Shown here: in pieces, positions 1 to 64,000 of the stretch
How positions within the stretch are numbered: the first letter of the stretch is position 1
How the letters are laid out: each line of letters starts with the position of its first letter
From: a virus
Reading direction: 5' to 3' (one strand)
Length of the DNA stretch: 64,000 bases
UHGV virus genome: UHGV-0351052
Made by a program: the position numbers and the translations under genes
Notes under the pieces: model-generated
Told to the model about the DNA's origin: nothing
The model's input: only the letters and a program-made list of their open reading frames with translations
Databases searched by the model: none

Positions 1-1
1 A

Positions 2-136
2 AACCTTTCTTGGAAAGTTGCCGGGACAGTTGATTGGGACGTTGGTGGTGATTGGACAGAAAAAATGGCATCTATGAGTTCTATTTCATCTGGTCAATAC
101 ACAATTGATGGTAGCCGTGTGGATGTCGGGTTATAA
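2..136 (+). CDS. 5: Baseplate hub / tail lysozyme gp5, C-terminal end (partial, enters from upstream)
   Basis: Frame-2 translation ends ...MASMSSISSGQYTIDGSRVDVGL-stop, matching the C-terminal beta-helix tip of T4 gp5 as I recall it; position immediately upstream of gp5.4/gp6. Confidence 0.8.
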   Translation, partial: NLSWKVAGTVDWDVGGDWTEKMASMSSISSGQYTIDGSRVDVGL

Positions 137-154
137 ATAATTCAGAGGTAAATT

Positions 155-1018
155 ATGAAGAAATCCAAAACCATACAATTCCGTTACATTTATAAATCAA
201 CAGTAACCAACCCAAAGGGGTTGGTTCGAATATATATAGGAAAGCATGAATCCAGATATTTTAATCTAGAGGATGATAATTACGTAGGAAGCGGGGATTA
301 TATACAAAAGATTAAAAACAAACCAGGCTATGCTATAGATTTCGAAATTATCGAATTCGTTTCAACACTCGATGTTTTAAATGAAAGAGAAAAATTTTGG
401 ATATCTGAATATAGAAAAACAGGCCAGTGTGTTAATATAAAAGACGGTGGAGATGGATTTTCTTCAAACGATTTAAAACGAATGTGGTCTAATCCTGAGT
501 ATCGAGAAACTCAACTTAAAGCTTTGGCAAAAGGAAAATCTACAAAAGAATTTTCAGAGAAAATATCTAAAATAAACAAAGAAAGATGCGCATCGCCAGA
601 ATATCGAAAGAAAATGAGTAATGCGATGAAAACTGCTTTTGAAAATGATCCCACATTAAAAATTCGTATTTCTAATACTGTCAAATCTTTATGGAAATCC
701 GATGAATATAGAAACAAATTAATTAATCATCCAGGAAAAATAGAAGGAACGAAAAAATCCTGGAATAATCCTTTGATAAGAAAATCGAGATTAGATGCTA
801 GAAATAAAAAACTAAGATCAGTTGAACCTTGGATTAGTATAGAAAAAGTCAAAAAACTTTGGGAGGATTTGGGAAAACCTCATCCGCAGAAATATAAATG
901 GTTTAGAGAAAAAGCAATTGAACATAATCTACCGGATGTAAGTTATAACGCAATTTTAAAAGCATTGAAAAAATGTGATTATAAATTTACACCATTGGAG
1001 AATTCGATAATTGGCTAA
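155..1018 (+). CDS. GIY-YIG family endonuclease-like protein (free-standing homing-endonuclease-like gene) with C-terminal repeated W-x-N/S-P-E-Y-R modules
   Basis: N-terminus has YIY...YIGKH and NEREKFWISEY...N motifs typical of GIY-YIG nuclease domains; C-terminal half has about four degenerate repeats (WSNPEYRETQL, CASPEYRKKM, WKSDEYRNKL, WNNPLIRKSR) resembling DNA-binding modules of Seg-type endonucleases. Sits between gp5 and gp5.4. Confidence 0.6.
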   Translation: MKKSKTIQFRYIYKSTVTNPKGLVRIYIGKHESRYFNLEDDNYVGSGDYIQKIKNKPGYAIDFEIIEFVSTLDVLNEREKFWISEYRKTGQCVNIKDGGDGFSSNDLKRMWSNPEYRETQLKALAKGKSTKEFSEKISKINKERCASPEYRKKMSNAMKTAFENDPTLKIRISNTVKSLWKSDEYRNKLINHPGKIEGTKKSWNNPLIRKSRLDARNKKLRSVEPWISIEKVKKLWEDLGKPHPQKYKWFREKAIEHNLPDVSYNAILKALKKCDYKFTPLENSIIG

Positions 1019-1547
1019 TATACTTCCAATGAGCGCTGATTTAGGAGAATCCATGGAAGGTTCTTCTATCGACGTCACCTTTACCGCTCAATTAGAAACA
1101 GGTGAAACGTTAGTATCTATAAATATAACTAGTTACGAAGAAACTCCTGGGGTTTTAGTAGAAGAAAATCGCTTATATGGAACATATGAATCTGTATTTG
1201 GATTTGGAAATGACGCATTGAAATATCGTTTAGATGATGAATTTAAAACTGCTGCTTCATGGGAATACCTTCCAACTGATTCTAATACTCAGTTATATTT
1301 ATGGAAAGCTCCTCAAAACCTCCAGAAGACATTCACTTATGAAGTAACATTAATATATGACTACCAAGAGCAAAGTGAATCTGGGGGTTCTGGCAGTAAT
1401 TCTAGGTCATCTTCTGATACTACTGAACCAACCGATCCTCCAGCTCCAATAAGAAAAACTCTCGTTAAAAATTATACTAAAACTATAGTTGGAAATTGGA
1501 GCCGTTGGGCTAATAAATTAAGAAGCTACGTGTATGAGAGGCAATAA
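1011..1547 (+). CDS. Hypothetical protein (gene 5.1-like position), Ser/Gly/Thr-rich linker near C-terminus
   Basis: 178-aa ORF, overlaps upstream ORF by 8 nt and abuts gp5.4 start; no recognisable motif. Confidence 0.5.
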
Positions 1548-1841
1548 ATGTCAGGATTAAGTTATGATAAGTGTGTTACTGCTGGCCATGAAGCGTGGCC
1601 TCCAACAGTTGTGAATGCTACACAAAGTAAAGTATTCACTGGAGGAATTGCTGTTCTCGTGGCAGGTGATCCAATTACAGAACATACAGAAATTAAAAAG
1701 CCATATGAAACACATGGCGGAGTGACACAACCTAGAACTTCTAAGGTATATGTCACTGGAAAGAAAGCTGTTCAAATGGCTGATCCAATATCATGCGGTG
1801 ATACTGTGGCTCAGGCATCATCTAAAGTATTCATTAAATAG
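1548..1841 (+). CDS. 5.4: PAAR-repeat spike-tip protein gp5.4
   Basis: 97 aa, small beta-rich protein immediately upstream of gp6; matches recalled T4 gp5.4 size and position. Confidence 0.75.
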
Positions 1842-1849
1842 GATTTAAA

Positions 1850-3832
1850 ATGGCAAATACCCCTGTAAATTATCAATTAACAAGAACAGCAAATGCTATT
1901 CCCGAGATATTCGTCGGGGGTACGTTTGCTGAAATAAAACAAAACCTCATTGAATGGCTTAATGGCCAAAATGAATTTTTGGATTATGATTTTGAAGGCT
2001 CAAGATTAAACGTTCTGTGTGACCTTTTGGCTTATAATACGCTGTACATTCAGCAGTTTGGTAATGCTGCTGTATATGAAAGCTTTATGCGTACTGCTAA
2101 CTTACGAAGCTCAGTTGTTCAAGCTGCACAAGATAACGGATATTTACCTACTTCAAAATCCGCTGCGCAAACCGAAATTATGTTAACATGCACCGACGCA
2201 TTGAATAGGAATTACATTACAATTCCTCGCGGAACTCGCTTTTTAGCATATGCAAAAGATACTTCTGTTAATCCATATAACTTCGTTTCTACCGAAGATG
2301 TTATTGCTATTCGTGATAAAAATAACCAGTATTTTCCACGTTTAAAATTAGCCCAAGGACGTATAGTAAGAACTGAAATCATTTATGATAAATTAACACC
2401 TATTATCATTTATGACAAAAATATAGATAGAAACCAAGTTAAGCTGTATGTTGATGGAGCAGAATGGATTAACTGGACAAGAAAGTCAATGGTTCATGCT
2501 GGTTCTACATCAACAATTTACTACATGCGTGAAACTATTGATGGAAATACTGAATTTTATTTTGGTGAAGGTGAGATTTCTGTTAATGCTGCAGAAGGAG
2601 CATTGACTGCTAATTATATTGGAGGTCTTAAACCTACTCAGAACTCTACGATTGTTATTGAGTACATCAGTACTAACGGTGCAGATGCGAATGGCGCAGT
2701 CGGATTTTCATATGCAGATACATTGACAAATATAACTGTCATCAACATTAATGAAAACCCAAATGATGACCCAGATTTTGTTGGAGCAGACGGCGGCGGT
2801 GACCCAGAAGATATTGAGCGTATTCGCGAATTGGGTACTATTAAACGCGAAACCCAGCAACGCTGCGTAACTGCGACTGACTATGATACATTCGTTTCAG
2901 AGAGATTTGGTTCTATTATTCAGGCAGTTCAGACTTTCACTGATTCTACTAAACCTGGGTATGCATTTATTGCTGCTAAACCTAAATCAGGTCTGTATTT
3001 AACTACCGTACAGCGTGAAGATATTAAAAATTATCTCAAAGACTATAATTTAGCTCCTATTACACCATCAATTATTTCTCCTAATTACCTTTTTATTAAG
3101 ACTAATTTAAAAGTCACATATGCTTTAAATAAGCTGCAAGAATCCGAACAGTGGCTCGAAGGTCAAATAATTGATAAAATTGATCGTTATTATACCGAAG
3201 ATGTAGAAATTTTTAACTCATCTTTCGCTAAATCTAAGATGTTGACATATGTAGATGATGCAGATCATTCTATCATTGGCTCATCAGCGACAATTCAAAT
3301 TGTTCGTGAAGTACAAAACTTCTATAAAACGCCTGAAGCAGGTATTAAATACAATAATCAAATAAAAGACCGTTCTATGGAATCTAATACGTTTTCATTT
3401 AATTCTGGACGAAAGGTTGTAAATCCTGATACTGGTTTAGAAGAAGATGTATTATATGACGTTCGCATAGTATCAACAGACCGAAATTCTAAAGGAATTG
3501 GTAAAGTTATTATTGGTCCATTTGCTTCTGGCGATGTTACAGAAAATAAAAACATTCGTCCATATACAGGCAACGATTTTAATAAATTAGCAAATTCTAG
3601 TGGACGCGACAAATACTATGTTATCGGTGAAATAAATTATCCAGCTGATATGATTTATTGGAATATCGCTAAAATTAATTTAACATCCGATAAATTTGAG
3701 GTTCAGACTATTGAATTATATTCTGACCCAACCGATGATGTTATCTTTACCCGTGATGGTTCACTGATTGTATTTGAAAATGATTTACGTCCGCAATACT
3801 TAACTATCGATTTGGAGCCTATATCACAATGA
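1850..3832 (+). CDS. 6: Baseplate wedge subunit gp6
   Basis: 660 aa, size and position as in T4; starts MANTPVNYQLTRTANAIPEIFVGG. Confidence 0.9.
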   Translation: MANTPVNYQLTRTANAIPEIFVGGTFAEIKQNLIEWLNGQNEFLDYDFEGSRLNVLCDLLAYNTLYIQQFGNAAVYESFMRTANLRSSVVQAAQDNGYLPTSKSAAQTEIMLTCTDALNRNYITIPRGTRFLAYAKDTSVNPYNFVSTEDVIAIRDKNNQYFPRLKLAQGRIVRTEIIYDKLTPIIIYDKNIDRNQVKLYVDGAEWINWTRKSMVHAGSTSTIYYMRETIDGNTEFYFGEGEISVNAAEGALTANYIGGLKPTQNSTIVIEYISTNGADANGAVGFSYADTLTNITVININENPNDDPDFVGADGGGDPEDIERIRELGTIKRETQQRCVTATDYDTFVSERFGSIIQAVQTFTDSTKPGYAFIAAKPKSGLYLTTVQREDIKNYLKDYNLAPITPSIISPNYLFIKTNLKVTYALNKLQESEQWLEGQIIDKIDRYYTEDVEIFNSSFAKSKMLTYVDDADHSIIGSSATIQIVREVQNFYKTPEAGIKYNNQIKDRSMESNTFSFNSGRKVVNPDTGLEEDVLYDVRIVSTDRNSKGIGKVIIGPFASGDVTENKNIRPYTGNDFNKLANSSGRDKYYVIGEINYPADMIYWNIAKINLTSDKFEVQTIELYSDPTDDVIFTRDGSLIVFENDLRPQYLTIDLEPISQ

Positions 3833-6800
3833 CAGTAAAAGCACCTTCAGTCACTAGTCTCAGAATTTCCAAGTTATCCGCAAATCAGGTGCAAGTACGC
3901 TGGGATGACGTTGGTGCTAATTTCTACTATTTTGTAGAAATCGCTGAGACAAAAACAGACTCGGGGGAAAATCTCCCGAGTAATCAATACCGATGGATTA
4001 ATTTAGGATATACTGCAAATAACAGCTTCTTTTTTGATGATGCTGATCCATTAACAACATACATTATTAGAGTAGCTACAGCTGCGCAAGATTTTGAGCA
4101 GTCTGATTGGATTTATACCGAAGAGTTTGAAACTTTTGCTACGAATGCTTACACATTTCAAAATATGATTGAAATGCAATTAGCTAATAAATTCATTCAG
4201 GAAAAATTTACTCTTAACAATTCTAATTATGTCAATTTTAATAATGACACTATAATGGCTGCATTGATGAATGAATCGTTTCAATTCAGCCCATCATATG
4301 CTGATGTCTCATCAATCAGTAATTTTATTATTGGCGAAAATGAGTATCATGAAATACAAGGTTCCATTCAGCAAGTGTGTAAGGATATTAACCGAGTTTA
4401 TTTGATGGAATCAGAAGGGATTCTATATCTTTTTGAGCGCTATCAGCCTGTAGTTAAAGTATCTAATGATAAAGGACAAACCTGGAAAGCTGTGAAGCTC
4501 TTCAATGACCGTGTAGGATATCCTTTATCTAAGACAGTATATTACCAATCTGCGAACACAACATACGTTCTAGGATACGACAAGATTTTCTACGGCCGTA
4601 AATCAACTGATGTTAGATGGTCAGCTGATGATGTCAGATTTAGTTCGCAGGATATAACATTTGCTAAACTTGGTGATCAACTTCATTTGGGATTTGATGT
4701 TGAAATCTTTGGTACTTATGCTACATTACCTGCAAATGTATACCGCATTGCAGAAGCTATTACTTGCACCGATGATTACATTTACGTTGTCGCCAGAGAC
4801 AAAGTTAGATACATAAAAACGAGTAATGCACCTATAGATTCTGATCCATTGTCTCCAACATATTCGGAAAGACTTTTTGAACCTGATACAATGACTATAA
4901 CCGGAAATCCTAAAGCAGTATGCTATAAAATGGATTCTATCGGTGATAAAGTTTTTGCTCTTATTATTGGTGAAGTTGAAACATTAAATGCTAATCCTAG
5001 AACATCAAAAATAATTGATTCTGCTGATAAAGGAATATATGTTTTAAATCATGACACGAAAACATGGAAAAGAGTTTTTGGCAACACTGAAGAAGAAAGA
5101 AGACGTATTCAACCTGGATATGCGAATATGTCAACTGATGGTAAATTAGTTTCTCTGTCTTCGAGTAATTTTAAATTTTTAAGTGATAACGTTGTTAATG
5201 ACCCTGAAACTGCAGCGAAATATCAGTTAATCGGTGCTGTTAAATATGAATTTCCTCGTGAATGGCTAGCCGATAAGCATTATCATATGATGGCATTTAT
5301 AGCAGATGAAAAATCTGATTGGGAAACTTTTACGCCTCAACCGATGAAATATTATGCAGAACCATTCTTTAACTGGTCTAAAAAATCTAACACACGTTGT
5401 TGGATAAACAACTCTGACAGAGCTGTAGTAGTTTATGCTGATTTAAAATACACTAAAGTTATAGAAAATATTCCGGAAACATCGCCAGATAGATTAGTTC
5501 ATGAATACTGGGATGATGGTGATTGTACGATAGTAATGCCAAATGTTAAATTCACAGGATTTAAAAAATATGCGTCTGGGATGCTTTTTTATAAATCTTC
5601 TGGTGAAATAATTTCTTACTATGATTTTAACTATCGAGTGAGAGACACGGTTGAAATAATTTGGAAGCCAACTGGAATATTTTTAAAAGCATTTTTACAA
5701 AACCAAGAGCGTGAAACTCCTTGGTCACCAGAAGAAGAGCATGGATTAGCTGACCCTGATTTAAGACCATTGATTGGCACAATGATGCCTGATTCTTATT
5801 TACTACAAGATTCGAATTTTGAGGCATTTTGCGAAGCATATATTCAGTATCTTTCTGATGGATATGGAACTCAGTATAACAATTTACGAAATTTAATTCG
5901 TAATCAGTATCCACGAGAAGAGCATGCATGGGAATATTTGTGGTCAGAGATATATAAAAGAAACATTTATTTGAACGCGGATAAGCGAGATGCTGTAGCA
6001 AGATTTTTTGAATCACGTAGCTATGATTTTTATTCTACTAAAGGAATTGAAGCATCATACAAGTTTCTTTTTAAAGTTCTTTATAATGAAGAAGTTGAAA
6101 TTGAAATTGAATCTGGGGCTGGTACTGAATATGACATAATCGTTCAATCTGATTCTTTGACTGAAGATTTAGTAGGACAAACGATTTATACAGCCACAGG
6201 AAGATGTAATGTTACTTATATAGAAAGAAGCTATTCTAATGGTAAATTGCAATGGACCGTAACTATTCATAATCTTTTGGGAAGATTAATTGCTGGTCAA
6301 GAAGTTAAAGCAGAAAGACTCCCTAGTTTTGAAGGCGAAATTATTCGTGGAGTTAAAGGAAAGGATTTGCTTCAAAACAATATAGACTATATTAATAGAA
6401 GTAGATCATACTATGTAATGAAAATTAAATCCAATTTACCTTCTTCCCGCTGGAAATCTGACGTTATTCGTTTTGTTCATCCAGTAGGATTTGGATTTAT
6501 AGCAATTACCCTTTTAACGATGTTTATTAATGTTGGTTTAACTCTTAAACATACAGAGACTATAATTAATAAATACAAAAACTATAAATGGGATTCTGGA
6601 TTGCCTACTGAATATGCTGATAGAGTAGCTAAATTAACTCCAACCGGTGAAATTGAGCATGATTCAGTAACAGGCGAAGCAATTTATGAGCCTGGCCCAA
6701 TGGCTGGTGTAGAATATCCTCTTCCTAATGACTATAATGCTGAAAATAATAATTCAATATTTCAAGGTCAATTGCCTTCTGAACGACGCAAGTTAATGAG

Positions 6801-6927
6801 TCCCCTATTTGATGCTTCTGGAACAACATTTGCGCAATTTAGGGATTTAGTTAATAAACGTCTAAAAGATAATATAGGAAATCCGAGAGACCCTGAAAAT
6901 CCAACACAGGTTAAAATAGATGAATGA
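3829..6927 (+). CDS. 7: Baseplate wedge initiator gp7
   Basis: 1032 aa, size/order match T4 gp7; 4-nt overlap with gp6. Confidence 0.9.
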   Translation: MTVKAPSVTSLRISKLSANQVQVRWDDVGANFYYFVEIAETKTDSGENLPSNQYRWINLGYTANNSFFFDDADPLTTYIIRVATAAQDFEQSDWIYTEEFETFATNAYTFQNMIEMQLANKFIQEKFTLNNSNYVNFNNDTIMAALMNESFQFSPSYADVSSISNFIIGENEYHEIQGSIQQVCKDINRVYLMESEGILYLFERYQPVVKVSNDKGQTWKAVKLFNDRVGYPLSKTVYYQSANTTYVLGYDKIFYGRKSTDVRWSADDVRFSSQDITFAKLGDQLHLGFDVEIFGTYATLPANVYRIAEAITCTDDYIYVVARDKVRYIKTSNAPIDSDPLSPTYSERLFEPDTMTITGNPKAVCYKMDSIGDKVFALIIGEVETLNANPRTSKIIDSADKGIYVLNHDTKTWKRVFGNTEEERRRIQPGYANMSTDGKLVSLSSSNFKFLSDNVVNDPETAAKYQLIGAVKYEFPREWLADKHYHMMAFIADEKSDWETFTPQPMKYYAEPFFNWSKKSNTRCWINNSDRAVVVYADLKYTKVIENIPETSPDRLVHEYWDDGDCTIVMPNVKFTGFKKYASGMLFYKSSGEIISYYDFNYRVRDTVEIIWKPTGIFLKAFLQNQERETPWSPEEEHGLADPDLRPLIGTMMPDSYLLQDSNFEAFCEAYIQYLSDGYGTQYNNLRNLIRNQYPREEHAWEYLWSEIYKRNIYLNADKRDAVARFFESRSYDFYSTKGIEASYKFLFKVLYNEEVEIEIESGAGTEYDIIVQSDSLTEDLVGQTIYTATGRCNVTYIERSYSNGKLQWTVTIHNLLGRLIAGQEVKAERLPSFEGEIIRGVKGKDLLQNNIDYINRSRSYYVMKIKSNLPSSRWKSDVIRFVHPVGFGFIAITLLTMFINVGLTLKHTETIINKYKNYKWDSGLPTEYADRVAKLTPTGEIEHDSVTGEAIYEPGPMAGVEYPLPNDYNAENNNSIFQGQLPSERRKLMSPLFDASGTTFAQFRDLVNKRLKDNIGNPRDPENPTQVKIDE

Positions 6928-7924
6928 TTCAAGTGTTATCTATCGTGCGATAGTTACTTCAAAATTTAGAACAGAAAAAATGTTGAATTTTTATAATTCA
7001 ATTGGAAGTGGTCCGGATAAAAACACTATCTTTATTACATTTGGAAGATCAGAACCGTGGTCATCAAACGAAAATGAGGTGGGATTTGCTCCACCTTATC
7101 CCACCGATTCTGTGTTAGGTGTAACTGACATGTGGACTCATATGATGGGAACCGTGAAGGTTCTTCCATCTATGCTTGATGCAGTTATTCCTCGTCGAGA
7201 TTGGGGAGATACTAGATATCCGGATCCATACACATTTAGAATTAACGATATTGTAGTGTGTAACTCAGCTCCTTACAATGCTACTGAGTCAGGTGCAGGT
7301 TGGTTAGTATATCGTTGTTTAGATGTTCCTGATACCGGAATGTGTTCAATCGCATCTTTAACTGATAAGGATGAATGCCTTAAATTAGGCGGAAAATGGA
7401 CACCTTCTGTTAGGTCAATGACTCCTCCTGAAGGTCGAGGAGATGCTGAAGGAACAATTGAACCTGGGGACGGGTATGTATGGGAATATCTATTTGAGAT
7501 TCCACCCGATGTATCTATAAATAGATGCACGAATGAATATATCGTGGTTCCTTGGCCTGAGGAATTAAAAGAAGACCCGACTAGATGGGGATATGAAGAT
7601 AATCTCACTTGGCAGCAAGATGATTTTGGATTAATTTACCGGGTTAAGGCAAATACTATCCGTTTTAAAGCATATTTAGATTCAGTTTACTTTCCTGATG
7701 CTGCATTGCCAGGAAATAAAGGATTTAGACAAATATCAATAATCACGAATCCTCTTGAAGCTAAAGCTCATCCAAATGACCCAAACGTTAAAGCTGAAAA
7801 GGATTATTATGATCCAGAAGATTTAATGAGGCATTCGGGCGAAATGATTTATATGGAAAATAGGCCACCTATTATTATGGCAATGGATCAAACAGAAGAA
7901 ATCAATATTCTGTTTACATTTTAA
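6920..7924 (+). CDS. 8: Baseplate wedge subunit gp8
   Basis: 334 aa, order and size match T4 gp8. Confidence 0.9.
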   Translation: MNDSSVIYRAIVTSKFRTEKMLNFYNSIGSGPDKNTIFITFGRSEPWSSNENEVGFAPPYPTDSVLGVTDMWTHMMGTVKVLPSMLDAVIPRRDWGDTRYPDPYTFRINDIVVCNSAPYNATESGAGWLVYRCLDVPDTGMCSIASLTDKDECLKLGGKWTPSVRSMTPPEGRGDAEGTIEPGDGYVWEYLFEIPPDVSINRCTNEYIVVPWPEELKEDPTRWGYEDNLTWQQDDFGLIYRVKANTIRFKAYLDSVYFPDAALPGNKGFRQISIITNPLEAKAHPNDPNVKAEKDYYDPEDLMRHSGEMIYMENRPPIIMAMDQTEEINILFTF

Positions 7925-7929
7925 ATTAA

Positions 7930-7953
7930 GGGAGCCCATGGGCTCCCTTTTTT
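7930..7953 (+). terminator. Intrinsic terminator-like hairpin (GGGAGCCC / GGGCTCCC stem) followed by T6
   Basis: Perfect 8-bp inverted repeat followed by TTTTTT directly after gp8 stop. Confidence 0.7.
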
Positions 7954-7956
7954 CTT

Positions 7957-7964
7957 TATAAATA
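7957..7964 (+). promoter_or_regulatory. T4-type late promoter box TATAAATA
   Basis: Exact TATAAATA about 25 nt upstream of gp9 start. Confidence 0.7.
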
Positions 7965-7988
7965 TTATAAACTCATAAGGAAACCGCT

Positions 7989-8855
7989 ATGTTCATTCAA
8001 GAACCAAAGAAATTGATTGATACCGGCGAAATTGGTAACGCTTCTACTGGTGATATCTTATTCGACGGTGGTAATAAAATTAATAGTGATTTTAACGCAA
8101 TTTATAATGCGTTTGGCGATCAGCGTAAAATGGCAGTAGCAAATGGCACTGGAGCAGATGGTCAAATTATCCATGCTACTGGGTATTATCAAAAACACTC
8201 TATCGCGGAGTACGCAACTCCAGTGAAAGTTGGCACTAGACATGATATTGATACCTCTACTGTAGGTGTTAAAGTTATTATTGAAAGAGGCGAACTCGGC
8301 GATTGTGTTGAATTCATTAACTCTAATGGATCAATATCAGTTACTAATCCTTTAACAATTCAAGCTATTGATTCAATTAAAGGTGTTTCAGGTAATTTAG
8401 TAGTAACTAGCCCATATAGTAAAGTAACTTTACGCTGTATTTCATCTGATAATTCTACATCGGTTTGGAATTATTCTATTGAAAGTATGTTTGGACAAAA
8501 GGAATCACCAGCTGAAGGTACATGGAATATTTCTACATCCGGATCAGTTGATATTCCACTATTTCATCGCACTGAATACAATATGGCTAAATTGCTAGTT
8601 ACGTGCCAATCGGTAGATGGAAGAAAAATTAAAACGGCAGAAATAAATATTCTTGTAGATACTGTTAATTCAGAGGTTATTTCTTCTGAATATGCTGTCA
8701 TGCGGGTTGGGAATGAAACCGAAGAAGACGAAATCGCTAATATTGCATTTAGTATTAAAGAAAATTACGTAACGGCGACTATAAGTTCTTCAACTGTCGG
8801 TATGAGAGCAGCAGTTAAAGTTATCGCTACGCAGAAAATCGGGGTGGCCCAATAA
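7989..8855 (+). CDS. 9: Baseplate wedge / long tail fiber socket gp9
   Basis: 288 aa, order and size match T4 gp9. Confidence 0.9.
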   Translation: MFIQEPKKLIDTGEIGNASTGDILFDGGNKINSDFNAIYNAFGDQRKMAVANGTGADGQIIHATGYYQKHSIAEYATPVKVGTRHDIDTSTVGVKVIIERGELGDCVEFINSNGSISVTNPLTIQAIDSIKGVSGNLVVTSPYSKVTLRCISSDNSTSVWNYSIESMFGQKESPAEGTWNISTSGSVDIPLFHRTEYNMAKLLVTCQSVDGRKIKTAEINILVDTVNSEVISSEYAVMRVGNETEEDEIANIAFSIKENYVTATISSSTVGMRAAVKVIATQKIGVAQ

Positions 8856-10660
8856 TGAAACAAAATATTAATATCGGTAATGTTGTAGATGATGGTACCG
8901 GTGACTACCTGCGTAAAGGTGGTATAAAAATAAATGAAAACTTTGATGAGCTTTATTATGAACTCGGTGATGGTAATGTTCCATATTCAGCCGGTGCTTG
9001 GAAAACTTATAATGCTTCATCTGGACAAACATTAAAAGCTGAATGGGGAAAATCATACGCTATTAATACTTCGTCTGGAAGAGTAACACTGCAACTTCCT
9101 AAAGGAACTGTTAATGATTATAATAAAGTAATTAGAGCTAGGGATGTATTTGCAACATGGAATGTTAATCCAGTTACTTTAGTAGCCGCTTCTGGTGATA
9201 CTATCAAAGGATCATCGTCATCGGTTGAAATTAACGTTCAATTTAGTGATTTAGAGCTAGTTTATTGCGCTCCGGGCCGTTGGGAATATGTCAAAAATAA
9301 ACAAATTGACAAAATTATTAGTTCAGACATTAGCAATGTAGCTCGTAAAGAATTTTTAGTCGAAGTTCAAGGACAAACAGACTTTTTAGATATTTTCCGT
9401 GGAACTAGTTATAATGTTAATAACATCAGAGTAAAACACCGCGGTAATGAATTGTATTACGGCGATGTTTTTAGCGAAAACAGTGACTTTGGCTCTCCAG
9501 GGGAAAATGAAGGAGAATTGGTTCCTCTTGATGGATTTAATATTAGATTAAGACAGCCTTGTAATGTCGGTGACACTGTTCAAATTGAAACATTTATGGA
9601 TGGTGTATCACAATGGAGAAGTTCATATACAAGACGCCAAATAAAAGTACTGGATTCAAAACTAACATCAAAAACTTCTTTAGAAGGAAGTATTTACGTT
9701 ACTGATTTATCAACAATGAAATCAATTCCATTCTCTGCATTTGGATTAATTCCTGGAGAACCTATTAATCCTAACTCTCTTGAGGTTCGTTTTAATGGAA
9801 TTTTACAGCAGCAGGCTGGAACAGCTGGATATCCTCTGTTTTTGTGTGAAGGAGCTAGTTCAGATACACAAGAAGGTTGTATATCTCTTGGTGGTGAATG
9901 GAAAGAATCGAACACAGATTATTCTATAGAATATGAAGATGGAAAACCTGTCAGTCTTTTATTTGATAGAAAATTTGAATCAGGTGATATAATCGTTATA
10001 ACATGGTTCAATAATGATTTAGGAACTCTTTTAGAAAAAGATGACATTATTGAATTAACTGATGACCGTTATGTTAGTAAAGGATCATCTACTGAAGTTA
10101 CTGGTGATGTAGCCTTAACAGATTTTGATAAAATCGGTTGGCCAAATGTTGAAAAAGTTGATTCTTATACTAGAACGTATAATTCAATATCATCTATTTT
10201 CGATAGCATTTATCCTGTAGGTTCAATTTATGAAAATGCTATAAATCCAAATAATCCGGCGACTTATATGGGATTTGGTTCATGGAAATTATTTGGTAAA
10301 GGACGGGTTTTAGTAGGATGGAATGATGATGTTACGGATCCAAACTTTGCTTTAAACAATAATGATTTAGATTCTAGCGGAAATCCTTCACATACCGCCG
10401 GTGGAACAGTTGGTACAACATCAGTAACTCTTGAAAACGCAAATCTTCCTGCAACTAAAACCGACGAAAGAGTTTTAATTGAAGACGAAAATGGATCAGT
10501 TATTATTGGAGGATGTCAATATGACCCAGACGAAACTGGTCCTATATATACAAAATATCGTGAAGACTACGCAACAACAAACTCTTCACATACTCCTCCT
10601 GCTAATATTAGTAATATTCAACCGTCTATTACTGTATACCGTTGGATAAGGATTGCATAA
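8855..10660 (+). CDS. 10: Baseplate wedge subunit and tail pin gp10
   Basis: 601 aa, size/order match T4 gp10; stop overlaps gp11 start (TAATG). Confidence 0.9.
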
Positions 10661-11319
10661 TGAGTTTACTTAATAATAAAGCGGGAGTTATTTCCCGCTT
10701 AGCAGATTTTCTTGGTTTTAGAACTAAGAAAAATGATATTTCGGTTATGAATAATCAGCCGGTAGGCGCTGTAACAATTTCACAAATAGCAAAAGGTTTT
10801 TATGACCCAAACGTAGAATCTGCTATCAATGATGTTAGAAATATGGCAGAGCAACAGGTTGGAGCTGTATTAGTTAATATAAGTGGCGTATCTCCTACTG
10901 GCGTGCAGCAAACAGACTATTGGTCATTTGAAGGAACTGTTACTGATACTTCAGCCAAACCAGGTGACCCAGTTATTGTTAATATGTTTGGCATTCCTGT
11001 TAAAGCTACTAATGGAATGACTTCAATTGAATTTACTAGTGCTGTTAGAACAGCTCTACAGGAAATGGTTGTAAAATTTATTGCAATTGATTCATTTGAA
11101 GACCATCCTACTATAGGGAATAAAATACAAGTTAAGTATTTAGATAACCAAGAACATATCTTAGAGCAATACTCTGATAAAGGAATTACTTTCAAACAAG
11201 AAATAATTTCTCCTTCTAAACCCGGGTATGGAACTTGGCAATTATTAGGTGCGCAAACTGTTACGCTAGATAGTCATACACAACCTACAGTATTTTATTA
11301 TTTTGAGAGAATAGCATGA
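10660..11319 (+). CDS. 11: Baseplate wedge subunit and tail pin gp11
   Basis: Track ORF starts at 10642 but T4 gp11 begins [20 protein letters not shown] (219 aa), which is the ATG at 10660 overlapping the gp10 stop. Confidence 0.85.
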
Positions 11320-12866
11320 GTAACAATACATATCAGCACGTATCAAATGAATCAAAATATGTTAAATTCGATCCCACTGGATCGAATTTTCCTGGCACTG
11401 TTACGACAGTACAGTCTGCATTATCAAAAATAAGTAATATCGGCGTAAATGGTATTCCTGATGCAACTATGGAAGTTAAAGGAATAGCAATGATTGCATC
11501 AGAGCAAGAGGTTTTAGATGGAACAAATAATTCTAAAATCGTTACACCAGCTACATTAGCAACAAGATTATTGTATCCAAATGCTACTGAAACTAAATAT
11601 GGTTTAACGCGCTATTCAACAAATGAAGAAACATTAGAAGGCTCAGATAATAATTCATCAATAACGCCGCAAAAACTGAAATACCATACTGATGATGTGT
11701 TCCGAAATAGATATTCATCTGAGTCATCAAACGGGGTTATTAAAATATCATCTACGCCTGCAGCTTTGGCTGGTGTCGATGATACTACGGCGATGACTCC
11801 GTTGAAAACCCAAAAACTTGCAATAAAATTAATTTCACAAATAGCTCCTTCAGAAGACACTGCAACAGAATCTGTGAGAGGAGTAGTTCAATTATCTACT
11901 GTTGCACAAACTCGTCAAGGAACTCTCCGCGAAGGATATGCAATTTCCCCGTATACCTTTATGAATTCTGTTGCAACACAAGAATATAAGGGTGTTATAC
12001 GTCTAGGAACACAGACTGAAATTAATAATAATTTGGGGGATGTTGCAGTAACAGGTGAAACACTAAACGGTCGAGGAGCTACCGGTTCTATGCGTGGGGT
12101 AGTAAAATTAACGACGCAGGCCGGTATTGCCCCTGAAGGTGATAGCTCTGGAGCATTAGCATGGAACGCAGACGTAATTAATACTCGTGGTGGACAAACT
12201 ATTAATGGTTCTTTAAATTTAGATCATCTCACAGCAAATGGAATTTGGTCGCGCGGTGGAATGTGGAAAAATGGCGATCAGCCAGTTGCGACAGAACGTT
12301 ATGCATCAGAAAGAGTTCCGGTTGGGACTATTATGATGTTTGCAGGTGATTCAGCACCTCCAGGTTGGATTATGTGTCATGGTGGAACTGTGTCAGGAGA
12401 TCAATATCCTGATTATAGAAACACAGTTGGAGGAAGATTTGGTGGGGATTGGAATAATCCAGGGATTCCTGATATGCGAGGTCTTTTCGTCAGAGGAGCG
12501 GGCACAGGCGGTCATATTTTAAATCAACGGGGACAAGATGGTTATGGGAAGGATAGACTTGGCGTAGGATGTGACGGAATGCATGTTGGTGGTGTTCAAG
12601 CACAACAAATGTCATACCATAAACACGCCGGTGGTTGGGGGGAATATAACAGAAGTGAAGGCCCATTTGGCGCGTCTGTTTATCAAGGATATCTTGGAAC
12701 TAGAAAATATTCCGACTGGGATAACGCTTCATACTTCACCAATGATGGATTTGAATTAGGTGGACCAAGAGATGCCCTTGGTACACTTAATCGCGAAGGA
12801 TTAATTGGTTATGAAACTAGACCATGGAATATATCATTAAACTATATTATTAAAGTTCATTACTAA
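11316..12866 (+). CDS. 12: Short tail fiber protein gp12
   Basis: 516 aa with the Gly-rich C-terminal receptor-binding region; position after gp11. Confidence 0.85.
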
Positions 12867-14333
<1,467 letters not shown>

Positions 14334-14336
14334 CAT

Positions 14337-14352
14337 GGGGCCGCAAGGCCCC
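14337..14352 (+). terminator. GNRA-tetraloop hairpin (GGGGCC-GCAA-GGCCCC), weak terminator or RNA stability element
   Basis: Perfect 6-bp stem with GCAA loop just after wac stop; no strong T-run. Confidence 0.4.
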
Positions 14353-14364
14353 AAAGGATTTTAA

Positions 14365-16066
<1,702 letters not shown>

Positions 16067-16107
16067 TAAATATTATAAACTAATTAAAGCCCAGATTAGG
16101 AGAAATC

Positions 16108-19248
<3,141 letters not shown>

Positions 19249-19276
19249 TATTAAAGCATATTAAAGAGGATTAAAA

Positions 19277-21256
19277 ATGACTTTATTATCTCCGGGCATT
19301 GAGCTCAAAGAAACTACGGTTCAAAGCACCGTGGTTAATAACTCTACTGGTACAGCAGCTTTGGCCGGTAAATTCCAGTGGGGTCCTGCTTTTCAGATTA
19401 AACAGGTTACAAATGAAGTAGATTTAGTTAATACTTTTGGTCAACCAACCGCTGAAACTGCTGACTATTTTATGTCTGCGATGAATTTCTTGCAGTACGG
19501 AAATGACTTACGAGTAGTTCGTGCTGTTGATAGAGATACCGCTAAAAACTCATCTCCGATTGCCGGTAATATTGAATACACAATTTCTACCCCAGGTAGT
19601 AACTACGCAGTTGGAGATAAAATCACGGTCAAATATGTTTCAGATGCTATTGAAACTGAAGGTAAAATTACTGAAGTAGACGTAGATGGAAAAATTAAGA
19701 AAATTAATATTCCTACTGCAAAAATTATCGCTAAAGCTAAAGAAGTCGGTGAATATCCAGCACTAGGTTCTAACTGGACTGCGGAAATTTCTTCATCTTC
19801 CTCTGGTTTAGCTGCAGTAATAACTCTTGGAAAAATTATTACTGATTCTGGTATTTTATTAGCTGAAATTGAAAATGCTGAAGCTGCTATGACAGAGGTT
19901 GGCTTTCAAGCAAATCTCGAAAAATACGGAATTCCAGGAGTAGTAGCTCTTTATCCAGGCGAATTAGGCGATAAAATTGAAATTGAAATCGTATCTAAAG
20001 CTGACTACGCAAAAGGGGCTTCTGCATTACTGCCAATTTATCCAGGCGGTGGTACTCGTGCATCTACTGCTAAAGCTGTGTTTGGATATGGACCACAAAC
20101 TGATTCACAGTACGCTATTATAGTTCGTCGCAATGATGCTATTGTTCAAAGTGTTGTTCTTTCAACTAAGCGTGGTGAAAAAGATATTTACGATAGTAAC
20201 ATCTATATCGATGACTTTTTCGCAAAAGGTGGTTCAGAATATATTTTTGCAACTGCACAAAACTGGCCAGAAGGCTTCTCTGGAATTTTAACTCTGTCTG
20301 GTGGATTATCATCAAATGCTGAAGTATCAGCAGGAGATTTGATGGAAGCTTGGGACTTCTTTGCTGACCGTGAATCCGTTGATGTTCAACTGTTTATTGC
20401 AGGTTCTTGTGCCGGTGAATCTTTAGAAACAGCATCTACTGTCCAAAAACACGTCGTTTCAATTGGTGATGCTCGCCAGGATTGCTTAGTATTGTGCTCA
20501 CCACCGCGTGAAACTGTAGTTGGAATTCCTGTAACTCGTGCTGTTGATAACTTAGTCAACTGGAGAACTGCGGCAGGTTCATATACTGATAATAACTTTA
20601 ATATTAGTTCAACCTATGCAGCAATTGATGGTAACTACAAATATCAGTATGACAAATATAATGATGTGAATCGTTGGGTTCCATTAGCAGCTGATATTGC
20701 TGGTTTATGCGCGAGAACCGATAACGTTTCTCAGACTTGGATGTCTCCAGCTGGTTATAATCGTGGCCAGATTCTTAACGTTATTAAACTTGCTATTGAA
20801 ACTCGCCAGGCGCAGCGTGACCGTTTATATCAAGAAGCTATCAACCCAGTAACTGGTACAGGTGGTGATGGTTACGTATTGTATGGTGATAAAACAGCTA
20901 CTTCTGTTCCTTCTCCATTTGATCGTATTAACGTTCGTCGTCTGTTTAATATGTTGAAAACGAACATCGGACGTAGTTCAAAATATCGTTTGTTCGAATT
21001 AAACAACGCGTTTACTCGTTCATCATTCCGCACAGAAACTGCCCAGTACTTACAGGGAATTAAAGCTCTCGGTGGAATTTATGAATATCGTGTAGTTTGC
21101 GATACAACAAATAATACTCCATCAGTAATTGATAGAAATGAGTTTGTTGCAACATTCTACATTCAACCGGCGCGCAGTATAAATTATATCCAACTTAATT
21201 TCGTCGCAACTGCTACTGGTGCAGATTTCGATGAGTTAACTGGTCTTGCAGGTTAA
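19277..21256 (+). CDS. 18: Tail sheath protein gp18
   Basis: 659 aa; size/order match T4. Confidence 0.95.
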   Translation: MTLLSPGIELKETTVQSTVVNNSTGTAALAGKFQWGPAFQIKQVTNEVDLVNTFGQPTAETADYFMSAMNFLQYGNDLRVVRAVDRDTAKNSSPIAGNIEYTISTPGSNYAVGDKITVKYVSDAIETEGKITEVDVDGKIKKINIPTAKIIAKAKEVGEYPALGSNWTAEISSSSSGLAAVITLGKIITDSGILLAEIENAEAAMTEVGFQANLEKYGIPGVVALYPGELGDKIEIEIVSKADYAKGASALLPIYPGGGTRASTAKAVFGYGPQTDSQYAIIVRRNDAIVQSVVLSTKRGEKDIYDSNIYIDDFFAKGGSEYIFATAQNWPEGFSGILTLSGGLSSNAEVSAGDLMEAWDFFADRESVDVQLFIAGSCAGESLETASTVQKHVVSIGDARQDCLVLCSPPRETVVGIPVTRAVDNLVNWRTAAGSYTDNNFNISSTYAAIDGNYKYQYDKYNDVNRWVPLAADIAGLCARTDNVSQTWMSPAGYNRGQILNVIKLAIETRQAQRDRLYQEAINPVTGTGGDGYVLYGDKTATSVPSPFDRINVRRLFNMLKTNIGRSSKYRLFELNNAFTRSSFRTETAQYLQGIKALGGIYEYRVVCDTTNNTPSVIDRNEFVATFYIQPARSINYIQLNFVATATGADFDELTGLAG

Positions 21257-21272
21257 TACGGTGCATTCTAAA

Positions 21273-21290
21273 GGCCTGTTTCGGCAGGCC
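21273..21290 (+). terminator. UUCG-tetraloop hairpin after gp18
   Basis: GGCCTG(T)-TTCG-(G)CAGGCC inverted repeat; followed by late promoter box rather than a T-run. Confidence 0.4.
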
Positions 21291-21291
21291 A

Positions 21292-21299
21292 TATAAATA
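21292..21299 (+). promoter_or_regulatory. Late promoter box TATAAATA (first of two upstream of gp19)
   Basis: Exact TATAAATA. Confidence 0.55.
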
Positions 21300-21350
21300 C
21301 ACTATATCCTTAATTCTTTAATTCTATATGCCCTAGGTTAAACATAGGGA

Positions 21351-21358
21351 TATAAATA
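21351..21358 (+). promoter_or_regulatory. Late promoter box TATAAATA (proximal to gp19)
   Basis: Exact TATAAATA about 15 nt upstream of gp19 ATG. Confidence 0.65.
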
Positions 21359-21372
21359 CTACAGAGGCTAAT

Positions 21373-21864
21373 ATGTTTGTAGATGATGTAACACGAGCGT
21401 TTGAATCTGGTGATTTTGCTCGACCTAACTTATTCCAAGTAGAAATTTCTTATCTTGGACAAAATTTTACGTTTCAATGTAAAGCCACTGCTTTACCAGC
21501 TGGTATTGTAGAAAAAATTCCAGTCGGATTTATGAACCGTAAAATTAACGTAGCAGGCGATCGTACATTTGATGACTGGACTGTTACAGTAATGAACGAT
21601 GAGGCACATGATGCTCGCCAGAAGTTTGTTGATTGGCAAAGCATTGCTGCGGGACAAGGAAACGAAATTACTGGTGGAAAACCTGCAGAGTATAAAAAGA
21701 GCGCTATCGTTCGTCAATATGCTCGTGACGCTAAAACAGTAACAAAAGAAATTGAAATTAAAGGTCTGTGGCCTACTAACGTGGGTGAACTTCAATTAGA
21801 TTGGGATTCAAACAATGAAATCCAAACCTTTGAAGTAACTCTTGCTCTCGATTATTGGGAATAA
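21373..21864 (+). CDS. 19: Tail tube protein gp19
   Basis: 163 aa; size/order match T4. Confidence 0.95.
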   Translation: MFVDDVTRAFESGDFARPNLFQVEISYLGQNFTFQCKATALPAGIVEKIPVGFMNRKINVAGDRTFDDWTVTVMNDEAHDARQKFVDWQSIAAGQGNEITGGKPAEYKKSAIVRQYARDAKTVTKEIEIKGLWPTNVGELQLDWDSNNEIQTFEVTLALDYWE

Positions 21865-21896
21865 AATGAATGGGGAGAAATCCCCATCCTGCTTAA

Positions 21897-23521
<1,625 letters not shown>

Positions 23522-23522
<1 letters not shown>

Positions 23523-23761
23523 TGGAAGGTTTAATTGAAGCTATTAAATCAAACGACCTCGTAGCCGCTCGTAAATTATTTGCTGAAGCCATGGCTGCAA
23601 GAACGATTGATTTAATTAAAGAAGAAAAAATCGCTATCGCTCGTAATTTCTTAATCGAAGGTGAAGAACCTGAAGACGAGGATGATGACGAAGACGAAGA
23701 TAGTGATGATAAAGACGACAAAAAAGACAAAGACTCTGACGAAGACGAGGATGATGAATAA
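23522..23761 (+). CDS. 67: Prohead core protein gp67 (acidic C-terminal tail)
   Basis: 79 aa, C-terminus a run of D/E; follows portal as in T4. Confidence 0.85.
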
Positions 23762-24186
23762 TGCTTCTGATCCCTGAAACTCATGAATTAGTTCTCGAGA
23801 ATGTCGAAGCACTTATTCCTGAAGCACAGGGTCGCTTTGACGAATTGTCTTCTGCTTTAAATAAAGACGATATAAATACAATTGTCGAGAATATGCTTGA
23901 TGATGAAACTGATTTAGCGGTTGCATTAGCTTCTATTAATGAAAATATGCCGTTAAATGAATTTATCGTTAAACATGTTTCCGCCCGTGGTGAAATTACT
24001 CGCACTAAAGATCGCAAAACCCGCGAACGAAATGCATTTCAAACCACTGGGTTGTCTAAAGCAAAACGTAGACAAATTGCTCGTAAAGCTACCAAAACGA
24101 AGATTGCCAATCCAGCAGGTCAATCTCGTGCTCAGCGTAAGCGTAAAAAAGCTCTTAAACGCCGTAAAGCATTAGGATTAAGCTAA
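23761..24186 (+). CDS. 68: Prohead core protein gp68
   Basis: 141 aa, basic C-terminus; order as in T4. Confidence 0.85.
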
Positions 24187-24824
24187 TGAATGAACCCCAA
24201 TTACTAATTGAAACTTGGGGTCAACCTGGCGAAATTATTGATGGCGTACCAATGCTTGAATCTCATGATGGAAAAGACTTAGGTTTAAAACCGGGTTTAT
24301 ACATCGAAGGAATATTCATGCAAGCGGAAGTCGTCAATAGAAATAAACGTCTTTATCCAAAACGTATATTAGAAAAAGCGGTAAAAGACTATATTAATGA
24401 GCAAGTTTTAACTAAACAAGCTCTCGGAGAATTAAATCATCCTCCACGCGCTAATGTTGACCCGATGCAAGCCGCTATCATTATAGAAGATATGTGGTGG
24501 AAAGGAAATGACGTATACGGACGAGCTCGTGTTATTGAAGGTGACCATGGTCCTGGAGATAAATTAGCAGCTAATATTCGTGCCGGATGGATTCCAGGAG
24601 TTTCTTCTCGTGGATTAGGTTCATTGACTGACACAAATAAAGGTTATCGTATCGTAAACGAAGGATTCAAATTAACTGTAGGTGTTGATGCAGTATGGGG
24701 TCCAAGTGCTCCAGATGCATGGGTAACTCCTAAGGAAATTACCGAATCACAGACGGCGGAAGCCGATACAAGTGCCGATGACGCCTATATGGCTCTCGCA
24801 GAGGCCATGAAAAAAGCGTTATAA
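24186..24824 (+). CDS. 21: Prohead core protease gp21
   Basis: 212 aa; order/size as in T4. Confidence 0.9.
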   Translation: MNEPQLLIETWGQPGEIIDGVPMLESHDGKDLGLKPGLYIEGIFMQAEVVNRNKRLYPKRILEKAVKDYINEQVLTKQALGELNHPPRANVDPMQAAIIIEDMWWKGNDVYGRARVIEGDHGPGDKLAANIRAGWIPGVSSRGLGSLTDTNKGYRIVNEGFKLTVGVDAVWGPSAPDAWVTPKEITESQTAEADTSADDAYMALAEAMKKAL

Positions 24825-24827
24825 ATA
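24820..24827 (+). promoter_or_regulatory. Late promoter box TATAAATA upstream of gp22
   Basis: Exact TATAAATA overlapping gp21 stop. Confidence 0.6.
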
Positions 24828-24854
24828 TTATTATCTAAACAACAGGACTACAAA

Positions 24855-25664
24855 ATGCTTAAAGAACAACTGATTGCCGAAGCGCAGAAAATTGATGCTT
24901 CCGTTGCTCTTGATAGTATTTTCGAATCAGTTAATATTTCTCCGGAAGCAAAAGAAACTTTCGGCACTGTATTCGAAGCTACCGTCAAGCAGCACGCCGT
25001 TAAATTAGCTGAATCTCATATCGCTAAAATTGCTGAAAAAGCAGAAGAAGAAGTAGAAAAAAATAAAGAAGAAGCCGAAGAAAAAGCTGAGAAGAAAATC
25101 GCTGAGCAAGCTTCTAAATTCATTGACCATCTTGCAAAAGAATGGCTCGCTGAAAATAAATTAGCAGTTGATAAAGGCATCAAAGCCGAACTGTTTGAAT
25201 CCATGCTTGGTGGATTAAAAGAGCTCTTTGTTGAACACAACGTTGTTGTTCCAGAAGAATCAGTTGATATTGTAGCTGAAATGGAAGAAGAGCTGCAAGA
25301 ACATAAAGAAGAATCAGCTCGTCTGTTCGAAGAACTCAATAAGCGTGACGCATATATCAATTATGTGCAGCGTGAAGTGGCATTGAGCGAAAGTACTAAA
25401 GATCTGACTGAGTCTCAAAAAGAAAAAGTCTCTGCTCTGGTCGAAGGTATGGATTATTCAGATGCATTCTCAAGTAAATTGAGTGCAATCGTAGAAATGG
25501 TGAAGAAATCTAATAAAGATGAAAGCACTATTACTGAGAGTATAAATACTCCTGATACTGAAGCAGCCGGACTGAATTTCGTCACTGAAGCTGTAGAAGA
25601 TAAAGCTGCACAGGGTGCAGAAGATATTGTAAGTGTATATGCGAAAGTCGCATCTCGTTTCTAA
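24855..25664 (+). CDS. 22: Prohead core scaffold protein gp22
   Basis: 269 aa, E/K-rich helical; order as in T4. Confidence 0.9.
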   Translation: MLKEQLIAEAQKIDASVALDSIFESVNISPEAKETFGTVFEATVKQHAVKLAESHIAKIAEKAEEEVEKNKEEAEEKAEKKIAEQASKFIDHLAKEWLAENKLAVDKGIKAELFESMLGGLKELFVEHNVVVPEESVDIVAEMEEELQEHKEESARLFEELNKRDAYINYVQREVALSESTKDLTESQKEKVSALVEGMDYSDAFSSKLSAIVEMVKKSNKDESTITESINTPDTEAAGLNFVTEAVEDKAAQGAEDIVSVYAKVASRF

Positions 25665-25682
25665 TTTTAAAGGTTAACACAA

Positions 25683-27248
25683 ATGACTATCAAAACTAAA
25701 GCTGAACTTTTGAACAAATGGAAGCCATTACTGGAAGGTGAAGGTTTACCGGAAATTGCTAATAGCAAACAAGCGATTATCGCTAAAATCTTTGAAAACC
25801 AGGAAAAAGATTTCGAAGTATCCCCTGAATATAAAGACGAGAAAATCGCTCAGGCATTTGGTTCTTTCTTGACCGAAGCTGAAATTGGTGGTGACCACGG
25901 TTATAATGCTACCAACATCGCTGCAGGTCAGACTTCTGGCGCAGTAACTCAGATTGGCCCAGCTGTTATGGGTATGGTACGTCGTGCCATTCCTAACCTG
26001 ATTGCTTTCGATATTTGTGGTGTTCAGCCGATGAACAGCCCGACTGGCCAGGTATTCGCACTGCGTGCAGTATACGGTAAAGACCCGGTCGCTTCTGGTG
26101 CTAAAGAAGCATTCCACCCAATGTATGGTCCAGATGCAATGTTCTCTGGTCAGGGTGCTGCTAAGAAATTCACTGCTTTAACTGCTGGCGCTACTACTGT
26201 CAAAGGTGACATCTATACTTATTTCTTCCAGGACACTGGTACTGTATATCTGCAAGCTACAGAAGTTAAACAAATCGATGTCAGTGCTAGTGATGCAGCT
26301 AAATTAGATGCTGAAATTAAGAAACAAATGGAAGCTGGTGTACTGGTAGAAATCGCTGAAGGTATGGCTACTTCTATCGCTGAACTCCAGGAAAGTTTCA
26401 ACGGTTCTACCGATAACCCATGGAATGAAATGGGCTTCCGTATCGATAAACAAGTTATCGAAGCTAAATCTCGCCAGCTGAAAGCTGCTTACTCTATCGA
26501 ATTAGCACAAGACCTCCGCGCTGTTCACGGTATGGATGCTGACGCTGAACTGTCTGGTATTCTGGCTACAGAAATTATGCTGGAAATCAACCGTGAAGTT
26601 GTTGATTGGATTAACTACTCAGCCCAGGTTGGTAAATCTGGTATGACCCTGACTCCAGGTTCTAAAGCTGGTGTATTTGACTTCCAGGATCCAATTGATA
26701 TTCGTGGTGCTCGCTGGGCGGGTGAATCCTTTAAAGCTCTGTTGTTCCAGATTGACAAAGAAGCAGTTGAAATTGCTCGTCAGACTGGTCGTGGCGAAGG
26801 TAACTTCATTATCGCTTCCCGTAACGTAGTTAACGTTCTGGCTTCAGTTGATACTGGCATTTCTTATGCTGCACAGGGTCTGGCTACTGGCTTTAACACT
26901 GATACTACCAAGTCAGTATTTGCTGGTGTTCTGGGTGGTAAATACCGCGTATATATTGACCAGTATGCTAAACAAGATTATTTCACTGTAGGTTATAAAG
27001 GTCCGAACGAAATGGATGCTGGTATTTACTACGCTCCATATGTAGCTCTGACTCCGCTGCGTGGTTCCGATCCGAAGAACTTCCAACCGGTAATGGGATT
27101 CAAAACTCGTTACGGTATCGGTATCAACCCATTTGCAGAATCCGCTGCTCAGGCTCCGGCTTCTCGCATCCAGAGCGGTATGCCTTCTATTCTGAACAGC
27201 CTTGGTAAAAACGCTTACTTCCGCCGTGTATATGTTAAAGGTATCTAA
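25683..27248 (+). CDS. 23: Major capsid protein gp23
   Basis: 521 aa; begins MTIKTKAELLNKWKPLLEGEGLPEIANSK, matching T4 gp23 as I recall it. Confidence 0.97.
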   Translation: MTIKTKAELLNKWKPLLEGEGLPEIANSKQAIIAKIFENQEKDFEVSPEYKDEKIAQAFGSFLTEAEIGGDHGYNATNIAAGQTSGAVTQIGPAVMGMVRRAIPNLIAFDICGVQPMNSPTGQVFALRAVYGKDPVASGAKEAFHPMYGPDAMFSGQGAAKKFTALTAGATTVKGDIYTYFFQDTGTVYLQATEVKQIDVSASDAAKLDAEIKKQMEAGVLVEIAEGMATSIAELQESFNGSTDNPWNEMGFRIDKQVIEAKSRQLKAAYSIELAQDLRAVHGMDADAELSGILATEIMLEINREVVDWINYSAQVGKSGMTLTPGSKAGVFDFQDPIDIRGARWAGESFKALLFQIDKEAVEIARQTGRGEGNFIIASRNVVNVLASVDTGISYAAQGLATGFNTDTTKSVFAGVLGGKYRVYIDQYAKQDYFTVGYKGPNEMDAGIYYAPYVALTPLRGSDPKNFQPVMGFKTRYGIGINPFAESAAQAPASRIQSGMPSILNSLGKNAYFRRVYVKGI

Positions 27249-27262
27249 TCTTTGACGATTTA

Positions 27263-27295
27263 AGGGACCTTCGGGTCCCTTTAGTTGTTTTTATG
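27263..27295 (+). terminator. Intrinsic terminator (AGGGACC-TTCG-GGTCCCT + T-rich tail)
   Basis: Perfect 7-bp stem with UUCG loop then TTAGTTGTTTTTA, directly after gp23. Confidence 0.75.
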
Positions 27296-27296
27296 G

Positions 27297-27304
27297 TATA
27301 AATA
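27297..27304 (+). promoter_or_regulatory. Late promoter box TATAAATA upstream of gp24
   Basis: Exact TATAAATA. Confidence 0.65.
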
Positions 27305-27331
27305 AATCATATAAACCAAAAGGAAAGCGCA

Positions 27332-28615
27332 ATGGCTAAAATCAACGAACTTCTGCGCGAATCAACCACAACGAATAGCAACTCAATCGGTCGCCCAAAT
27401 CTCGTTGCTTTGACTCGCGCTACCACTAAATTAATATATTCTGACATTGTAGCAACACAAAGAACTAATCAACCTGTTGCTGCTTTTTATGGTATCAAAT
27501 ACCTTAACCCGGATAACGAATTTACATTTAAAACTGGTGCTACTTACGCTGGCGAAGCTGGATATGTAGACCGAGAACAAATCACAGAATTAACAGAAGA
27601 GTCTAAATTAACTCTCAATAAAGGCGATTTATTCAAATATAATAATATCGTTTATAAAGTATTAGAAGATACTCCATTTGCTACTATCGAAGAAAGTGAT
27701 TTAGAATTAGCTCTTCAGATTGCAATTGTTCTTTTAAAGGTTCGTCTATTTTCTGACGCAGCGTCAACAAGCAAATTTGAAAGCTCTGACAGCGAAATTG
27801 CGGATGCTAGATTCCAGATTAATAAATGGCAAACCGCGGTTAAATCTCGTAAACTTAAAACTGGCATCACAGTTGAATTAGCGCAAGATTTAGAAGCAAA
27901 TGGATTCGATGCTCCTAATTTCTTGGAAGATTTGCTTGCAACTGAAATGGCAGATGAAATCAATAAAGATATTCTGCAGTCTTTGATTACAGTGTCAAAA
28001 CGCTATAAAGTTACAGGAATTACTGATACTGGATTCATTGATTTGAGTTATGCATCTGCACCTGAAGCTGGTCGTTCATTATACCGAATGGTATGTGAAA
28101 TGGTTTCGCATATCCAAAAAGAATCAACTTATACAGCAACGTTCTGTGTTGCTTCAGCTCGTGCTGCTGCGATTCTTGCTGCATCAGGTTGGTTAAAACA
28201 TAAACCAGAAGATGACAAATATCTTTCACAAAATGCCTATGGGTTCTTAGCTAATGGTTTACCGCTTTATTGCGATACTAACAGCCCATTAGATTATGTA
28301 ATCGTTGGTGTAGTAGAAAATATCGGTGAAAAAGAAATTGTTGGATCAATTTTCTATGCTCCGTATACAGAAGGTCTCGACTTAGATGACCCTGAACATG
28401 TAGGCGCATTTAAAGTTGTTGTTGATCCAGAAAGCTTACAACCATCTATCAGTTTATTAGTTAGATATGCTTTATCAGCAAATCCTTATACCGTAGCAAA
28501 AGATGAAAAAGAAGCAAGAATAATTGATGGTGGAGACATGGATAAAATGGCGGGTCGTTCAGATTTGTCTGTTTTATTAGGTGTTAAGCTACCAAAAATT
28601 ATTGTTGATAAATAA
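27332..28615 (+). CDS. 24: Capsid vertex protein gp24
   Basis: 427 aa gp23 paralog; follows gp23 directly. Confidence 0.95.
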   Translation: MAKINELLRESTTTNSNSIGRPNLVALTRATTKLIYSDIVATQRTNQPVAAFYGIKYLNPDNEFTFKTGATYAGEAGYVDREQITELTEESKLTLNKGDLFKYNNIVYKVLEDTPFATIEESDLELALQIAIVLLKVRLFSDAASTSKFESSDSEIADARFQINKWQTAVKSRKLKTGITVELAQDLEANGFDAPNFLEDLLATEMADEINKDILQSLITVSKRYKVTGITDTGFIDLSYASAPEAGRSLYRMVCEMVSHIQKESTYTATFCVASARAAAILAASGWLKHKPEDDKYLSQNAYGFLANGLPLYCDTNSPLDYVIVGVVENIGEKEIVGSIFYAPYTEGLDLDDPEHVGAFKVVVDPESLQPSISLLVRYALSANPYTVAKDEKEARIIDGGDMDKMAGRSDLSVLLGVKLPKIIVDK

Positions 28616-28619
28616 AACA

Positions 28620-28641
28620 AAGGGACCTTTCGGTCCCTTTT
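28620..28641. terminator. Bidirectional terminator hairpin between convergent gp24 and rnlB
   Basis: AGGGACC-TTTC-GGTCCCT flanked by A-run upstream and T-run downstream, so T-rich tail on both strands. Confidence 0.75.
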
Positions 28642-28644
28642 TAT

Positions 28645-29649
28645 TTAGCTCACCAACTCAATCCAAGCTGGACGAAGTACATCTTGTACCATTTTAACTA
28701 ATTCCTTCTTAATCAAAGAAGGATTATCCGCTTGAGTTAGAGTAATACCTTCACGAGAAGTTTCTTCCAAAATATCTTGAACAGTTAGTCCCATCACCTT
28801 TCCAAAATCTTTAGGACCAATTTCGCCAATTTTAGAAATAACGTTATTTACCCGGTTCAGTGTAACGTAACAAGCTAAAATTCCAACCAATTTGTTATCA
28901 GCTTCTGATAGTTCAACTTTAGCTTTAATAGGCTTATCAGACTTTTTCTTTTCACTAAATTTAGAGTTCTTGCATTTAATCGCTACACGATTTCCATTAT
29001 GAAGCCAAGAAGGATAACAGGGTTTTAATACATATCCTTCAGCAGTAAATACTTCACCTTTTGCTTTGGCATTCCAAACGCATTTATTTGCATCAACTAA
29101 TCCAGCATGGTCTACTGTAAAATTATAATCTTGGACAACAGAATCTAAATCATTTGGCAATTTAATAAGTTCTTCAAATTTACCGCGACCTAAAAGTGGA
29201 GCCATTTTAAATTTAAATGTATTGCAGAATGATTCCATCATATAATCATCGACATAAGTCACATCACCACTTTCTGTAGTGACAATAATGTCAAATACAT
29301 AAAAATCTTTATCGCCATAATCGACATTCTTCTGAATGCCAGGTCCAGCGAATTCGCCAAAAACTTGATAAGATACAACCGCTGAAGTTTCCATAATATC
29401 TTGTACTGCTTTAATGGAATCAGCGTAATTCTTTAGAATAATTTCATACCCAAAGAAATCTTCAGCAGGAAGAATAGGACCAGTGCGTTTAGCGCAAGTT
29501 ACTTTATCACGCTCAATAATCAATGAGAAATTTGTGCCATGAATCTTTTCACGAGCTACCCACTCCCCACCAGTCAATCCCAAGCTATAAAGTTTTTCAA
29601 TAAATTTAGAGTTGTAATGATTTTCAAGACTGCTATATTTTTTAAACAT
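28645..29649 (-). CDS. rnlB: RNA ligase 2
   Basis: 334 aa beginning [24 protein letters not shown] with the nucleotidyltransferase lysine motif in EKIHGTN; matches T4 Rnl2. Confidence 0.95.
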
Positions 29650-29658
29650 AATTAATCC

Positions 29659-29937
29659 TCAAAATGTAATTTCTAACCAATCACCATCACGCTGATCACT
29701 ATTAACTTTAAAGCTGAATCCTTCTTTTCTCAGCCAATCACCAATTTCTTCAGTAATCAATTTATCACGAGCAGTACAATAATAACTAAAATATGTTTTA
29801 CCTTGTTCAGCTGCTTTATTAGCAAGTTCTGAAAAATCTTTAATAAAACACTCTAGCTTAAACTGTTTACTTTTGAATGCTTTTTCGCGTAATTGATTAG
29901 CAAAAGATTCATTTTCATAAAGATCATACTGTTCCAT
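29659..29937 (-). CDS. Hypothetical protein (24.2-like position)
   Basis: 92-aa ORF between rnlB and hoc region. Confidence 0.6.
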   Translation of the reverse strand: MEQYDLYENESFANQLREKAFKSKQFKLECFIKDFSELANKAAEQGKTYFSYYCTARDKLITEEIGDWLRKEGFSFKVNSDQRDGDWLEITF

Positions 29938-30139
29938 TTTTCACCTTTTTATTGATATGTCTTTTTCTATAGACAACTTTTTCTCGAGTCTCAAATTTAT
30001 TCTTAGCAGTCATAGCTCGAGCCCATAATACAGCCACTTCTTTTGCCTGTAAGTTTAATTCACGAGCAATTTCAATGAATGACTTTCCAGACTCATGAAG
30101 AGTAAACACCACAACCTCAGTTCTCATAATCAATCTCAT
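29924..30139 (-). CDS. Small helix-turn-helix-like protein (24.3-like position)
   Basis: 71 aa; segment SFIEIARELNLQAKEVAVLWARA resembles an HTH. Confidence 0.55.
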   Translation of the reverse strand: MRLIMRTEVVVFTLHESGKSFIEIARELNLQAKEVAVLWARAMTAKNKFETREKVVYRKRHINKKVKNGTV

Positions 30140-30195
30140 GTTATCGAGTTGGTGCCATTATATACATCATTTTCTGATTGTGTTTTGTGTGCTTT

Positions 30196-30222
30196 CAAAA
30201 TGAAGAAAGGGGCCGAAGCCCC
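30196..30222 (-). terminator. Terminator-like hairpin downstream of hoc (minus strand)
   Basis: GGGGC-UUCG-GCCCC on minus strand followed by T-rich tract. Confidence 0.55.
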
Positions 30223-30228
30223 TTATGA

Positions 30229-31359
30229 TTATGGATAGGTATAGATGATACCAGTTTCTAAAGCAGTTTTATGGATGATGTATCCATTACGCGATTCTTG
30301 GACATCAACTTCTGGATAATCTTTCATCATCTTCTGAAGAGTGTAACGATGCAAGTAGTACTTACTATCTGGATCGTCAGTTTTCCAATCTTTACCTTCT
30401 TCGGTCATTTTTTGGATTTCATCCATAACCCACCAACCGCACCAGATGTAAGCTGAAGTACGATGTGGAAGAGGATGGACATAAGGCAATTCACCTTCTG
30501 GTTCTGGAGCAACTTTATCAGTCACTTGAACTTGACCTGTTGTTTTAACTGTTTTGCTATCATAATCAGTTGCTGTAACGACAGCAGTAACTTCAATAGT
30601 TTGACTTCCAACAGATGAGGTATCAACGGTATATACATTAGTTGACCCTTCTACAGGAGAAGAATCTTTCTTCCATGAATAAGTAATTTGCGCTTCTTCT
30701 GGAGCATCAGTAACATTAGCGGTAAATGTAGCCGAAGCATCTTTCTGAACGTTAATAGAAGGAGGAGTCAATGTAACCTGTGGATTCATTGTCTTCTTAT
30801 TAACCGTTAATGACACTTCATTAGAAGTAACGCTTAGTGCATCATAATCTGTCGCGGTTACTTGAGCTACACACTTGATTTTTTTAACTCCGCTTGTAGT
30901 AGGAGTGTAATTGAATGTAGCGCTAGTCGCTTCGCTCACAGGAGAACCGTCAACGTACCATTGATACGTAGCAGATGCGCCCGATGGCTGCGAAGCTAAG
31001 GCAGCAGTAAATTCAACGGCTGTTCCGATTACTCCTTCTGGAGGACTATTAGGAGTTACAGCTAAGGTAGTTGTCTGTGTCTTATTTTGAACTGTGATAG
31101 TTGTACTAATTTCAGCTGTTTCAGCTTCAGAATCAGGAATAGTATTTGTTGCAACTACCTTAATAGTTTTTTGACCAGCAGGTCCTTTTAATACATAATC
31201 AAAAGTTGCTGCTGATCCTTCTTGGGGAGCATTATCTACGCTCCAAGCATAGGTAATAGTTCCACCTCCAGTTTCACCACTGGGTGTAGCAGTAAACTGC
31301 TTGGTTTCATCAATAACCCCTGTTGGTGTTTTAGGAGTTATATCAACTGTAAAAGCCAT
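30229..31359 (-). CDS. hoc: Highly immunogenic outer capsid protein Hoc (tandem Ig-like domains)
   Basis: 376 aa with repeated T/S/V-rich beta-sandwich-like segments; size and position match T4 Hoc. Confidence 0.9.
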   Translation of the reverse strand: MAFTVDITPKTPTGVIDETKQFTATPSGETGGGTITYAWSVDNAPQEGSAATFDYVLKGPAGQKTIKVVATNTIPDSEAETAEISTTITVQNKTQTTTLAVTPNSPPEGVIGTAVEFTAALASQPSGASATYQWYVDGSPVSEATSATFNYTPTTSGVKKIKCVAQVTATDYDALSVTSNEVSLTVNKKTMNPQVTLTPPSINVQKDASATFTANVTDAPEEAQITYSWKKDSSPVEGSTNVYTVDTSSVGSQTIEVTAVVTATDYDSKTVKTTGQVQVTDKVAPEPEGELPYVHPLPHRTSAYIWCGWWVMDEIQKMTEEGKDWKTDDPDSKYYLHRYTLQKMMKDYPEVDVQESRNGYIIHKTALETGIIYTYP

Positions 31360-31368
31360 AAGTTATCC

Positions 31369-32049
31369 TTATTTTAATGTTACGAAAGAAGAATTGCGTG
31401 TTTCACGAATTAGAACTGATCCATCACGATTAATGTAGTAAATTAAGCTAAATAAAGTTTGGTGTGCCGACGCGTGTTCAAAACTAGTTGGGTGAGATTT
31501 CCAATCCGGAGTTTCAGCGATCCATTGATAAATCCACCAAGGAACAGTACAGAATCCTGGATTTTTTCCAATCAGCTGAAGATTTGGACTAAAGTTTTCC
31601 GGAAGAGTAAATACAGACGGCTTTTCAGATTCAATAATCTCAGCTACAGCCTGTTCAAATTTTTCTTCAACAAAAGGAGTATCTTCAATCAAAACATCGG
31701 TATTTTCAGGAATTTTATCCATTTCTACTACTTCAATTTTAATGTCAGATTTAACCGGAGAATCAATCAGAAGTGCTGCTTCTGGATTGACTTCTTCATC
31801 GTCATATTTTAATCCCTCTGCGGCATCAGCAGCATCAATTAAGTCTTTAATAGATAACCCATCAGTCTCTGGCATAGGTTCACTAGCGAGCTTCTGGAGG
31901 GCTTCTTCAATATCAGCAACGATATTATCAAAAGATTTATTCTTTTTGACCTTTATACCAAACTGTTCAGCGTATTCAGCTAATTTAGCTTTAGCTTCTT
32001 TGTTATCATCAAGAGCCTTCAGCTCTGCAATATAATCTTTATCTATCAT
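31369..32049 (-). CDS. inh: Inhibitor of prohead protease Inh
   Basis: 226 aa; position next to hoc as in T4. Confidence 0.8.
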   Translation of the reverse strand: MIDKDYIAELKALDDNKEAKAKLAEYAEQFGIKVKKNKSFDNIVADIEEALQKLASEPMPETDGLSIKDLIDAADAAEGLKYDDEEVNPEAALLIDSPVKSDIKIEVVEMDKIPENTDVLIEDTPFVEEKFEQAVAEIIESEKPSVFTLPENFSPNLQLIGKNPGFCTVPWWIYQWIAETPDWKSHPTSFEHASAHQTLFSLIYYINRDGSVLIRETRNSSFVTLK

Positions 32050-32099
32050 AATATTTCCTCAGTATAAATATAGATATATTTATTACATGGTATTTAGAC

Positions 32100-33611
32100 A
32101 TGACTGACATTAAAGTACATTTTTATGATTTTAGTCACGTGAGAATTGATTGTGAAGAAAGTACATTTCATGAACTCCGTGATTTCTTTAGCTTTGAAGC
32201 TGATGGGTATCGTTTTAATCCGAAATACAGATATGGCCACTGGGATGGACGAATCCGTCTTTTAGATTATAATCGTCTTCTTCCATTCGGCTTAGTCGGG
32301 CAAATTAAAAAGTTCTGTGATAACTTTGGCTATAAAGCCTGGATTGACCCACAAATTAACGAAAAAGAAGAATTATCAAGAAAAGATTTTGATGAATGGC
32401 TTTCTAAGTTAGAAATCTATTCAGGAAATAAAAGAATTGAACCACACTGGTATCAAAAAGATGCAGTGTTCGAAGGATTAGTTAATCGTCGTAGAATTCT
32501 TAATCTTCCAACATCCGCTGGTAAATCGTTAATTCAAGCTTTGCTTGCGCGATATTATTTGGAAAATTATGAAGGTAAAATTCTTATCATTGTTCCAACA
32601 ACTGCTCTGACAACTCAGATGGCTGATGACTTTGTTGACTATCGTTTATTCAGTCATGCAATGATAAAGAAAATCGGTGGCGGAGCATCAAAAGATGATA
32701 AATATAAAAATGATGCACCAGTCGTTGTTGGTACATGGCAAACTGTAGTTAAACAACCGAAAGAATGGTTCTCACAGTTTGGAATGATGATGAATGATGA
32801 ATGTCATCTTGCTACAGGAAAAAGTATTTCATCTATCATATCAGGTTTAAATAACTGCATGTTTAAATTTGGTTTGTCTGGTTCATTACGTGATGGCAAA
32901 GCTAATATCATGCAGTATGTTGGAATGTTCGGTGAAATATTTAAGCCAGTAACGACTTCTAAATTAATGGAAGATGGACAAGTAACTGAGCTAAAAATTA
33001 ATAGTATTTTTCTTCGCTATCCAGATGAGTTCACTACTAAATTAAAGGGAAAAACTTATCAAGAAGAAATAAAAATTATTACTGGGCTCAGTAAAAGAAA
33101 TAAATGGATCGCTAAATTAGCTATTAAGCTTGCGCAAAAAGATGAAAACGCTTTTGTCATGTTTAAACATGTATCGCATGGTAAAGCTATTTTCGATTTA
33201 ATTAAAAATGAATACGATAAAGTTTATTACGTATCAGGGGAAGTTGATACCGAAACCCGCAACGTAATGAAAACCTTAGCTGAAAATGGTAAAGGAATAA
33301 TTATAGTAGCGAGTTATGGTGTATTTTCTACTGGTATTTCAGTTAAAAATCTGCATCATGTTGTTTTAGCGCACGGCGTTAAATCAAAAATCATTGTATT
33401 ACAAACAATCGGTCGTGTATTACGTAAGCATGGTTCTAAAACAGTCGCAACAGTCTGGGACCTCATAGATGATTGTGGCGTTAAGCCAAAATCTGCTAAT
33501 ACGAAAAAGAAATATGTCCATTTGAACTATCTTTTAAAACACGGCATTGATCGTATTCAGCGCTACGCAGATGAAAAATTTAATTACGTAATGAAAACAG
33601 TTAATTTATAA
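32100..33611 (+). CDS. uvsW: UvsW RNA-DNA / DNA helicase
   Basis: 503 aa with Walker A-like PTSAGKS and DECH box (MMNDECHL). Confidence 0.95.
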   Translation: MTDIKVHFYDFSHVRIDCEESTFHELRDFFSFEADGYRFNPKYRYGHWDGRIRLLDYNRLLPFGLVGQIKKFCDNFGYKAWIDPQINEKEELSRKDFDEWLSKLEIYSGNKRIEPHWYQKDAVFEGLVNRRRILNLPTSAGKSLIQALLARYYLENYEGKILIIVPTTALTTQMADDFVDYRLFSHAMIKKIGGGASKDDKYKNDAPVVVGTWQTVVKQPKEWFSQFGMMMNDECHLATGKSISSIISGLNNCMFKFGLSGSLRDGKANIMQYVGMFGEIFKPVTTSKLMEDGQVTELKINSIFLRYPDEFTTKLKGKTYQEEIKIITGLSKRNKWIAKLAIKLAQKDENAFVMFKHVSHGKAIFDLIKNEYDKVYYVSGEVDTETRNVMKTLAENGKGIIIVASYGVFSTGISVKNLHHVVLAHGVKSKIIVLQTIGRVLRKHGSKTVATVWDLIDDCGVKPKSANTKKKYVHLNYLLKHGIDRIQRYADEKFNYVMKTVNL

Positions 33612-33624
33612 GGGCTTCGGCCCT

Positions 33625-33867
33625 TTGGAGAAAAAGATGTTACTAGGATTTAAACAATTTCTTTATGAAGCTTCTATTGATGAATTTATGGGTAAAATTG
33701 CCTCTTGCCAAACATTAGAAGGTCTAGAAGAACTTGAAGCTTATTATAAGAAAAGAGTCAAAGAAACTGAATTAAAAGATACTGATGACATCTCTGTGAG
33801 AGATGCTTTGGCAGGAAAAAGAGCTGAATTAGAAGATTCAGACGATGAAGTAGAAGAAAGCTTTTAA
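33625..33867 (+). CDS. uvsW.1: UvsW.1 small acidic helical protein
   Basis: 80-aa ORF immediately downstream of uvsW. Confidence 0.75.
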   Translation: MEKKMLLGFKQFLYEASIDEFMGKIASCQTLEGLEELEAYYKKRVKETELKDTDDISVRDALAGKRAELEDSDDEVEESF

Positions 33868-33922
33868 ATTAAAAAAGGCCCAACCAAAAAGGAAGGGCCA
33901 AAACTATAGACTAAAGGTCACA

Positions 33923-34090
33923 CTATAGCAAAAGTTGTGTTTCATTTAATTGTTCTTCCGAACTTTCTGAAACTGGTAGTTCTTTAATGTAATTATAGCA
34001 AGGCCCAGGATGTACAGGACCTTTGTCTGTTTCAACAACCAATGCAGAATCGATTGGAGTTTTACAGACAACACAAATCTTATCTGACAT
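33923..34090 (-). CDS. Small Cys-containing ORF (55 aa), not in the supplied ORF track
   Basis: Minus-strand ATG at 34088-34090 preceded by GAGGAG; translation MSDKICVVCKTPIDSALVVETDKGPVHPGPCYNYIKELPVSESSEEQLNETQLLL; followed by hairpin plus T-run on minus strand. Confidence 0.5.
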   Translation of the reverse strand: MSDKICVVCKTPIDSALVVETDKGPVHPGPCYNYIKELPVSESSEEQLNETQLLL

Positions 34091-34118
34091 GATTGTCTCC
34101 TCTGAATTATATATCTAT

Positions 34119-34343
34119 TTATACAACTCTCATATGCATATCAATGCCCATATCTTTAGAATAAAAATATTCATCAAGATATCCAGCAAATTTTCCTTTA
34201 ACATAAAGTACATCTTCACCGCATGGGTGGTCGGCCAGGATACGAATATCCTGACGCTTGAGATTATACTTTTTCATTAAGAATTGAATTTCCGTTTCGA
34301 ATTCTTCTTCATAATTAAAAGCATCATCAATGCTATATCTCAT
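34119..34343 (-). CDS. Hypothetical small protein upstream-map neighbour of uvsY
   Basis: 74-aa ORF whose start overlaps the uvsY stop. Confidence 0.65.
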   Translation of the reverse strand: MRYSIDDAFNYEEEFETEIQFLMKKYNLKRQDIRILADHPCGEDVLYVKGKFAGYLDEYFYSKDMGIDMHMRVV

Positions 34344-34756
34344 TATTTTCCAGCCTCAAATGCTCGCATGTCTTGAATATGCTTAATGGCAAATCCACGT
34401 GATTTAATAGCATCAAGAGCTCCGCTACAGAAATCCAATAAAATCCCCCAATACTGTAACGAGGTATCAACCTTTAAAACATCCTTATCAGCTGATAGAA
34501 CTGTCTTCATTTCTGATTTCTCGTAACGATCCATACTAAATTCATCACCATCTCCTCGTCCCGAGTAGTAGTCTAATCTAGCTTTAAGAGCAACTTTTTT
34601 CTGTGCGTCAATTCTAAGCATTTCCTTTTTAATACTTGAATGCTTATTAAGCCATTTACTATATAACATCACATTATTAGCTGCTTCATACTGTAATTTA
34701 GTCGAATCTATAAACACATCTTTCTTCAATTCTTCTTGAAGATCTTCTAATCTCAT
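34343..34756 (-). CDS. uvsY: Recombination mediator UvsY
   Basis: 137 aa; size/position match T4 UvsY. Confidence 0.9.
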   Translation of the reverse strand: MRLEDLQEELKKDVFIDSTKLQYEAANNVMLYSKWLNKHSSIKKEMLRIDAQKKVALKARLDYYSGRGDGDEFSMDRYEKSEMKTVLSADKDVLKVDTSLQYWGILLDFCSGALDAIKSRGFAIKHIQDMRAFEAGK

Positions 34757-34822
34757 ATTGTTCTCTATTCAATTGTTATTGGATGGACTTAGATTCATTA
34801 TACCACGTTTTAACGTGAAGCA

Positions 34823-35221
34823 TTATACCCTATTACTCGAAGCCAGTTGCAGTTTTATCTGCTCAATATCATCAGGGTTATCGATGACCGAAAAGCGTAT
34901 TTCTACTATCAGAGTATAATCATCATAAACTGGTATCACATTAACTGATAATTTATCAATACGTGGCTCATAGTTTCTTACTGCGCTTTCAATATTGCGC
35001 TCAACTGTGTCAGCAGTAAGAGGAGTCATATTTTCAAAAAGCTGGTCTGATAAATCACATCCAAATTCAGGGTCAAACGGTCTTGAACCTTTTCTTGTTG
35101 TAATAATTCCCAAAAGACTGTTTTTAATTGACCTTAATCCAAGTGATCTGGAAACATCTTTGTTCCAATCCATTTTCATTTCCGGGTCAATATCAGAATA
35201 AAGCTTATTAATATTTGCCAT
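34823..35221 (-). CDS. 25: Baseplate wedge protein gp25
   Basis: 132 aa; size/position match T4 gp25. Confidence 0.9.
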   Translation of the reverse strand: MANINKLYSDIDPEMKMDWNKDVSRSLGLRSIKNSLLGIITTRKGSRPFDPEFGCDLSDQLFENMTPLTADTVERNIESAVRNYEPRIDKLSVNVIPVYDDYTLIVEIRFSVIDNPDDIEQIKLQLASSNRV

Positions 35222-35847
35222 TATAGTAACTCAAAGAACTCTTTGAGGCCTCTTATTACATGAGCATGGGTTTTTCCACACTCTGGACATTTAATTGGAA
35301 CAGCCAAATAAACGGTAGGTTTTAAAAGCATATCTTTTATAGCTACAATATCTGACTCTGTGATGATAGAATATAAATCTTCTAGTTCCTTTTCATTTAA
35401 GTCTTCAACTGGAATGCTTTCCCCGTTAGCATGAATCGTTTCTATGCATGATACTATCATGTGGGCTATATTTTTATCATCAAAAATTTTAGGGTATCGG
35501 AATTTAATTTTAATGTCACCCAGTGTATACCAGAGGTCTTCTGGTGCATCTATTTGTGTATGTAATAGATTTATATGGGTTGGTATTTCAGTTCCACAGG
35601 TGCACTTCCAGGAGTTTTCGTGATTAACTTCGCCGAGAGAATGTGCCCATAAATGAATCAGCAGTAGTTCTGATTCTTGGCGGTTTAAATCTTTTGCATT
35701 TGTGCAGTCTTTGATTAGCTTTTTAACAATTACTTCTACAGAACCATTATTTTTGGCAGTAATAAGTTCTAGATATTCTTTAAGCGTGAATGCGCGACAA
35801 TTGATTATTTTAGAACCAACTCTCACATCAAATTTGTATTCATACAT
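35221..35847 (-). CDS. 26: Baseplate hub subunit gp26
   Basis: 208 aa; overlaps gp25 start; order as in T4. Confidence 0.85.
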
Positions 35848-35868
35848 ATTTAGCTCCTTTATTTATCA

Positions 35869-35880
35869 TATTTATAAATA
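35869..35880. promoter_or_regulatory. Divergent overlapping late promoter boxes (TATAAATA on each strand) between gp26 and gp51
   Basis: Plus strand TATAAATA at 35873-35880; minus strand TATAAATA as complement of 35869-35876. Confidence 0.6.
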
Positions 35881-35897
35881 GAATAAAAGGAGCATCT

Positions 35898-36647
35898 ATG
35901 GCAAACATTATTCGTTGTAAATTACCAGATGGTGTTCATCGTTTTAAACCATTTACGGTAGAAGATTATCGAGATTTTTTGTTAGTTCGAAACGATATAG
36001 AACATCGGTCACCACAAGAACAAAAAGAAATAATTACTGATTTAATTGATGATTATTTTGGAGACTATCCGAAGACTTGGCAACCATTTATATTTTTGCA
36101 GGTATTTGTAGGGTCAATAGGTAAAACTAAAGTACCGGTCACATTTGTATGTCCAAAATGTAAAAAAGAAAAGACAGTTCCATTTGAAATATATCAAAAA
36201 GAATTAAAGGAACCTGTTTTTGATGTAGCTAATGTTAAAATTAAATTAAAGTTTCCTTCTGAGTTTTATGAAAATAAAGCAAAGATGATTACTGAAAATA
36301 TTCATTCTGTTCAAGTAGATGAAACTTGGTATGATTGGAAGGAAATTAGTGAATCAAGCCAAATAGAACTTGTTGATGCCATCGAGATAGAAACATTAGA
36401 AAAAATTCTCGATGCAATGAATCCTATTAATTTAACTCTACATATGTCATGCTGTAATAAGTACATTAAAAAATACACTGATATAGTAGACGTGTTTAAG
36501 CTATTAGTTAACCCAGATGAGATATTTACTTTTTATCAAATTAATCACACACTCGTAAAAAGTAATTATAGCTTAAATTCAATAATGAAAATGATTCCTG
36601 CTGAACGTGGATTCGTATTAAAACTGATTGAGAAGGATAAACAATAA
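35898..36647 (+). CDS. 51: Baseplate hub assembly catalyst gp51
   Basis: 249 aa; order as in T4. Confidence 0.85.
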
Positions 36648-37822
36648 TGAGTATGTTGCAACGCCCCGGATATCCAAATCTCAGCGTTAAATTATTTGAT
36701 AGCTACGACGCTTGGAGTAATAATAGATTTGTTGAATTAGCTGCTACTATTACCACATTAACTATGCGGGATTCTCTTTATGGACGAAATGAAGGAATGC
36801 TGCAGTTTTATGATTCTAAAAACATCCATACAAAAATGGATGGAAATGAAATAATTCAGATTTCTGTAGCTAATGCAAATGATATTAATAATGTTAAAAC
36901 ACGAATTTATGGATGTAAGCATTTTTCCGTGTCAGTAGATTCAAAAGGTGATAACATCATTGCTATTGAATTGGGAACTATTCATTCTATAGAAAATCTT
37001 AAATTTGGTAGACCATTTTTCCCTGATGCAGGTGAATCTATAAAAGAAATGCTTGGTGTCATTTATCAGGATCGCACATTATTAACTCCAGCAATAAATG
37101 CTATAAATGCTTATGTTCCTGATATTCCATGGACTAGCACATTTGAAAACTATTTGTCATATGTAAGAGAAGTTGCTCTAGCTGTAGGAAGCGACAAATT
37201 TGTATTTGTGTGGCAAGACATCATGGGAGTTAACATGATGGACTATGATATGATGATAAATCAAGAACCATATCCAATGATTGTCGGTGAGCCATCTTTA
37301 ATAGGTCAATTCATCCAAGAATTAAAATATCCATTAGCATATGATTTTGTTTGGTTGACTAAATCGAATCCTCACAAACGTGACCCAATGAAAAATGCTA
37401 CTATCTATGCTCATTCATTTTTAGATTCTTCATTGCCAATGATTACTACAGGAAAGGGCGAAAACTCTATTGTAGTGTCAAGGTCAGGTGCTTATTCTGA
37501 AATGACTTATAGGAATGGATATGAAGAAGCTATTCGTCTTCAAACTATGGCACAATATGACGGTTATGCTAAATGTTCTACTGTCGGTAATTTTAACTTG
37601 ACTCCTGGTGTTAAAATTATTTTTAATGATAGTAAAAACCAATTTAAAACAGAATTTTACGTTGATGAAGTTATCCATGAATTATCCAATAATAATTCAG
37701 TAACTCATCTATATATGTTCACTAATGCAACGAAACTGGAAACAATAGACCCAGTTAAGGTTAAAAATGAATTTAAATCTGATACTACCACTGAAGAAAG
37801 TAGTTCTTCCAATAAGCAATAA
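36647..37822 (+). CDS. 27: Baseplate hub subunit gp27
   Basis: 391 aa; order/size as in T4. Confidence 0.9.
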
Positions 37823-38300
37823 AGAAGTTTCTATTCCTAAAATGGGTCTTAAACATTATAACATTTTAAAGGATGTTAAAGGTCCTGATGAAAATTTAAA
37901 ACTTCTTATTGATTCTATTTGTCCGAATTTATCACCAGCAGAAGTTGATTTCGTTTCTATTCATTTATTGGAATTTAATGGAAAGATTAAATCTCGTAAA
38001 GAAATAGATGGCTATACTTATGACATTAACGATGTTTATGTATGCCAAAGATTAGAATTTCAATACCAAGGAAATACATTTTATTTTAGACCTCCTGGAA
38101 AATTTGAACAATTTTTAACAGTGAGCGATATGTTATCTAAATGCTTGCTTAAGGTCAACGATGAAGTTAAAGAAATTAATTTTCTTGAGATGCCAGCATT
38201 CGTTTTAAAATGGGCAAATGATATTTTTACAACTTTAGCAATTCCTGGCCCTAATGGTCCAATAACTGGAATTGGCAATATTATTGGATTATTTGAATGA
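37767..38300 (+). CDS. 28: Baseplate hub distal subunit gp28
   Basis: 177 aa; overlaps gp27 end by 56 nt in another frame. Confidence 0.8.
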
Positions 38301-40069
38301 AAAAGCCACAAGAAATGCAAACGATGCGTAGAAAAGTTATTTCAGATAATAAACCAACACAGGAAGCGGCTAAATCCGCTTCCAACACTTTATCTGGACT
38401 TAATGATATATCTACGAAATTGGATGATGCTCAAGCTGCTTCTGAATTAATTGCTCAAACTGTCGAAGAAAAATCGAATGAAATAGTTGGAGCAATTGGT
38501 AACGTAGAAAGCGCAGTGAGTGATACTACTGCCGGTTCTGAGTTAATTGCTGAAACTGTCGAAATTGGCAATAATATTAATAAAGAAATCGGTGAATCAC
38601 TCGGAAGCAAATTAGATAAATTAACGAGTTTATTAGAACAAAAAATTCAGACAGCTGGAATTCAACAAACAGGAACCAGTTTAGCCACAGTTGAAAGCGC
38701 TATTCCTGTTAAAGTCGTTGAGGATGATACTGCTGAATCTGTGGGTCCTTTATTACCGGCTCCCAAAGCAGTTAATAATGATCCTGACGCTGATTTTTTC
38801 CCTACCCCTCAGCCAGTTGAACCCAAACAAGAATCACCAGAAGAAAAACAGAAAAAAGAAGCATTTAACTTAAAATTATCTCAAGCTTTAGATAAATTAA
38901 CAAAGACTGTTGATTTTGGATTTAAGAAATCCATTTCAATTAGTGATAAAATATCAAGCATGCTATTTAAGTACACCGTCAGTGCTGCTATTGAAGCCGC
39001 TAAAATGACTGCAATGATATTGGCTGTTGTTGTTGGAATAGATCTTCTGATGGTTCACTTTAAATATTGGTCAGATAAATTTTCGCAGGCTTGGGATTTG
39101 TTTAATACTGACTTTACTAAATTCTCTAGCGAAACCGGAACATGGGGTCCTTTATTACAGAGCATCTTTAGTTCTATTGATGAAATTAAAAAGTTCTGGG
39201 AAGCAGGAGATTGGGGTGGATTAACAGTAGCTATTGTTGAAGGGCTTGGAAAGGTTCTTTTTAATTTAGGAGAGCTTATTCAATTAGGTATGGCTAAATT
39301 ATCTGCGGCAATTCTTCGAGTTATTCCTGGCATGAAGGATACTGCTGATGAAGTAGAAGGAAGAGCATTAGAAAATTTCCAAAATTCTACTGGAGCATCT
39401 CTCAATAAAGAAGACCAAGAAAAAGTAGCAAATTATCAAGATAAACGAATGAATGACGATCTTGGTCCAATAGCAAAAGGATTAGATAAAATTGCTAATT
39501 GGAAAACCCGTGCATCTAACTGGATTCGTGGTGTTGATAATAAAGAAGCATTGACAACCGATGAAGAACGCGCAGCAGAAGAAGAAAAATTAAAGCAACT
39601 TTCACCAGAAGAAAGAAAAAACGCTTTAATGAAGGCTAATGAAGCTCGTGCTGCGATGATTCGTTTTGAAAAATATGCCGATTCAGCTGATATGAGTAAA
39701 GACTCAACAGTTAAATCAATTGAAGCCGCTCATGAAGACCTTAAAAAACGGATGAATGACCCGGATTTAAATAATTCACCTGCAGTTAAAAAGGAGCTTG
39801 CTTCTAGATTTGCTAAAATTGATGCTACTTATCAAGAGCTTAAGAAAAATCAACCTGAGGCCAAACCTGAAACTTCTGCTAAATCGCCAGAAGCAAAACA
39901 AGTCCAGGTAATAGAAAAGAACAAAGCGCAACAAGCTCCTGTTCAACAAGCATCTCCTTCAATCAATAATACTAATAATGTTATTAAGAAAAATACTGTC
40001 GTTCATAATATGACACCTGTTACGAGTACAACTGCTCCTGGTGTATTTGGCGCGACTGGAGTTAATTAA
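38297..40069 (+). CDS. 29: Tail length tape-measure / baseplate hub protein gp29
   Basis: 590 aa, helical and Ala/Lys/Glu-rich; order as in T4. Confidence 0.9.
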   Translation: MKKPQEMQTMRRKVISDNKPTQEAAKSASNTLSGLNDISTKLDDAQAASELIAQTVEEKSNEIVGAIGNVESAVSDTTAGSELIAETVEIGNNINKEIGESLGSKLDKLTSLLEQKIQTAGIQQTGTSLATVESAIPVKVVEDDTAESVGPLLPAPKAVNNDPDADFFPTPQPVEPKQESPEEKQKKEAFNLKLSQALDKLTKTVDFGFKKSISISDKISSMLFKYTVSAAIEAAKMTAMILAVVVGIDLLMVHFKYWSDKFSQAWDLFNTDFTKFSSETGTWGPLLQSIFSSIDEIKKFWEAGDWGGLTVAIVEGLGKVLFNLGELIQLGMAKLSAAILRVIPGMKDTADEVEGRALENFQNSTGASLNKEDQEKVANYQDKRMNDDLGPIAKGLDKIANWKTRASNWIRGVDNKEALTTDEERAAEEEKLKQLSPEERKNALMKANEARAAMIRFEKYADSADMSKDSTVKSIEAAHEDLKKRMNDPDLNNSPAVKKELASRFAKIDATYQELKKNQPEAKPETSAKSPEAKQVQVIEKNKAQQAPVQQASPSINNTNNVIKKNTVVHNMTPVTSTTAPGVFGATGVN

Positions 40070-40077
40070 GGAATAAT

Positions 40078-41172
40078 ATGGCAATTGTTAAAGAAATAAC
40101 TGCTGATTTAATTAAAAAGTCTGGCGAGACAATTTCAGCTGGACAGAGTACTAAATCAGAAGTAGGAACTAAAACATACACAGCCCAGTTTCCAACTGGG
40201 CGTGCTAGTGGGAATGACACTACAGGGGACTTCCAGGTAACAGATCTATATAAGAATGGATTATTATTTACTGCATACAATATGTCATCTAGGGATTCTG
40301 GAAGTCTCAGAACGATGAGATCTAACTACTCTTCTTCATCTTCTAGTATTTTACGTACAGCCAGAAACACTATCAGTAATACAGTATCAAAACTGTCAAA
40401 TGGATTAATATCAGATAATAATTCAGGAACAATAAGTAAAGTTCCTGTTGCAAATATTCTTTTACCGAGATCTAAATCCGATGTTGATACATCATCACAT
40501 AGATTTAACGATGTTCAAGATAGTCTTATTACAAAAGGTGGAGGTACTGCTACTGGTGTGTTAAGCAATATGGCTTCAACTGCAGTATTTGGAGCACTGG
40601 AAAGTATAACACAAGGTATAATGGCTGATAATAATGAACAGATTTATACGACAGCCAGAAGTATGTATGGTGGTGCTGAGAATAGAACTAAAGTGTTCAC
40701 TTGGGATTTGACTCCGCGTTCCACGGAAGATTTAATGGCTATTATTAATATCTATCAATATTTTAACTATTTTTCTTATGGTGAAACGGGTAAATCTCAA
40801 TATGCTGCTGAAATAAAAGGATATCTAGATGAGTGGTATCGCTCTACTTTTATTGAGCCATTAACTCCAGAAGATGCAGTTAAAAATAAGACGTTATTTG
40901 AGAAAATGACATCGAGTTTAACTAACGTTCTTGTAGTTTCAAACCCGACAATTTGGATGGTTAAAAACTTTGGCGCAACTTCTAAATTTGACGGAAAAAC
41001 AGAAGTGTTTGGACCGTGTCAAATTCAAAGTATTAGATTTGATAAAACTCCGAATGGTAATTTTAACGGATTAGCTATTGCTCCTAACCTTCCAAGTTCT
41101 TTTACACTCGAGATTACTATGAGAGAGATTATCACGTTAAACCGTGCTTCTTTATATACGGGGACTTTCTAA
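40078..41172 (+). CDS. 48: Baseplate-tail tube junction protein gp48
   Basis: 364 aa; order/size as in T4. Confidence 0.9.
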   Translation: MAIVKEITADLIKKSGETISAGQSTKSEVGTKTYTAQFPTGRASGNDTTGDFQVTDLYKNGLLFTAYNMSSRDSGSLRTMRSNYSSSSSSILRTARNTISNTVSKLSNGLISDNNSGTISKVPVANILLPRSKSDVDTSSHRFNDVQDSLITKGGGTATGVLSNMASTAVFGALESITQGIMADNNEQIYTTARSMYGGAENRTKVFTWDLTPRSTEDLMAIINIYQYFNYFSYGETGKSQYAAEIKGYLDEWYRSTFIEPLTPEDAVKNKTLFEKMTSSLTNVLVVSNPTIWMVKNFGATSKFDGKTEVFGPCQIQSIRFDKTPNGNFNGLAIAPNLPSSFTLEITMREIITLNRASLYTGTF

Positions 41173-42137
41173 TGTATTCTTTAGAGGAATTTAATAACCA
41201 AGCAATAAACGCAGACTTCCAACGTAATAATATGTTTAGCTGCGTTTTTGCAACAACTCCATCAACTAAAAGCTCTTCGTTGATAAGTTCAATTAGCAAC
41301 TTTTCTTATAATAACTTGGGCCTAAATTCAAATTGGTTAGGATTAACTCAAGGTGATATTAATCAGGGAATTACCACGCTAATTACAGCTGGCACACAAA
41401 AACTGATAAGAAAATCAGGGGTTAGTAAATATCTTATTGGTGCCATGAGTCAACGTACAGTTCAAAGTTTATTAGGCTCATTCACAGTTGGTACATATTT
41501 AATTGACTTCTTTAACATGGCATATAACTCATCTGGATTGATGATATATTCTGTAAAAATGCCAGAGAACAGATTATCCTATGAAACTGACTGGAACTAT
41601 AATTCTCCTAATATTCGTATAACCGGAAGAGAATTAGATCCTTTGGTTATTTCATTTAGAATGGATTCAGAAGCTTGTAACTATCGTGCAATGCAAGACT
41701 GGGTTAACGCTGTTCAAGACCCAGTAACTGGACTGCGTGCTTTGCCACAAGATGTCGAGGCAGATATTCAGGTTAATCTTCATGCTCGTAATGGATTACC
41801 TCATACTGCAGTGATGTTCACCGGATGCATTCCAATGTCAGTGAGCGCTCCTGAGTTATCATATGATGGAGATAACCAAATAACTACGTTTGATGTTACT
41901 TTTGCGTATAGAGTCATGCAGGCTGGAGCAGTTGATAGACAAGCTGCGCTTGAGTGGCTTGAATCTGCTGCTATAAATGGCATTCAAAGCGTTCTCGGAA
42001 ATAGTGGAGGTGTTACTGGATTATCTAATTCGCTTTCACGACTTAGTAGATTAGGTGGAACTGCTGGAAGCATTTCAAACATTAATACTATGACGGGAAT
42101 TGTCAATTCGCAAAGTAAAATATTAGGAGCAATATAA
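41172..42137 (+). CDS. 54: Baseplate-tail tube initiator gp54
   Basis: 321 aa; order/size as in T4. Confidence 0.9.
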   Translation: MYSLEEFNNQAINADFQRNNMFSCVFATTPSTKSSSLISSISNFSYNNLGLNSNWLGLTQGDINQGITTLITAGTQKLIRKSGVSKYLIGAMSQRTVQSLLGSFTVGTYLIDFFNMAYNSSGLMIYSVKMPENRLSYETDWNYNSPNIRITGRELDPLVISFRMDSEACNYRAMQDWVNAVQDPVTGLRALPQDVEADIQVNLHARNGLPHTAVMFTGCIPMSVSAPELSYDGDNQITTFDVTFAYRVMQAGAVDRQAALEWLESAAINGIQSVLGNSGGVTGLSNSLSRLSRLGGTAGSISNINTMTGIVNSQSKILGAI

Positions 42138-42140
42138 CAA

Positions 42141-42171
42141 TGGGGACCGAAAGGTCCCCATATTTTTATTT
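42141..42171. terminator. Terminator hairpin after gp54 (TGGGGACC-GAAA-GGTCCCCA + T-rich tail)
   Basis: Perfect 8-bp stem with GNRA loop then TATTTTTATTT; marks end of the plus-strand late block. Confidence 0.8.
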
Positions 42172-42456
42172 GCGGAATGAAATGAAAGCAGAAACTGAAG
42201 CAACTAAACTATCTTCAATATAAACTTCAATTTTTACCGGAGCTTCTGACTCAAATTTACCTGTTACTACACCCTGAAAAATACTTTCAGTCTGTTCTGG
42301 CTTTGAAAAATTTTCAGAAGGAAAAATTCCAAACTTTTTATCTGTTCCGAAAATTTTGATAAATTCATCATAAACTGCTTCATTAAAAGCATTATCAGCA
42401 GGAATAACGCCTTCAACTACAAGTTCTTGACCTAAAAAGCGTAAAGAAGATTTCAT
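42166..42456 (-). CDS. Hypothetical protein (first gene of minus-strand block, downstream of promoter-like repeat)
   Basis: 96-aa ORF; GAGGA Shine-Dalgarno 8 nt upstream of ATG within the 54-bp repeat. Confidence 0.6.
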   Translation of the reverse strand: MKSSLRFLGQELVVEGVIPADNAFNEAVYDEFIKIFGTDKKFGIFPSENFSKPEQTESIFQGVVTGKFESEAPVKIEVYIEDSLVASVSAFISFRK

Positions 42457-42463
42457 TTTGTGT

Positions 42464-42517
42464 TCCTCATGTTATGTCAGTAAGACTACTATAACACAAC
42501 ACGAGGGACTTGTAAAC
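42464..42517 (-). promoter_or_regulatory. 54-bp element, copy 1: early-promoter-like (GTTTAC -35, TATAGT -10) plus leader with SD; identical to copy at 57900-57953
   Basis: Minus strand reads GTTTACAAGTCCCTCGTGTTGTGTTATAGTAGTCTTACTGACATAACATGAGGA. Confidence 0.6.
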
Positions 42518-44574
42518 TACATTTTGAACTTTTTAGACATTCCATTGATGTTAACCAAAGAAGCTAAGATTTGAGAAACTTCATTTTCCTCTTCTTTTGA
42601 TTCTTCTACAAGGAATTGATTAAATCCAGCCATTGGACGAACTTCACCAGTTTCCATTAGATGGTCGCCATCATATACTGATTCTTCTAATTGTTCAGAA
42701 GGAGGAACGATTGTACCTTCGATTAGATACTTGTTATAAGCAGTTTCTTTCATAAAGTACGTACTTACTTTATTAATCTTCAGTAAAATTCCACGCGGTA
42801 GAATAACTTCAGCTTCTGATGGAAATCCTGATAAATGACCTGGAACGATAACTTTGATTCGCTCAGCTCCTTTAATTACCATACCCACGCTAGTTTCAGC
42901 ATCTTCATTAGCATATGTAGAATGACTACCCATATGCATCAAATCTTCTGCATCAACAGAACCTTCTCCTTCGCCAGAAAATACTGCACCGGAATCATCT
43001 AGAGCCATATAGTTTTTACCATGCTCACCGAAGATATTTGGTTTAAGCGATGTGGATACGAAGTTCTTGAAATAGAACATTTTGTTTTCAATGTTATGAC
43101 GCAAAGTTTTAAAGGTAACTTCTTGTCCACGATAAAGCGTAGTTCCTGGAGGAAGAACTGAACCTTTAGCGAATGCAGAATCCAACGTCTCGATGTGCTT
43201 AATGGCACGTTCCATATATTCTTCACGGGTAGAATCTGGTTTACCCAAGAGGAACGAGTTCATTTCAACATATGAATCTGCACAATAATCTTCAATTACA
43301 TCAGACTCAGCCTGAGTCAGTCCTTTTGGAGTTACTTCGGTGCTTGCGTATTCATATGCCTGAGCAGCAGATTCATTAATCAATTTATAAATGCCATTCA
43401 TGACAAATTGAATAATAGCTACCTTTTCGTCTGGTGTGGCTTTAGAACCTTTAACTAAATCATTGATAATTTTCTTAATAACATCAAAGCTATTAGAAAT
43501 ATTAATGTCAGCGAGATCGCTTAAAATTTTATCGGTTTTATAATCAAAGAATTCTTTATTCTTTAAATATTCTTGAGAACCTTGATGTGTTATATCGCTC
43601 TGCAGCCTGATAGACGGATCACGTAAACGCGCATGGGCCAATGCAATATGATTTCGGAAGCTTTCTAGTTCATAATCGTTAGATTTAAAACGAGAGGCAC
43701 TTCTCATACCACCGATAGCTCCTTTGCCGAAGTTTGAACCAATCTGGATAACGCCAGAATTCATTGGTCCTTCTGCTTTATATACCGGAACTTTAGATTC
43801 AAACTCTTGATATTTCTTGGCAGCGAAGCTATCACCCTGAAGTGAAGCATCGACAGTAGAATATTGAGCTTGTGCTGCTAATCGACGACTAATTTTAGTT
43901 TTCTGAATAACCGCTTGGTCAGTACGTTTATCATTTTCTAAAGCAATAGAAGCAGCAACAGCGACAGCTTTAGGAACAGCATTACCTGTTTTAACGTCTA
44001 CATAAACATCACCGACCTTCGATTCAACTTTTGTGAATAACTCAGTTGAAATAGGAGGTACACCTGGAATGTCTTCTAAATTGGCATTTTTACGGTAAAC
44101 CATAATATATGCATACTTTTTATCATAGTCCCAGATTTCCTTTAAAAGAACATAACGACCTGCTCCTTTAGTACGTACTAAACGGTCAGCAATAACTTGC
44201 ATTTGACGAGCAGCTCCATTTGTTTTACTTTTTAGTACGCGGAATAAGCATGCGTCAATTTTATACTGTTTCATTGTTTGAAGAGCAGTATCAAAAACCG
44301 CATTAATGACACCAATTGGATTTCCACCCAAGTTTTTAAGTTTAACTAATGATAGTTTCTCATTAACACCTATCATTACGATATGCATCATTTTATCGCC
44401 TGGCTTAACGTTTTTATTTGTATCACCGCCAGAGGTGTATGTACAAAATCTAAATCCAGGAAGCACGCTTTCTTCACCGGCTTGAATAGCAAAAATTTGA
44501 GGTATTTTATGCTTAGGATTTAAGTTAACAACCGGCGCCGAAGCGCCGTCAAATAATTCTGTAATAAGTTCCAT
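42517..44574 (-). CDS. Alt-like ADP-ribosyltransferase, paralog A (downstream copy)
   Basis: 685 aa; C-terminal region has R (TTLYRGQ), S-T-S (FVSTSL) and E-x-E (SEAEVILPRG) motifs of R-S-E class ADP-ribosyltransferases; N-terminus homologous to paralog B. Confidence 0.85.
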   Translation of the reverse strand: MELITELFDGASAPVVNLNPKHKIPQIFAIQAGEESVLPGFRFCTYTSGGDTNKNVKPGDKMMHIVMIGVNEKLSLVKLKNLGGNPIGVINAVFDTALQTMKQYKIDACLFRVLKSKTNGAARQMQVIADRLVRTKGAGRYVLLKEIWDYDKKYAYIMVYRKNANLEDIPGVPPISTELFTKVESKVGDVYVDVKTGNAVPKAVAVAASIALENDKRTDQAVIQKTKISRRLAAQAQYSTVDASLQGDSFAAKKYQEFESKVPVYKAEGPMNSGVIQIGSNFGKGAIGGMRSASRFKSNDYELESFRNHIALAHARLRDPSIRLQSDITHQGSQEYLKNKEFFDYKTDKILSDLADINISNSFDVIKKIINDLVKGSKATPDEKVAIIQFVMNGIYKLINESAAQAYEYASTEVTPKGLTQAESDVIEDYCADSYVEMNSFLLGKPDSTREEYMERAIKHIETLDSAFAKGSVLPPGTTLYRGQEVTFKTLRHNIENKMFYFKNFVSTSLKPNIFGEHGKNYMALDDSGAVFSGEGEGSVDAEDLMHMGSHSTYANEDAETSVGMVIKGAERIKVIVPGHLSGFPSEAEVILPRGILLKINKVSTYFMKETAYNKYLIEGTIVPPSEQLEESVYDGDHLMETGEVRPMAGFNQFLVEESKEEENEVSQILASLVNINGMSKKFKM

Positions 44575-44577
44575 GAT

Positions 44578-46635
44578 TTATCCTTGAACGAACTTGTAAG
44601 GCATGTTTGCAATATCTATGCAAGATGCAATAATTCCAAGAGATGATTCTACTTTTTGTTTAACATTTGATGAAACAAATGATGCAAAATCAACTCTGTC
44701 TTCTATTTCAATATCACCTGTCATTGCAACTACTTCACCGGTTTCCATTAGACGGTCACCGTCATAAATTACTGATTCGGTGAGTTCTTCTGTAGTCATA
44801 ACTTCAGCTTGAATAAGCTTGTTGTTAGTTTTAGCTGTTCCATCATTGTAAGATGCGTCGGTTATTTTATTGACTTTGACCATCAATCCACGCGGCAAAA
44901 TGACTTCCATTTCATTTGAAGGCGCTAAACTTCCACCTGGTAAAACAACGTTGACTTTATCAGCCCCAGTAATAACCCATCCAATTCCAACTAAATTATC
45001 GCTAGAATTAACAAGTCCTTCATCGTTTTTATCGATAGAAATGTTTAGACGCTTTTCGTCTGGTAAAACACCCACAGCTGAATCAGTCATCCAAGTACCA
45101 AAAATGTTTGGATATAATGATGTTGATACAAAATTTCTAAAATAAAAAACTCGATTTTTTACCAATGCTTCATATATTGAAGGTAACATTCGCTGTGAAC
45201 GATATAAAGTAATACCTTTTGGCAGTCGATCACCATTTTTAAAGGCTGAATCTAAATTATCGATGGCTTGTTCTATTTCTGGTGCTGTTAAAATACTTGT
45301 ACGCTCATCTGGATTATATAATCCCAAAAGAGCATTATTCATGTCTACATATCCTGAACCTACGTATTCACGAATTCCGCGTTTTTGTGCCGGTGTGTAT
45401 TTAGATGAATCTTTATTTTCGACTATAGAATGCAATGACCATCCAACGGTAAGAGCATATCCACGTAATTCTCTTCGAATAATCTTTGTTTTTATTGCGT
45501 TCCAAGAATTTTGCACTAACTCATTCGCAGCATCTTGATTTAAATGCGAATGCTTGTTAATATTTCTTTCTAACCAAGCACCTTTATATTTTTCTAAAGT
45601 ATCATCAACTATAGAAGCAATAGTTTCTAAAGTTTTTATTGAAGTAATAGATTCTTTTCGTAATCTTTCTAAAGCTTTATTTTTTATTTCTGCATTAACA
45701 TCAGATTCTTTATCTTCAGGAATTATAGAAGCTTCTCTGAATGCCATTCCAGCTGTAACACTATTAAGAGCATTCTCTAATGCAAATCCTGAAGTAGAAA
45801 TAACAGTTAATTCGTTAGCATCAGAAATTAAAGGCGCGTCAGCGGGTTTATTTAATTCTGCTGCTGAAGCCTCAAATTTTTGAAACATTGGTGTTTCAAA
45901 TCTAGAAGATTCTAACGATTGACTTTGTGCAATTGCTCTACGGGAAATTTTAACTTTAACGATTACAGCTTGGTCAGAACGTTTATCATTTTCTTGCGCA
46001 ATAGATGCTGCAATTGCCTCGTTTTTAGTTACTTGAGCTCCAGTATCTTTATTGATATAAACATCACCGACCTTCGATTCAACCTTAGTAAAGAGCTCGG
46101 TACTAATTTCCGGAACTCCTGGAATGTCTTCTAGTGATACATTTTTGCGATGTATAAGAATATATGCATACTTTTTATCATAATCCCAGAGTTCCTTAAG
46201 AAGGACGTATCTGCCACCTGAACGACTACGGATAAGTCTATCAGCAATAACTTGAATCTGTCGAGCTTGACCAGCGGTTTTAGACTTAAGAATACGGAGC
46301 ATACAGGCATCAATTTTATACTGACGCATTGTTTGCATTGCAACAGTAAAAACTGAATTGATATAATTAATTGGGCTTGGACCGAGACCTTTTAATTTAG
46401 CAATTGAACCTTTAGCAGTTAATGTAAAAGGAACAATATGCATCATTTTATCGCCCATCTTTAAATCACGATTAGTATCACCTCCAGATGTATAGGTACA
46501 TAAACGAAAGCCTGGTTGTTCAATTGCGTCATCAACATGAACTGAAAAAATTTGCGGTATTTTCTTCTTTGGATTTAAGTTTGTAATTGGAAGAGTAGTA
46601 TCTTCGTCAAATAGTTCTGTAATTAGTTCCATCAT
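44578..46635 (-). CDS. alt: Alt-like ADP-ribosyltransferase, paralog B (upstream copy, behind late promoter)
   Basis: 685 aa; R (ITLYRSQ), FVSTSL and NEMEVILPRG motifs; N-terminus MMELITELFD... conserved with paralog A. Which copy corresponds to canonical alt is not certain. Confidence 0.85.
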   Translation of the reverse strand: MMELITELFDEDTTLPITNLNPKKKIPQIFSVHVDDAIEQPGFRLCTYTSGGDTNRDLKMGDKMMHIVPFTLTAKGSIAKLKGLGPSPINYINSVFTVAMQTMRQYKIDACMLRILKSKTAGQARQIQVIADRLIRSRSGGRYVLLKELWDYDKKYAYILIHRKNVSLEDIPGVPEISTELFTKVESKVGDVYINKDTGAQVTKNEAIAASIAQENDKRSDQAVIVKVKISRRAIAQSQSLESSRFETPMFQKFEASAAELNKPADAPLISDANELTVISTSGFALENALNSVTAGMAFREASIIPEDKESDVNAEIKNKALERLRKESITSIKTLETIASIVDDTLEKYKGAWLERNINKHSHLNQDAANELVQNSWNAIKTKIIRRELRGYALTVGWSLHSIVENKDSSKYTPAQKRGIREYVGSGYVDMNNALLGLYNPDERTSILTAPEIEQAIDNLDSAFKNGDRLPKGITLYRSQRMLPSIYEALVKNRVFYFRNFVSTSLYPNIFGTWMTDSAVGVLPDEKRLNISIDKNDEGLVNSSDNLVGIGWVITGADKVNVVLPGGSLAPSNEMEVILPRGLMVKVNKITDASYNDGTAKTNNKLIQAEVMTTEELTESVIYDGDRLMETGEVVAMTGDIEIEDRVDFASFVSSNVKQKVESSLGIIASCIDIANMPYKFVQG

Positions 46636-46655
46636 ATCCTCTCTAGTGTTTATTC

Positions 46656-46663
46656 TATTTATA
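46656..46663 (-). promoter_or_regulatory. Late promoter box TATAAATA (minus strand) upstream of Alt paralog B
   Basis: Complement of 46656-46663 reads TATAAATA about 20 nt upstream of the ATG. Confidence 0.6.
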
Positions 46664-46685
46664 AAATTAAAGGCCCGAAGGCCTT
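46661..46685 (-). terminator. Terminator hairpin downstream of the gene 30 unit (minus strand)
   Basis: AAGGCC-UUCG-GGCCUU followed by T-rich tract on minus strand. Confidence 0.6.
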
Positions 46686-46873
46686 TAGTAATCTAGTGGT
46701 AAGAGAGTACGATATATTTCAAACTTTGGACCTTTTTCATAGGCATCAAATGTTTCTGTGAATTTATTATAAGCATATGCATCTACAAATTCGAGAATGA
46801 CTTGTGATACAGAAGTAGAAACATCTCCACCTTCTTTTTGAGCAATGACAATTGTTTCTAAGTAAGCTTTCAT
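46685..46873 (-). CDS. Small hypothetical protein translationally coupled to DNA ligase gene
   Basis: 62-aa ORF; ATG overlaps gp30 stop (ATGA). Confidence 0.55.
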   Translation of the reverse strand: MKAYLETIVIAQKEGGDVSTSVSQVILEFVDAYAYNKFTETFDAYEKGPKFEIYRTLLPLDY

Positions 46874-48333
46874 AAACCAGTTACCTCATGAAAATCACCA
46901 AATACATCTTCGAACGTATTAGCTTTAGTTTTATCTTCGCGTAAACGAATCGCAATCGGAAGAAATAATTTAACGTAATCAGTGCGGCCATCAGATTTTA
47001 ACCAACCGTTGCATTCGCACTCTAGAATTTTTCCAATATAATAATTTTGGTTTTCCATAATGCGAGTACGGTCAAGTTCATGCGATTTTACACCGGCTTT
47101 ATCTTTTAAGCCTGAACCAGCATTTACTTTAATTTTTCCACATTCTGATTCAAGAATAAATCCACCCGCTTTAGTAGGGTCTTTGCGGTGAGGATAAATT
47201 CCTACAATTTTTAAATCAACATCAATTACTTCTTTAAATTTATAGAGATTTTTTGAACGAGCATTTTCCCATAATCCATCGATATTTTTGAGAATAATAC
47301 CTTCAAGACCTTGGTCAATATACTTTTTATAAATTACCTTAGCTTCATCTAGGTTATTTACTACCTGGTTTTCAATTAAAATTACTTTATCATATCCTGA
47401 TGTCATTTGTTCTAGTTTAGAAAAACGTACATCATATTTTAAACGAAACGCTGGAAGACCGTATATTTCTACCAACGGGACATAATCCCAGACCTGAAAC
47501 TTCATGCATTGAGCTTCTTTTTCAGAAATGGTTCCCTTTAAAGATTTATTGGCGATTCCATTAGAAGTAGTACGAGATTCCGCTACTTCGGCGAATTCTT
47601 TAGCTTTACTAATTTCAGGATAAGCATCAAAAAGAAAATCTAGGCCTTCTGGTTCCTTTTTAACTTGCTCATGGTATACCAATTCGCCATCAATTAACAC
47701 ACCTTCTGGATGAATCTGGCGGGCTTCAGCAGTCATTTTGATTAATTCTTCCTTAAGAAGATCTAATCCTAGATATTCATTACCAGCTCGTGATAAAAGA
47801 CGAACATCATCTAATTCATCGCCTCGGACTTCAGCAAAACACCGGGCTCCATCTGCTTTTAACTGTGCAAAGGCTGGAAATTTGATATTCTTACTAATGC
47901 CTTTTTCATCATAAGAACTTGCCAGCATTTGAGGTTGTTCAGGAATTAAACCTGGCCAAACTTTGTTTGCAATAGATACTGAAGCACCGCATTCAAGATC
48001 TCGCATCATCACTCGACGCAAAACTTCAACATCATCCTTTTTACCATCAGTGATATATCCAGTTAATTCCTCAATTGCAGCATTTCCAGTCAATTTCCGA
48101 GTAGCTAACGTGAATTCAATGAAGTCAAGCATATCGGTAATAGTCAGCATTCCAAAACTCTGGGTAGCAATACCAGGTTTAGGCCATTTCTTGATATAAT
48201 ACTGCAACCCACGAGAATAAGTTAGACGATATACTCGTTTAAGCAATTCATTATCTTTATTCTTTTCAAGAATTGCTTGCTTCTGCTTAGTTGAACCAAT
48301 AGATGCTATTTCGTTCAGAATTTTAAGAATCAT
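46870..48333 (-). CDS. 30: ATP-dependent DNA ligase gp30
   Basis: 487 aa; begins MILKILNEIASIGSTKQKQAILEKNKDNELLKRVY, adenylation motif in AQLKADGARC; matches T4 DNA ligase. Confidence 0.95.
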   Translation of the reverse strand: MILKILNEIASIGSTKQKQAILEKNKDNELLKRVYRLTYSRGLQYYIKKWPKPGIATQSFGMLTITDMLDFIEFTLATRKLTGNAAIEELTGYITDGKKDDVEVLRRVMMRDLECGASVSIANKVWPGLIPEQPQMLASSYDEKGISKNIKFPAFAQLKADGARCFAEVRGDELDDVRLLSRAGNEYLGLDLLKEELIKMTAEARQIHPEGVLIDGELVYHEQVKKEPEGLDFLFDAYPEISKAKEFAEVAESRTTSNGIANKSLKGTISEKEAQCMKFQVWDYVPLVEIYGLPAFRLKYDVRFSKLEQMTSGYDKVILIENQVVNNLDEAKVIYKKYIDQGLEGIILKNIDGLWENARSKNLYKFKEVIDVDLKIVGIYPHRKDPTKAGGFILESECGKIKVNAGSGLKDKAGVKSHELDRTRIMENQNYYIGKILECECNGWLKSDGRTDYVKLFLPIAIRLREDKTKANTFEDVFGDFHEVTGL

Positions 48334-48599
48334 TATTCATCCTTCAGAGTTTGGTTTACAGCTCTATTATAAATCAATTCATCATTAAGCTCAGTCAAAG
48401 ACTTATGATATGTGGTTCTAACTTTATTTCCTTGCATCCAGTGCTTGATATAAATGAAACCTTGCTCTACACATTTTTTAAAAATTCGTTCATCTTTTTG
48501 AGCTCGGAATTCTGGATTGCATCTAAAAAATTGATTTACGTGACCGTAATCACGTGTAGTATTACCTTCATTTTCATAAATAGTGTGAACGACAAACAT
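48333..48599 (-). CDS. Hypothetical protein (30.1-like position)
   Basis: 88-aa ORF immediately upstream of ligase. Confidence 0.6.
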   Translation of the reverse strand: MFVVHTIYENEGNTTRDYGHVNQFFRCNPEFRAQKDERIFKKCVEQGFIYIKHWMQGNKVRTTYHKSLTELNDELIYNRAVNQTLKDE

Positions 48600-49438
48600 T
48601 AGAATGCTCCTTGGAAAATATTATTAGCACCAGTAGGTCTATTATACAAATACTCTATGCCACCGGGTTTAATATAGTTCCATGTCTGAAACGGATGCGT
48701 CTGATATGGATGATATAGATGATTATAAGGATTAAATCCAGGAGTTCTCCAGGTAGTGTTCCAAGGAAAAGAATTGTTTTTGATCATCTTTTCAATTACA
48801 TCTTTTATAGCTTTTTCACTATCAAAACTTTCTTTATTTTCCTTCGATGGAAAAAGCTTATTCTCTACATCGTTCCATGTATAAACTCGCTGAGCAGTTT
48901 TTGGAATACTGTCACGTTCCCCTCGAGCCATCCAATAAACAGGAACACTTAATATTTCACTCGCGTGATCGCAGTGGTGAGCGAGATCGTCAATATAACA
49001 AATTACGTTATATTTCTCTTTTGCCTTTTTGAACAACTCTTCTTTTGAAGAATCATGACCACACATCATTACTTCTGAGAAGGCACCAGGAAAAAGAGCA
49101 TTCAAATTAAATTGACGATTCAACAGAGCGTCAATAGAATCACCCAATGCTGTAACAGCAACAAAATTATAATCTTCTTTTAATTTGTTAATTACACATA
49201 GAGCATCTTTATACGGAGACAAGTAACGAATAAAATCTGAACGATTGTATTTTTCAATTAACTTGACGCCAAGTTCTTCATCACAATTAAAGAGTTTACC
49301 AGGAGAAATAAATTTCTCATCTTGGATCATTTTTAAAATATGTTCTAATGGAAGATTATATTTCTGAGCAAAATAAGGAAGGCCTGATTGCCAGCTTAAA
49401 CATACTCCATCAATATCAGTTAAAATAGTAGGCTTCAT
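48599..49438 (-). CDS. HAD-superfamily-like hydrolase with aromatic/Pro-rich C-terminal extension (30.2-like position)
   Basis: 279 aa; N-terminal LTDIDGV (HAD motif I-like DxDGx) and later YIDD; C-terminal 80 aa rich in W/Y/P/N. Confidence 0.6.
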   Translation of the reverse strand: MKPTILTDIDGVCLSWQSGLPYFAQKYNLPLEHILKMIQDEKFISPGKLFNCDEELGVKLIEKYNRSDFIRYLSPYKDALCVINKLKEDYNFVAVTALGDSIDALLNRQFNLNALFPGAFSEVMMCGHDSSKEELFKKAKEKYNVICYIDDLAHHCDHASEILSVPVYWMARGERDSIPKTAQRVYTWNDVENKLFPSKENKESFDSEKAIKDVIEKMIKNNSFPWNTTWRTPGFNPYNHLYHPYQTHPFQTWNYIKPGGIEYLYNRPTGANNIFQGAF

Positions 49439-49899
49439 AGAGAGTCTCTTAATAGGTTTAACACATCAATAAATTCAGCTTCGGTTAGTATTGTATCATC
49501 TTTTGTTAGACCACTAGCCATGCTGTGCTTCAAAACTTTTCCTTTCGAGGCTTGTAATGCATCACGAAAGCCCTTGTTTTGGATCGCTGCTTCAAAATAT
49601 GCATTTGTGTATAATTCTTTCCACGCCGGGGAGTATCTTGAAAACGGAACTCCAAGCCAGAAGAGGGTCCCACGGTCCTGAGCTCTAGCATAAGACCTTC
49701 CAGCTTGTTGGGCGGCAATCCCGGATAACCCAAATATACGACGTTGTTGTTCAGCATTTTTCACCTTACATCCTTGAAGGAATCCTTCGAGACCTCCAAA
49801 TTGGATACCATCCATAACGAAAGGCCATTGGGCGAAATTGCTTAATGCACATGATGGCCATCTAAAATTGCTTCTTATTTCTAGCTCAGACATTTTCAA
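49435..49899 (-). CDS. NADAR / YbiA-like domain protein (30.3-like position)
   Basis: 154 aa; segment LSNFAQWPFVMDGIQFGGLEGFLQGCKV parallels the YbiA/NADAR core FSNFAAWPIKVDGKTWPTSEHYFQAQKF as I recall it. Confidence 0.6.
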   Translation of the reverse strand: MKMSELEIRSNFRWPSCALSNFAQWPFVMDGIQFGGLEGFLQGCKVKNAEQQRRIFGLSGIAAQQAGRSYARAQDRGTLFWLGVPFSRYSPAWKELYTNAYFEAAIQNKGFRDALQASKGKVLKHSMASGLTKDDTILTEAEFIDVLNLLRDSL

Positions 49900-50092
49900 T
49901 ACTTATAATTTCAACATCAGCCCAATGACCATAGCAAGGAAGACGAAATTCAACTGGCCAGTTAGGGTCCTTTTCTAATATAATAGACTTAACTTGTGGT
50001 TCTTCATGTTCATCGGTATATGGATTTTTATCTGTTACTTTATATGTGACCTTAATGTACTGAATTCCAAAAATCTTATTAATTATATTCAT
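49886..50092 (-). CDS. Hypothetical small protein
   Basis: 68-aa ORF in tightly packed overlapping minus-strand array. Confidence 0.5.
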   Translation of the reverse strand: MNIINKIFGIQYIKVTYKVTDKNPYTDEHEEPQVKSIILEKDPNWPVEFRLPCYGHWADVEIISIENV

Positions 50093-50286
50093 ACTAATTC
50101 CTTTAATCCGTAGATAGGAGATAATTCATCACCCATACGAAGGTCTTCATTTCCATCTACCCAGGAAACAATATAAGCCTCTTTTATTTGAATACCACTC
50201 CATTTAAATGGAGGTAGAACCTTAGAAATTAATCCAGGTATACCAACTCCCTTTAATTCAACAGTTTGACCTAAAAAGAATTTCAT
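50089..50286 (-). CDS. Hypothetical small protein
   Basis: 65-aa ORF, ATGA-type overlap with neighbours. Confidence 0.5.
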   Translation of the reverse strand: MKFFLGQTVELKGVGIPGLISKVLPPFKWSGIQIKEAYIVSWVDGNEDLRMGDELSPIYGLKELV

Positions 50287-50573
50287 TAGAACCTCATCTG
50301 AAAACCGTGCGATTTAACATTACCGCCGCCAATATCAGAAATGTTAATTTCACGCGCAATTGAAGGGTCAATGTCAATTTCGCGATTGAGTTTAGTGATA
50401 GCTAAAGTATCACGCCCATTTACAGTACGAAACTCTAAAGGACAAACCACATCAACGTAGTTTTTAATCGATTCGCTAGTAGGTTGCAAATGTGCAGGAA
50501 GGTCTTTAGGCGACTTTGAGAAAACTACTTCGCAGAAGTTTTTACGGGTATCAAAATAAGTAGTCATAAACAT
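50286..50573 (-). CDS. Hypothetical protein
   Basis: 95-aa ORF. Confidence 0.55.
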   Translation of the reverse strand: MFMTTYFDTRKNFCEVVFSKSPKDLPAHLQPTSESIKNYVDVVCPLEFRTVNGRDTLAITKLNREIDIDPSIAREINISDIGGGNVKSHGFQMRF

Positions 50574-50614
50574 AACATTTTCCTCAGTAAGGGGCCAAAG
50601 CCCCTCATTTTATT

Positions 50615-50980
50615 TTAAATATCAAATTCATTAAGAACTACATCAAAGATTGCTTCAAGATGCTCAGGTTTGGCTTTGTTACTCAGAATATGACGAATCC
50701 AAGTTTTAACTAAGAGTTTACGATTAACACCATTCCAGCAAGGATGAGTCCCTAAATCGCGTTGACGAAAATCATCATCCAGAGCGATTTTAAAGTTGGA
50801 ACCTTCCATCGTGATTGAAACCGTGATGCCATTTTCAAATCGCATATAAACGTAATTAGGAGTCATATACTGTTCAATTTCGCATACTGATCCATTTTGA
50901 TGTTTCCAAAGGCAAATAGTATCAATAGAACCTGCAATACCATTAGAAACATATTTACGTTCAAAGTTGATGTAGTTCAT
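50615..50980 (-). CDS. Hypothetical protein
   Basis: 121-aa ORF. Confidence 0.55.
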   Translation of the reverse strand: MNYINFERKYVSNGIAGSIDTICLWKHQNGSVCEIEQYMTPNYVYMRFENGITVSITMEGSNFKIALDDDFRQRDLGTHPCWNGVNRKLLVKTWIRHILSNKAKPEHLEAIFDVVLNEFDI

Positions 50981-51048
50981 TTTTATTCTCCGGGATGTTT
51001 AATTGCGGTACAGGTATATAATATCATATTCTGTACCAAAGTAAACAA

Positions 51049-51381
51049 TTATTTTACTACTTTCCAGTGCTTCATGTCAAGTTTACCAACTTTTTTCATC
51101 TTCTCAATTAAGCGTTCGGCACGTTGGCGAGCTGTAACATAATGCCATTCACCTAATTCATTTTGTTCAATTTTTCCAACGATTACTGTATTCAATTCAT
51201 AAATCCAACCAGTAAAGAAATTATGAACTTGAATTGTAAAGGTGAAATCTGTTCCCATACCTTCTGCTGTTTCTACTTCAATAATATCACCTTCAACTGC
51301 CATTAAGAACCACATAGTTTCATCATATTTACCATTGAAGCATTTAGTTTTAACTGTAGCGTTCAGATTAATCGTTTTCAT
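51049..51381 (-). CDS. Hypothetical protein
   Basis: 110-aa ORF. Confidence 0.55.
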   Translation of the reverse strand: MKTINLNATVKTKCFNGKYDETMWFLMAVEGDIIEVETAEGMGTDFTFTIQVHNFFTGWIYELNTVIVGKIEQNELGEWHYVTARQRAERLIEKMKKVGKLDMKHWKVVK

Positions 51382-51460
51382 TTTATTCTCCTTTGTTTGT
51401 GTAAGATAATACTATCACAAAGGAACCATACTGTAAACAACTTTGTGCAATCTTTGGAAA

Positions 51461-51486
51461 ATAAAAAAGGACTCCCGAAGGAGTCC
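51461..51486 (-). terminator. Strong intrinsic terminator (minus strand): GGACUCC-UUCG-GGAGUCC + U6
   Basis: Perfect 7-bp stem, UUCG loop, followed by TTTTTTAT on minus strand. Confidence 0.8.
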
Positions 51487-51491
51487 TCAAC

Positions 51492-51668
51492 TTATGCTTT
51501 CTGCTTACCAAAACGAGAAGCATCATCTCGAAGAACCGCACGTGCTCGGCGCATGATCTTCTCAACAGTTTGATTGATACGAGAGTTCGACCCACGCTTG
51601 TAACCAGCGCGTTTAGAATCACCAACTTTCTTTTCAACTGCTTTCTTTGCTTTAGCTTGTTTTGCCAT
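51492..51668 (-). CDS. Small highly basic protein (Lys/Arg-rich)
   Basis: Track ORF 72 aa; internal start gives MAKQAKAKKAVEKKVGDSKRAGYKRGSNSRINQTVEKIMRRARAVLRDDASRFGKQKA. Confidence 0.5.
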   Translation of the reverse strand: MAKQAKAKKAVEKKVGDSKRAGYKRGSNSRINQTVEKIMRRARAVLRDDASRFGKQKA

Positions 51669-51912
51669 TATAAATTCTCTTTTAAATGAAAATGCAGGAC
51701 TTATTGGCATTGCCTGCGCAAGCCCTCAAGGGGAACATAGGTTTTTGGATATTTAACGACCAGGATAACCATAAACCCGTCATCATTCACATTCAAGAGG
51801 TACACCGTAAAACTGCCGGGGTCTTAAAACTATAATGATTCGCAAATCATTAATCAGACAGTTCGACGGCTCCTCGATTTAGCTCACACTAAGGCAGTGA
51901 ATCTCCAATGAA

Positions 51913-52161
51913 TTACTTCAGTGTTACCACAAAGTGACGAACTGCTTTTCGTGCAGCAGAAGCCAGAGGCTTAGCATATTTAAGTTCATCTTTTTCCTGA
52001 AGCTCAGCAGCTAATGCAGTTTGAGCAGGATTCAGATGTTTGAAATAACGCAGGATTTCAAGAGCTTCGGCTTCAACATCAATAGATGCGCCATAGTTTT
52101 CGTGACCATTATTCCATGCGTTTCGTTGCAGTTCAAGAGCGTGTTGTAATTGTTTAATCAT
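51913..52161 (-). CDS. rIII: rIII lysis-inhibition accessory protein
   Basis: 82 aa; size and position between 30.x array and gene 31 as in T4. Confidence 0.8.
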   Translation of the reverse strand: MIKQLQHALELQRNAWNNGHENYGASIDVEAEALEILRYFKHLNPAQTALAAELQEKDELKYAKPLASAARKAVRHFVVTLK

Positions 52162-52308
52162 TTAAAAATTCTCGTTAGAGATTAAAACTCGGTAGTCACG
52201 TTCTTCTGAATTTCATCTTCTTTCGACAGATCTCTCAGTTGTAGACTACCACGTAGAATTGTTCGGTTAACTTATTATTCCGACACCCAATTCATATTAT
52301 TATTTATA

Positions 52309-52644
52309 TCACTTATAAAGACACGGAATAGCTTTATAGTGACAGGTAACAAATTTTTGTTTAATTTCTTTTGGCTGCTTAAGACCCAGAGCTACAAAAG
52401 GATGCGGAACGTTTCGAATTTGACCAACTGGAAGAGAAGTCAAATCACCAACTTCGCAAAAACCTTCAGGAACATCAGGACCGACAGAGTGAACTACACA
52501 CAGTTCAGGAACTTCACCTTGAACACGTTTACCGATAATAAGTCCTGATTCTGTGACTTCTTCATCACCAGCCTGTGCAGGTTCAGAAACTAAAATAACA
52601 TATTCACCGACAGCACGAATTGGTAGCTGTTGTACTTCAGACAT
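52309..52644 (-). CDS. 31: Co-chaperonin gp31 (GroES analogue)
   Basis: 111 aa; begins [22 protein letters not shown]; matches T4 gp31. Confidence 0.9.
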
Positions 52645-52700
52645 CGTTTTTCCTTTTTGTTAACAGATGAATTAATAATAACAAATAATTCTTAAAGCAT

Positions 52701-53009
52701 TTATTTACCAATAAATTGAAGCAAATGCTCAACTTTCATACCATTAACGGAAATCAATTTGTCAATAGAAAAACCTCGCCATGCACCAAGCTCAACATCA
52801 AATACTGGAATCATATCCGTAGATTCTTTCCGAGTAGATTCAGTCAATTTACCAGTTTGCATGGTTGGCATAAAGTCTGCATCACGAGTACCTTTCATAA
52901 CACGAATAGTACCATCAGACTTTTCAAAAACTACGTTTGAAACACCCATGGACAATTTAGTTTTCAAAATTTCGCGAATTGCTACTTTTTGTTCAGTCGT
53001 CAGTTTCAT
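52701..53009 (-). CDS. Hypothetical protein (31.1-like)
   Basis: 102-aa ORF. Confidence 0.6.
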   Translation of the reverse strand: MKLTTEQKVAIREILKTKLSMGVSNVVFEKSDGTIRVMKGTRDADFMPTMQTGKLTESTRKESTDMIPVFDVELGAWRGFSIDKLISVNGMKVEHLLQFIGK

Positions 53010-53246
53010 TTATTTACCTATTACAGTTTTAATATGAGTTGTTCCACGTTCTTTAAGGGTGGAAAGTAATTTTTGGCATTTTTCTAAATCAGATTTCCAA
53101 CTATATGGTCTATCAATACTAGTCCAACCAGTTTTATAATACTGTTTCCATTTAGAGAAAAAATATTTCTTATACTCTACAGCAAATGAGATGTTCTCGT
53201 TAGAATAAGAACTAATTGCTGTGAGCTTTACCAAACGAAATTTCAT
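53010..53246 (-). CDS. Hypothetical protein (31.2-like)
   Basis: 78-aa ORF. Confidence 0.55.
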   Translation of the reverse strand: MKFRLVKLTAISSYSNENISFAVEYKKYFFSKWKQYYKTGWTSIDRPYSWKSDLEKCQKLLSTLKERGTTHIKTVIGK

Positions 53247-53827
53247 TATTCACCGCAGAATTCGTTGATATTTTTCCAGTTTAACTTATTCAAGTTTTTC
53301 TTAGGAACATTAAACACTTCAATACCTGCATTTCGCAGAATATCATCCCAACCAGGTTTATTTTTGTCGTATGTTTCACAATAAACCAGCTTTTTAATAC
53401 CAGATTGAGCTATCGCTTTTGCACAATCTGGGCAAGGAGAAAGTGTTACATACATAGTAGCACCTTCAATAGAAGAACCATTTCGTGCAGCAAACAAAAT
53501 TGCATTTAGTTCAGCATGAATTTCATTTTTAGACGACCATTCAGAGTGAGCGCTCCGGTGTTCTTTTGCCAAGACAAAACGATCAGTTGAACCAAATGAT
53601 ATGCATTCAGGCTTATGACTTTGAATGATAGTATGTTTAGGCTTATTCAACAACCAACCTTGCTCAGCAGCATAATCACAACAGTTCACACCCCCTGCGG
53701 GTGAACCATTATACCCAGTAGAAATAATACGTCCATTCTTTTCAATTACTGCTCCTACCTTCCAGGAGCAACACTTTGATTCTTGTGATACTAAATACGC
53801 AATTTGAAGTACTGTACTCGCTTTCAT
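53246..53827 (-). CDS. cd: dCMP deaminase
   Basis: 193 aa; zinc-binding deaminase motifs HAELNA and PCPDCA. Confidence 0.95.
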   Translation of the reverse strand: MKASTVLQIAYLVSQESKCCSWKVGAVIEKNGRIISTGYNGSPAGGVNCCDYAAEQGWLLNKPKHTIIQSHKPECISFGSTDRFVLAKEHRSAHSEWSSKNEIHAELNAILFAARNGSSIEGATMYVTLSPCPDCAKAIAQSGIKKLVYCETYDKNKPGWDDILRNAGIEVFNVPKKNLNKLNWKNINEFCGE

Positions 53828-54162
53828 TTCATAATCACCAGATAAGCAGATTTAGCAGTTTCAACACGATAAATTTCGTGACGAAGTTTAGTTATACTTT
53901 TAACAACAGAAGTAATTATATTCAGCCCATCTTTAAAGCGGTTTTTCTTATCAATAAAAACTGCGCCAGTCATCTTTTTGTGAAGCTCAACTGGATACTT
54001 CGTCACAATAATAGCATCATACACAGAAGGATGAATACTATTCACCAGAGTATCATTCATTAAAGTTATTCTAATGAACTTTGCTGTTTCAGAGTCAAGC
54101 GCTCTATGATCACCAGTATCGTTTTCAAGACAATTATCAATTATATCAGTTAAATTCATCAT
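53824..54162 (-). CDS. Hypothetical protein (cd.1-like)
   Basis: 112-aa ORF overlapping cd start. Confidence 0.6.
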   Translation of the reverse strand: MMNLTDIIDNCLENDTGDHRALDSETAKFIRITLMNDTLVNSIHPSVYDAIIVTKYPVELHKKMTGAVFIDKKNRFKDGLNIITSVVKSITKLRHEIYRVETAKSAYLVIMK

Positions 54163-54395
54163 AGTACGCCATACACCCTTTGTGCTTCAACTAATCCATC
54201 AAAATCCAATTTGAGATGTGTTATTTGATCGCCATCACCTGGATTCACAATTACTAATACTGAACGAGAAGTTTCGGTAATAACACGAACCGATGTTTCA
54301 GGAAATCGTTCAGAAACCTTATTTACCAATTCCTGAGCAAATAGTTTAACTTTTTCTTGGAATTCTTTAACAGTAATTGGTTTTTCGCTTAGCAT
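54159..54395 (-). CDS. Hypothetical protein (cd.2-like)
   Basis: 78-aa ORF. Confidence 0.55.
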   Translation of the reverse strand: MLSEKPITVKEFQEKVKLFAQELVNKVSERFPETSVRVITETSRSVLVIVNPGDGDQITHLKLDFDGLVEAQRVYGVL

Positions 54396-54559
54396 GTTGA
54401 TCCTAGCTCCTTACTTTCAACATTTTTAACTAATTTGACAGAAACTAATTCAGCATCTTGAGTAATCATTACCGGACCTTCTTCATACTCTTCAAGATAT
54501 TCTAGAGCTTTCTTTTTAGCTTCTTCCTTCGTATCAGTTTGAGCATAGATATAAAACAT
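54389..54559 (-). CDS. Possible small acidic ORF (56 aa), below the supplied track length cut-off
   Basis: Hand translation MFYIYAQTDTKEEAKKKALEYLEEYEEGPVMITQDAELVSVKLVKNVESKELGSTC; no clear SD; end overlaps downstream gene start. Confidence 0.3.
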   Translation of the reverse strand: MFYIYAQTDTKEEAKKKALEYLEEYEEGPVMITQDAELVSVKLVKNVESKELGSTC

Positions 54560-54576
54560 ACAACCAGTAATACCTA

Positions 54577-54918
54577 CTACTTTCCACTTAATTTCTTTAT
54601 CAGTTTTAATTTCAAATTTACTGACAGAATCATCTTTTTGAACTTCTTCGAAAAAAGAATATATTCTAACATATAAGCAATTGAAAATAACGGGCTATCT
54701 TTATAGGATTCGCCCATTACATCAATAGCTTTATACCAGCAGTCATCAATTTCGCGTTTAATGCTAATAACATTTTTCGCAGGATCTATTTTTACTTTAA
54801 ATGAATTTTCCCCAATAAACTGGGTGATTCGTTTATTAGCCCCGCAAGTTTCATTAAAAATATCTTTATATCCAGTTTTAAAGCGATAAACCTTATCTTC
54901 TTCAAACCATTCGCTCAT
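54577..54918 (-). CDS. Hypothetical protein (cd.4-like)
   Basis: 113-aa ORF. Confidence 0.55.
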   Translation of the reverse strand: MSEWFEEDKVYRFKTGYKDIFNETCGANKRITQFIGENSFKVKIDPAKNVISIKREIDDCWYKAIDVMGESYKDSPLFSIAYMLEYILFSKKFKKMILSVNLKLKLIKKLSGK

Positions 54919-54980
54919 TTCAATTTCCTCACTTGTTTTGGTAGAGCTATAATATCACAACTCTACCGTAAAGTAAACTA

Positions 54981-55256
54981 TTAAATCGCTTTGAATTCCG
55001 CAGTTTGAGATTCAAAACGAATGTCGCCTTTGATAACTAGCTCAGCATCAAGACCGAATACGACAATGATATGCGCTGACCCAGGATACAGTTGAATAAC
55101 AACAGAATCCACCTGGTCTGGAAGCAAAGTGTTTAATACATGAGTCACTTGAGCATGGATTCGAAGTTCGGCTGCGTTATCAAGCTTTTCAAACATATTA
55201 TTAGCGATAATTTGACTAAACACTACTTCTACGATTTTAGAATAAGTCGGAAACAT
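54981..55256 (-). CDS. Hypothetical protein (cd.5-like)
   Basis: 91-aa ORF. Confidence 0.55.
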   Translation of the reverse strand: MFPTYSKIVEVVFSQIIANNMFEKLDNAAELRIHAQVTHVLNTLLPDQVDSVVIQLYPGSAHIIVVFGLDAELVIKGDIRFESQTAEFKAI

Positions 55257-55320
55257 ATTTACCTCACATAATTTTCTTCAAGCCAATTAATAATATCCCA
55301 AGTTTCATGATGCTACGCCA

Positions 55321-56521
<1,201 letters not shown>

Positions 56522-56525
<4 letters not shown>

Positions 56526-56752
56526 TTATTTTTCTCAACCAATGATTGAATATAATCATGCAAGTCTTTAGATGCTTTACCCCACTTATTTTGATATTCA
56601 TTTTTGAGATTAGCACGTGATTGAGCTAATAAAACATCATTAGTTGGAGGTAAAGATTCTAACCGCTGAATCTGGCGTCCATAAATCATTGCAGCCATCT
56701 CGGATTCATAAATCAATCCTTTGAGATGTTCAAATTGATGCCATGAAATCAT
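56522..56752 (-). CDS. Hypothetical protein
   Basis: 76-aa ORF. Confidence 0.5.
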
Positions 56753-57048
56753 TTACATTTATCCTCTTTTAACTCTTGACGATAATAACATATCATAGTT
56801 TTCTGGTCATGTACATATCGTTTTACATCATTAAGCCAAATACGAAATTCCTGGGAATCTTCAAATGGCATACCGACCCAAGCTTTACCATCGATAACTT
56901 TAACTTGCCAAGATAGTTTAGCTTCATCATATGACTTTATTTGTACAGGCCAATTAGGATGAACTGTTTCTTTCTTTACTTCTAGAGGCTTTGTCGAACA
57001 ACCAACTAAAAGACCAATAGATAATATTACTGCTGATAGTTTAATCAT
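56749..57048 (-). CDS. Outer-membrane spanin-like lipoprotein (o-spanin candidate)
   Basis: 99 aa; signal peptide ending in lipobox LLVGC; follows the i-spanin candidate (separate, non-embedded arrangement). Confidence 0.65.
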   Translation of the reverse strand: MIKLSAVILSIGLLVGCSTKPLEVKKETVHPNWPVQIKSYDEAKLSWQVKVIDGKAWVGMPFEDSQEFRIWLNDVKRYVHDQKTMICYYRQELKEDKCK

Positions 57049-57398
57049 TTAGAAAGGTCCTGGATGTCTTCTGCGAACTTGTTGAAGGAGTTGTTGATTT
57101 GTTTTTCAACCAATCCTGGCTTATGAGCCACCACATCCGCCTTCTTTGCATCTTTGCGCAGTTTTTCATTTTCACGCTCAATAGCAGCAATTGCCTCACG
57201 ATTTTTATTATTCATCGCATCAATATAATTATACTGAATTCGCAAATTATTTAATGCTAAAGCGTTTTCATTGGCTGTTTTTGTAATTTCAGTAACTGAT
57301 GTTTCTAGTCTTTCTACCTTATTTTTTAAAATAATAGATGTTCCGCCAAATGCTATTACAAGTAATAGCAATCCAGCTGTAAAATTACTTACATGCAT
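57045..57398 (-). CDS. Inner-membrane spanin-like protein (i-spanin candidate)
   Basis: 117 aa; N-terminal TM segment FTAGLLLLVIAFGGTSIIL followed by helical charged periplasmic region. Confidence 0.65.
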   Translation of the reverse strand: MHVSNFTAGLLLLVIAFGGTSIILKNKVERLETSVTEITKTANENALALNNLRIQYNYIDAMNNKNREAIAAIERENEKLRKDAKKADVVAHKPGLVEKQINNSFNKFAEDIQDLSK

Positions 57399-57895
57399 AA
57401 AGTTTTAATAACCTCTATAATATCGTCTTGAGAAAGACCGTTAATTAAAATATGATGTTCAGCTGGAGATTTAGAAATTTTAAAGCATGCCTCAACATCT
57501 TCTGCCATATCCGATGCACTACGATTTGGATTACTAATACCAAGGCGGTGTTTTCCCGTCAAAGGATTAACGATGATATAGCATTTGCAGCTATTGATAT
57601 GAACATTAGGTTGAGTCTGATTAATGAACACTTCACAATCATACTTAGCGAGTTGATTTTCTAAAAAGACTTTCATCTCTTCAACCGCATCAGGAAGCAT
57701 ATCACGGGCTTTCTCAAGACGACGATTTCGATATTCTTTAATGGTCGTTTTCCGCTTGACTTGCTTAGCTAAATCTTTCTTAAGATCGGTGATATATCCA
57801 ACTCGACGATTTCCTTTGAATACAGAAATCCCATCTGTAGTATCACCGTATGCTTCAACGACCATTTCAGTAGTAATAAGTTGTAAATCCATCAT
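57389..57895 (-). CDS. alc: Alc, inhibitor of host transcription on cytosine-containing DNA
   Basis: 168-aa track ORF (start may be second Met, 167 aa); begins MMDLQLITTEMVVEAYGDTTDGISVFKG; position upstream of pseT cluster as in T4. Confidence 0.8.
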   Translation of the reverse strand: MMDLQLITTEMVVEAYGDTTDGISVFKGNRRVGYITDLKKDLAKQVKRKTTIKEYRNRRLEKARDMLPDAVEEMKVFLENQLAKYDCEVFINQTQPNVHINSCKCYIIVNPLTGKHRLGISNPNRSASDMAEDVEACFKISKSPAEHHILINGLSQDDIIEVIKTLCM

Positions 57896-57899
57896 AAAG

Positions 57900-57953
57900 T
57901 CCTCATGTTATGTCAGTAAGACTACTATAACACAACACGAGGGACTTGTAAAC
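57900..57953 (-). promoter_or_regulatory. 54-bp element, copy 2: early-promoter-like plus leader, identical to 42464-42517; upstream of alc
   Basis: Exact 54-bp identity with copy 1. Confidence 0.6.
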
Positions 57954-57956
57954 AGC

Positions 57957-59544
<1,588 letters not shown>

Positions 59545-59552
59545 AATAAAAT

Positions 59553-59566
59553 GGGCCTTGCGGCCC
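59553..59566 (-). terminator. GNRA hairpin (GGGCC-GCAA-GGCCC) plus T-rich tract between nrdB and denA
   Basis: Minus strand GGGCCGCAAGGCCC followed by ATTTTATTATG (denA start). Confidence 0.55.
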
Positions 59567-59571
59567 ACTCC

Positions 59572-60074
59572 TTAAAAGTATTTTTTAAAACTCATCATAA
59601 CTTTATCATCAACATCATTATCAATCTGTGCAACAAGGTAAGATGACAGTTCTACTTCTTGTGGCGCGGATTGAACATTATCAGAATTAAGATATTCACG
59701 AATCCAAGGATACGGATGTTTAACCGGAGCATCGGTAATTGGGCATGGAAGACCACACTGTTTCATACGAGATACAGTTAAGTAATCAATAAAGCTCCAC
59801 ATGCTATTTGTATTTAATCCAGGAACATCGCCATCTTTAAATAAATGAACTGCCCAATCTTTTTCTTGGCGGTTAACTTCCATGAAAATATCAACTGCTT
59901 CTTGTTCACACTCTTGAGCAATTTTAACCCATTCATCACCATCAGTGCCAAGTTGAAGTTGACGAATAATATATTGAGTGCCTTTAAGGTGAAGCTGCTC
60001 ATCACGTGCAATGAACTTCATAATCTTGGCATTACCTTCCATGATTTCCATGTTCTTATGGAAGTTAAAGGTAC
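59572..60074 (-). CDS. nrdB: Ribonucleotide reductase small subunit NrdB, exon 2
   Basis: Encodes ...MEIMEGNAKIMKFIARDEQLH... (R2 conserved region) to C-terminus; boundary inferred by restoring the conserved YVSFAC-TFNF junction; uncertain by a few nt. Confidence 0.8.
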
Positions 60075-60668
60075 CGTTATGTTCAATTGAGCTCGCTAAT
60101 TCTCAACCCGTTCTCTTATGAACTGCTACATATTACTATGCAGACCAGACTATATCACAATCCCAGAGGGATTCTCCCCATTTCGAGTCGCTTGACCCTA
60201 CGTCCGAAGACTAGTCGTTGAACCTTGCTTTGCAATTGTCGCCGTGCCATCGTTTATATGTTGATGGTGATAAATCTTTCTTATCACAATATGGACAATT
60301 CAATTGAATTCTATTTGGATTTAATTTGCATCTGTCATTATGTTTTAAATAAAATCCAGGACCTTTACCAATGTGACCGCAGAAATCACATGTGATTTCT
60401 TTTTGTGCAGGATGGGTCCCGTTCTTAACCATTTCTAATGTTTTTGCTGATGTTCTTTTCTTATGGTCTTCCATCAGAATCTTTAGGTATAGGTCCGTTA
60501 GCATCTATCCAAATTTTTCTATAGTTCAATTGTGCATCCTCTTAAAAGTATAATCATATTATACTAATTAAAGGTGCAAGCAAAACCTTGGCTGCTAGTT
60601 TTCCTATAAAGGACTTTCCAGCAATTAAAGGAGTTTTCGATAAACGTTACCGTTTAAAGGCGCATTTT
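60075..60668 (-). mobile_element. Group I self-splicing intron in nrdB (about 594 nt) carrying a degenerate endonuclease ORF
   Basis: Interrupts nrdB between exon 1 (ending ...YVSFA + U) and exon 2; exon 1 ends in U and intron ends in G as expected for group I; boundaries inferred by protein alignment, not by structure modelling. Confidence 0.75.
60211..60504 (-). CDS. Intron-encoded truncated endonuclease-like ORF (I-TevIII-like remnant with Cys-rich zinc-finger-like segment)
   Basis: 97 aa with CDFCGH...CPYCDK; lies wholly within the intron. Confidence 0.65.
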   Translation of the reverse strand: MLTDLYLKILMEDHKKRTSAKTLEMVKNGTHPAQKEITCDFCGHIGKGPGFYLKHNDRCKLNPNRIQLNCPYCDKKDLSPSTYKRWHGDNCKARFND

Positions 60669-61344
60669 ACGCAAAAGATACATAAAAACGAATAGCTTCT
60701 AAGGCATTAATAACGTGCAAACAGAGGTAAAGAGATTTCATTAAAGCACGTTTAGCTTCGGCTTCTTGTTTAATAGCTCGGTTTAAACGAAAGACAGCAT
60801 CAGGAGATTCTTTAGCTAGTTCTACAAATTCTTTAGCATTTTCCCATTCACGGGTTTTAATCAGAACATCATCATAATAGCGTCCAATAGATTCGGCTCG
60901 TTTCATGATTGCTTCATCTAATACAATCTCATCAAATACCTTTGACGGATCAGTATAAAGATTTCGCATGATATGTGTATATGAACGGCTGTGAATAGTT
61001 TCACTAAAAGTCCACGTAGCAACCCATGTATCAAGGCTTGGGTCTGAAATTAATGACATAAGTACAGCAGACGGCGCACGACCCTGAATGCTATCCAAAA
61101 GTGATTGATACTTCAGATTATTAGTAAAAATATTTTGCTGATACTGAGGAAGCTTATTAAACTGTGCAGCATCCATCATTAAGTTTACTTCTTCGGGACG
61201 CCAGAAAAAACTGATCTGTCGCTCAATGAGTTCTTCAAATACTCGATGTCGTTGAATATCATATCGAGCTAAACCTAATCCAGAACCAAAGAACATCGGT
61301 TCATTCAAAACATCAACTGGATTTGTATTAAAAACTGTGCTCAT
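60669..61344 (-). CDS. nrdB: Ribonucleotide reductase small subunit NrdB, exon 1
   Basis: Begins MSTVFNTNPVDVLNEPMFFGSG...; ends at conserved EAIRFYVSFA. Confidence 0.85.
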
Positions 61345-61395
61345 AATTTTTCCTCTTAGTTAATAGATAGTGACTCGTCCGTGAGTCAAATTATA

Positions 61396-63660
61396 TCATA
61401 ATTTACAGGATGAACAGTCTTCAGCTTTTGGAGTTTCTATTTCATAATCATCAGTACCAGAACCATCACGGGTATTATGATAATAGAAATTTTTAATGCC
61501 ATAATACCATCCGTATAGCATGTCATCAATCATTATTGACATTGGAACCTTTCCTTTTGGAAAAATCTGCGGGTCATAATATGTATTCGCTGAAGCCGAT
61601 TGACATATCCATTTCAGCATAATAGCTACCTGCGTAAGATAAGGTTTATTACCTTTCTTAGCTAATTTCCATGTATAATCATAGAGGTCTATGTTATGCT
61701 CAATATTGGGCACGACTTGATTAAAGGAGCCCTCTTTTGATTCTTTAACAGAGACTGGTCCACGTGGAGGCTCGATACCGTTTGTACTGTTAGAAACTTG
61801 GGAAGATGACTCACACGGCATAAGTGCTGATAATGTGCTATTACGGATGCCAAAGAGCTTAAGGTCTTCCCGCAGCGACGACCAGTCACAAACGTATTTT
61901 GGAGCTGCGATTTGGTCAATCTTTTTATTGTACCAGTCGATAGGTAATTCGCCTCGAGACCAACGAGTGTCTGAATAATATTCGCAAGGTCCTTTTTCTT
62001 TGGCGAGCTTAATGGATGCTTTAATGAGTCCATACTGTAATCTCTCAAATAGTTCATGTGTTAAATCGTTAGCATCTTCATAAGAAGCAAAGTTACTTGC
62101 CAGCCAAGCTGCATAGTTAGTAACACCTACACCAAGGTTACGACGCTTTTTAGCTTTTTCTGCTTCAGGAACTGGATATCCTTGGTAATCCAAAAGATTA
62201 TCAAGAGCACGAACCTGGACTTCTGCCAATTCATTAATTTTATCTTGGTCTTGCCAGTCAAAATTATCCAGTACGAAGGCAGAGAGAGTACAGAGCCCAA
62301 TTTCAGCATCAGGACTATTCACATCATTTGTTGGAATAGCAATTTCACAGCACAAGTTACTCTGACGAATAGGTGCCTTTTCACGAATAAACGGAGTATA
62401 GTTATTCGTATTATCAATGAACTGCACATAAATCCTTGCTGTTCCTGAACGTTCAGTCATGAGCAATTCAAATAGTTCACGGGCTTTAATACGCTTTTTA
62501 CGAATATTAGGGTCTTTTTCTGCTGCTTCGTATAATTCACGGAAACGGTCTTGGTCTTTAAAATAAGAATAATAAAGCTCTCCGCCCATTTCATGGGGAC
62601 TGAACAAAGTAATGTAATCGTTCTTTCCAAAACGTTCCATCATCAAATCATTCAGTTGAACACCATAATCCATATGACGAATGCGGTTTTCTTCTACGCC
62701 TTTGTTATTTTTCAAAACAAGAAGATTTTCAACTTCCAAATGCCAAATAGGATAATAAGCAGTAGCAGCGCCGCCACGAATTCCACCCTGTGAGCATGAT
62801 TTAACAGCAGTCTGAAAATGTTTCCAAAAAGGAATAACACCAGTATGGCGTACTTCACCCATGCCAATCTTAGAACCTTCGGCACGAATCATACCAACGT
62901 TAATACCGATTCCAGCTCGTTTGGAAATATATTCAACAATTGAAGCAGAAGCCTTATTGATAGACTTCAGTGAATCGCCTGCCTCAATAACAACGCATGA
63001 ACTAAACTGCCGAGTTGGAGTACGGCAACCAGCCATAATAGGAGTTGGTAATGAAATCTGTCGAGTAGATACTGCTTCATAAAAACGGATAACATGTTTT
63101 AATCTATCAACAGGTTCATCTTGATGCAGTGCCATTCCAATAGCCATAAATGCAAACTGTGGAGTTTCATAAATTTGACCAGTGGTTTTATCTTTAACTA
63201 AATATTTTTCTTTTAATTGCATCGCCCCGGAATAAGTAAATTCCATATCCCGTTCGTGCTTAATTTTTGATTCTAAAAATGTAATTTCTTCTGCTGAATA
63301 TTTTGACAATAATTCAGGGTCATATTTACCTTCATTTACACAGTAAGAAATATGGTCAATAAATGAACGTGGTTCATACTGCCCATAAACATGCTTACGA
63401 AGAGCGAACATTAAACAGCGTGCAGCTACATATTGATAATCAGGTTCTTCAACCGAAATAGAATTCGCAGCGGCCTTAATGACAATAGTCTGAATATCAT
63501 CAGTTGTCATTCCATCACGGAGATAAGATTTAATATTTTCATATAATTCATAAGGATCTACTGATGTTCCTTCAGCTGCCCAAGATAAAACTTTAATAAT
63601 TTTTTGTGGGTCAAAGCTCTGAGAAACACCACTACTTTTGATAACATTAATTAATTGCAT
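61396..63660 (-). CDS. nrdA: Ribonucleotide reductase large subunit NrdA
   Basis: Start at MQLINVIKSSGVSQSFDPQKI gives 754 aa; track ORF has a 32-codon upstream extension that overlaps the divergent promoter region. Confidence 0.95.
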   Translation of the reverse strand: MQLINVIKSSGVSQSFDPQKIIKVLSWAAEGTSVDPYELYENIKSYLRDGMTTDDIQTIVIKAAANSISVEEPDYQYVAARCLMFALRKHVYGQYEPRSFIDHISYCVNEGKYDPELLSKYSAEEITFLESKIKHERDMEFTYSGAMQLKEKYLVKDKTTGQIYETPQFAFMAIGMALHQDEPVDRLKHVIRFYEAVSTRQISLPTPIMAGCRTPTRQFSSCVVIEAGDSLKSINKASASIVEYISKRAGIGINVGMIRAEGSKIGMGEVRHTGVIPFWKHFQTAVKSCSQGGIRGGAATAYYPIWHLEVENLLVLKNNKGVEENRIRHMDYGVQLNDLMMERFGKNDYITLFSPHEMGGELYYSYFKDQDRFRELYEAAEKDPNIRKKRIKARELFELLMTERSGTARIYVQFIDNTNNYTPFIREKAPIRQSNLCCEIAIPTNDVNSPDAEIGLCTLSAFVLDNFDWQDQDKINELAEVQVRALDNLLDYQGYPVPEAEKAKKRRNLGVGVTNYAAWLASNFASYEDANDLTHELFERLQYGLIKASIKLAKEKGPCEYYSDTRWSRGELPIDWYNKKIDQIAAPKYVCDWSSLREDLKLFGIRNSTLSALMPCESSSQVSNSTNGIEPPRGPVSVKESKEGSFNQVVPNIEHNIDLYDYTWKLAKKGNKPYLTQVAIMLKWICQSASANTYYDPQIFPKGKVPMSIMIDDMLYGWYYGIKNFYYHNTRDGSGTDDYEIETPKAEDCSSCKL

Positions 63661-63685
63661 AAGTCCTCTGTAGTAAGTTACCCCA

Positions 63686-63693
63686 TATAAATA
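63686..63693 (+). promoter_or_regulatory. Late promoter box TATAAATA upstream of the I-TevI-like gene
   Basis: Exact TATAAATA, followed by AGGAGA SD and ATG at 63716. Confidence 0.55.
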
Positions 63694-63715
63694 TAATTTT
63701 ATATAGGAGAATATA

Positions 63716-64000
63716 ATGAAATCTGGAATATATGCTATTATAAACACTAAAACCAATAAGCACTATATAGGAAGTGCAATTAATTTTGAAGAACGATGGA
63801 AACGACACTTTAAAGATTTAGATAATGGAAATCATCATTCAATAAAGCTGCAGCGTTCTTATAATAAGCATGGGAAAGATGCTTTCGTATGTAAAATCAT
63901 AGAAGAACTTCCATACGAAAAATCTATCATTATTGAACGTGAAAATTATTGGATACATGAATATGACTCAAAGGAAAATGGGTATAATATAGCAGACGCA
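63716..64000 (+). CDS. I-TevI-like GIY-YIG homing endonuclease, N-terminal part (partial, runs off window end)
   Basis: Hand translation MKSGIYAIINTKTNKHYIGSAINFEERWKRHFKDLDNGNHHSIKLQRSYNKHGKDAFVCKIIEELPYEKSIIIERENYWIHEYDSKENGYNIADA: GIY...YIG, R, H, E and N catalytic-domain landmarks, very similar to I-TevI as I recall it. Confidence 0.8.
   Translation, partial: MKSGIYAIINTKTNKHYIGSAINFEERWKRHFKDLDNGNHHSIKLQRSYNKHGKDAFVCKIIEELPYEKSIIIERENYWIHEYDSKENGYNIADA

Follow-up and report, generated by a model that had tools for sequence, protein, structure and literature searches.

The open reading frame (ORF) at positions 155-1018 of the 64,000-nucleotide stretch of viral DNA analyzed here (UHGV virus genome UHGV-0351052; hereafter the window) encodes an uncharacterized member of the T4 Seg (GIY-YIG) family and is not a new kind of system. 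In our assessment it is probably (roughly 0.78) a free-standing Seg-family homing endonuclease which homes at the junction of genes 5 and 5.1, with the "seg-like" ORF142 of phage T6 representing another allele. Literature searches revealed neither a name for the gene nor a characterization of it. The main features of the locus, with coordinates given as positions in the window, are as follows:

110-136, plus strand: recoded 3' end of gene 5, GGT AGC CGT GTG GAT GTC GGG TTA TAA
131-138, plus strand: left copy of the 8-bp direct repeat TTATAAAT, a deletion end-point in the scar alleles
132-139, plus strand: late-promoter motif of the T4 type, TATAAATA; lies 15 nt ahead of the ATG and overlaps the new Leu and stop codons of gp5
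145-148, plus strand: Shine-Dalgarno-like GAGG, 6 nt ahead of the ATG at 155, read from the sequence
155-1018, plus strand: endonuclease ORF with an ATG start, 287 aa, stop codon included in the coordinates; Seg-type GIY-YIG homing endonuclease gene as judged from family matches and homolog alignments
179-454, plus strand: GIY-YIG nuclease domain, residues 9-100, with Tyr13, Tyr27, Gly29, His31, Tyr43-x-Gly-Ser-Gly47, Glu79, and Asn94
205-226, plus strand: hairpin with a 9-bp stem, AACCAACCC-AAAG-GGGTTGGTT, codons 17-24
464-820, plus strand: helical array of about six 17-residue NUMOD3-like repeat units, residues 104-222, with unit starts at residues 111, 128, 145, 162, 180, and 203
485-505, 587-607, 692-712, and 761-781, plus strand: well-preserved W/C-x-(N/S)-(P/D)-(E/L)-(Y/I)-R motifs, WSNPEYR (residue 111), CASPEYR (145), WKSDEYR (180), and WNNPLIR (203)
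800-970, plus strand: C-terminal helical domain, residues 216-272, common to T4 SegA and SegF
979-986, plus strand: right copy of TTATAAAT, within the 3' end of the ORF
1010-1018, plus strand: ATT GGC TAA, with which gene 5 originally ended (last two codons and stop; T4 79678-79686); right junction of the insertion
1053-1547, plus strand: gene 5.1, the true downstream neighbor, starting with ATG
1548-1841: gene 5.4 (PAAR), following gene 5.1 and itself followed by gene 6

The earlier note on this DNA, made from the sequence alone, had delimited the ORF identically and described it as a free-standing gene wedged between gp5 and gp5.4. Its free-standing nature is supported, as the ORF lies outside any intron or intein and a search of the whole window against Rfam at gathering thresholds returned no match, hence no Rfam intron. 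The placement was wrong on two counts. The ORF follows the end of gene 5 and is followed by gp5.1 (PHROG 1168, E 6e-72; T4 and T6 annotation, T4 map), and comparison of the junctions with T4 shows that the insertion lies not between genes but within the 3' end of the tail-spike gene 5 of a T4-like phage. Identity with the T4 genes repEA and repEB was considered and rejected, since those are small, are encoded on the opposite strand, and lie within gene 5.

BLAST aligned window positions 1-111 with T4 79554-79664, the 111 nt upstream of the recoded end being 97% identical to T4, and positions 1010 onward with T4 79678 onward; T4 has nothing between the two matches. T4 gene 5 ends with GAT GGA TCG AGG ATT GAC ATT GGC TAA, and in the window the same GAT is followed by the recoded codons listed above, in which 12 of 21 nt are changed; the serine codon, for instance, switches from TCG to AGC. 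The recoding preserves the peptide G-S-R-(I/V)-D-(I/V)-G and adds one Leu, and the new TTA TAA codons form part of TATAAATA. The ORF ends with ...ATA ATT GGC TAA, that is, with the original end of gene 5 read in frame. The element was inserted two codons ahead of the gene 5 stop and carries recoded substitute codons. The triplets GGT AGC CGT are common to the window, T6, and a more divergent third allele (L013), and the recoded gp5 end was found only in 34 carrier records and four scar records.

The window contains TATAAATA 21 times, compared with an expectation of 9.1, and no shuffle reached this count. Together with the ribosome-binding site the motif is kept in three alleles (T6, F2, and L013 were compared), and the record of phage fPS-2 annotates its copy as 'predicted late promoter'. 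We infer by analogy that the copy at 132-139 acts as a promoter for late expression of the endonuclease gene, the timing that would be expected from SegF, SegG, SegE, and I-TevI. The right copy of the direct repeat, in the form TATAAATT, is a near-consensus late-promoter motif located 66 nt upstream of the gene 5.1 start. Folding of positions 95-235 gave no convincing RNA structure sequestering the ribosome-binding site of the kind found in I-TevI and segB; it showed a weak A-U helix near this site, with the Shine-Dalgarno sequence in a loop. In a scan of positions 1-2000 for sigma-70 promoters and terminators, promoter-like sites were no commoner than in shuffles, and nothing of note was returned apart from the inverted repeat at 205-226. 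In the T6 allele, the stem of this hairpin survives three double-sided changes, all at synonymous third positions, and L013 retains 8 bp of it. The homologous codons of T4 segF also form a hairpin, accompanied by a U-tract, and we take this segF hairpin to be the intrinsic terminator reported in the 5' end of the segF coding region (Edgell et al. 2010, review; PMC2988022). The window hairpin lacks a U-tract; a weak T-rich tail follows its stem when the minus strand is read.

A GIY-YIG-type catalytic domain, proposed in the earlier note, was borne out by a match of the ORF protein to PHROG_314 ('homing endonuclease', E 4e-24) and by a family profile, comprising the ORF and eight homologs, that matches the entire catalytic domain of I-TevI (residues 4-93, E 4e-8). 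Not every model recognized the protein: Pfam GIY-YIG (PF01541), SegE_GIY-YIG (PF19835), and NUMOD3 had no match to it at E<=1, and TIGR01453 ('group I intron endonuclease') scored 25 bits, under its cut-off. A single-sequence phmmer search against PDB sequences gave I-TevI with E 0.2, and Foldseek comparison of the whole model with the PDB gave nothing with E <= 0.001. Members of the family alignment do match Pfam GIY-YIG, SegE_GIY-YIG, NUMOD3, and I-TevI_DNA-bd; PF01541 and PF19835 each match three of the nine close-search homologs.

Positions Y13, Y27, G29, Y43, G45, G47, E79, I83, N94, G98, and G99 are invariant in a 122-sequence alignment. The tyrosine pair of the hairpin, Y-I-Y13 ... Y27-I-G29, aligns with Y6 and Y17 of I-TevI; Glu79, located in 'NEREKFWI' against 'IERENFWI' in I-TevI, corresponds to the metal-binding Glu (E75), and the invariant Asn94 is the counterpart of N90. 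The ORF protein has the alpha/beta fold of the GIY-YIG superfamily. Its AlphaFold2 model has a mean pLDDT of 76.6, with most of residues 9-100 and 131-180 above 90; it is poor after residue 190, and the C-terminal third is of low confidence.

The earlier note had named the catalytic Arg and Glu as the positions on which this assignment turned. Glu79 is present and invariant, but the catalytic R27 of I-TevI has no Arg opposite it in the ORF protein, the family profile being gapped across the helix that contains R27; R34 lies near this position and is not conserved in SegF or more distant homologs. Each of the T4 proteins SegA-G shows the same gap in the alignment, and SegA, SegB, SegC, SegE, SegF, and SegG are listed as active endonucleases (Table 1 in Edgell et al. 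2010; PMC2988022), so that the unaligned Arg appears to be a family trait and not a sign of decay. Nuclease activity is proposed by analogy with other Seg proteins, since no Arg aligns with R27. Further family features lie in the same region: the 'YIGKHES ... YVGSG' stretch aligns with SegA-F, and both G-x-H-[ST] after YIG and Y-x-G-S-G at the position of the R27 helix are common to the ORF and SegA-F, SegG departing from both.

Behind the nuclease domain, the earlier note had recognized four degenerate repeats built around W-x-(N/S)-P-E-Y-R. They are real: among 20,000 protein shuffles the four-motif pattern was matched zero times in 19,987, once in 13, and never more often, and in local alignments of the repeat segments two segment pairs scored above 2,000 of 2,000 shuffles. 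The description of the unit needed correction. The four motifs are separated by 34, 35, and 23 residues, and residue 145 has C, not W. A HMMER scan of 1.84 billion representative proteins yielded 1,861 relatives at E<=1e-3 (two of them at E<=1e-30), and in the best 149 of these 1,861 the commonest intervals between motifs are 17 (72 cases), 34 (35 cases), and 51 residues (12 cases), which argues for a true unit of 17 residues; about six units are present, four of them well preserved, the alternate units having degenerated. The repeats are predicted to be helical, with pLDDT of 74-95 over residues 101-190.

Pfam domains detected in the best 149 of the 1,861 relatives comprise GIY-YIG (49 proteins), SegE_GIY-YIG (31), NUMOD3 (26), HNH / HNH_3 (5), DUF559 (2), and TnsA-like, endonuclease I, REase_MTES, Mom, and SET (1 each). 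The 17-residue unit is thus found fused to GIY-YIG, HNH, DUF559, TnsA-like, endonuclease I, Mom, and SET domains, and this pattern of fusions supports the earlier proposal that the repeats may form a modular DNA-binding array. NUMOD3 is the minor-groove-binding helix of I-TevI, I-HmuI, and I-BmoI (PMC3664794). The repeat resembles NUMOD3 (PF07460) in its 17-residue period, in the core x-E-x-(R/K)-x-K-(I/M)-S-x-x-x-K, and in its occurrence with several nuclease families, and differs in that the G-K-x-H-S unit start is replaced in the ORF by W-x-(D/N)-P-E-Y-R. Pfam NUMOD3 matches fall in the repeat region of two relatives, one of which, P0147, has its match at residues 109-120, overlapping a W-x-N-P-E-x-R unit. 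A home-made HMM of the NUMOD3 unit gave weak matches 17 residues apart, at <=6.6 bits and inside the range of shuffled sequences. We therefore term the repeat NUMOD3-like and not NUMOD3, given the weakness of these matches and the silence of Pfam.

A broader reading, which we regard as improbable, holds that the W-x-(D/N)-P-E-(Y/F)-R tandem repeat is an uncatalogued DNA-reading array distinct from NUMOD3, recruited repeatedly by at least six domain types (GIY-YIG, HNH, DUF559, TnsA-like, Mom, and SET). At present, Pfam detects this repeat only via cross-hits of the GerD model, which we take to be spurious, and arrays in relatives contain up to 13 units. If this reading were true, and if the units contacted a set number of base pairs predictably, the arrays would be a natural, possibly re-programmable scaffold for DNA targeting.

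The last ~60 residues of the ORF protein resemble the C-termini of SegA and SegF. This C-terminal helical domain is possibly a helix-turn-helix DNA-binding module; a homolog search with the C-terminal 75 residues alone gave no candidates.

Among characterized T4 proteins, SegF and SegB are the best-scoring relatives. SegF (45 bits, 27% identity) gives the longest alignment (237 aa), which extends from the GIY-YIG domain as far as the C-terminal one, and SegB has an equal score. SegF is likewise free-standing and resembles the ORF protein in 'TPKG...Y.GKHES...Y.GSG' and in the C-terminal 'LWxxLGKP' region. In contrast, SegF lacks four clear W-x-N-P-E-Y-R units, performs intronless homing into gene 56, a locus and target other than those of the window ORF, and has been described as a promoter-less cassette, whereas the window gene has its own late-promoter motif. 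SegB has one 'WSTPEYREK' unit behind its GIY-YIG domain, and SegA has the C-terminal helical domain in common with the ORF protein (37% identity over 59 aa); both differ from it in overall identity (<30%) and in their loci and targets (tRNA cluster; uvsX). I-TevI, the td intron endonuclease (structures 1LN0/1MK0 and 1I3J), is intron-encoded, unlike the window ORF, in which neither the R27 helix nor the zinc finger or the NUMOD1 helix-turn-helix of I-TevI was detected.

The closest named counterpart is the T6 'seg-like' ORF (T6ncORF142, AXN58183.1), which has 87.5% protein identity to the window ORF and shares its insertion site, the recoded gp5 end, the late-promoter motif, and the ORF architecture. 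Copies of the T6-type ORF occur in ACG-C40, PYPS2T, fPS-2, vB_SsoM_113, and others, and some of these records are annotated 'putative Seg-like homing endonuclease, GIY-YIG family'. The DNA-binding part of the T6 protein is ~95% identical to that of the window ORF, whereas its catalytic domain (~72% nt and ~75% aa identity) represents another, old allele; the window allele sides with F2, ZQ3, and the CEV1 contigs, not with T6.

A survey of 50,697 phage records revealed a presence/absence polymorphism at the same site: 33 records contain the full-length gene, four contain a deletion scar, and 482 contain an intact T4-type site, which in 465 cases has >=99% identity over 87 nt. T4 lacks the gene, and T6 carries it under the annotation "seg-like". 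About 6% of related genomes are carriers, although the presumed target is near-universal. Most carriers (30 of 33) have the T6-type gene, with ~84% nt identity to that of the window; the remaining three (F2 in two records, and ZQ3) have 97.5%, and two CEV1 draft contigs match the window gene at 99-100%, so that the window probably belongs to CEV1 or a near-identical phage. As in the Seg family, a free-standing gene is present or absent at one exact site among close phages. In five Tequatrovirus records, T4_ev151 (L001), SP21535, CJY920, LH2, and Manna, the endonuclease gene precedes gene 5.1 and segC follows it, so that gene 5.1 is flanked there by two homing-endonuclease insertion sites.

The scar alleles have the recoded gp5 end fused at TTATAAAT to the final 37 nt of the ORF, the 848 bp between the copies at 131-138 and 979-986 being deleted and the copies joined exactly. 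Scars were found in ESh36 (L003, positions 588-712), LF73P1 (L014, about 390-470), 215Ecol030PP, and LF73P3. They do not represent the ancestral empty site, a possibility that was rejected, as they hold the recoded gp5 end plus ATTGGCTAA, a remnant of the T4-type end; they also keep 28 nt of the ORF 3' end beyond the repeat copy, and this combination leaves insertion followed by deletion as the only origin for the scar. The scar of LF73P1 is of the window type on its left side and of the T6 type on its right. There are thus two haplotypes of the scar, a mosaic one and another, which suggests that the 8-bp repeat underwent deletion more than once or that recombination followed the deletion.

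Intact alleles are mosaic too. Compared with F2, the window gene is 100% identical over nt 101-550 and ~99% identical over nt 601-1000 (97.5-100% in the overall range), and the F2 flanks are only about 75% identical to those of the window. Compared with T6, identity is 92-100% in the flanks and in the DNA-binding half and only ~72% (nt) in the nuclease half, and a 50-nt patch at nt 551-600 is T6-like. On these nucleotide comparisons, the window gene is a mosaic of F2-type and T6-type alleles whose domains have recombined.

These observations fit the homing cycle that we propose for the gene. The protein would consist of an N-terminal GIY-YIG nuclease tethered to NUMOD3-like units and a SegA/SegF-like C-terminal domain, and would bind DNA, by analogy with its relatives, through the repeat array and the C-terminal domain. 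In a mixed infection, the enzyme would cut the near-invariant gene 5 / 5.1 junction of non-carriers (T4 ~79650-79720), and double-strand-break repair would copy the gene with short flanks into the cut genome, a process corresponding to the intronless homing described for SegF and SegG. Splitting of the site by the insertion, together with the recoding of the adjacent 21 nt, would protect the carrier genome. Later decay would proceed by deletion between the TTATAAAT repeats, leaving a scar with a recoded, presumably resistant, gp5 end. Mosaic flanks, the linked recoded flank, and scar alleles are all seen in genomes. In the papers on SegF and SegG, Seg enzymes are said to be able to cut hundreds of base pairs from the insertion point. 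The recoded stretch could, on another reading, be flanking DNA co-converted from a divergent donor and not an immunity determinant.

Several observations could be expected of a decayed or domesticated relative of homing endonucleases which no longer cuts DNA but still binds it, and which might, for instance, regulate late genes close to the start of gene 5.1 or at its own promoter: no residue aligns with Arg27 of I-TevI, the Pfam nuclease models are silent on the ORF protein, the gene is rare despite its near-universal target, and I-TevI has a second role as a repressor, binding an operator that overlaps its late promoter (PMC2988022). We nevertheless give this explanation only about one chance in ten. 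The residues Tyr, Tyr, Glu, and Asn are invariant, and the six T4 Seg proteins listed as active have the same Arg-less layout (PMC2988022, Table 1). Moreover, the catalytic domain is under strong purifying selection despite saturated synonymous sites: Nei-Gojobori estimates for the window and T6 alleles gave pS 0.81 and pN 0.155 over residues 1-103, dN/dS 0.07-0.10 for the remainder, and an overall dN/dS of about 0.1, from which it follows that both alleles have long been kept as working proteins. The patterns of presence and absence, mosaicism, and scars are those of an active mobile gene.

Slightly less probable still is that the nuclease is kept mainly for the benefit of the phage, through exclusion of competitors by cutting elsewhere or through recombination or amplification of useful loci. 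T6 SegB, reported to promote the amplification of anti-defense loci in cis and in trans (PMC13096335), provides a precedent, and the gene is under purifying selection in several phage species; however, nothing at the locus indicates a second target, the exact-site polymorphism and the linked recoded flank are most simply explained by homing here, and a benefit to the phage would supplement homing without replacing it. That the ORF is not a GIY-YIG protein at all and resembles one by a chance match of short motifs, as the missing Pfam and Foldseek matches and the E of 0.2 in the single-sequence PDB search might suggest, is very improbable.

The content of homing endonucleases elsewhere in the window also differs from that of T4, as the earlier note had supposed. 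Its supposition that segD, segE, and mobE are missing was confirmed by BLAST against T4, which showed segC+5.3 and nrdB.1 to be absent too; the corresponding intervals are 27259-27320 for segD (~60 nt), 32086-32106 for segE (~20 nt), and 61344-61400 for nrdB.1 and mobE (~56 nt), and the T4 positions of these genes agree with those published (Edgell et al. 2010; PMC2988022). Two further items had been overlooked. The region 59572-61344 aligns over its whole length with T4 nrdB at 94.3% identity, intron and I-TevIII remnant included, and the nrdB intron therefore appears to be present; Rfam at the gathering threshold reported no group I intron in the whole window, the nrdB region included. At 63716-64000 (plus strand), an ORF which runs past the window end begins with an I-TevI-like GIY-YIG N-terminus (MKSGIYAIINTKTNKHYIGS...ERENYWIHEY...). 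It has ~70% nt identity to T4 I-TevI, adjoins nrdA but is encoded on the other strand, and follows TATAAATA at 63686-63693 and an AGGAG; it appears to be a free-standing I-TevI paralog located where T4 has nrdA.1.

Other differences from T4 were found along the window. About 1.7 kb of extra DNA holds a full-length 685-aa ORF (42517-44574, minus strand) at a position where T4 has only the alt.-1/alt.-2 remnants, and its 69% nt identity to T4 alt in BLAST suggests that it may be an alt paralog. Small ORFs of 56, 113, and 100 aa lie in DNA absent from T4 at 54389-54918 and 56223-56525 (both minus strand), between cd.2/cd.3 and between pseT/pseT.1, and near 55290 about 320 bp of T4 (cd.4/cd.5 region) are missing. 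Within gene 12 (short tail fiber), positions 12178-12714 have no BLAST match to T4, with flanks 90-95% identical, and probably constitute a host-range-related variable region.

The anatomy of the gene 5 insertion is neat but unsurprising, given that the gene is already annotated 'seg-like', and our findings leave the current understanding of homing endonucleases unchanged. They add one uncharacterized free-standing homing endonuclease to the T-even set. Since hundreds of T4-like phages have the presumed target in identical form, the enzyme could serve as a tool for marker rescue or genome engineering. The homing life cycle is visible in public genomes, in the form of the intact site, two old domain-mosaic alleles, and deletion scars. 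The element has invaded an essential tail-spike gene at the end of its coding region and brought recoded replacement codons, and it offers a clean natural example of a selfish gene that does its host gene no harm and, probably, leaves its own genome uncut.

Follow-up and report, generated by a model that had tools for sequence, protein, structure and literature searches.

A tandem alt gene pair in a T4-like phage segment and its putative second capsid-delivered ADP-ribosyltransferase, AltB

Gene layout and transcription signals

The window, a stretch of 64,000 nucleotides from virus genome UHGV-0351052, is a segment of a Tequatrovirus (T4-like phage). ORF calling identified two ORFs of 685 amino acids each on the minus strand, which lie head to tail with 3 nt between them and which we refer to as AltA and AltB. 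The initial annotation had described them as a tandem pair of full-length Alt-type ADP-ribosyltransferase genes, and this is confirmed: the adjoining ORFs both match PF03496, and the two proteins are 41-42% identical overall (BLASTP E = 1e-162). The genes and signals of the locus are as follows.

44578..46635, minus strand: AltA gene, the upstream copy, ortholog of T4 Alt (96% amino acid identity)
42517..44574, minus strand: AltB gene, the downstream full-length Alt-family ADP-ribosyltransferase (ART)
46668..46687, minus strand: intrinsic terminator hairpin (AAAGGCCTTCGGGCCTTT and a T-run), ending gene 30/alt.1 transcripts just 5' of the alt late promoter
46656..46663, minus strand: T4-type late promoter TATAAATA, 21-24 nt ahead of the AltA start
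44581..44585, minus strand: Shine-Dalgarno sequence AAGGA of AltB, within the final AltA codons
42166..42456, minus strand: alt.-3 homolog (DUF5498, 96 aa), the last gene ahead of the terminator
42140..42161, no strand assigned: bidirectional terminator hairpin between gene 54 (plus strand) and alt.-3 (minus strand)

The AltA start region reads ATGATG. The spacing to a GAGG Shine-Dalgarno sequence fits the second ATG, at 46632, better than the first, and a product of 684 aa is also annotated in phage pSs-1; on these grounds the second ATG is the probable true start. The TATAAATA motif occurs as a single minus-strand copy between 42100 and 47000, with no further minus-strand copy between or inside the two genes, so that the earlier statement of a late promoter ahead of the upstream copy only was correct. 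An identical motif is found at the equivalent position ahead of alt in T4. The junction between the genes consists of the AltA stop codon TAA, 3 nt and the AltB ATG, and holds neither a promoter nor a terminator. Since AltB lacks a promoter of its own, its level would be set by read-through and by its own Shine-Dalgarno sequence. On the minus strand, the hairpin at 42140-42161 is the first terminator-like site 3' of the late promoter of alt, and the alt.-3 homolog probably shares the alt late transcript. A sigma-70-like site was also seen near the alt.-3 homolog, at 42516-42488. The position of the locus between gene 30/alt.1 and alt.-3/gene 54, late promoter included, is that of the T4 Alt family. 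AltA matches T4 Alt (gpAlt, NP_049811), the head-packaged NAD+:arginine mono-ADP-ribosyltransferase, in its sequence, in its place between alt.1/gene 30 and gene 54, in its late promoter and in the motifs cleaved by the prohead protease gp21.

Domain architecture, catalytic residues and processing sites

Both proteins combine, over their full length, a Tevenvirinae N-terminal domain with a C-terminal ART domain. The family phrog_802 covers residues 1-685 of each, and precomputed hits to PF26846 (Tevenvirinae_ADPRT) and PF03496 were found on cluster representatives 99% identical to AltB. The parts of the two proteins are listed below, all on the minus strand.

45916..46635: AltA N-terminal module, ~240 aa, common to AltB (68% identity), with PF26846 Tevenvirinae_ADPRT among precomputed hits
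43861..44574: N-terminal module of AltB (aa 1-238), with the propeptide MELITE
43330..43860: central helical region of AltB (aa 239-415), specific to its lineage, 13% identical to AltA and 43% to JS98 AltB
42715..43329: AltB ART catalytic domain, aa 416-620
45199-45201, 45118-45126 and 44905-44913: AltA catalytic residues R479, S504-T-S506 and E575-M-E577
43129-43131, 43048-43056 and 42808-42816: AltB catalytic residues R482, S507-T-S509 and E587-A-E589
42823-42825: AltB F584, at ARTT position -3
46615-46623 and 44776-44784: AltA gp21 motifs ITE and LTE
44557-44565: AltB gp21 motif ITE (residues 4-6), aligned with ITE-6 of T4 Alt
42682-42690: AltB predicted gp21 site LEE629-631, aligned with LTE-619 of T4 Alt
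42520..42690: AltB C-terminal propeptide, aa 632-685, with the LEE site, aligned with the T4 Alt C-terminal propeptide

Identity between AltA and AltB is very uneven: 68% in the N-terminal 238 aa, 13% in residues 239-415, 37% in the ART domain (416-625) and 42% in the C-terminal tail. The claim that about 250 central residues are strongly diverged was a fair description, as columns 241-480 of the paralog alignment show 12-30% identity throughout in 40-column windows, but the catalytic domain, at 37%, has strongly diverged as well. Judged from the sequences, the divergence is that of two old lineages with distinct effector modules behind a common N-terminal module, and not that of a drifted middle. 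AltB differs from T4 Alt in the same way (41% overall, a central 177 aa that is unalignable at 13%, 37% in the ART domain); architecture, N-terminal module (68%), both cleavage motifs and the R-S-ExE residues are common to the two. A model of the AltB N-terminal module (pLDDT 84) has an alpha/beta fold with only weak GNAT-like matches; a GNAT acetyltransferase fold, which would call for a strong structural match together with an acetyl-CoA binding motif, was not supported.

PF03496 (ADPrib_exo_Tox) scores 117.9 bits on AltA and 71.5 bits on AltB, against a gathering cut-off of 23.4 bits. All motifs quoted in the initial annotation (MELITELFD, NLNPK.KIPQIF, CTYTSGGDTN, TLYRG/TLYRS, FVSTSL, SEAEV/NEMEV) were recovered, and its proposal of intact R-S-E motifs in both copies held: the alignment revealed no loss of the Arg, S-T-S or E-x-E residues in either copy, and R482, S507, S509, E587 and E589 of AltB are invariant among 24 homologs. 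The AltB model (pLDDT 75) resembles Vis, C3, Certhrax, iota-like toxins and VIP2 and has the ART fold of the R-S-E clade. An alignment of the AltA C-terminal half with CdtA, although this match is weak, places TLYR and ExE on the catalytic motifs of the toxin. A phmmer search with full-length AltB returned no PDB sequence at E <= 0.01; no Alt structure is deposited in the PDB, and there is no NCBIfam model for AltA or AltB. ExE marks specificity for arginine, as it does in Vis, iota and VIP2. In catalytic fold and in the R, STS and ExE motifs the Alt proteins agree with the PF03496 toxins C3, Vis, iota-Ia, CDTa and VIP2, but the route of delivery differs: the toxins depend on a binding component or on a secretion system, whereas the catalytic domain of Alt proteins is delivered by the phage capsid via a Tevenvirinae-specific N-terminal module with propeptides that a protease removes. 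The E577A variant of T4 Alt is inactive (PMC11404850), and this position is the second Glu of ExE after a numbering offset of one residue. T4 Alt is the only member of the family in which NAD-dependent ADP-ribosylation has been assayed (PMC11404850; PMC9503650).

The gp21 cleavage motifs of T4 Alt are ITE-6 and LTE-619, and its C-terminal propeptide comprises 63 residues (PMC5694885). Motifs flanking the mature protein are present and aligned in both AltA and AltB, and E6 and E631 of AltB are invariant in the homolog alignment. These motifs lend indirect support to the proposal of the initial annotation that both proteins are virion-packaged and injected.

Conservation of AltB and its counterpart in T4

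The tandem alt pair is already known and is annotated in hundreds of related phages. RefSeq Tequatrovirus records list 'Alt-like RNA polymerase ADP-ribosyltransferase' twice (e.g., pSs-1 gp209/gp210, in which AltB is >99% identical at the protein level to AltB here), and coliphage JS98 (Dhakavirus) carries tandem genes annotated alta/altb in the same synteny, with altb a cross-genus ortholog of AltB at ~50% identity. The present locus does not differ essentially from the pairs in JS98 and pSs-1. The alt duplication was mentioned in papers of 2006 and 2014 (PMC1524935, PMC4177764); in the searchable literature we found such genome-comparison mentions only, and neither proteomics nor biochemistry of the second copy.

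Could the downstream copy be a decaying pseudogene or a duplication made during assembly? Decay of the AltB locus does occur, as seen in T4. Here, the AltB ORF is intact at 685 aa. Its dN/dS is 0.013-0.041 at dS values of 0.14-0.30 in comparison with three Tequatrovirus orthologs and 0.19 in comparison with JS98 altb. The 446 AltB-specific residues occur at >=95% identity in 402 phage records and the whole two-gene stretch in 384 of the 504 matching records; intact copies are known from ~400 independently sequenced phages. About 80% of sequenced relatives retain AltB under strong constraint. A collapsed or duplicated assembly is ruled out because AltA and AltB are only 55% identical at the DNA level. 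Decay and artefact are thus refuted, and we give them a negligible chance.

In T4, the gene is left only as the remnant alt.-1/alt.-2. These two T4 ORFs (NP_049810, NP_049809) correspond to the 350 nt at the 5' end of the AltB gene and match its codons 1-117 nearly base for base. The T4 copy carries a 1-bp deletion (frameshift) and then breaks into the region 5' of alt.-3, with ~1.7 kb deleted; it is thus broken and truncated after codon ~117, while AltB here runs over 685 intact codons. The families phrog_23015 and phrog_15247, of alt.-1 and alt.-2 size, match AltB residues 1-56 and 62-117. In the T4 annotation, alt.-1/alt.-2 is already described as an ancient duplicate of the beginning of alt.

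The N-terminal modules are 65-68% alike within a genome, compared to 46-47% between cross-genus orthologs. Aeromonas phage phiAS4, considered as a representative of a third genus, has an alt region that consists of three fragment ORFs and was left out of this test of concerted evolution. Recent gene conversion as the source of the conserved N-terminus was rejected: dS between the paralog modules is 1.29, near saturation as in the remainder (1.6-1.7). At a dN/dS of 0.22, the constraint on the N-terminus is selective. Older homogenisation or co-evolution of the modules is likely. Single-gene AltA(N)::AltB(C) hybrids with breakpoints at codons ~50, 100, 183 and 222 are known from metagenome contigs and from a cultured isolate, Yersinia phage PST, and such natural hybrids show that the module is interchangeable. 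An origin of the hybrids as assembly artefacts was considered; the finished isolate genome of PST has the same structure. The longest exact word common to AltA and AltB is 27 nt; hybrids L008 and L009 have junction microhomology of ~8-10 nt only, and the junction of L007, which lies within the 27-nt word, is the sole one that could be an artefact.

Proposed function of the pair and alternative explanations

Our main reading, to which we assign a probability of roughly 75%, is that the locus is a two-gene alt operon with one late promoter, in which AltA is the T4 Alt ortholog and AltB an old, separately conserved paralog that was cut to alt.-1/alt.-2 in T4, and that both products are packaged, gp21-processed and injected and probably have different or partly overlapping targets. 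Each protein would consist of a short N-terminal propeptide, the common ~238-aa module, a lineage-specific helical region with the R-S-E(xE) ART domain, and a C-terminal propeptide. By analogy with T4 Alt both would be made late. The common N-terminal module would bring them into the prohead core, and gp21 would cut behind ITE-6 and behind the LxE at ~620/631, leaving mature products of ~68 kDa (AltA) and ~69 kDa (AltB). These would be injected along with the phage DNA and would mono-ADP-ribosylate arginine residues of host proteins. Gene structure, homology, the conservation of catalytic residues and of cleavage motifs, purifying selection, the layout of the operon and modularity are observed directly; for AltB, we infer packaging, processing, activity and target divergence.

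ADP-ribosylation of Arg265 of RNA polymerase alpha is known for T4 Alt only; at 96% identity to T4 Alt, AltA plausibly modifies the same residue. AltB might be a redundant duplicate whose targets, RNA polymerase alpha for instance, are those of Alt, and which is kept for dosage or backup only. The two proteins belong to one family and have their catalytic motifs, operon and packaging signals in common, and either effector half has been lost in nature. Each effector is individually dispensable, because growth of T4 is good in the absence of AltB and the AltA effector half is missing from PST-type hybrids; this is also what redundancy predicts. However, the lineages have been separate since before the Tequatrovirus/Dhakavirus split, and both genes are under purifying selection. 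Identity in the ART domain is 37% between paralogs as against 56-59% between orthologs; for the central region, the values are 13% and 25-43% (AltB orthologs across genera: 59% in the ART domain and 43% in the central region). The ARTT loop also differs by lineage: AltB has an aromatic residue that AltA lacks, F or Y occupying position -3 in all B-lineage sequences seen and being missing in T4-type, REP3-type and JS98 AltA. By comparison with C3 and iota toxins, this aromatic may bear on the choice of target. Such divergence is rarely preserved by simple redundancy, which we therefore consider unlikely. As the effector halves are so different, AltA and AltB probably act on target sets that differ or overlap only in part.

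It is still less probable, in our view quite improbable, that AltB is expressed without being injected, either as a structural prohead-core component with irrelevant ART activity or as an unpackaged late cytoplasmic enzyme. Packaging is deduced from motifs, the paralogs agree best in their N-terminal module, which is non-catalytic, and Alt also has a role as core protein (PMC11404850). Against this, the catalytic residues are invariant, the ART domain is strongly constrained (dN/dS ~0.03), and both gp21 motifs that flank mature T4 Alt are conserved.

We also put forward a more specific proposal, tentatively and at somewhat less than even odds. AltB may be a second capsid-delivered arginine ADP-ribosyltransferase with host targets of its own (e.g., a factor of defence or translation instead of RNA polymerase alpha), injected by most natural T-even phages and lost in laboratory T4, and the N-terminal 238-aa module may be a generic, exchangeable capsid-delivery cassette for swapped effector halves (AltB, two AltA alleles, A::B hybrids). 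If so, work on 'alteration' has relied on a phage that is naturally deficient.

For Tequatrovirus, such a gene pair is ordinary, and T4, the model for phage ADP-ribosylation, has a mere stump of the gene for a second, putatively injected enzyme. If AltB has its own targets, it would be an uncharacterised effector of first-minute host takeover or counter-defence in phages that are widely used for therapy. In that case, the interchangeable N-terminal module would also be a natural design rule by which enzymes could be loaded into T4-type capsids.

Organization of the tandem alt locus

The window is a segment of a Tequatrovirus (T4-like) genome with a GC content of about 35%, which matches T4 gene for gene across the alt neighbourhood. 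Genes 29, 48 and 54 in this neighbourhood are on the plus strand, and alt.-3 (DUF5498), AltB, AltA, alt.1 (Pfam Phage_blade) and DNA ligase gene 30 are, in this order, on the minus strand. The nearest record to positions 42100-46900 is Shigella phage pSs-1 (97.8% nucleotide identity, 100% coverage). The features of the locus are as follows:

44578-46635, minus strand: AltA, ORF of 685 aa
42517-44574, minus strand: AltB, ORF of 685 aa
46656-46663, minus strand: late promoter motif TATAAATA
46687-46668: terminator hairpin immediately before TATAAATA
42161-42140: bidirectional terminator hairpin past alt.-3, the next terminator on the minus strand

The initial annotation had described a tandem pair of full-length Alt-type ADP-ribosyltransferases at 42517-46635, and this observation was confirmed. 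The two ORFs are 3 nt apart and align end to end with 41-42% identity (E = 1e-162), both score above the Pfam gathering threshold of ADPrib_exo_Tox, and all motifs quoted in that annotation were found in them. It had also placed a late promoter before the upstream copy alone; TATAAATA indeed occurs only once on the minus strand of the alt region, 21-24 nt from the AltA start, and the motif also precedes alt in T4. A scan of the AltA/AltB junction for terminator-like sites found none, and the Shine-Dalgarno sequence of AltB (AAGGA) lies within the 3' end of AltA. The AltA ORF opens with ATGATG (46630-46635); translation more likely begins at the second ATG, giving 684 aa, in view of the spacing to a GAGG Shine-Dalgarno sequence and the annotations in relatives. 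Between the AltB stop and alt.-3, a sigma-70-like site on the minus strand (42488-42516; TTTACA, 17 nt, TATAGT, with TG) may be an early promoter of alt.-3; the region contains no more sites of this kind than shuffled sequence does.

Divergence of the paralogs and constraint on AltB

Identity was determined per domain, both between the paralogs and against the annotated alta/altb tandem pair of the Dhakavirus JS98. The strong central divergence described initially was borne out.

Amino acid identity per region (AltA vs AltB; AltB vs JS98 altb; AltA vs JS98 alta)
N-terminal, 1-238: 68%; 46%; 47%
Central, 239-415: 13%; 43%; 25%
ART, 416-625: 37%; 59%; 56%
C-terminal tail: 42%; 59%; 52%

By these comparisons, the effector halves form two old lineages of orthologs, which separated before the genera did. 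The N-terminal modules (window 43861-44574 and 45916-46635; JS98 record 1142-5356) show the opposite pattern to the rest of the protein, as the two modules of one genome resemble each other (68% identity here, 65% in JS98) more than orthologs of different genera do (46-47%). This suggests past homogenisation (concerted evolution) or a co-evolution of both modules with one capsid partner that they share; the homogenisation is not recent, because dS between the paralog modules is 1.29.

No sign of decay or catalytic loss was found in AltB. Compared with three Tequatrovirus orthologs, dS was 0.14-0.30 and dN/dS 0.013-0.041, with all sub-regions at or below 0.10, and AltB residues R482, S507, S509, E587 and E589 are invariant in 24 homologs of both lineages. 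In T4 Alt, the E577A substitution abolishes ADP-ribosylation (PMC11404850). Once a one-residue numbering offset is allowed for, this substitution falls on the second Glu of ExE, equivalent to E577 in the window AltA ORF and E589 in AltB. The published numbering suits that of the longer ORF, counted from the first ATG, and not the 682-aa RefSeq protein.

The lineages also differ in the ARTT loop. Three residues before the first Glu, all B-lineage sequences seen carry F or Y (F584 in AltB, window 42823-42825), and P, I or H is found in T4-type, REP3-type and JS98 AltA (P572 in the AltA of the window). In C3 and iota toxins, an aromatic residue at this position contributes to substrate recognition, and the difference between the lineages is a lead to possibly different targets.

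Loss and exchange of alt modules

AltA and T4 Alt are orthologs (96% identity), and AltB is the intact form of alt.-1 plus alt.-2 of T4; the T4 annotation ascribes these two ORFs to an old duplication of the initial segment of alt. AltB codons 1-117 align nearly base for base with T4 DNA (NC_000866 segment L001, 5066-5451, vs window 44220-44574), in which a 1-bp deletion accounts for the stop of alt.-1 and the restart at alt.-2. PHROG families similar in length to alt.-1 and alt.-2 hit residues 1-56 and 62-117 of AltB, respectively. Past codon 117 the T4 sequence skips to DNA just upstream of alt.-3, and therefore about 1.7 kb was lost in T4.

Four homology-search clusters (P0003 to P0006) contained proteins with an AltA-like N-terminus followed by AltB-like sequence. 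Contig context was examined for three of them (P0003, P0005 and P0006), and in each case only one alt gene was present, flanked by alt.1 and alt.-3 or, on the truncated contig L008, directly after alt.1. Informative-site tracks of three hybrids showed clean single breakpoints at microhomologies of 8-27 nt, and Yersinia phage PST, whose genome is finished, shares this AltA(N)::AltB(C) structure:

L007 (metagenome contig), 4001-6055: hybrid, breakpoint at codon ~183
L008 (metagenome contig), 4001-6061: hybrid, breakpoint at codon ~222
L009 (metagenome contig), 4001-6061: hybrid, breakpoint at codon ~50
L010 (Yersinia phage PST), 2781-4841: hybrid, breakpoint at codons 99-103

Unequal recombination of the tandem copies therefore removes one unit recurrently, by which the pair collapses into one AltA(N)::AltB(C) gene with the reading frame preserved, so that the sole 'alt' of PST bears the AltB effector. 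The hybrids show that the N-terminal modules can be interchanged and the AltA effector half dispensed with, and T4 shows that AltB is likewise dispensable.

AltA is itself dimorphic in Tequatrovirus. About 175 records carry the T4-type central region; a second allele, of 697 aa (e.g., REP3 and bov10K1, 687-2780 in both segments), is identical to the window AltA over the N-terminal 240 aa, with 93% identity in the tail, 34% in the central region and 67% in the ART domain. It looks like a swapped effector cassette comprising the central and ART regions (window 44791-45915).

Packaging signals, proposed action and distribution

T4 Alt is a prohead-core protein of about 40 copies that is injected with the DNA (PMC9026906). 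Mass spectrometry showed that the prohead protease gp21 cleaves it at ITE-6 and LTE-619, which removes six residues from the N-terminus and 63 from the C-terminus (PMC5694885). Both motif positions are occupied in T4 Alt and in AltA, and AltB has aligned motifs at residues 4-6 (ITE) and 629-631 (LEE), of which E6 and E631 are invariant among the aligned homologs. Mature AltB is predicted to consist of residues 7-631 (69.1 kDa). The conserved motifs support, without proving, the packaging of both proteins, in line with the initial interpretation.

AltA and AltB would be encoded on a single late transcript, enter the prohead core via their common N-terminal module, be trimmed by gp21 at both ends and, after injection, ADP-ribosylate arginines of host proteins; for AltB, we infer packaging and all later steps. 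AltA would act as T4 Alt, which modifies RNA polymerase alpha and other proteins (PMC9503650), and AltB would probably target another set.

At least 80% of the stretch is held in one piece by 384 of 504 matching phage records, in many of which two Alt-like ADP-ribosyltransferases are annotated, and the 446 AltB-specific residues are at least 95% identical across 402 records. Most wild T-even phages retain AltB. Nolan et al. (2006; PMC1524935) listed alt paralogs, among them T4 alt.-1/alt.-2 and, in 44RR, a duplicate of full length, and Jin et al. (2014; PMC4177764) noted an Alt duplication in Ac42, JS98 and Bp7. As a genomic feature, the tandem pair has therefore been annotated and published before. 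The alt region of Aeromonas phage phiAS4 (L006, 2513-5396) is annotated as three adjoining Alt-like fragments of 298, 534 and 115 aa, which suggests split or decayed alt copies in Tulanevirus.

Follow-up and report, generated by a model that had tools for sequence, protein, structure and literature searches.

Why should two early genes of one phage, 15.4 kb apart, be preceded by exactly the same 54 nucleotides? In the 64,000-nt window analyzed here (the whole stretch of DNA from virus genome UHGV-0351052, a T4-like phage of the genus Tequatrovirus), the minus-strand sequence GTTTACAAGTCCCTCGTGTTGTGTTATAGTAGTCTTACTGACATAACATGAGGA occurs at 42464–42517 (copy 1) and at 57900–57953 (copy 2), and the copies match at 54/54 positions, exactly where the original prediction had placed a perfect repeat. 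Both copies have the same orientation and thus form a direct repeat. The identity ends abruptly on either side, upstream at ..tgta|G versus ..agct|G and downstream at GAGGA|acac versus GAGGA|cttt. Copy 1 fills the gap between the gene for a 685-aa alt paralog (42517–44574, minus strand) and alt.-3: its first base is the last base of the paralog stop codon, and 7 nt separate its end from the ATG of the 96-aa Alt.-3 homologue (42166–42456, minus strand; 99–100% identical to T4/T6 Alt.-3). Copy 2 fills the gap between rnlA (RNA ligase 1; 57957–59117, minus strand) and alc (inhibitor of host transcription, identified from the ORF and the T4 annotation; 57389–57892, minus strand), with its first base 3 nt past the rnlA stop and its end 7 nt from the second ATG of alc. 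This ATG was taken as the start because the first one is missing in phages UFV10 and HY01. The ORF positions thus agree with the predicted placement of the element just upstream of the 96-aa ORF and alc.

Chance is ruled out as the origin of the identity, given that none of 100 shuffled controls contained even one match to the element. A search for further copies found no third one in the window at up to 3 mismatches, and related genomes likewise carry the element at two places per record. No Rfam 15 family matched anywhere in the window at the gathering score. A RegB site in the element was rejected on reading the sequence, in which the GAGGA of the Shine–Dalgarno (SD) region does not contain GGAG, and the element and its immediate surroundings are free of the late promoter motif TATAAATA.

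Both copies contain a promoter of the form TTTACA-17-TGnTATAGT, followed by a short leader and GAGGA. The promoter scan gave 10/12 matches to the sigma-70 consensus together with the TG extension at each copy, bearing out the proposed early sigma-70-type promoter with a ribosome-binding region. The spacing had been described as GTTTAC, 18 nt, TATAGT, which is literally right; in the sigma-70 register it reads TTTACA, 17 nt, TATAGT. On the minus strand, the −35 box (element positions 2–7) maps to 42511–42516 in copy 1 and 57947–57952 in copy 2, and the −10 box (positions 25–30, preceded by TGn) to 42488–42493 and 57924–57929. From promoter geometry, transcription is predicted to start at the A in position 37, 7 nt past the −10 box, that is, at 42481 and at 57917 (about 123057 and 136300, respectively, on the minus strand of T4, NC_000866). 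In 24 Tequatrovirus genomes, the −35 box is invariant, and little or no variation is seen in TGTGTTA and in the SD region; natural variants of the −10 box are TACAGT and TATAAT. Judging from these sequence features, it is nearly certain that the host sigma-70 RNA polymerase recognizes this promoter; it should start around position 37, and the resulting mRNAs for alc and alt.-3 would begin with some 13 nt of unstructured leader, followed by GAGGA, a 7-nt gap and the AUG. Folding of the cassette's own transcript detected no structured 5′ leader (ΔG about −2 kcal/mol, z about −0.4). The unpaired probability of the SD is 0.57–0.70 in the alc transcript. In the alt.-3 transcript, some pairing remains between the SD and the beginning of the reading frame; the SD is unpaired with a probability of 0.19, and opening costs 3.7 kcal/mol.

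The element resembles the Pe class of T4 early promoters (Hinton 2010, PMC2988021) in its −35 GTTTAC(A), 17-nt spacing, TGn-extended −10, the TAnnnT form of the −10, and its location right before an early gene. The evidence for an A/T-rich UP element at −40 to −60 is mixed: AAAAAGTTCAAAATGTA, at about −53 to −37 of copy 1, may be one, whereas at copy 2 no canonical UP element is apparent and the A/T-rich run lies farther upstream, at about −56 to −75; the flanks of the two copies are unrelated. Typical Pe promoters have in common only the consensus blocks, whereas this pair is identical including the spacer and the leader. The next-best pair of GTTTAC-type early promoters in the window agrees at 35/54 positions and the remaining pairs at 26–30/54, so that a generic promoter consensus is ruled out as the cause. 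The identity exceeds what the consensus requires, as had been proposed, and the element is not a motif found at all early promoters with similar identity. A literature search for the names Pe136 and Pe123 returned nothing relevant; the older T4 literature may already note the identical pair or the alc hairpin.

What else, then, might these 54 nucleotides encode? Folded as RNA over its full length, the element forms a strong hairpin that spans positions 12–53 around the −10 box, with CCUC of the promoter spacer paired with GAGG of the SD. The 5′ arm (positions 12–25, CCUCGUGUUGUGUU) lies in the spacer and carries the anti-SD, at 42493–42506 in copy 1 and 57929–57942 in copy 2; the 3′ arm (positions 40–53, GACAUAACAUGAGG) includes the SD, at 42465–42478 and 57901–57914, respectively (all on the minus strand). 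The hairpin is stable at both sites (copy 1, MFE and centroid fold, ΔG −23 kcal/mol, z −4.1; copy 2, ΔG −24.4 kcal/mol, z −3.5). In read-through RNA, modelled with 100 or 300 nt of upstream sequence, the in silico unpaired probability of the SD is 0.00, and opening the region from the SD to the AUG costs 12.5–15.8 kcal/mol, compared with 4.1–4.2 kcal/mol in the alc own transcript. The predicted start at position 37 is the beginning of the 3′ half of the hairpin. Because the 5′ arm lies upstream of, or at, the −10 box, any RNA started from the cassette promoter lacks it.

These observations suggest how the cassette, a complete expression unit of the T4 immediate-early type in two paralogous copies, could work. 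In RNA entering from upstream, spacer positions 12–25 would pair with positions 40–53 and bury the ribosome-binding site; in RNA begun at the cassette's own promoter, there would be no 5′ arm and the site would stay open. Alc and Alt.-3 would then be synthesized almost exclusively during the activity of their own early promoters. That the same 54 nt also encode a translational gate silencing RNA from upstream appears somewhat more probable than not; we infer this role from thermodynamics and covariation only. Such a gate would constrain the spacer and the leader beyond promoter consensus. The previously proposed shared regulatory RNA leader is thus upheld in spirit but not in detail: RNA begun at the cassette's own start has a short leader without structure, and the hairpin exists only in RNA from upstream, through pairing of the promoter spacer with the SD.

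Candidate sources of upstream RNA can be identified at both sites. For alt.-3, this would be the late transcript of alt and the alt paralog, and for alc, transcripts of the rnlA region. A late promoter, TATAAATA, was found by sequence scan just upstream of alt (46656–46663, minus strand), preceded by a terminator hairpin at 46668–46687. Between this promoter and copy 1, there is no terminator, and the terminator scan detected none on the minus strand between the alt paralog and copy 1. The late promoter is the likely source of late read-through RNA into copy 1. Upstream of copy 2, the scan found no terminator-like site on the minus strand between 57954 and about 61370, that is, over about 3.4 kb. 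A layout in which a stem-loop precedes the promoter was considered and dismissed, there being no terminator upstream of either copy. The transcription unit ends past alt.-3 at a bidirectional terminator hairpin with a 9-bp stem (42140–42161, both strands).

Promoter-associated stem-loops have been described in T4-type phages, and they invite another explanation, namely, that the hairpin attenuates or terminates transcription arriving from upstream, insulating alc and alt.-3, and has no effect on translation. The promoter-early stem-loop (PeSL) cassettes (Arbiol et al. 2010, PMC2839356; Comeau et al. 2014, PMC4122927, on the PST/T4 pair) consist of a strong sigma-70-like promoter, an overlapping stem-loop, an SD and a start codon; their stem-loops are mostly located between −35 and −10 or over −10, and one of them cut lacZ expression like a strong terminator (PMC2839356). 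Furthermore, the GenBank record of phage SA20RB labels the alt.-3 copy a rho-independent terminator, and the hairpins of other early cassettes in the window end short of the SD. The hairpin studied here, however, is followed by ACACAAAAUG or CUUUAUGAUG, an A-rich spacer and the AUG, without a U-tract, and the terminator scan is silent on the minus strand at both copies. In addition, in most genera the 3′ arm at alc is the SD itself and the spacer tracks changes in the SD, features that a terminator does not need. We therefore consider a purely transcriptional role quite improbable. Terminator and translational roles of the hairpin are compatible with each other.

The arms of the alc cassettes from many T4-like genera are quite different in sequence, yet complementarity is kept. 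Among the distinct alc cassettes collected from IMG/VR, all four SD nucleotides are paired with the spacer in 22/33, mostly with z of −3.3 to −6.3. Where the alc SD varies (GAGGA, GGAGA, GAGAGG or GGGGA), the spacer is altered to match. RNAalifold found no structure in a MAFFT alignment of the 33 alc cassettes, in which the 3′ arms are misaligned, and its place was taken by an alignment-free duplex test. In this test, a spacer pairs with its own leader at −14.2 kcal/mol and with other leaders at −7.8 kcal/mol; the own leader ranks 1–3 of 30 in 24/30 cassettes, a result reached by 0/20,000 permutations. About one quarter of the alc cassettes (those of Mosigvirus, Gaprivervirus and a few others) show no SD pairing, so the gate would be dispensable. 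Within Tequatrovirus, pairing is preserved in 97.8% of the hairpin cells. Common variants either lie in the bulge or the loops or produce G·U or A-U pairs; there is one compensatory change (C15-G50 to U-A), and variant 29A (8 copies) breaks one apical pair. Taken alone, covariation within the genus is not significant (81/500 shuffles), with little diversity present.

Does the complementarity act in RNA, or could the element be a DNA-level inverted repeat or binding site, such as a cruciform or other promoter architecture, a common operator, or a preferred site of recombination? Outside Tequatrovirus, the stems are mostly pure Watson-Crick and both strands fold equally well, as expected of a DNA feature; indeed, a comparison of the strands across genera (sense −19.9 versus antisense −20.7 kcal/mol, 22 cassettes) does not separate the RNA from the DNA level. 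Recombination between PeSLs has been observed by inverse PCR in phages RB49 and phi1, with crossovers between the −10 box and the SD/ATG (PMC2839356). Only in Tequatrovirus is the sense strand favored, being 6–9 kcal/mol more stable and containing three G·U pairs, which points to RNA. The arm sequences vary between genera, with only complementarity and inclusion of the SD kept, which argues against a sequence-specific protein site. The original prediction had also envisaged a recombination hotspot able to delete or invert the intervening region, which finds no support here. Being direct, the repeats cannot cause inversion, and they flank, among others, the genes for DNA ligase (30), gp31, cd and pseT. 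Genes 30 and 31 are essential in T4, so that no viable deletion would be expected; no deletion or indel of the intervening 15.4 kb was seen in 500 phage records, which keep two copies each. A role at the DNA level thus seems very improbable.

The translational gate would explain why the spacer and leader are constrained; the identity of the two copies also involves their history. The cassette pair is present in essentially every Tequatrovirus (999 copies in the 500 records, two each). T4 itself carries the element at the same two sites, matching the one studied here at 54/54 and 53/54 positions, with 53/54 between its own copies. Across the genus, the two copies of a genome differ by 0–5 nt. 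In the set of 24 Tequatrovirus genomes, taken mostly from GenBank records (IMG/VR had too few), the haplotype of this phage is the commonest at both sites, found in 9/24 and 7/24 genomes, respectively. It is probably the ancestral one at each, hence the 54/54 identity.

An alternative history would be shared ancestry with purifying selection only, that is, one old duplication before the Tequatrovirus radiation, independent divergence of the copies and no later exchange. The predominance of the same haplotype at both sites is compatible with this scenario, with four doubly ancestral genomes observed and about 2.6 of 24 expected by chance. Furthermore, the divergence of the element between genomes (3.8–6%) is similar to that of the flanks (1.5–5%), so that the state of this phage requires no recent conversion, and the difference between copies is only slightly smaller within genomes than between them (mean 2.04 versus 2.33, permutation p = 0.03). 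Such a history, however, does not readily account for six derived variants (16A, 27C, 29A, 32A, 33A and 34T) and two 2-SNP haplotypes (29A+32A and 32A+34T) that are found at each of the two sites. In PP01 and UFV10, both sites carry 29A+32A although the flanks differ by about 5%. Independent exchanges between the same two sites are apparent in Mosigvirus and in contig 2706795356, and even the duplication scenario cannot do without a first copying step from one site to the other. Shared ancestry without later exchange is accordingly unlikely. Gene conversion, one of the possibilities raised originally, gains support both from these shared variants and haplotypes and from the cross-genus comparison, with its at least three moves of a cassette or half-cassette. 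Ongoing exchange within Tequatrovirus is moderately supported, and occasional later exchange would maintain a common pool of variants at the two sites; some of the overlap in variable positions could, however, mark where change is tolerated.

In which direction was the cassette copied? The hairpin is present at the alt.-3 site in 5/5 Tequatrovirus loci and in 0/14 others. Most probably, the hairpin cassette is native to alc and, in the Tequatrovirus ancestor, replaced the resident alt.-3 promoter via ectopic recombination or gene conversion. This direction rests mainly on hairpin architecture; by sequence, the Tequatrovirus element can be attributed only modestly to the alc-type family (72% versus 64%). 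In Mosigvirus and one Dhakavirus-like phage, the sequences point to exchange in the opposite direction. The first 30 nt of the Mosigvirus alc promoter are 82–83% identical to the alt.-3 type and 68–69% to the alc type, and the alc/alt.-3 pair is the most similar promoter pair in the genome (78%, compared with at most 67% for other pairs). In the Dhakavirus-like contig 2706795356, the two cassettes have 32 exact nucleotides in common, compared with 10 in a relative. Paired promoters are not a feature of every genus: in Dhakavirus and Karamvirus, the similarity between the alc and alt.-3 promoters does not exceed that of other promoter pairs. Comparison of these genomes supports the view that whole or half cassettes moved between the two sites at least three times. 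Overall, the combination of a promoter cassette, a translational gate and copying from alc to alt.-3 is a reasonably likely explanation of the repeat and the best one available.

This pattern resembles concerted evolution by ectopic gene conversion: polymorphisms are common to the paralogous sites, paralogs within a lineage (91–100% in Tequatrovirus, 78% in Mosigvirus) are more similar than orthologs across genera (65–71%), and there are mosaic tracts with internal breakpoints, such as the 32-nt tract. It differs in that the unit is only about 54 nt, a regulatory cassette rather than a gene, and in that exchange looks episodic rather than continuous, as many genomes carry copies that differ at up to 5 nt. 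About 54 nt is near the minimal length for efficient homologous recombination.

Two previously characterized systems from T4-type phages come close to the arrangement described here. As in PeSL cassettes, similar copies are present at several loci and recombine with each other, and a stable promoter-associated stem-loop is present (z of −3.5 and −4.1). The −10 box TATAGT is one base off the PST/T4 PeSL consensus TTTACW-N17-TAYWAT (PMC2839356, PMC4122927). The PeSL stem-loops are read as terminators or attenuators, whereas here the 3′ arm is the SD and there is no U-tract; in the two PeSL papers (PMC2839356, PMC4122927), the terms translation and gene conversion are absent (0 hits each). PeSL exchange occurs between neighboring cassettes around dispensable ORFans and gives rise to mini-circles and indels, whereas here the partners lie 13–15 kb from each other with essential genes between them, and exchange is limited to the cassette. 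The second system includes the T4 genes e (lysozyme), soc, 49 and I-TevI, which have occluded ribosome-binding sites with an internal promoter (reviewed in PMC3014915); alc and alt.-3 are not among the examples in that review. In these genes, as here, the SD and/or AUG is held in a helix of long upstream transcripts, a promoter located in or at the 5′ strand of that helix yields a shorter, translated RNA lacking the 5′ arm, and the arrangement is conserved in relatives. Their internal promoter, however, is a late one (gp55, TATAAATA) and translation is delayed to late times, whereas here the spacer of a full sigma-70 early promoter serves as the 5′ arm, which would limit translation to the immediate-early phase. 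The two arrangements follow one logic with opposite timing; the effect of occlusion is experimental for e and I-TevI and predicted for alc and alt.-3.

If the gate works, a dense phage genome without terminators between genes would have a means to keep an immediate-early protein from being made from later read-through RNA. Alc, a host-transcription terminator, is such a protein, and the same would hold for Alt.-3, the product of a gene of unknown function in which mutations allow escape from the CmdTAC defence system (PMC11618068). More generally, we tentatively suggest, while leaning slightly against so broad a reading, that T4-type early cassettes can be dual-coded and self-gating, with the sigma-70 spacer doubling as the anti-SD arm and the 54-nt unit transplantable by ectopic gene conversion. 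Self-gating would mean that the downstream gene is translated only from RNA of its own promoter and is silent in middle and late read-through RNA, an early-gene mirror image of the e/I-TevI late-gene mechanism. It would also offer a functional reading of PeSL stem-loops not considered in the PeSL papers and assign a testable role in translation to the stem-loops embedded in T4-type phage promoters; such hairpins are labelled 'terminators' in GenBank records, and these annotations would call for caution. Under transplantation, transcriptional and translational control would move together and retime a gene in a single step, as may have happened when alt.-3 was retimed in Tequatrovirus and alc un-gated in Mosigvirus. 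The comparison of the two sites also indicates that very short regulatory cassettes, and not genes alone, are exchanged between distant loci.

The sequence GTTTACAAGTCCCTCGTGTTGTGTTATAGTAGTCTTACTGACATAACATGAGGA is found on the minus strand at 42464-42517 (copy 1) and at 57900-57953 (copy 2), forming a direct repeat with 100% identity and a spacing of 15,436 nt in the genome of a Tequatrovirus that is 97-98% identical to T4, T6, RB3 and PST. The original observation that the same 54 nt occur twice, 15.4 kb apart, each time upstream of a minus-strand gene, is real: identity is lost abruptly at both ends, no third copy was found in the window at up to 3 mismatches, and the shuffled-sequence control gave zero matches to the 54-mer. 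On its upstream side, copy 1 overlaps a full-length alt paralog (42517-44574, minus strand) by a single base, the final one of its stop codon; on its downstream side, it stops 7 nt short of the ATG of the alt.-3 homologue (96 aa; 42166-42456, minus strand). Alt.-3 is non-essential, and mutants with a C-terminal extension escape the CmdTAC defence system (PMC11618068). Copy 2 extends from 3 nt past the rnlA stop to 7 nt 5' of the second of the two adjacent ATGs that open alc (57890-57895). The first ATG is missing in UFV10 and HY01, which read CTTTATAATG (comparison loci L018 and L026); the second one (57892) is therefore the likely start, and alc then has an SD-7 nt-ATG spacing equal to that of alt.-3. 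The alt paralog is one of two full-length alt genes in tandem (42517-46632, minus strand; repeat families D1, D3 and D7; 71-80% identity, spacing 2055-2091 nt). In T4, the second alt copy is reduced to the fragments alt.-1 and alt.-2 (locus L001, 5683-8120); the internal deletion fuses ..LRVLKS to KKFKM*, with the last codons abutting the promoter copy exactly retained.

In kind, the element belongs to the ordinary early promoter cassettes of T4. The promoter scan identified TTTACA-17-TATAGT with a TG extended -10 at both copies (10/12 consensus matches), and a GAGGA-containing SD precedes the ATG, as expected for the proposed early sigma70-type promoter with its ribosome-binding region; the pattern matches the T4 early promoter class (Hinton 2010, PMC2988021). 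No terminator-like site was detected in either copy by the terminator scan. The identity does exceed what a promoter consensus would demand. Among five GTTTAC-type early promoters on the minus strand of the window, the alc and alt.-3 copies match at 54/54 positions, the next most similar pair at 35/54, and pairs that include the element at 26-30/54; because the other pairs share only 26-35/54, a motif common to all early promoters with similar identity does not account for the repeat.

The pair is present throughout the genus, as comparison across related phages showed. A BLAST search with the 54-mer yielded 999 matches in 500 phage records, all of them from Tequatrovirus-like phages, at two per genome, and T4 itself carries both copies, at alc identical to that in the window and at alt.-3 with one change, G40A. 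When both copies were taken from 24 genomes, 0-5 nt separated them within a genome, and they were identical in 6 of the 24. The window sequence is the most frequent haplotype at both sites (alc, 9/24; alt.-3, 7/24), and the two perfectly matching copies of this phage both carry it. Divergence between genomes is similar in the element (3.8-6%) and in the flanks (1.5-5% per kb), so the element is not unusually conserved, and the identity requires no recent event. Recent gene conversion is thus unnecessary for the 54/54 match itself (gene conversion was one of the explanations originally offered), but moderate evidence points to occasional exchange between the two sites within the genus. Six derived variants (16A, 27C, 29A, 32A, 33A and 34T) and two distinct two-SNP haplotypes (29A+32A and 32A+34T) are common to both sites; 29A+32A occupies both sites in PP01 and UFV10 despite ~5% flank divergence between these phages; and the copies differ, on average, by 2.04 nt within a genome versus 2.33 between genomes (permutation p = 0.03).

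RNA folding of the complete element gave an extended hairpin. Its 5' arm, positions 12-25 (CCUCGUGUUGUGUU) within the promoter spacer, is paired with the part of the leader that contains the SD, positions 40-53 (GACAUAACAUGAGG), and a small apical stem joins 28-31 with 36-39. For the alc copy the dG is -24.4 kcal/mol (z -3.5), for the alt.-3 copy -23 (z -4.1). Being located 5' of the -10, the 5' arm is absent from any RNA made from the cassette's own promoter, regardless of the exact start; RNA from the predicted +1 (position 37) is no more stable than shuffles (dG ~ -2, z ~ -0.4). In silico, the probability that the SD is unpaired is 0.00 when 100 or 300 nt of upstream sequence are included and 0.57-0.70 in the own transcript of alc. 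The predicted cost of opening the SD-to-AUG window is 12.5-15.8 kcal/mol in read-through RNA versus 4.1-4.2 in the own transcript; in that of alt.-3, weak SD pairing with the first codons remains (3.7 kcal/mol).

Judging from the layout of promoters and terminators, read-through into the cassettes should occur. A late promoter, TATAAATA (46656-46663, minus strand), lies just upstream of alt, and the stretch from there to copy 1 contained no minus-strand terminator-like site in the terminator scan. Since Alt, a virion protein, is made late, late RNA should enter alt.-3, where its ribosome site would be buried. A bidirectional terminator (42140-42161, both strands) follows alt.-3. Upstream of copy 2, no minus-strand terminator-like site was detected by the same scan for ~3.4 kb. 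The late promoter is itself directly preceded by a compact terminator hairpin, TAAAGGCCTTCGGGCCTTTA, and followed by the alt start codon (46656-46687, minus strand). The TATAAATA motif occurs 21 times in the window versus 9 expected, mainly on the plus strand in the half that holds the structural genes, as is usual for T4 late promoters. An Rfam search across the whole window found no RNA family.

Across Tequatrovirus variants, 97.8% of the hairpin cells remain paired. The frequent variants either fall outside the stem pairs (11T in a bulge, 27C in the internal loop, 32A, 33A and 34T in the apical loop) or give G.U or A-U pairs (15T, 16A, 40A and 42T), and one genome carries a compensatory C15-G50 to U15-A50 change. 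Covariation within the genus is not significant (81/500 shuffles), the diversity being too shallow. Other genera supply the decisive comparative evidence for the predicted hairpin. In Dhakavirus, Karamvirus and Gelderlandvirus, the alc cassettes adopt the same fold (z -3.7 to -5.3) with different arms (UCUCCUCAU/AUGAGGAGA, UCUCCAUUUG/CAAAUGGAGA and AUCUCCGUUUAGUU/AACUAAACGGAGAU, respectively). In 22 of the 33 distinct alc cassettes obtained from 42 IMG/VR loci, all four SD nucleotides are paired with the promoter spacer, and the spacer tracks the SD (GAGGA/TCCTC, GGAGA/TCTCC, GAGAGG/CCTCTC, GGGGA/(T/C)CCC(C)). RNAalifold found no structure on the MAFFT alignment of alc cassettes, in which the 3' arms are misaligned; we therefore adopted an alignment-free duplex test with fixed windows, pairing the 15 nt after GTTTAC with the region from position 37 to the ATG. 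The mean duplex energy is -14.2 kcal/mol with a cassette's own leader versus -7.8 with those of the other cassettes. In 24 cassettes the own leader is among the top three of 30, and none of 20,000 permutations reached the observed mean. A strand-asymmetry test clearly favours the sense strand in the Tequatrovirus element and does not separate the RNA from the DNA level across genera. Since it is the SD that is conserved as the pairing partner of the spacer, and the hairpin lacks a following U-tract, an RNA-level, translational role appears likely. A promoter-spacer/SD hairpin at alc is well supported by comparison, and its function is predicted to be translational.

Hairpins that span the -10 are likewise seen in the three remaining early cassettes of the window (-35 boxes at 54977, 51437 and 51045, minus strand; z -4.4, -1.9 and -3.6, respectively). 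In the cassette at 51437, the spacer UUCCUUUG pairs with its SD CAAAGGAG; the hairpins at 54977 and 51045 end short of the SD, so the alc type is a special case of a general architecture. This architecture resembles the promoter-early stem-loop (PeSL) cassettes of T4-type phages in anatomy (stop codon, promoter, overlapping stem-loop, SD, ATG) and in recombination (PMC4122927; PMC2839356); the PST/T4 PeSL consensus is TTTACW-N17-TAYWAT (PMC4122927). The stem-loop was interpreted as a terminator or attenuator (PMC2839356; PMC4122927), and these papers mention neither translation nor gene conversion. In the GenBank record of SA20RB (L017, OL960581), the alt.-3 copy (35792-35841) is annotated as a 'rho-independent terminator' (WebGeSTer), and several further early promoters likewise overlap annotated 'terminators'.

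At both alc and alt.-3, promoters of the GTTTAC type occupy the same positions in Mosigvirus, Gaprivervirus, Dhakavirus and Karamvirus, which makes these promoter positions old. All 5 Tequatrovirus loci have the SD-pairing hairpin at alt.-3 (z -4.4 to -6.6), compared with 0 of 14 loci from other genera (z -1.4 to +0.5), which carry a different, alt.-3-type spacer, AAGCACAAGGAAGTG-like. The origin of the hairpin cassette at alc, followed by its copying to alt.-3 in the lineage of Tequatrovirus, is therefore well supported. In Mosigvirus, exchange apparently went in the reverse direction, alt.-3 type into alc: the alc promoter lacks a hairpin (z +0.8), its first 30 nt are 82-83% identical to the alt.-3-type family versus 68-69% to the alc type, and it forms with the phage's own alt.-3 promoter the most similar pair of the region (78% versus <=67%). 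In the Dhakavirus-like IMG/VR contig 2706795356, the alc and alt.-3 cassettes share an exact 32-nt run (L061, 474-505; L085, 474-505) covering the 3' half of the alc cassette, from just past the -10 into the start codon; its relative 2974741249 lacks this run, with only 10 nt in common. These sequence comparisons amount to three independent exchanges between alc and alt.-3, in Tequatrovirus, Mosigvirus and 2706795356. In Dhakavirus and Karamvirus generally, the alc/alt.-3 pair is no more similar than other promoter pairs, so exchange seems to be episodic. Another pair with a shared 3' half is seen in IME08 (L035), where early-promoter cassettes at 11089 and 10646, 443 nt apart, have nearly the entire leader and RBS in common (TACCAAATAATAC.AAAAACAAACTGGAGAATAAAATGAA). 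In Shigella phage SP18 (L034, 16772-17522), the annotation splits alc into two ORFs, alca and alcb (N-terminal fragment), each behind its own ..ATGAGGA ribosome site; the promoter before alcb has GTGTAC and no SD-pairing hairpin.

In T4 e, soc, 49 and I-TevI, the only translatable RNA comes from a promoter inside an RBS-occluding helix (PMC3014915). The functional logic is the same here, with a gate predicted from sequence; alc and alt.-3 are not among the examples in that review. An earlier description may exist in the older T4 literature. The internal promoter is late in those four genes, whereas in the alc/alt.-3 cassette it is early and would limit translation to the first minutes of infection. 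The interest of the element lies in this promoter-spacer/SD hairpin, with its predicted function, and in the repeated movement of the cassette between the alc and alt.-3 sites.

Follow-up and report, generated by a model that had tools for sequence, protein, structure and literature searches.

The product of one open reading frame in the window, as we call the whole 64,000-nt stretch of viral DNA analysed here, raises the question which reaction it would catalyse and why it carries an unusual C-terminal extension. The frame, which starts with ATG, encodes a protein of 279 amino acids that begins with MKPTILTDIDGV and reads ...NNSFPWNTTWRTPGFNPYNHLYHPYQTHPFQTWNYIKPGGIEYLYNRPTGANNIFQGAF at its C-terminal end. 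An initial annotation, made from the letters and translations only, had proposed a HAD-like hydrolase with an aromatic and proline-rich extension that could serve binding or targeting. The identity of the gene is clear, as it encodes gp30.2 of a Tequatrovirus. The protein shares 96% amino acid identity with the product of T4 gene 30.2 (NP_049815) and belongs to the orthologous group of PHROG 420 ('unknown function') and T4 gp30.2, both by a full-length match (E = 2e-93) and by its position in the gene order 30.3-30.2-30.1-30, which is the same in the window and in T4 (Table 1). Within this order, the end of 30.3 overlaps the start of 30.2 by 4 nt (ATGA) and the start of 30.1 overlaps the stop codon of 30.2 (TAATG). 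The DNA of the gene is 97-98% identical to that of many T4-like phages of Escherichia, Shigella and Yersinia, and the gene is present in more than 1000 phage records. That it is a real gene is supported by dN/dS values that stay under 1 in the core as well as in the tail, and by length variants that all differ by multiples of three. A strong sigma-70-like promoter on the same strand (51080-51051) and two terminator-like hairpins (51488-51467 and 46687-46668) flank the block from 30.7 to alt.1.

In T4, 30.2 is annotated as 'hypothetical protein' (NP_049815), some GenBank records of orthologs are already named '5' nucleotidase' or 'phosphatase', and a search of the literature on 30.2 and gp30.2 did not return a functional study. 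As such, 30.2 is a known, uncharacterised T4 ORF, for which placement as a HAD phosphatase is a better-founded annotation.

Table 1. Positions in the window of gene 30.2, its neighbours and the parts of its product, with the evidence for each.
Feature	Position	Strand	Evidence or remark
Complete CDS, 279 aa and stop	48599..49438	-	Stop codon 48599-48601; T4 gene 30.2 ortholog; window ORF listing
Upstream gene 30.3, adfN (NADAR DNA ADP-ribosylglycohydrolase)	49435..49899	-	Pfam Phage_30_3, E = 1e-69
Downstream gene 30.1 (DUF3045)	48333..48599	-	Pfam DUF3045, E = 4e-64
DNA ligase gene 30	46870..48333	-	ORF listing, T4 annotation, synteny table
HAD catalytic core with C1 cap, residues 1-195	48854..49438	-	pLDDT >90; Foldseek; 1418 clusters
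HAD motif I, D8-I-D10-G-V12	49403..49417	-	Aligns with cdN DMDGV motif
Helical C1 cap, residues 16-86, between motifs I and II	49181..49393	-	DSSP helices of model
HAD motif II, Thr96 (VAVTALG)	49151..49153	-	Nearly invariant; end of strand 91-96
HAD motif III, Lys132	49043..49045	-	Invariant in all three homolog alignments
HAD motif IV, Asp150-Asp151 (YIDDL)	48986..48991	-	Invariant among 41 homologs; end of strand 145-150
Charged linker and amphipathic helix, residues 196-222 (helix 207-221)	48773..48853	-	pLDDT ~86
Aromatic/proline-rich tail, predicted disordered, residues 223-279	48602..48772	-	pLDDT, composition, dN/dS
Conserved tail motif, I261-E-Y-L-Y-N-R-P-T269	48632..48658	-	19 tail-type-A homologs

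We are confident that residues 1-195 form the core of a HAD-superfamily phosphatase. With an alignment of 41 sequences as input, AlphaFold models this part at pLDDT >90 and with the strand order of HAD enzymes, and the model has a Rossmann-like alpha/beta fold for which Foldseek gives a probability of 1.00 to many HAD structures. Against the PDB, 102 matches were obtained at E <= 1e-3, the top ones all being HAD enzymes, and these matches include the cytosolic and mitochondrial 5'(3')-deoxyribonucleotidases of mouse and human (cdN and mdN), the deoxyribonucleotidase-like protein 3bwv and YfnB, with target-normalised TM scores of up to 0.70. The four HAD motifs stand in canonical order in the alignment of 41 homologs, where D8, D10, G11, K132, D150 and D151 are invariant and T96 nearly so; in 62 distant homologs (23-48% identity), D8, D10 and K132 are likewise invariant and D151 is near-invariant. 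Hence all the signatures of the superfamily are found, namely motif I, the S/T of motif II, the K/R of motif III and the DD or DxxxD of motif IV, and in the model the residues of motifs II-IV each sit at the expected strand end. The HAD fold and the assignment of the DxDG sequence to motif I, on which the initial annotation depended, are thereby both borne out by modelling and alignment: neither a missing fold nor a displaced motif was seen, D8 and D10 align with motif I of the cytosolic 5'(3')-deoxyribonucleotidase, and motifs II-IV are conserved as well. No Pfam or NCBIfam model matches the window protein at E <= 0.01. Between strands 4-7 and 91-96, the model places a cap built of helices 16-26, 32-40, 46-49, 54-65, 68-72 and 77-86 (DSSP), in which the invariant W16 and the near-invariant F43 are both located.

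The substrate specificity of HAD enzymes is not reliably readable from sequence. A HMMER scan of 1.84 billion representatives gave 1418 relatives (representative clusters), and a profile that includes the distant ones matches 3bwv over its full length (E = 3.7e-6), and then the Ssm1/Sdt1 pyrimidine nucleotidase and an XMP phosphatase. The Pfam family NT5C (PF06941) is matched by 26 of the 62 distant relatives (best E = 4e-10) and by 6 of the 41 close ones; the window protein itself has no match to this family even at E <= 1 and so stays below its threshold. Since gp30.2 has no Pfam match of its own, it is by way of intermediate sequences, profile searches and the fold that it can be linked to NT5C. 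Among PDB chains, the single protein and the profile of the close family approach cdN only (E = 1.1 and 0.022), and in this low-scoring alignment W16 and F43 stand opposite F20 and F46 of mouse cdN, which we take to be the cap phenylalanines that sandwich the base.

The NT5C 5'(3')-deoxyribonucleotidases (human and mouse cdN, mdN, and 3bwv of S. epidermidis; PF06941) share with gp30.2 the HAD fold, the helical C1 cap, the DxDGV sequence of motif I and the T, K and DD of the other motifs. They differ from it in that identity is only 13-20%, in that they do not have the helix and the aromatic/proline tail, and in that the gp30.2 clade is restricted to phages: the 185,579 genomes of cellular species contain a single match, which lies on a phage-sized contig of 178 kb. 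On the strength of the nucleotidase matches by profile, Pfam and fold, we place this clade beside the NT5C nucleotidases, probably as an outlying sister restricted to phages, and not as a demonstrated member of that family. The presence of Asp10 together with the closed cap argues for a phosphatase of small substrates, and our best guess for the substrate, judging by the nearest relatives, is a (deoxy)nucleoside monophosphate. It could be objected that generic HAD-IA models and enzymes are among the matches too (YfnB, HAD-SF-IA-v3, haloacid dehalogenase type II) and that JGI calls one ortholog 'FMN phosphatase YigB', as would be expected if the core acted on a small phosphoester other than a nucleotide, e.g. 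on a sugar phosphate, a riboflavin/FMN intermediate or a breakdown product of ADP-ribose. This we consider unlikely, as both the best full-length profile match and the commonest Pfam match among the relatives are nucleotidases of the NT5C type, and the acid/base Asp10 excludes a dehalogenase.

The overall explanation that we prefer, and to which we would give about an even chance, is that gp30.2 is a Mg2+-dependent HAD phosphomonoesterase that acts on a small substrate, likely a (d)NMP, and bears a tethering tail; we infer all three of its less direct elements, i.e. the nucleotide substrate, the dependence on Mg2+ and the tethering role. In such an enzyme, Asp8 would form the phospho-aspartyl intermediate with Asp10 as general acid/base, whereas the remaining parts of the site for phosphate and metal would come from Thr96, Lys132 and Asp150/Asp151. 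The closed helical C1 cap would limit gp30.2 to small substrates, and the (deoxy)nucleoside monophosphate would be held between the cap aromatics W16 and F43. Residues 196-279 would continue as an amphipathic helix and then as a disordered aromatic/proline tether ending in G-G-I-E-Y-L-Y-N-R-P-T, and this C-terminal peptide would most plausibly dock the enzyme onto a phage or host partner, outside the catalytic machinery.

A functional precedent is Dmp of phage T5, a deoxynucleoside 5'-monophosphatase with which a virus remodels nucleotide pools and which resembles the proposed gp30.2 in being an early phage enzyme that dephosphorylates dNMPs (PMC12265719). Homology between the two proteins was considered and rejected, since none was detected either by hhalign (probability 1.2%, 60 columns) or by a Pfam domain. 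T4 recycles host dNMPs, and we know of no role for a dNMP phosphatase in this phage. Since T5, in contrast, discards host nucleotides, the physiological logic of T5 need not transfer to T4.

A different function might be read from the genomic location. Among 74 T4-like loci in IMG/VR, a 30.2-like gene lies directly upstream of the DNA ligase gene in 68, sometimes with 30.1 or a gap of up to ~580 nt in between, and this adjacency holds down to ~42% core identity, whereas in the most divergent loci (37-40% core identity) the ligase gene is not nearby or is located upstream. This pattern suggests that ligase-adjacent 30.2 is an ancient quasi-core gene. In proteome and transcriptome data of T4, gp30.2 (UniProt P32275) has an expression class at the protein level, and 30.2 falls into the early RNA class and the middle protein class, as do the ligase gene and 30.1 (PMC9697503). 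Given this neighbourhood and the shared expression class, one could speculate that gp30.2 is a 3'-phosphatase for DNA end healing, which readies nicks for the ligase and uses its tail to bind DNA or the ligase itself; a match to PHROG 415 'polynucleotide kinase' that is both weak and partial (E = 0.0028) and Pnkp-type proteins among the Foldseek matches in BFVD (E ~1e-5) would fit this idea. Gene order is, however, often conserved in T4-like genomes and thus provides weak evidence of a functional link, and nucleotidases outscore Pnkp by far in both sequence and fold searches. HAD enzymes that act on macromolecules are reportedly capless (C0), but the capless active site of the Pnkp type was not found in gp30.2, the active site of which is covered by ~70 residues of helical cap in the AlphaFold model. 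Since a C1 cap argues against a polynucleotide substrate, a role in end healing is weakened. Moreover, T4 already has PseT, a polynucleotide kinase/3'-phosphatase whose HAD phosphatase domain would be the model for such a role; it works in DNA/RNA end repair together with ligases, and gp30.2 shares a weak PHROG and Foldseek likeness with it. Phosphatases of the PseT type are capless and act on polynucleotide ends, whereas gp30.2 carries a C1 cap and reaches far higher scores with nucleotidases. We therefore regard end healing as quite improbable.

On its other side, 30.2 adjoins the gene for AdfN, the NADAR DNA ADP-ribosylglycohydrolase encoded by 30.3, which defeats DarTG1 (PMC11825919). According to Johannesman et al., AdfN reaches its full activity only when the infecting phage is a T-even one, and a further phage factor is probably required (PMC11825919); one could imagine gp30.2 as this factor or as part of a module for DNA de-ADP-ribosylation, all the more as the two genes overlap by ATGA and a 30.3 homolog is found upstream in ~30 of the 74 loci. 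However, transposon insertions in 30.2 are neutral with DarTG1 (log2FC -0.12, p = 0.61), whereas those in 30.3 disappear (log2FC -7.25, adjusted p = 0; HIDEN-SEQ, preprint 10.1101/2025.11.20.689424), and the presence of the tail does not track that of 30.3. Because of the neutral insertions we reject gp30.2 as the AdfN partner, an idea that by now has hardly any credibility left. The same data set reports tolerated insertions at 72 of 72 TA sites of T4 30.2 (Extended Data Table 6) and an unchanged fitness both in minimal medium (M9; log2FC -0.10) and in LB (HIDEN-SEQ, 10.1101/2025.11.20.689424). Together with the expression data, this shows that gp30.2 is expressed in the course of infection and dispensable in laboratory hosts. 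The fitness of 30.2 has been screened in few laboratory conditions (LB, M9, DarTG1). The defence-system models of PADLOC gave no match.

What, then, is the C-terminal extension? Residues 223-279 consist to 24.6% of W/Y/F, 12.3% of P, 44% of N/Q/S/T/G/H and 8.8% of aliphatic residues, compared with 11% W/Y/F, 4% P and 29% aliphatic residues in the core; they include one acidic and three basic residues, and the aromatics are spaced every 2-5 positions. The best 60-aa stretch of 30.2 holds 21 W/Y/F/P residues, which ranks highest among the 143 window ORFs that are 60 aa or longer (mean 11.2, sd 3.6, z = 2.7), so that the composition is extreme for this genome, though not wildly so. The initial annotation had described the last ~80 residues as low-complexity and W/Y/P/N-rich. 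The composition agrees with this description; the stretch is shorter, at ~57 residues, as residues 196-222 make up a charged linker and amphipathic helix, and despite its richness in W/Y/F/P it is not purely low-complexity, but contains conserved islands at W230 and G-x-G-[IVL]-E-[YW]-x-x-x-x-P-[TK]. Proteins with other tail types have a comparable helix after the core as well. Two AlphaFold runs, the second of which was given only homologs with the same tail type, returned a pLDDT of 27-54 for the tail. Docking of the tail onto its own core was considered and rejected, since neither run predicted it (pLDDT <55).

The tail was further said to be atypical for the family, and indeed most members (~190-235 aa) do not have it. 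Fewer than 35 residues follow the core in 42 of 101 close homologs, and few of the best 150 of the 1418 representatives can hold a C-terminal extension because only about a dozen fall outside 168-236 aa, most of the 150 being 187-236 aa long. A separate tail ORF in phages with a tail-less protein was also considered and rejected: in Dhakavirus, 30.2 (212 aa) directly abuts 30.1, and therefore no room is left for one. Tails of 40-147 residues, belonging to several unalignable types, are found mainly in T4-like phages of Enterobacterales, and by this distribution the tail is a lineage-specific accessory extension. Within Tequatrovirus, the 30.2 allele spans 837, 840, 843, 855 or 864 nt owing to in-frame indels; in phage FL12, a tandem duplication of 24 nt doubles an eight-residue unit of the NPY/HPY-rich stretch, and in the window, short tandem repeats are located at 48684-48723, within the tail-coding DNA.

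Such variability could mean that the tail is functionless, i.e. a harmless disordered appendix that arose as a by-product of stop-codon drift and replication slippage where little space separates two genes coupled in translation. The tail is missing from many orthologs and lineages, it is hypervariable in length and sequence with expansion of tandem repeats, FL12 lacks its last four residues, it evolves at 5-10 times the rate of the core, and transposon data in LB, M9 or with DarTG1 reveal no phenotype of 30.2. Against this stands that dN/dS (Nei-Gojobori), at 0.01-0.08 in the core, reaches 0.21-0.34 in the tail; since such values, of about 0.2-0.3, are well under 1, the tail is translated and constrained, under weak purifying selection. 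In addition, its indels are all in frame, W230, E262, Y263, P268 and T269 are kept in 19 homologs with ~50% core identity, and differing tail types share a C-terminal Y-L-N-[RK]-x-(P)-T-A motif. We find a tail that is functionless, as a harmless by-product, the less likely reading, though one that keeps appreciable weight.

In the 19 homologs of tail type A, E262 does not vary at all, conservation is at least 90% at Y263, P268 and T269, and W230 is kept too; their consensus is G-x-G-[IVL]-E-[YW]-x-x-x-x-P-[TK]. Other tail types end in Y-[VM]-L-L-N-K-V-T-A, A-L-L-G-M or L-[RK]-A-[YF]-[YF], which may be related or merely analogous hydrophobic ends, and in close relatives, namely the T2-type phage SV76 and phage FL12, the motif is degraded to AGYFNRLT. 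Neither the motif nor a similar aromatic tail was found in any other ORF of the window or elsewhere in the genome of T4; an 'LKAYF' at the C-terminus of goF was judged a chance resemblance. A degenerate DNA pattern for GIEYLNRQPT hit only four contigs in IMG/VR, all of which had already been located as carrying 30.2. Protein searches with the T4-type tail returned two fragments of 30.2 itself and nothing else, and those with the Klebsiella-type tail no candidates, both being weak negatives because the word index seems blind to such a composition. With the matches confined to 30.2, the idea that the tail is a module that moves between different proteins was rejected. A single 1.4-kb contig from read assembly carries a fusion of the 30.2 core with 30.1 and is not distinguishable from an artefact.

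Enzyme, helix, variable linker and short peptide, as predicted here, form the architecture of a tethered linear motif. The C-termini by which replication proteins such as T4 gp43, gp33 and gp55 bind the clamp are short linear motifs tethered on disordered tails; gp30.2 resembles them in its folded part, flexible linker and short conserved C-terminal peptide, while its motif is unrelated to theirs. The tail therefore probably serves as a tether that carries a short motif for binding, although the function in binding or targeting, as proposed initially, can only be surmised, and the motif searches that were run did not return a partner. A more far-reaching version would see in the hypervariable tail an adaptor that faces the host or its defences and brings the nucleotidase to a particular complex of host or phage. 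At that site the enzyme would clear away a molecule derived from nucleotides, for instance a mis-modified dNMP or a phosphorylated signal or by-product of immunity. The tail does diversify among phages that infect different enterobacterial hosts and yet keeps its motif islands, but we consider this version a long shot, and its specific form with AdfN and DarTG1 is refuted by the neutral insertions. Were it true, 30.2 would be a conditionally essential gene for counter-defence or pool editing, and its tail would co-evolve with the target within each host range.

Overall, the present analysis represents a modest improvement in annotation unless a partner or a conditional phenotype emerges. T4 still has ~100 genes without a function, and 30.2, which adjoins the DNA ligase gene in nearly every T4-like phage examined, is among the larger and more widely conserved of these. 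Its placement as a probable NT5C-like phosphatase of small molecules points to a concrete and cheap assay, and with 30.2 not being the missing cofactor of AdfN, a tempting hypothesis is removed. The tail, finally, provides a natural example of how a viral enzyme can gain, diversify and lose a disordered appendage with a short conserved motif.

The order of a 30.2-like HAD gene followed directly downstream by the DNA ligase gene was found in 68 of the 74 T4-like loci from IMG/VR (L008-L081, with the 30.2-like match at about 4001-4600 of each), and it is kept down to about 42% core identity; 30.1 lies between the two genes in some of these 68 loci and not in others. The ligase gene is located upstream in three of the remaining loci, and the three loci that carry no ligase gene are all short contigs. 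Since a near-consensus sigma-70 promoter precedes 30.7 in the window and hairpin-plus-T-run terminators flank the 30.7...30...alt.1 block on both sides (see table), the sequence suggests that this block, including 30.2 and the ligase gene, would be expressed as one early transcription unit.

Coordinates of the features discussed in the text
Feature	Position	Strand	Remark
Promoter	window 51051-51080	(-)	near-consensus sigma-70, TTGACA / 18-nt spacer / TAAAAT; upstream of 30.7
Terminator	window 51467-51488	(-)	hairpin plus T-run; flanks 30.7...30...alt.1 block
Terminator	window 46668-46687	(-)	hairpin plus T-run; flanks 30.7...30...alt.1 block
30.4	window about 49886-50092		matches T4 gene 30.4
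30.3 (AdfN)	window 49435-49899	(-)	154 aa; adjoins 30.2 on its upstream side
75-aa ORF	window 49530-49757	(-)	other frame within 30.3; counterpart of T4 30.3'
Single cellular match	L086 3001-3594		NZ_JBHSCL010000010.1, 'Flagellimonas marina' assembly, 178-kb contig
P0014	L007 234-1142		Logan SRR21148734 contig

The neighboring 30.3 encodes the DarTG1 antagonist AdfN, a NADAR DNA ADP-ribosylglycohydrolase (PMC11825919). In contrast to the truncated form in RB69, the 30.3 protein of the window is full length and contains the YbiA-like S-N-F-A-x-W-P...D-G motif; its match to 2b3w is weak (E = 1.4). The counterpart of T4 30.3', annotated in T4 as 'internal translation in a different reading frame', stays an open frame in the window. 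In the T4 transposon screen HIDEN-SEQ (10.1101/2025.11.20.689424), 30.4 was the sole significant gene besides 30.3 under DarTG1 (log2FC -1.79, adjusted p = 0.014; Extended Data Table 6, sheet S6), and 30.3/adfN is the one gene discussed for this screen in the passages of the main text consulted. The effect of 30.4 could be polar on 30.3, or it could represent a genuine contribution.

Within 30.2, the tail-coding DNA carries short tandem repeats. Their units measure 9 and 15 nt in the window (48684-48723), and in phage FL12 a 24-nt unit is present in 2.3 copies (L002 1907-1962); such repeats account for the in-frame length polymorphism among Tequatrovirus 30.2 alleles. A word-indexed protein search with the tail sequences returned almost no matches. 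Since full-length proteins bearing the queried tails do occur in the collection searched, such negatives are unreliable for aromatic/proline-rich queries and should not be trusted.

Of 185,579 species genomes from bacteria and archaea, only one contained a 30.2-like match, and the size and content of the respective contig suggest that it is a T4-like phage genome within a bacterial assembly.

In P0014, a protein of 302 aa, the HAD core of 30.2 is joined in frame to a 30.1 (DUF3045) domain, which takes the place of the tail. This fusion is known from a single 1.4-kb contig and, if real, would hint, in the manner of a Rosetta-stone protein, at a joint action of 30.2 and 30.1.

Follow-up and report, generated by a model that had tools for sequence, protein, structure and literature searches.

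The question raised by this locus is what a small gene in the early region of a virus genome encodes, and what the virus would use its product for. The window is a stretch of 64,000 nucleotides of the virus genome UHGV-0351052. Near its DNA ligase gene lies a short open reading frame whose product an initial annotation had read as related to YbiA and the NADAR family. Two roles were proposed there: a counter-defence factor against ADP-ribosylating toxins, or a modulator of the phage's own ADP-ribosylation. We hold with high confidence that the gene is adfN, encoding a minimal single-domain NADAR enzyme that removes the guanine-linked ADP-ribose made by DarT1 from phage DNA.

The minus-strand open reading frame at 49435..49899 is present, and its translation includes RSNFRWPSCALSNFAQWPFVMDGIQFGGLEGFLQGCKV. 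Read from a TTG at 49899 it has 154 aa, and read from an ATG at 49893 it has 152 aa. The annotated gene 30.3 of T4 and all full-length homologs begin at the position of this ATG, two codons past the TTG. The ATG also shares nucleotides with the stop codon of gene 30.4 upstream, which encodes 68 aa (ATGTCTGA). Translation of adfN almost certainly starts at the ATG (49893) and not at the TTG (49899), and the codons at 49894..49899 are probably not translated within the protein. Thus the frame described in the initial annotation stands, while its start and its product of 154 aa give way to the ATG and 152 aa. The gene and its surroundings on the ligase side are arranged as follows.

46870..48333, minus strand: ligase gene 30.
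48599..49438, minus strand: gene 30.2, 279 aa, putatively HAD-phosphatase-like with an N-terminal DIDGV (DxDGV) motif and a start codon overlapping the stop of adfN.
49435..49893, minus strand: adfN (T4 gene 30.3), coding sequence of 152 aa plus stop, predicted phage-type NADAR ADP-ribosylglycohydrolase.
49894..49899, minus strand: codons TTG AAA, included only by the mechanical open reading frame call; full-length homologs start M-S-E-L-E.

The overlap between adfN and the 279-aa gene 30.2 is the ATGA at 49435..49438. Gene order is the same as in T4: alt, alt.1, 30, 30.1, 30.2, 30.3, 30.4 through 30.9, rIII, and 31. Because 30.3, 30.2, 30.1, and the ligase gene 30 all lie on the minus strand, 30.3 is transcribed first, upstream of the ligase. 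The earlier placement of the gene downstream of DNA ligase is therefore the reverse of the transcriptional order.

Judged by its sequence, the open reading frame belongs to a T4-like coliphage (Tequatrovirus) and is adfN, the ortholog of T4 gene 30.3. The product is identical to T4 gp30.3 at 149 of 152 residues (98%), with the substitutions V47A, L59I, and I125M, and it is 100% identical to the gp30.3 copy of vB_EcoM_FT. Many Tequatrovirus genomes share 97-98% identity with a 2.4-kb region around adfN. Over a larger span, positions 40000..64000 of the window (24 kb) are about 96% identical over 96% of their length to the Escherichia phages MLP2 and HP3. The protein matches the Pfam family PF08010 (Phage_30_3) over profile positions 1-138 of 138, with E=1e-69 and a score of 233 bits, where the cutoff is 36. 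It also matches phrog_652 (E=4e-51), a profile of 296 positions of which the window protein covers only 126-272.

Whether gp30.3 belongs to the NADAR fold is less easily read from sequence. The likeness between a segment of the protein and the conserved YbiA/NADAR core, on which the initial annotation was built, is real and weak at this level. A single-sequence phmmer search against the PDB finds YbiA (2b3w) at E=1.4, and a profile of 10 sequences searched against PDB sequences again has 2b3w as its best match, at E=0.053. Both alignments span the motif SNFA.WP...DG....E.F.Q..K, and in both of them E36 and K43 fall opposite the Glu and Lys of the YbiA segment 'SEHYFQAQK' (E-x-F-x-Q-x-x-K motif). 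Taken alone, the sequence tie between gp30.3 and YbiA is suggestive, marginal, and insufficient by itself.

Profile libraries behave similarly. A Pfam scan of the gp30.3 product at E<=1 gives no NADAR family (PF08719), and searches of NCBIfam and PADLOC give no match. A Pfam profile search had been suggested as a check in the initial annotation, with the lack of a significant hit counting against the call; what it returns is PF08010 in place of the NADAR family. Since Pfam keeps this clade as a separate family, the lack of a NADAR hit used alone would be a false negative.

The fold is settled by structure comparison. An AlphaFold2 model built from the family alignment has a mean pLDDT of 83 and a pTM of 0.82, and it shows the predicted NADAR fold, in which two small beta-sheets flank an alpha-helical core. 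In a Foldseek search of the PDB, YbiA 2b3w is joint first with a TM score of 0.70 and a probability of 1.00. It is accompanied by the Phytophthora NADAR with ADP-ribose, PnNADAR (8bau, TM 0.65, probability 1.00), and by the DarG1-type NADAR of Geobacter lovleyi (8bat, TM 0.59, probability 0.99). All other PDB matches have a probability below 0.1. On the predicted model, the gp30.3 product is a NADAR-fold protein, and the missing matches in Pfam NADAR, NCBIfam, and PADLOC were dismissed as an argument against it, the structure search being decisive. The structural comparison with YbiA that had been proposed as a second check agrees with the NADAR/YbiA call, as does the exclusive match to the YbiA, Phytophthora, and Geobacter NADARs with alignment of the catalytic Glu and Lys. 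One practical consequence is that the Pfam NADAR model misses the gp30.3 clade, and that such genes have to be called by structure comparison or through the PF08010 label.

The residues expected to carry the activity can be placed on the DNA.

49786..49788, minus strand: Glu36 codon GAA; predicted from the alignment and the YbiA match to be catalytic and to coordinate the distal ribose of ADP-ribose.
49765..49767, minus strand: Lys43 codon AAG; predicted from the alignment and the YbiA match to contact the ADP-ribose phosphates and adenine.
49525..49527, minus strand: His123 codon CAC, in the last beta-strand; invariant in the alignment and the phage-NADAR signature residue.
49441..49482, minus strand: C-terminal alpha-helix of the predicted model, residues 138-151, needed for full activity.

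E36, K43, and H123 are invariant in an alignment of 10 homologs, down to 40% identity. Counterparts of Glu36 are E43 of PnNADAR and E88 of E. coli C7 NADAR, and those of Lys43 are K50 and K95, respectively (PMC11543638). In T4, the E36A and K43A mutations each weaken the in vivo rescue provided by AdfN-T4, and the E36A protein serves as a catalytically inactive control in a DNA de-ADP-ribosylation assay (PMC11825919). The last predicted strand (residues 120-123) ends at H123. A His in this strand marks NADARs of the gp30.3 type; the YbiA family has a Glu and the DarG1 family an Asp there (PMC11543638, PMC11125620, PMC12945103). The three substitutions V47A, L59I, and I125M are conservative, lie away from the active site, and affect none of the known catalytic positions. 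The C-terminus of the window allele is intact, with 152 aa, no frameshift, and the 138-151 helix predicted.

What such a protein does is known from T4. Schuller et al. (2023) solved NADAR structures and found guanine-ADP-ribose to be hydrolysed by NADARs; as catalytic residues they named a Glu, a Lys, and an acidic residue of the last strand, where phage NADARs have a His (PMC11543638). A study in Toxins (2024) termed the phage NADARs 'gp30.3 proteins', and found that the T4 NADAR removes G-ADPr, and not T-ADPr, in vitro (PMC11125620). The methods of that study give the T4 NADAR construct as 'residues 1-208', compared with the 152 aa of T4 gp30.3 (PMC11125620).

The biological role was established by Johannesman et al. 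(Nat Commun 2025), who used recombinant phages to trace the resistance of T2 and T4 against DarTG1 to gene 30.3 and renamed it adfN (PMC11825919). With adfN deleted, T4 and T2 cannot form plaques on DarTG1 cells. RB69, whose own allele is non-functional after a frameshift that costs it the last 15 residues, is rescued by ectopic adfN; likewise, C-terminal truncation of AdfN-T4 weakens rescue. Purified AdfN-T4 strips ADP-ribose from DarT1-modified DNA, no binding between AdfN and DarT1 is seen in a two-hybrid assay, and AdfN-T4 does not counter the DarTG2 / DarT2 (thymidine) defence. AdfN is both necessary and sufficient for T-even phages to escape DarTG1 (all PMC11825919). The T4 NADAR also acts on G-ADPr RNA (PMC11833690), and phage NADAR is absent from the enzymes listed as reversing cytidine-ADPr in a summary table of Toxins 2026 (PMC12945103). 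Guanine-ADP-ribose hydrolysis by AdfN on DNA and RNA is thus covered by Toxins 2024, Nat Commun 2025, NAR 2025, and Toxins 2026.

Counter-defence against an ADP-ribosylating toxin, the first of the two proposed roles, is borne out by the T4 protein, which is 98% identical to that of the window and defeats DarTG1 (PMC11825919). The experiment with a DarT-type toxin suggested alongside it has already been published for the T4 protein, including both protection and guanine-ADPr hydrolysis. The NADAR identity and the anti-DarTG1 role are therefore correct but already known, and add no new biology.

For the window allele itself, guanine-ADPr glycohydrolase activity and protection from DarTG1 would be expected from the 98% identity, and we infer that the allele behaves like T4 AdfN, its three substitutions being neutral. 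The proposed course of events starts with expression of adfN from the early/middle gene block running from 30.9 to 30. Infection would trigger the host DarTG1 system, whose DarT1 toxin would ADP-ribosylate guanine in phage DNA and block replication. AdfN would then bind the ADP-ribose moiety, with Lys43 contacting the phosphates and adenine and with Glu36 and His123 flanking the distal ribose, and cleave the N-glycosidic bond to guanine. The DNA would be restored and replication would proceed. In all of this, AdfN would work without binding the toxin.

A different role is suggested by the genes on the far side of the ligase. These are two Alt-type ADP-ribosyltransferases.

44578..46635, minus strand: Alt-type ADP-ribosyltransferase, 685 aa, PF03496 E=5e-34, 96% identical to T4 Alt.
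42517..44574, minus strand: Alt-type ADP-ribosyltransferase, 685 aa, PF03496 E=8e-20, 42% identical to T4 Alt.

They form a tandem full-length pair, with 44578..46635 proximal to the ligase and 42517..44574 distal. The distal copy occupies the place of the decayed duplication remnants alt.-1/alt.-2 of T4. MLP2, HP3, and JB75 are likewise annotated with two Alt-type genes. The initial annotation had put the pair about 3 kb away, and the PF03496 matches and a distance of about 2.8 kb show that it is real.

With two such enzymes 2.8-7 kb from adfN and in the same orientation, the main job of AdfN could be to reverse or tune the ADP-ribosylation carried out by the phage's own Alt and ModA/ModB, with the anti-DarT effect a side effect. 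A comparable neighbourhood exists in Acinetobacter phage KARL-1, whose gp30.3 homolog likewise has the ligase and a gene for an RNA polymerase ADP-ribosylase nearby. In T4, the proximity of adfN and Alt reflects a conserved early-gene block and not a functional link at the operon level, and the homologs in Caulobacter, Rhizobium, and Ralstonia phages have no annotated ADP-ribosyltransferase gene within 3 kb. The chemistry also differs. T4 Alt modifies protein arginine, whereas NADARs act on base-linked ADP-ribose. This holds for every NADAR assayed, with guanine a substrate of all and cytidine of some; thymidine-ADPr and ADP-ribosylation at phosphate ends of RNA were tested and are not reversed (PMC11125620, PMC12945103, PMC11833690). 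The reported phenotype of adfN deletion is confined to DarTG1 hosts (PMC11825919). A main role in reversing or tuning the phage's own ADP-ribosylation is thus very unlikely, and the earlier suggestion that the protein modulates the phage's own ADP-ribosylation finds no support, given the base-linked substrates of NADARs.

The close structural match to E. coli YbiA, the joint best for the gp30.3 model, allows a further reading, in which gp30.3 is a housekeeping YbiA-like N-glycosidase acting on small molecules and not on DNA. Its candidate substrates would be riboflavin-pathway intermediates, free ADP-ribose derivatives, or immune signals of the cADPR type. Work cited in PMC11543638 and PMC11825919 ascribes the cleavage of riboflavin intermediates to YbiA, and Iyer et al. 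(2022) proposed that soluble ADPr derivatives are preferred by phage NADARs. However, the signature Glu of the YbiA family is a His in gp30.3, and the gp30.3 clade falls closest to the DarG1 antitoxins in phylogeny (PMC11825919). Moreover, direct DNA de-ADP-ribosylation and a DarTG1-specific phenotype have been demonstrated for T4 AdfN (PMC11825919). A purely housekeeping role is exceedingly unlikely. Small molecules may still be substrates besides DNA, and DarT1-modified DNA may not be the sole natural substrate of AdfN.

The favoured reading of adfN as a guanine-ADP-ribose hydrolase acting against DarT1 leaves part of the T4 results to be explained. The T4 NADAR gives no rescue from DarT1 toxicity in uninfected cells (PMC11125620), and AdfN-T4 rescues T5 and Bas25 only weakly, for which an additional T-even factor has been proposed (PMC11825919). 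Together, these two observations make the picture of a self-sufficient, free-standing hydrolase incomplete.

One candidate for such a factor is the adjoining gene 30.2. From the DxDGV motif, weak database matches, and depositors' labels, its product is a candidate HAD-phosphatase-like protein. The best PDB sequence match is a 5'(3')-deoxyribonucleotidase, weak at E=1.1; there is also a weak PHROG match to polynucleotide kinase, and some depositors label gp30.2 a phosphatase. It is found in 1440 phage records, against 1511 for 30.3, with a similar taxon spread. Only the N-terminal 175-195 aa of gp30.2 are conserved in distant T4-like phages. The two genes adjoin in T4, Bp7, MN01, and Acinetobacter phage KARL-1, and the pairing is kept in several Straboviridae genera. 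Speculatively, gp30.2 might process the ADP-ribose once AdfN has released it, or bring AdfN to DNA that is being replicated. No 30.2 was found within 3 kb of the 30.3 homolog in Aeromonas phage PS49, nor within 3 kb of the gp30.3 homologs in Caulobacter, Rhizobium, and Ralstonia phages. With the pairing missing in PS49 and in carriers outside the Straboviridae, gp30.2 was rejected as an obligatory partner of AdfN. That the translationally coupled 30.2 is the T-even factor needed by AdfN, an idea based on synteny, is improbable.

Several known systems can be compared with the window gene. The nearest is AdfN-T4 of the Tevenvirinae, which has the same slot between 30.4 and 30.2, the same 152 aa with E36/K43/H123, and an intact C-terminal helix. 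The window allele differs from it by the three substitutions.

Compared with the DarG1 antitoxins (E. coli C7; Geobacter/Trichlorobacter lovleyi, 8bat), the phage protein has neither the N-terminal extension nor the electropositive DNA channel. It consists of the core domain only, with 152 aa against the 219 of 8bat, and carries His123 where DarG1 has its catalytic Asp. Unlike DarG1, it cannot serve as an antitoxin in uninfected cells. The neighbours of adfN are the phage genes 30.4 and 30.2, with no adjacent DarT1 gene, and none of the defence-system models match 30.3 or 30.2.

Identity to YbiA 2b3w and Phytophthora NADAR 8bau is only 14-21%, and in gp30.3 the last-strand Glu of the YbiA/NADAR families is replaced by His. 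YbiA is a housekeeping protein of riboflavin metabolism. Cytidine-ADPr reversal is listed for the NADAR and YbiA NADARs, and not for phage NADAR (PMC12945103).

Other phage-borne orphan NADARs are AdfN-Bas32 (T5-like) and AdfN-Bas60 (Vequintavirinae). Both are specific for guanine and also act against DarTG1; they fall in other NADAR clades, stem from independent acquisitions, and work without a phage-specific cofactor. In contrast, AdfN of the T4 type requires the context of a T-even infection for full activity.

The window adds one more full-length, apparently functional adfN allele in a T4-like coliphage. Its phage is predicted to resist DarTG1, unlike RB69 with its truncated allele.

Straboviridae of Escherichia, Klebsiella, Aeromonas, Acinetobacter, and Vibrio make up most of the 1511 phage records with a gp30.3 homolog; a few others come from Caulobacter, Rhizobium, and Ralstonia phages. 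Many of the database homologs are short (86-126 aa), and some carry a second Pfam domain from neighbour genes, such as PF06919 Gp30.7, PF11097, or PF06019 Gp30.8. This suggests that frameshifts, deletions, or fusions comparable to the RB69 truncation are frequent at the 30.3 locus in natural T4-like phages. Phages with such a short gp30.3 might be sensitive to DarTG1.

A second gene has also been annotated inside gene 30.3 of T4.

49530..49757, minus strand: internal out-of-frame open reading frame 30.3', 75 aa, annotated in T4.

In Bp7 and MN01, where nucleotide identity is about 81%, no stop interrupts this frame. Synonymous recodings of AdfN give an equally long stop-free run in the +1 frame in 17-35% of cases, so the openness of 30.3' is no evidence of coding, and it was rejected as a second gene.

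The public labels of gp30.3 homologs are inconsistent. Most read 'hypothetical protein', one 'putative homing endonuclease', and one 'swarming motility YbiA-like protein'. The homologs concerned include those of the Rhizobium phages P10VF (3004..3465 of the locus) and RHph_Y68. The labels lag behind the AdfN literature.

Follow-up and report, generated by a model that had tools for sequence, protein, structure and literature searches.

The 30.4–30.9 block of a Tequatrovirus genome: small early genes in probable separate modules, mostly with predicted binders of host macromolecules

Six small minus-strand open reading frames (ORFs) in a 64,000-nucleotide stretch of UHGV virus genome UHGV-0351052 (hereafter, the window) are the T4 genes 30.4, 30.5, 30.6, 30.7, 30.8 and 30.9. 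The block is the 30.4–30.9 part of the variable ("hyperplastic") segment that runs from DNA ligase to rIII in this T4-type phage. As ORFs, the six offer nothing new, being named, long-annotated T4 genes that were already known to be early and dispensable. Their arrangement and working mode can be specified further. The explanation that we favor, and hold to be probable, is that the genes form separate early modules whose products mostly bind host macromolecules.

The whole window belongs to Tequatrovirus. Its DNA is 98% identical to that of T4, with about 2% point differences, and phage teqhal is a marginally nearer relative (98.5%). The six proteins share 97–100% identity with their T4 counterparts, and orthology with the T4 gene set is supported both by sequence and by location between 30.3 and rIII. 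Six PHROG families are matched. In addition, 30.7 matches the Phage_T4_Gp30_7 family at full length (177 bits, E 1e-52, residues 1–120 to profile positions 1–118 of 118, gathering score 27 bits), as does 30.8 the Phage_30_8 family (195.5 bits, E 3e-58, residues 1–110 to profile positions 1–124 of 124, gathering score 25 bits). An earlier sequence-only reading of this DNA correctly reported six small minus-strand ORFs and their lengths (Table 1) without recognizing them as named T4 genes, two of which (30.7 and 30.8) define Pfam families.

Table 1. Genes and sequence elements of the block, with positions in the window
Feature	Position	Strand	Description
30.4	49886..50092	-	68 aa, acidic; 97% identical to T4 gp30.4; phrog_2042, E 2e-35
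30.5	50089..50286	-	65 aa; 100% identical to T4 gp30.5; phrog_1690
30.6	50286..50573	-	95 aa; 97.9% identical to T4 gp30.6; phrog_2153
G/C-rich hairpin	50590..50605	.	AGGGGC-UUUG-GCCCCU on the minus strand; within the spacer (41 nt) that separates 30.7 from 30.6
30.7	50615..50980	-	121 aa; Pfam PF06919
Early-promoter-like site before 30.7	51007..51045 (site 51045-51018)	-	TTTACT, 16 nt, TATTAT
30.8	51049..51381	-	110 aa; Pfam PF06019; 97% identical to T4
Early-promoter-like site before 30.8	51409..51437	-	TTTACA, 17 nt, TAGTAT; TG ahead of the -10 box
Intrinsic terminator	51457..51488 (terminator 51488-51467)	-	Directly after the 30.9 stop
30.9	51492..51668	-	58 aa; 100% identical to T4
rIII–30.9 spacer	51669..51912	-	244 nt; conserved non-coding, apparently structured; covers 51669-51710 of the array as first delimited

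Several lines of evidence establish that these are real genes. Purifying selection acts on all six (dN/dS 0.03–0.42 in comparisons with three genera), with values of 0.17–0.42 for 30.4, 0.17–0.21 for 30.5, 0.04–0.07 for 30.6 and 0.09–0.34 for 30.8; those of 30.6 and 30.7 are as low as 0.03–0.09. Synteny of the six ORFs is kept in four genera, which is far above chance, and a Shine-Dalgarno sequence precedes every start. In T4, early transcripts are listed for all six genes and early proteins for 30.4–30.8, and 30.9 was not detected by mass spectrometry (PMC9697503 Table S2). The notion that the ORFs are chance or misannotated frames without translation is hardly credible. This notion could appeal to the small size of the ORFs and to the missing 30.9 protein, but the early proteins already contradict it for 30.4–30.8, and 30.9 is strongly conserved as a protein. 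Moreover, the Lys/Arg-rich composition of 30.9 would be expected to yield mostly very short tryptic peptides.

The same genes appear to be dispensable on a laboratory host. When T4 genes were knocked down by CRISPRi-ART, five of the six were scored "Not Fit" (i.e., without fitness effect) and 30.6 was borderline ("Semi-Fit," score 0.72, p 0.067), whereas gene 31 was scored "Fit." A T4 mutant lacking 30.5 is likewise viable (bioRxiv 10.1101/2024.12.17.629029).

Overlapping ATGA-type junctions had been proposed for the entire array, and this description holds for only half of it. Overlaps are confined to 30.3/30.4, where the 30.3/adfN start overlaps the 30.4 end; to 30.4/30.5, where the 30.5 stop overlaps the 30.4 start (ATGA); and to 30.5/30.6 (TAATG). 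At the remaining three junctions, the genes are separated by 41, 68 and 110 nt, and these spacers contain a hairpin, promoter-like sites and a terminator. As had been noted, the terminator beyond the 58-aa gene is strong, with a 9-bp stem (GAGGACUCC-UUCG-GGAGUCCUU), a UUCG loop and a following U-run, and it has also been marked by other annotators in phages wV7 and WFbE185. A weak match of this element to Rfam Atu_C8 (31 bits versus a gathering score of 50) most likely reflects mere terminator resemblance and was set aside. The array was also thought to end with the basic 58-aa protein; instead, 30.9 is the 5'-most gene, and the terminator parts it from the other five.

Putative promoters were recognized by matching sequence to the consensus TTTACW-N17-TAYWAT, derived from the PST/T4 pair (PMC4122927), of the promoter-early stem-loop (PeSL) cassettes of T4-type phages (Arbiol et al. 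2010, PMC2839356; Comeau et al. 2014, PMC4122927). The site before 30.8 departs from this consensus at one position, in the -10 box, and has the terminator 30 nt upstream. Before 30.7, both hexamers fit and the spacer is one base short of N17, with an inverted repeat (GGTACAG...CTGTACC) straddling the -10 box. The G/C-rich hairpin between 30.7 and 30.6 is followed by no U-run on the coding strand. Consensus matching found no early-type promoter before 30.6 or, for 30.9, in the upstream spacer, and a general promoter scan gave no excess over shuffled sequence (9 versus 11.6 ± 3.3).

As judged from these elements, the block probably comprises at least three transcription units rather than a single overlapping operon. 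The first would consist of 30.9, with transcription probably continuing into it from the rIII side, and would be closed by its own strong terminator. The second would be 30.8 behind its early-type promoter. The third would begin with 30.7 behind a further such promoter, followed by the hairpin and then by a translationally coupled run of 30.6-30.5-30.4-(30.3/adfN).

Gene 30.9 is the outlier of the block. Its product has a pI of 11.4 and a net charge of +14, in keeping with its first description as highly basic, and carries the conserved core SKRAGYKRxSNxRI...RRARAVLR. The only start that is conserved among homologs is MAKQAK, and their alignment moves the upper boundary of the array from 51710 to the start of the 58-aa form; longer forms of 72 aa (up to 51710) and 97 aa were rejected because the extension is unconserved. 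None of the other five is as conserved: in Klebsiella phages its identity is 88%, compared with 76% for rIII and 69% for gp31, and 30.9 also occurs in Salmonella phage 7-11 of the unrelated family Grimontviridae. A profile search among 1.84 billion proteins gave 17 matches, none of which indicates a function; 16 are at most 97 aa long and basic where the sequence was inspected, and the last, a 617-aa repeat protein, is regarded as spurious. From its conservation, extreme basicity and predicted non-globular character, a role in binding nucleic acid or the ribosome would be the most likely one. Because 30.9 is very conserved, very basic and common to another phage family, it is worth testing first.

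The spacer between rIII and 30.9 is under selection as a non-coding element and is apparently structured. Large blocks of it are invariant across four genera, with a synonymous dS of about 0.8 in the flanking genes. RNAalifold predicts 50 pairs, 7 of them with compensatory changes, with pairing in 98.4% of cells; the observed count was reached in 2 of 500 shuffles, and controls in which the alignment was slid yielded 0–1. One predicted helix is TAATGATT/AATCATTA. The fold of the single sequence is not significant (z = -1.5), and searches of Rfam and for tRNAs returned no family and no tRNA match. A hidden gene, such as the 66-aa ORF annotated in wV7, was rejected as no frame is kept across alleles.

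Phages of the unrelated genus Justusliebigvirus also carry a circularly permuted copy of the spacer within their tRNA arrays, and the element has crossed between phage families. In this copy, the 30.9 start codon is joined in frame to the rIII tail. Such an arrangement is consistent with a circular intermediate without proving one. A tentative proposal, possible though not probable, is that the spacer is an undescribed structured RNA that was carried into Justusliebigvirus as a small circular DNA, along with the last 27 rIII codons, and that 30.9 is a functionally linked RNA- or ribosome-binding protein. The RNA could be a leader that controls 30.9 or a stable non-coding RNA. If true, this would provide a natural case of gene transfer by mini-circles, a route that has been proposed for PeSL cassettes, as well as a new phage RNA family.

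Searches by sequence and fold assigned no function to any of the six. Scans of Pfam, NCBIfam, PHROGs and PADLOC with all six proteins returned only self-named families or families of unknown function, and a sequence search of the PDB gave no match under E 0.1. In the predicted fold of 30.7, two helices come after a beta meander of seven strands; a structure search with this model found no informative neighbor, and the AF2 model of 30.8 is poor (pLDDT 61) and too unreliable for such a search. Structure prediction therefore says nothing for or against a binding role. A zinc site suggested by a Cys/His pattern in 30.7 was ruled out, as the cysteines are replaced in homologs.

What can be proposed is a shared mode of action. 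The six small proteins are unrelated, are made immediately after infection and are not needed for growth on a laboratory host; most likely, they act by stoichiometric binding of host macromolecules, retuning host physiology. This mode has been demonstrated only for 30.5; we infer it for the other five. T4 30.5 co-purifies with the host polyphosphate kinase (Ppk) in both directions, and 30.5 is itself sensed by the host NLR-like protein bNACHT11 (bioRxiv 10.1101/2024.12.17.629029). Co-expression of 30.5 and bNACHT11 is toxic, and deletion of 30.5 contributes to T4 escape from bNACHT11. The result carries over to the window because its 30.5 protein is identical to that of T4. A literature search by gene name turned up only this preprint for the six genes.

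The expectation that a T-even early array would house host-takeover and anti-defense factors is sound insofar as this is an early T-even block beside the NADAR gene 30.3/adfN. Its anti-defense part fares less well, as none of the six is known to have anti-defense activity. Were the six genes inhibitors of anti-phage defense that form one island with 30.3/adfN, the adjoining and translationally overlapping 30.3 would fit, as its product AdfN is a NADAR enzyme (PF08010) that protects T4 from DarTG1 and is needed on DarTG1 hosts. The genes are also early, small, patchy and dispensable on K-12, like known anti-defense genes, and 30.5 physically engages a defense protein. However, 30.5 activates rather than inhibits bNACHT11, and its loss helps the phage on bNACHT11 hosts. 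The T4 HIDEN-SEQ transposon screen covered a few defense systems (RexAB, RnlAB, CBASS, DarTG1 and DarTG2), and the available text names as hits only rIIA/B, dmd, 57B/acb1, 30.3/adfN and tk.4/adfM, and thus none of the six. Pfam, NCBIfam, PHROGs and fold searches found no similarity of the six to a characterized anti-defense inhibitor, and a PADLOC scan, which detects defense proteins rather than inhibitors, was negative. An inhibitor island is rather unlikely.

Comparison among relatives reveals a patchwork. Phage records vary by gene from 704 to 1041: 30.4 is limited to Escherichia-type T-evens (710 records), and 30.8 is found most often (1041 records), Aeromonas phages among them. Phages of many genera retain 30.7, 30.8 and 30.9, each with about 1000 records. 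Of these, 30.8 diverges fast, with 39–45% identity in Mosigvirus and Gaprivervirus. AnYang is without 30.4, 30.7 and 30.8, 30.6 is replaced in GADS24 by an unrelated ORF of 204 aa, and extra ORFs are interleaved in Karamvirus, Winklervirus and Klebsiella phages. One UViG (L026) is without exactly 30.7 and 30.8; at the junction, the leader of 30.8 is joined to the hairpin that precedes 30.6, such that the promoter-like site of 30.8 stands directly before 30.6 and the hairpin is retained at the point of deletion. PeSL-like junctions, if they act as such, would allow recombination to remove, exchange or add single genes or pairs, and this would explain the patchwork.

Cassette-like junctions and clean modular losses might also be taken to mean that mobile PeSL-type cassettes carry these genes as selfish or near-neutral cargo, which persists by cassette spread and not by benefit to the phage. 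The lack of a fitness effect upon knock-down on the laboratory host agrees with this idea, and PeSL mini-circles have been demonstrated for ORFans of this kind in RB49 and phi1 (PMC2839356). Strong purifying selection on 30.6 and 30.7 argues against it, as do the retention of 30.7, 30.8 and 30.9 in so many genera, the similarity of 30.9 between Escherichia and Klebsiella phages, and the specific host partner of 30.5. Overall, cargo without benefit seems quite improbable, and early modules that encode mostly host-macromolecule binders remain the preferred explanation.

About 130 T4 genes are still without a function, and the six genes provide a fair target list. With several modules that appear to be separately promoted or terminated, deletions are best designed per cassette. 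Through one member, 30.5, NLR-type immune sensing is already connected with the takeover of polyphosphate metabolism by the phage.

The closest known system is the T4 counterpart itself (AF158101 positions 128758-130540), which is alike in order, strand, lengths, junctions and terminator, with only point differences. PeSL cassettes resemble the block in having a stem-loop or terminator by an early sigma-70-type promoter, which in the block is a promoter-like site, followed by a Shine-Dalgarno sequence and an ORFan, within a hyperplastic region. Likewise, indels and replacements between relatives end at the cassettes (L026, AnYang and GADS24), and predicted stable stem-loops adjoin these sites (the terminator, the inverted repeat and the hairpin before 30.6). 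The block differs in that the full terminator-plus-promoter layout is found only at the 30.8 junction; that of 30.7 combines the inverted repeat across the -10 box with a 16-nt rather than a 17-nt spacer, and that of 30.6 has a hairpin but no promoter. The host-kinase binders that activate bNACHT11 (T2 gp6–CoaA, T2 gp57–GlpK and T4 30.5–Ppk; bioRxiv 10.1101/2024.12.17.629029) are represented in the window by the very protein tested, which is small, early and dispensable, whereas the other five have no detectable similarity to 30.5 or to each other. AdfN is encoded by the immediate downstream neighbor, which is likewise early, belongs to this block and is linked to 30.4 by the start overlap, yet it is an enzyme of a recognizable family, whereas the six ORFs belong to no recognizable catalytic family.

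The stretch 49000-52500 aligns over its full length with phage T4 (98.0%) and phage teqhal (98.5%) in a megablast search of phage genomes. In the T4 record, the matching stretch carries genes 30.2, 30.3, 30.3', 30.4-30.9, rIII, and 31, all on the minus strand, and from this gene order the six small ORFs are T4 genes 30.4 to 30.9, which are already annotated. A sequence-only reading had described six ORFs beside a NADAR-like gene, ending in a highly basic protein, and the ORF list bears out its lengths and coordinates. The basic protein is 30.9 (pI 11.4, net charge +14), and the NADAR label also holds, as 30.3 is AdfN, a NADAR enzyme needed by T4 on DarTG1 hosts (10.1101/2025.11.20.689424). The upper bound of 51710 given in that reading corresponds to a 72-aa frame for 30.9, which was rejected because the N-terminal extensions are unrelated among 14 aligned homologues. 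MAKQAK is the one start that this alignment conserves, so 30.9 has 58 aa.

Positions of the six genes and associated elements in the window, and of spacer copies in other loci (locus coordinates)
Feature	Position	Strand	Size	Details
30.4	49886-50092	minus	68 aa	97% identity to T4
30.5	50089-50286	minus	65 aa	100% identity to T4
30.6	50286-50573	minus	95 aa	97.9% identity to T4
30.7	50615-50980	minus	121 aa	97.5% identity to T4
30.8	51049-51381	minus	110 aa	97.3% identity to T4
30.9	51492-51668	minus	58 aa	100% identity to T4
G/C hairpin between 30.7 and 30.6	50590-50605			no promoter; no U-run on coding strand
Early-promoter-like site before 30.7	51045-51018	minus		TTTACT-16 nt-TATTAT; just past 30.8 stop
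Early-promoter-like site before 30.8	51437-51409	minus		TTTACA-17 nt-TAGTAT, TG before -10 box; 30 nt downstream of 30.9 terminator
Terminator directly downstream of 30.9	51488-51467			9-bp stem, UUCG loop, U-run
rIII–30.9 spacer	51669-51912	minus	244 nt	other junctions in block 0-110 nt
Spacer copy, muut (L003)	3001-3348
Spacer copy, A110a (L012)	2399-2788
Spacer copy, viral contig (L022)	8374-8721
Spacer copy, viral contig (L023)	1933-2280

Several database records (annotations of H8, H79, H81, H183, and protein P0043) name 30.9 or the spacer '1,4-alpha-glucan branching enzyme, GH-13-type', and 30.4 and 30.7 'baseplate hub'. These names are without support here and look like propagated annotation errors. 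Nearby, gene 30.2 (48599-49438) encodes a 279-aa protein for which a phosphotransferase-like fold is only weakly indicated (thiamine diphosphokinase, E 0.015-0.09; a polynucleotide kinase PHROG, E 0.003); some records call it a HAD-like hydrolase or 5' nucleotidase. The 75-aa ORF at 49530-49757 (minus), in another frame within 30.3/adfN, matches T4 30.3', to which a T4 omics table assigns an early protein class and no transcript class of its own.

The six ORFs are real genes. A Shine-Dalgarno-like sequence lies ahead of every start, and gene order is kept in Tequatrovirus, Mosigvirus, Dhakavirus, and Gaprivervirus. In comparisons with three of these genera, at synonymous divergence near or past saturation, pairwise dN/dS is 0.17-0.42 for 30.4, 0.17-0.21 for 30.5, 0.04-0.07 for 30.6, 0.03-0.09 for 30.7, 0.09-0.34 for 30.8, and 0.24-0.34 for 30.9. 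In T4, all six transcripts are early. Translation, the lack of which would by the sequence-only reading's own criterion have refuted it, is documented for five of the six, with 30.4-30.8 detected as early proteins and 30.9 not detected (PMC9697503 Table S2); the Lys/Arg-rich sequence of 30.9 probably accounts for the miss. The idea that these ORFs are not genes is contradicted and has a negligible chance of being correct. The T4 CRISPRi-ART screen lists 30.4, 30.5, 30.7, 30.8, and 30.9 as 'Not Fit', 30.6 as 'Semi-Fit' (score 0.72, p 0.067), and gene 31, which lies two genes further upstream than 30.9, as 'Fit' (PMC11879866, supplementary tables). Also, a T4 Δ30.5 mutant has been constructed and is viable (10.1101/2024.12.17.629029).

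The genes come and go separately among relatives. Dhakavirus AnYang has 30.3, 30.5, 30.6, and 30.9 and lacks 30.4, 30.7, and 30.8; in Mosigvirus GADS24, the expected place of 30.6 is taken by a 204-aa ORF; and in Karamvirus PG7, Winklervirus Kc304, and Klebsiella phage Roth51, other ORFs are interspersed among the retained 30.5, 30.7, 30.8, and 30.9. A 169.6-kb T4-like viral contig (L026, IMG/VR 2974742932_000001) lacks exactly 30.7 and 30.8. At its junction (7535-7675), the 30.8 leader, including terminator and promoter, is joined to the pre-30.6 hairpin, such that the predicted 30.8 early promoter would now drive 30.6-30.4. Phage records with a tblastn match (E ≤ 1e-5) number 710, 704, 752, 995, 1041, and 984 for 30.4 through 30.9, respectively. 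Selfish cassette cargo, as another account of the six genes, is at odds with both this wide retention and the strong purifying selection, and seems quite improbable. The block almost certainly consists of accessory genes that are independent of one another, early, and dispensable, and that would be laid out as recombining cassettes.

Among the six, 30.9 is the outlier. Homologues of 30.9 occur in T4-like phages of Serratia, Yersinia, Pectobacterium, Edwardsiella, Cronobacter, and Erwinia, and identity to the Roth51 protein is 88% (rIII 76% and gp31 69% in the same comparison). In the annotation of Salmonella phage 7-11 (Grimontviridae), gp134 is noted as similar to Aeromonas phage 25 gp30.9, and tblastn with 30.9 also recovered this phage. 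The gp134 gene (L016, 2444-2638) lies in an early-gene-like region with an Srd-like 'decoy of sigma70' gene and a tRNA. When 1.84 billion proteins were searched with a profile of the 30.9 family, 17 matches were obtained, 16 of them of at most 97 aa; the other, a 617-aa repeat protein, is regarded as spurious. Among the 16, those whose sequence was read are basic and have SKRAGYKRxSNxR, with a basic helix after it, in common. We infer that 30.9 may bind nucleic acid or the ribosome.

Homology searches with the six proteins offer no clue to function. The PHROGs that the six match are all of unknown function, Pfam matches of 30.7 and 30.8 are limited to their eponymous families, and NCBIfam, PADLOC, and PDB sequence searches returned nothing. 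The structure model of 30.8 is unreliable (pLDDT 61). Functional data were found only for 30.5, in one 2024-2026 preprint (10.1101/2024.12.17.629029): bNACHT11, an NLR-related defense protein, is activated by several unrelated phage proteins, T4 30.5 among them; T4 escapes bNACHT11 once 30.5 and two other activators are deleted; and host polyphosphate kinase co-purifies with tagged 30.5 in both directions. The sequence-only reading had proposed anti-defense factors, a plausible but unproven guess for which the genomic context is favorable. It is nevertheless unlikely, since the sole characterized member triggers a defense instead of inhibiting one, and since the accessible text of a T4 transposon study covering a few systems (RexAB, RnlAB, CBASS, DarTG1, and DarTG2) names no 30.4-30.9 gene as a hit (10.1101/2025.11.20.689424). 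The products might act by binding host components, and we consider the chances that they are binders of host macromolecules to be about even.

The organization had been described less precisely than the genes. The ORFs had been called packed with overlaps of the ATGA type; 30.3/30.4, 30.4/30.5 (ATGA), and 30.5/30.6 (TAATG) do overlap, but the other three junctions have gaps of 41 (30.6/30.7), 68 (30.7/30.8), and 110 nt (30.8/30.9). Overlapping stops and starts couple 30.6, 30.5, 30.4, and 30.3. The strong terminator said to end the array is real, but because 30.9 is the first of the six to be transcribed, it separates 30.9 from the other five. The 30.8 ribosome-binding site follows the upstream promoter-like site, and an inverted repeat, GGTACAG...CTGTACC, covers the -10 box of the site before 30.7. 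A look for early-type, MotA-type, and late promoter motifs in the 244 nt ahead of 30.9 found none (the closest late motif, TATAAATA, is at 52308, before rIII), so 30.9 is probably transcribed from promoters further upstream. This layout is a prediction from consensus matches, and in a generic scan promoter-like sites were not in excess compared with shuffled sequence.

The neighboring non-coding element is a more unusual object than the ORFs. No reading frame is kept across spacer alleles, so a coding role was rejected. Long blocks are invariant across four genera and far better conserved than the synonymous sites of the flanking genes (dS ~0.8). The RNAalifold prediction has 50 pairs in six helices; compensatory double changes are seen at 7 of these pairs (such as TAATGATT/AATCATTA to TACCGATT/AATCGGTA in AnYang), and 98.4% of alignment cells form a standard pair. 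The observed count of covarying pairs was reached by 2 of 500 column shuffles, and sliding partners by 1-3 columns gave 0-1. Given the close relationship among the sequences, few independent events lie behind these counts. Rfam and tRNA searches gave no match, and the window has no second copy. The spacer is a candidate structured RNA or 30.9 leader. Alleles differ in a middle piece that is absent in T4, ~50 nt in wV7, Bp7, and VR20, and 155 nt in Shigella phage SHFML-11, with terminal inverted repeats CTTATAGC/GCTATAAG. The 155-nt insertion (L015, 915-1071; near window 51787) is present in many Tequatrovirus genomes, has no Rfam match or significant fold (z = -0.7), and may be a miniature mobile element.

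Copies of the spacer are also carried by four Justusliebigvirus genomes (muut, A110a, and two viral contigs), which are unrelated to T4, distinct at the family level, and about 146-150 kb long. The copy lies between tRNA-Gly and tRNA-Gln in the tRNAs' orientation and is circularly permuted, with the spacer first and then the last ~85 nt of rIII; the 30.9 ATG is joined in frame to this rIII tail. In muut, which has a T4-type allele, a 12-bp direct repeat (TTATTGGAGATT) flanks the insert on both sides, its second copy being the 5' end of tRNA-Gln. A110a has a wV7-type allele: it is 94% identical across the 66-aa frame of wV7 and shares the ~50-nt middle piece. This arrangement is the product expected if a small circle had integrated through a single crossover.

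Both observations can be compared with the PeSLs of Krisch and colleagues, composite terminator/early-promoter motifs that flank ORFans in the hyperplastic regions of T4-type genomes. PeSLs bring about indels and replacements by recombination and are able to excise as mini-circles (PMC2839356); in the PST/T4 pair, their promoter consensus is TTTACW...N17...TAYWAT (PMC4122927). The predicted layout of the block resembles what was named PeSL (PMC2839356). The Justusliebigvirus copy fits the mini-circle transfer route put forward for PeSLs (PMC2839356) and is consistent with the spacer having crossed into Justusliebigvirus through mini-circle integration.
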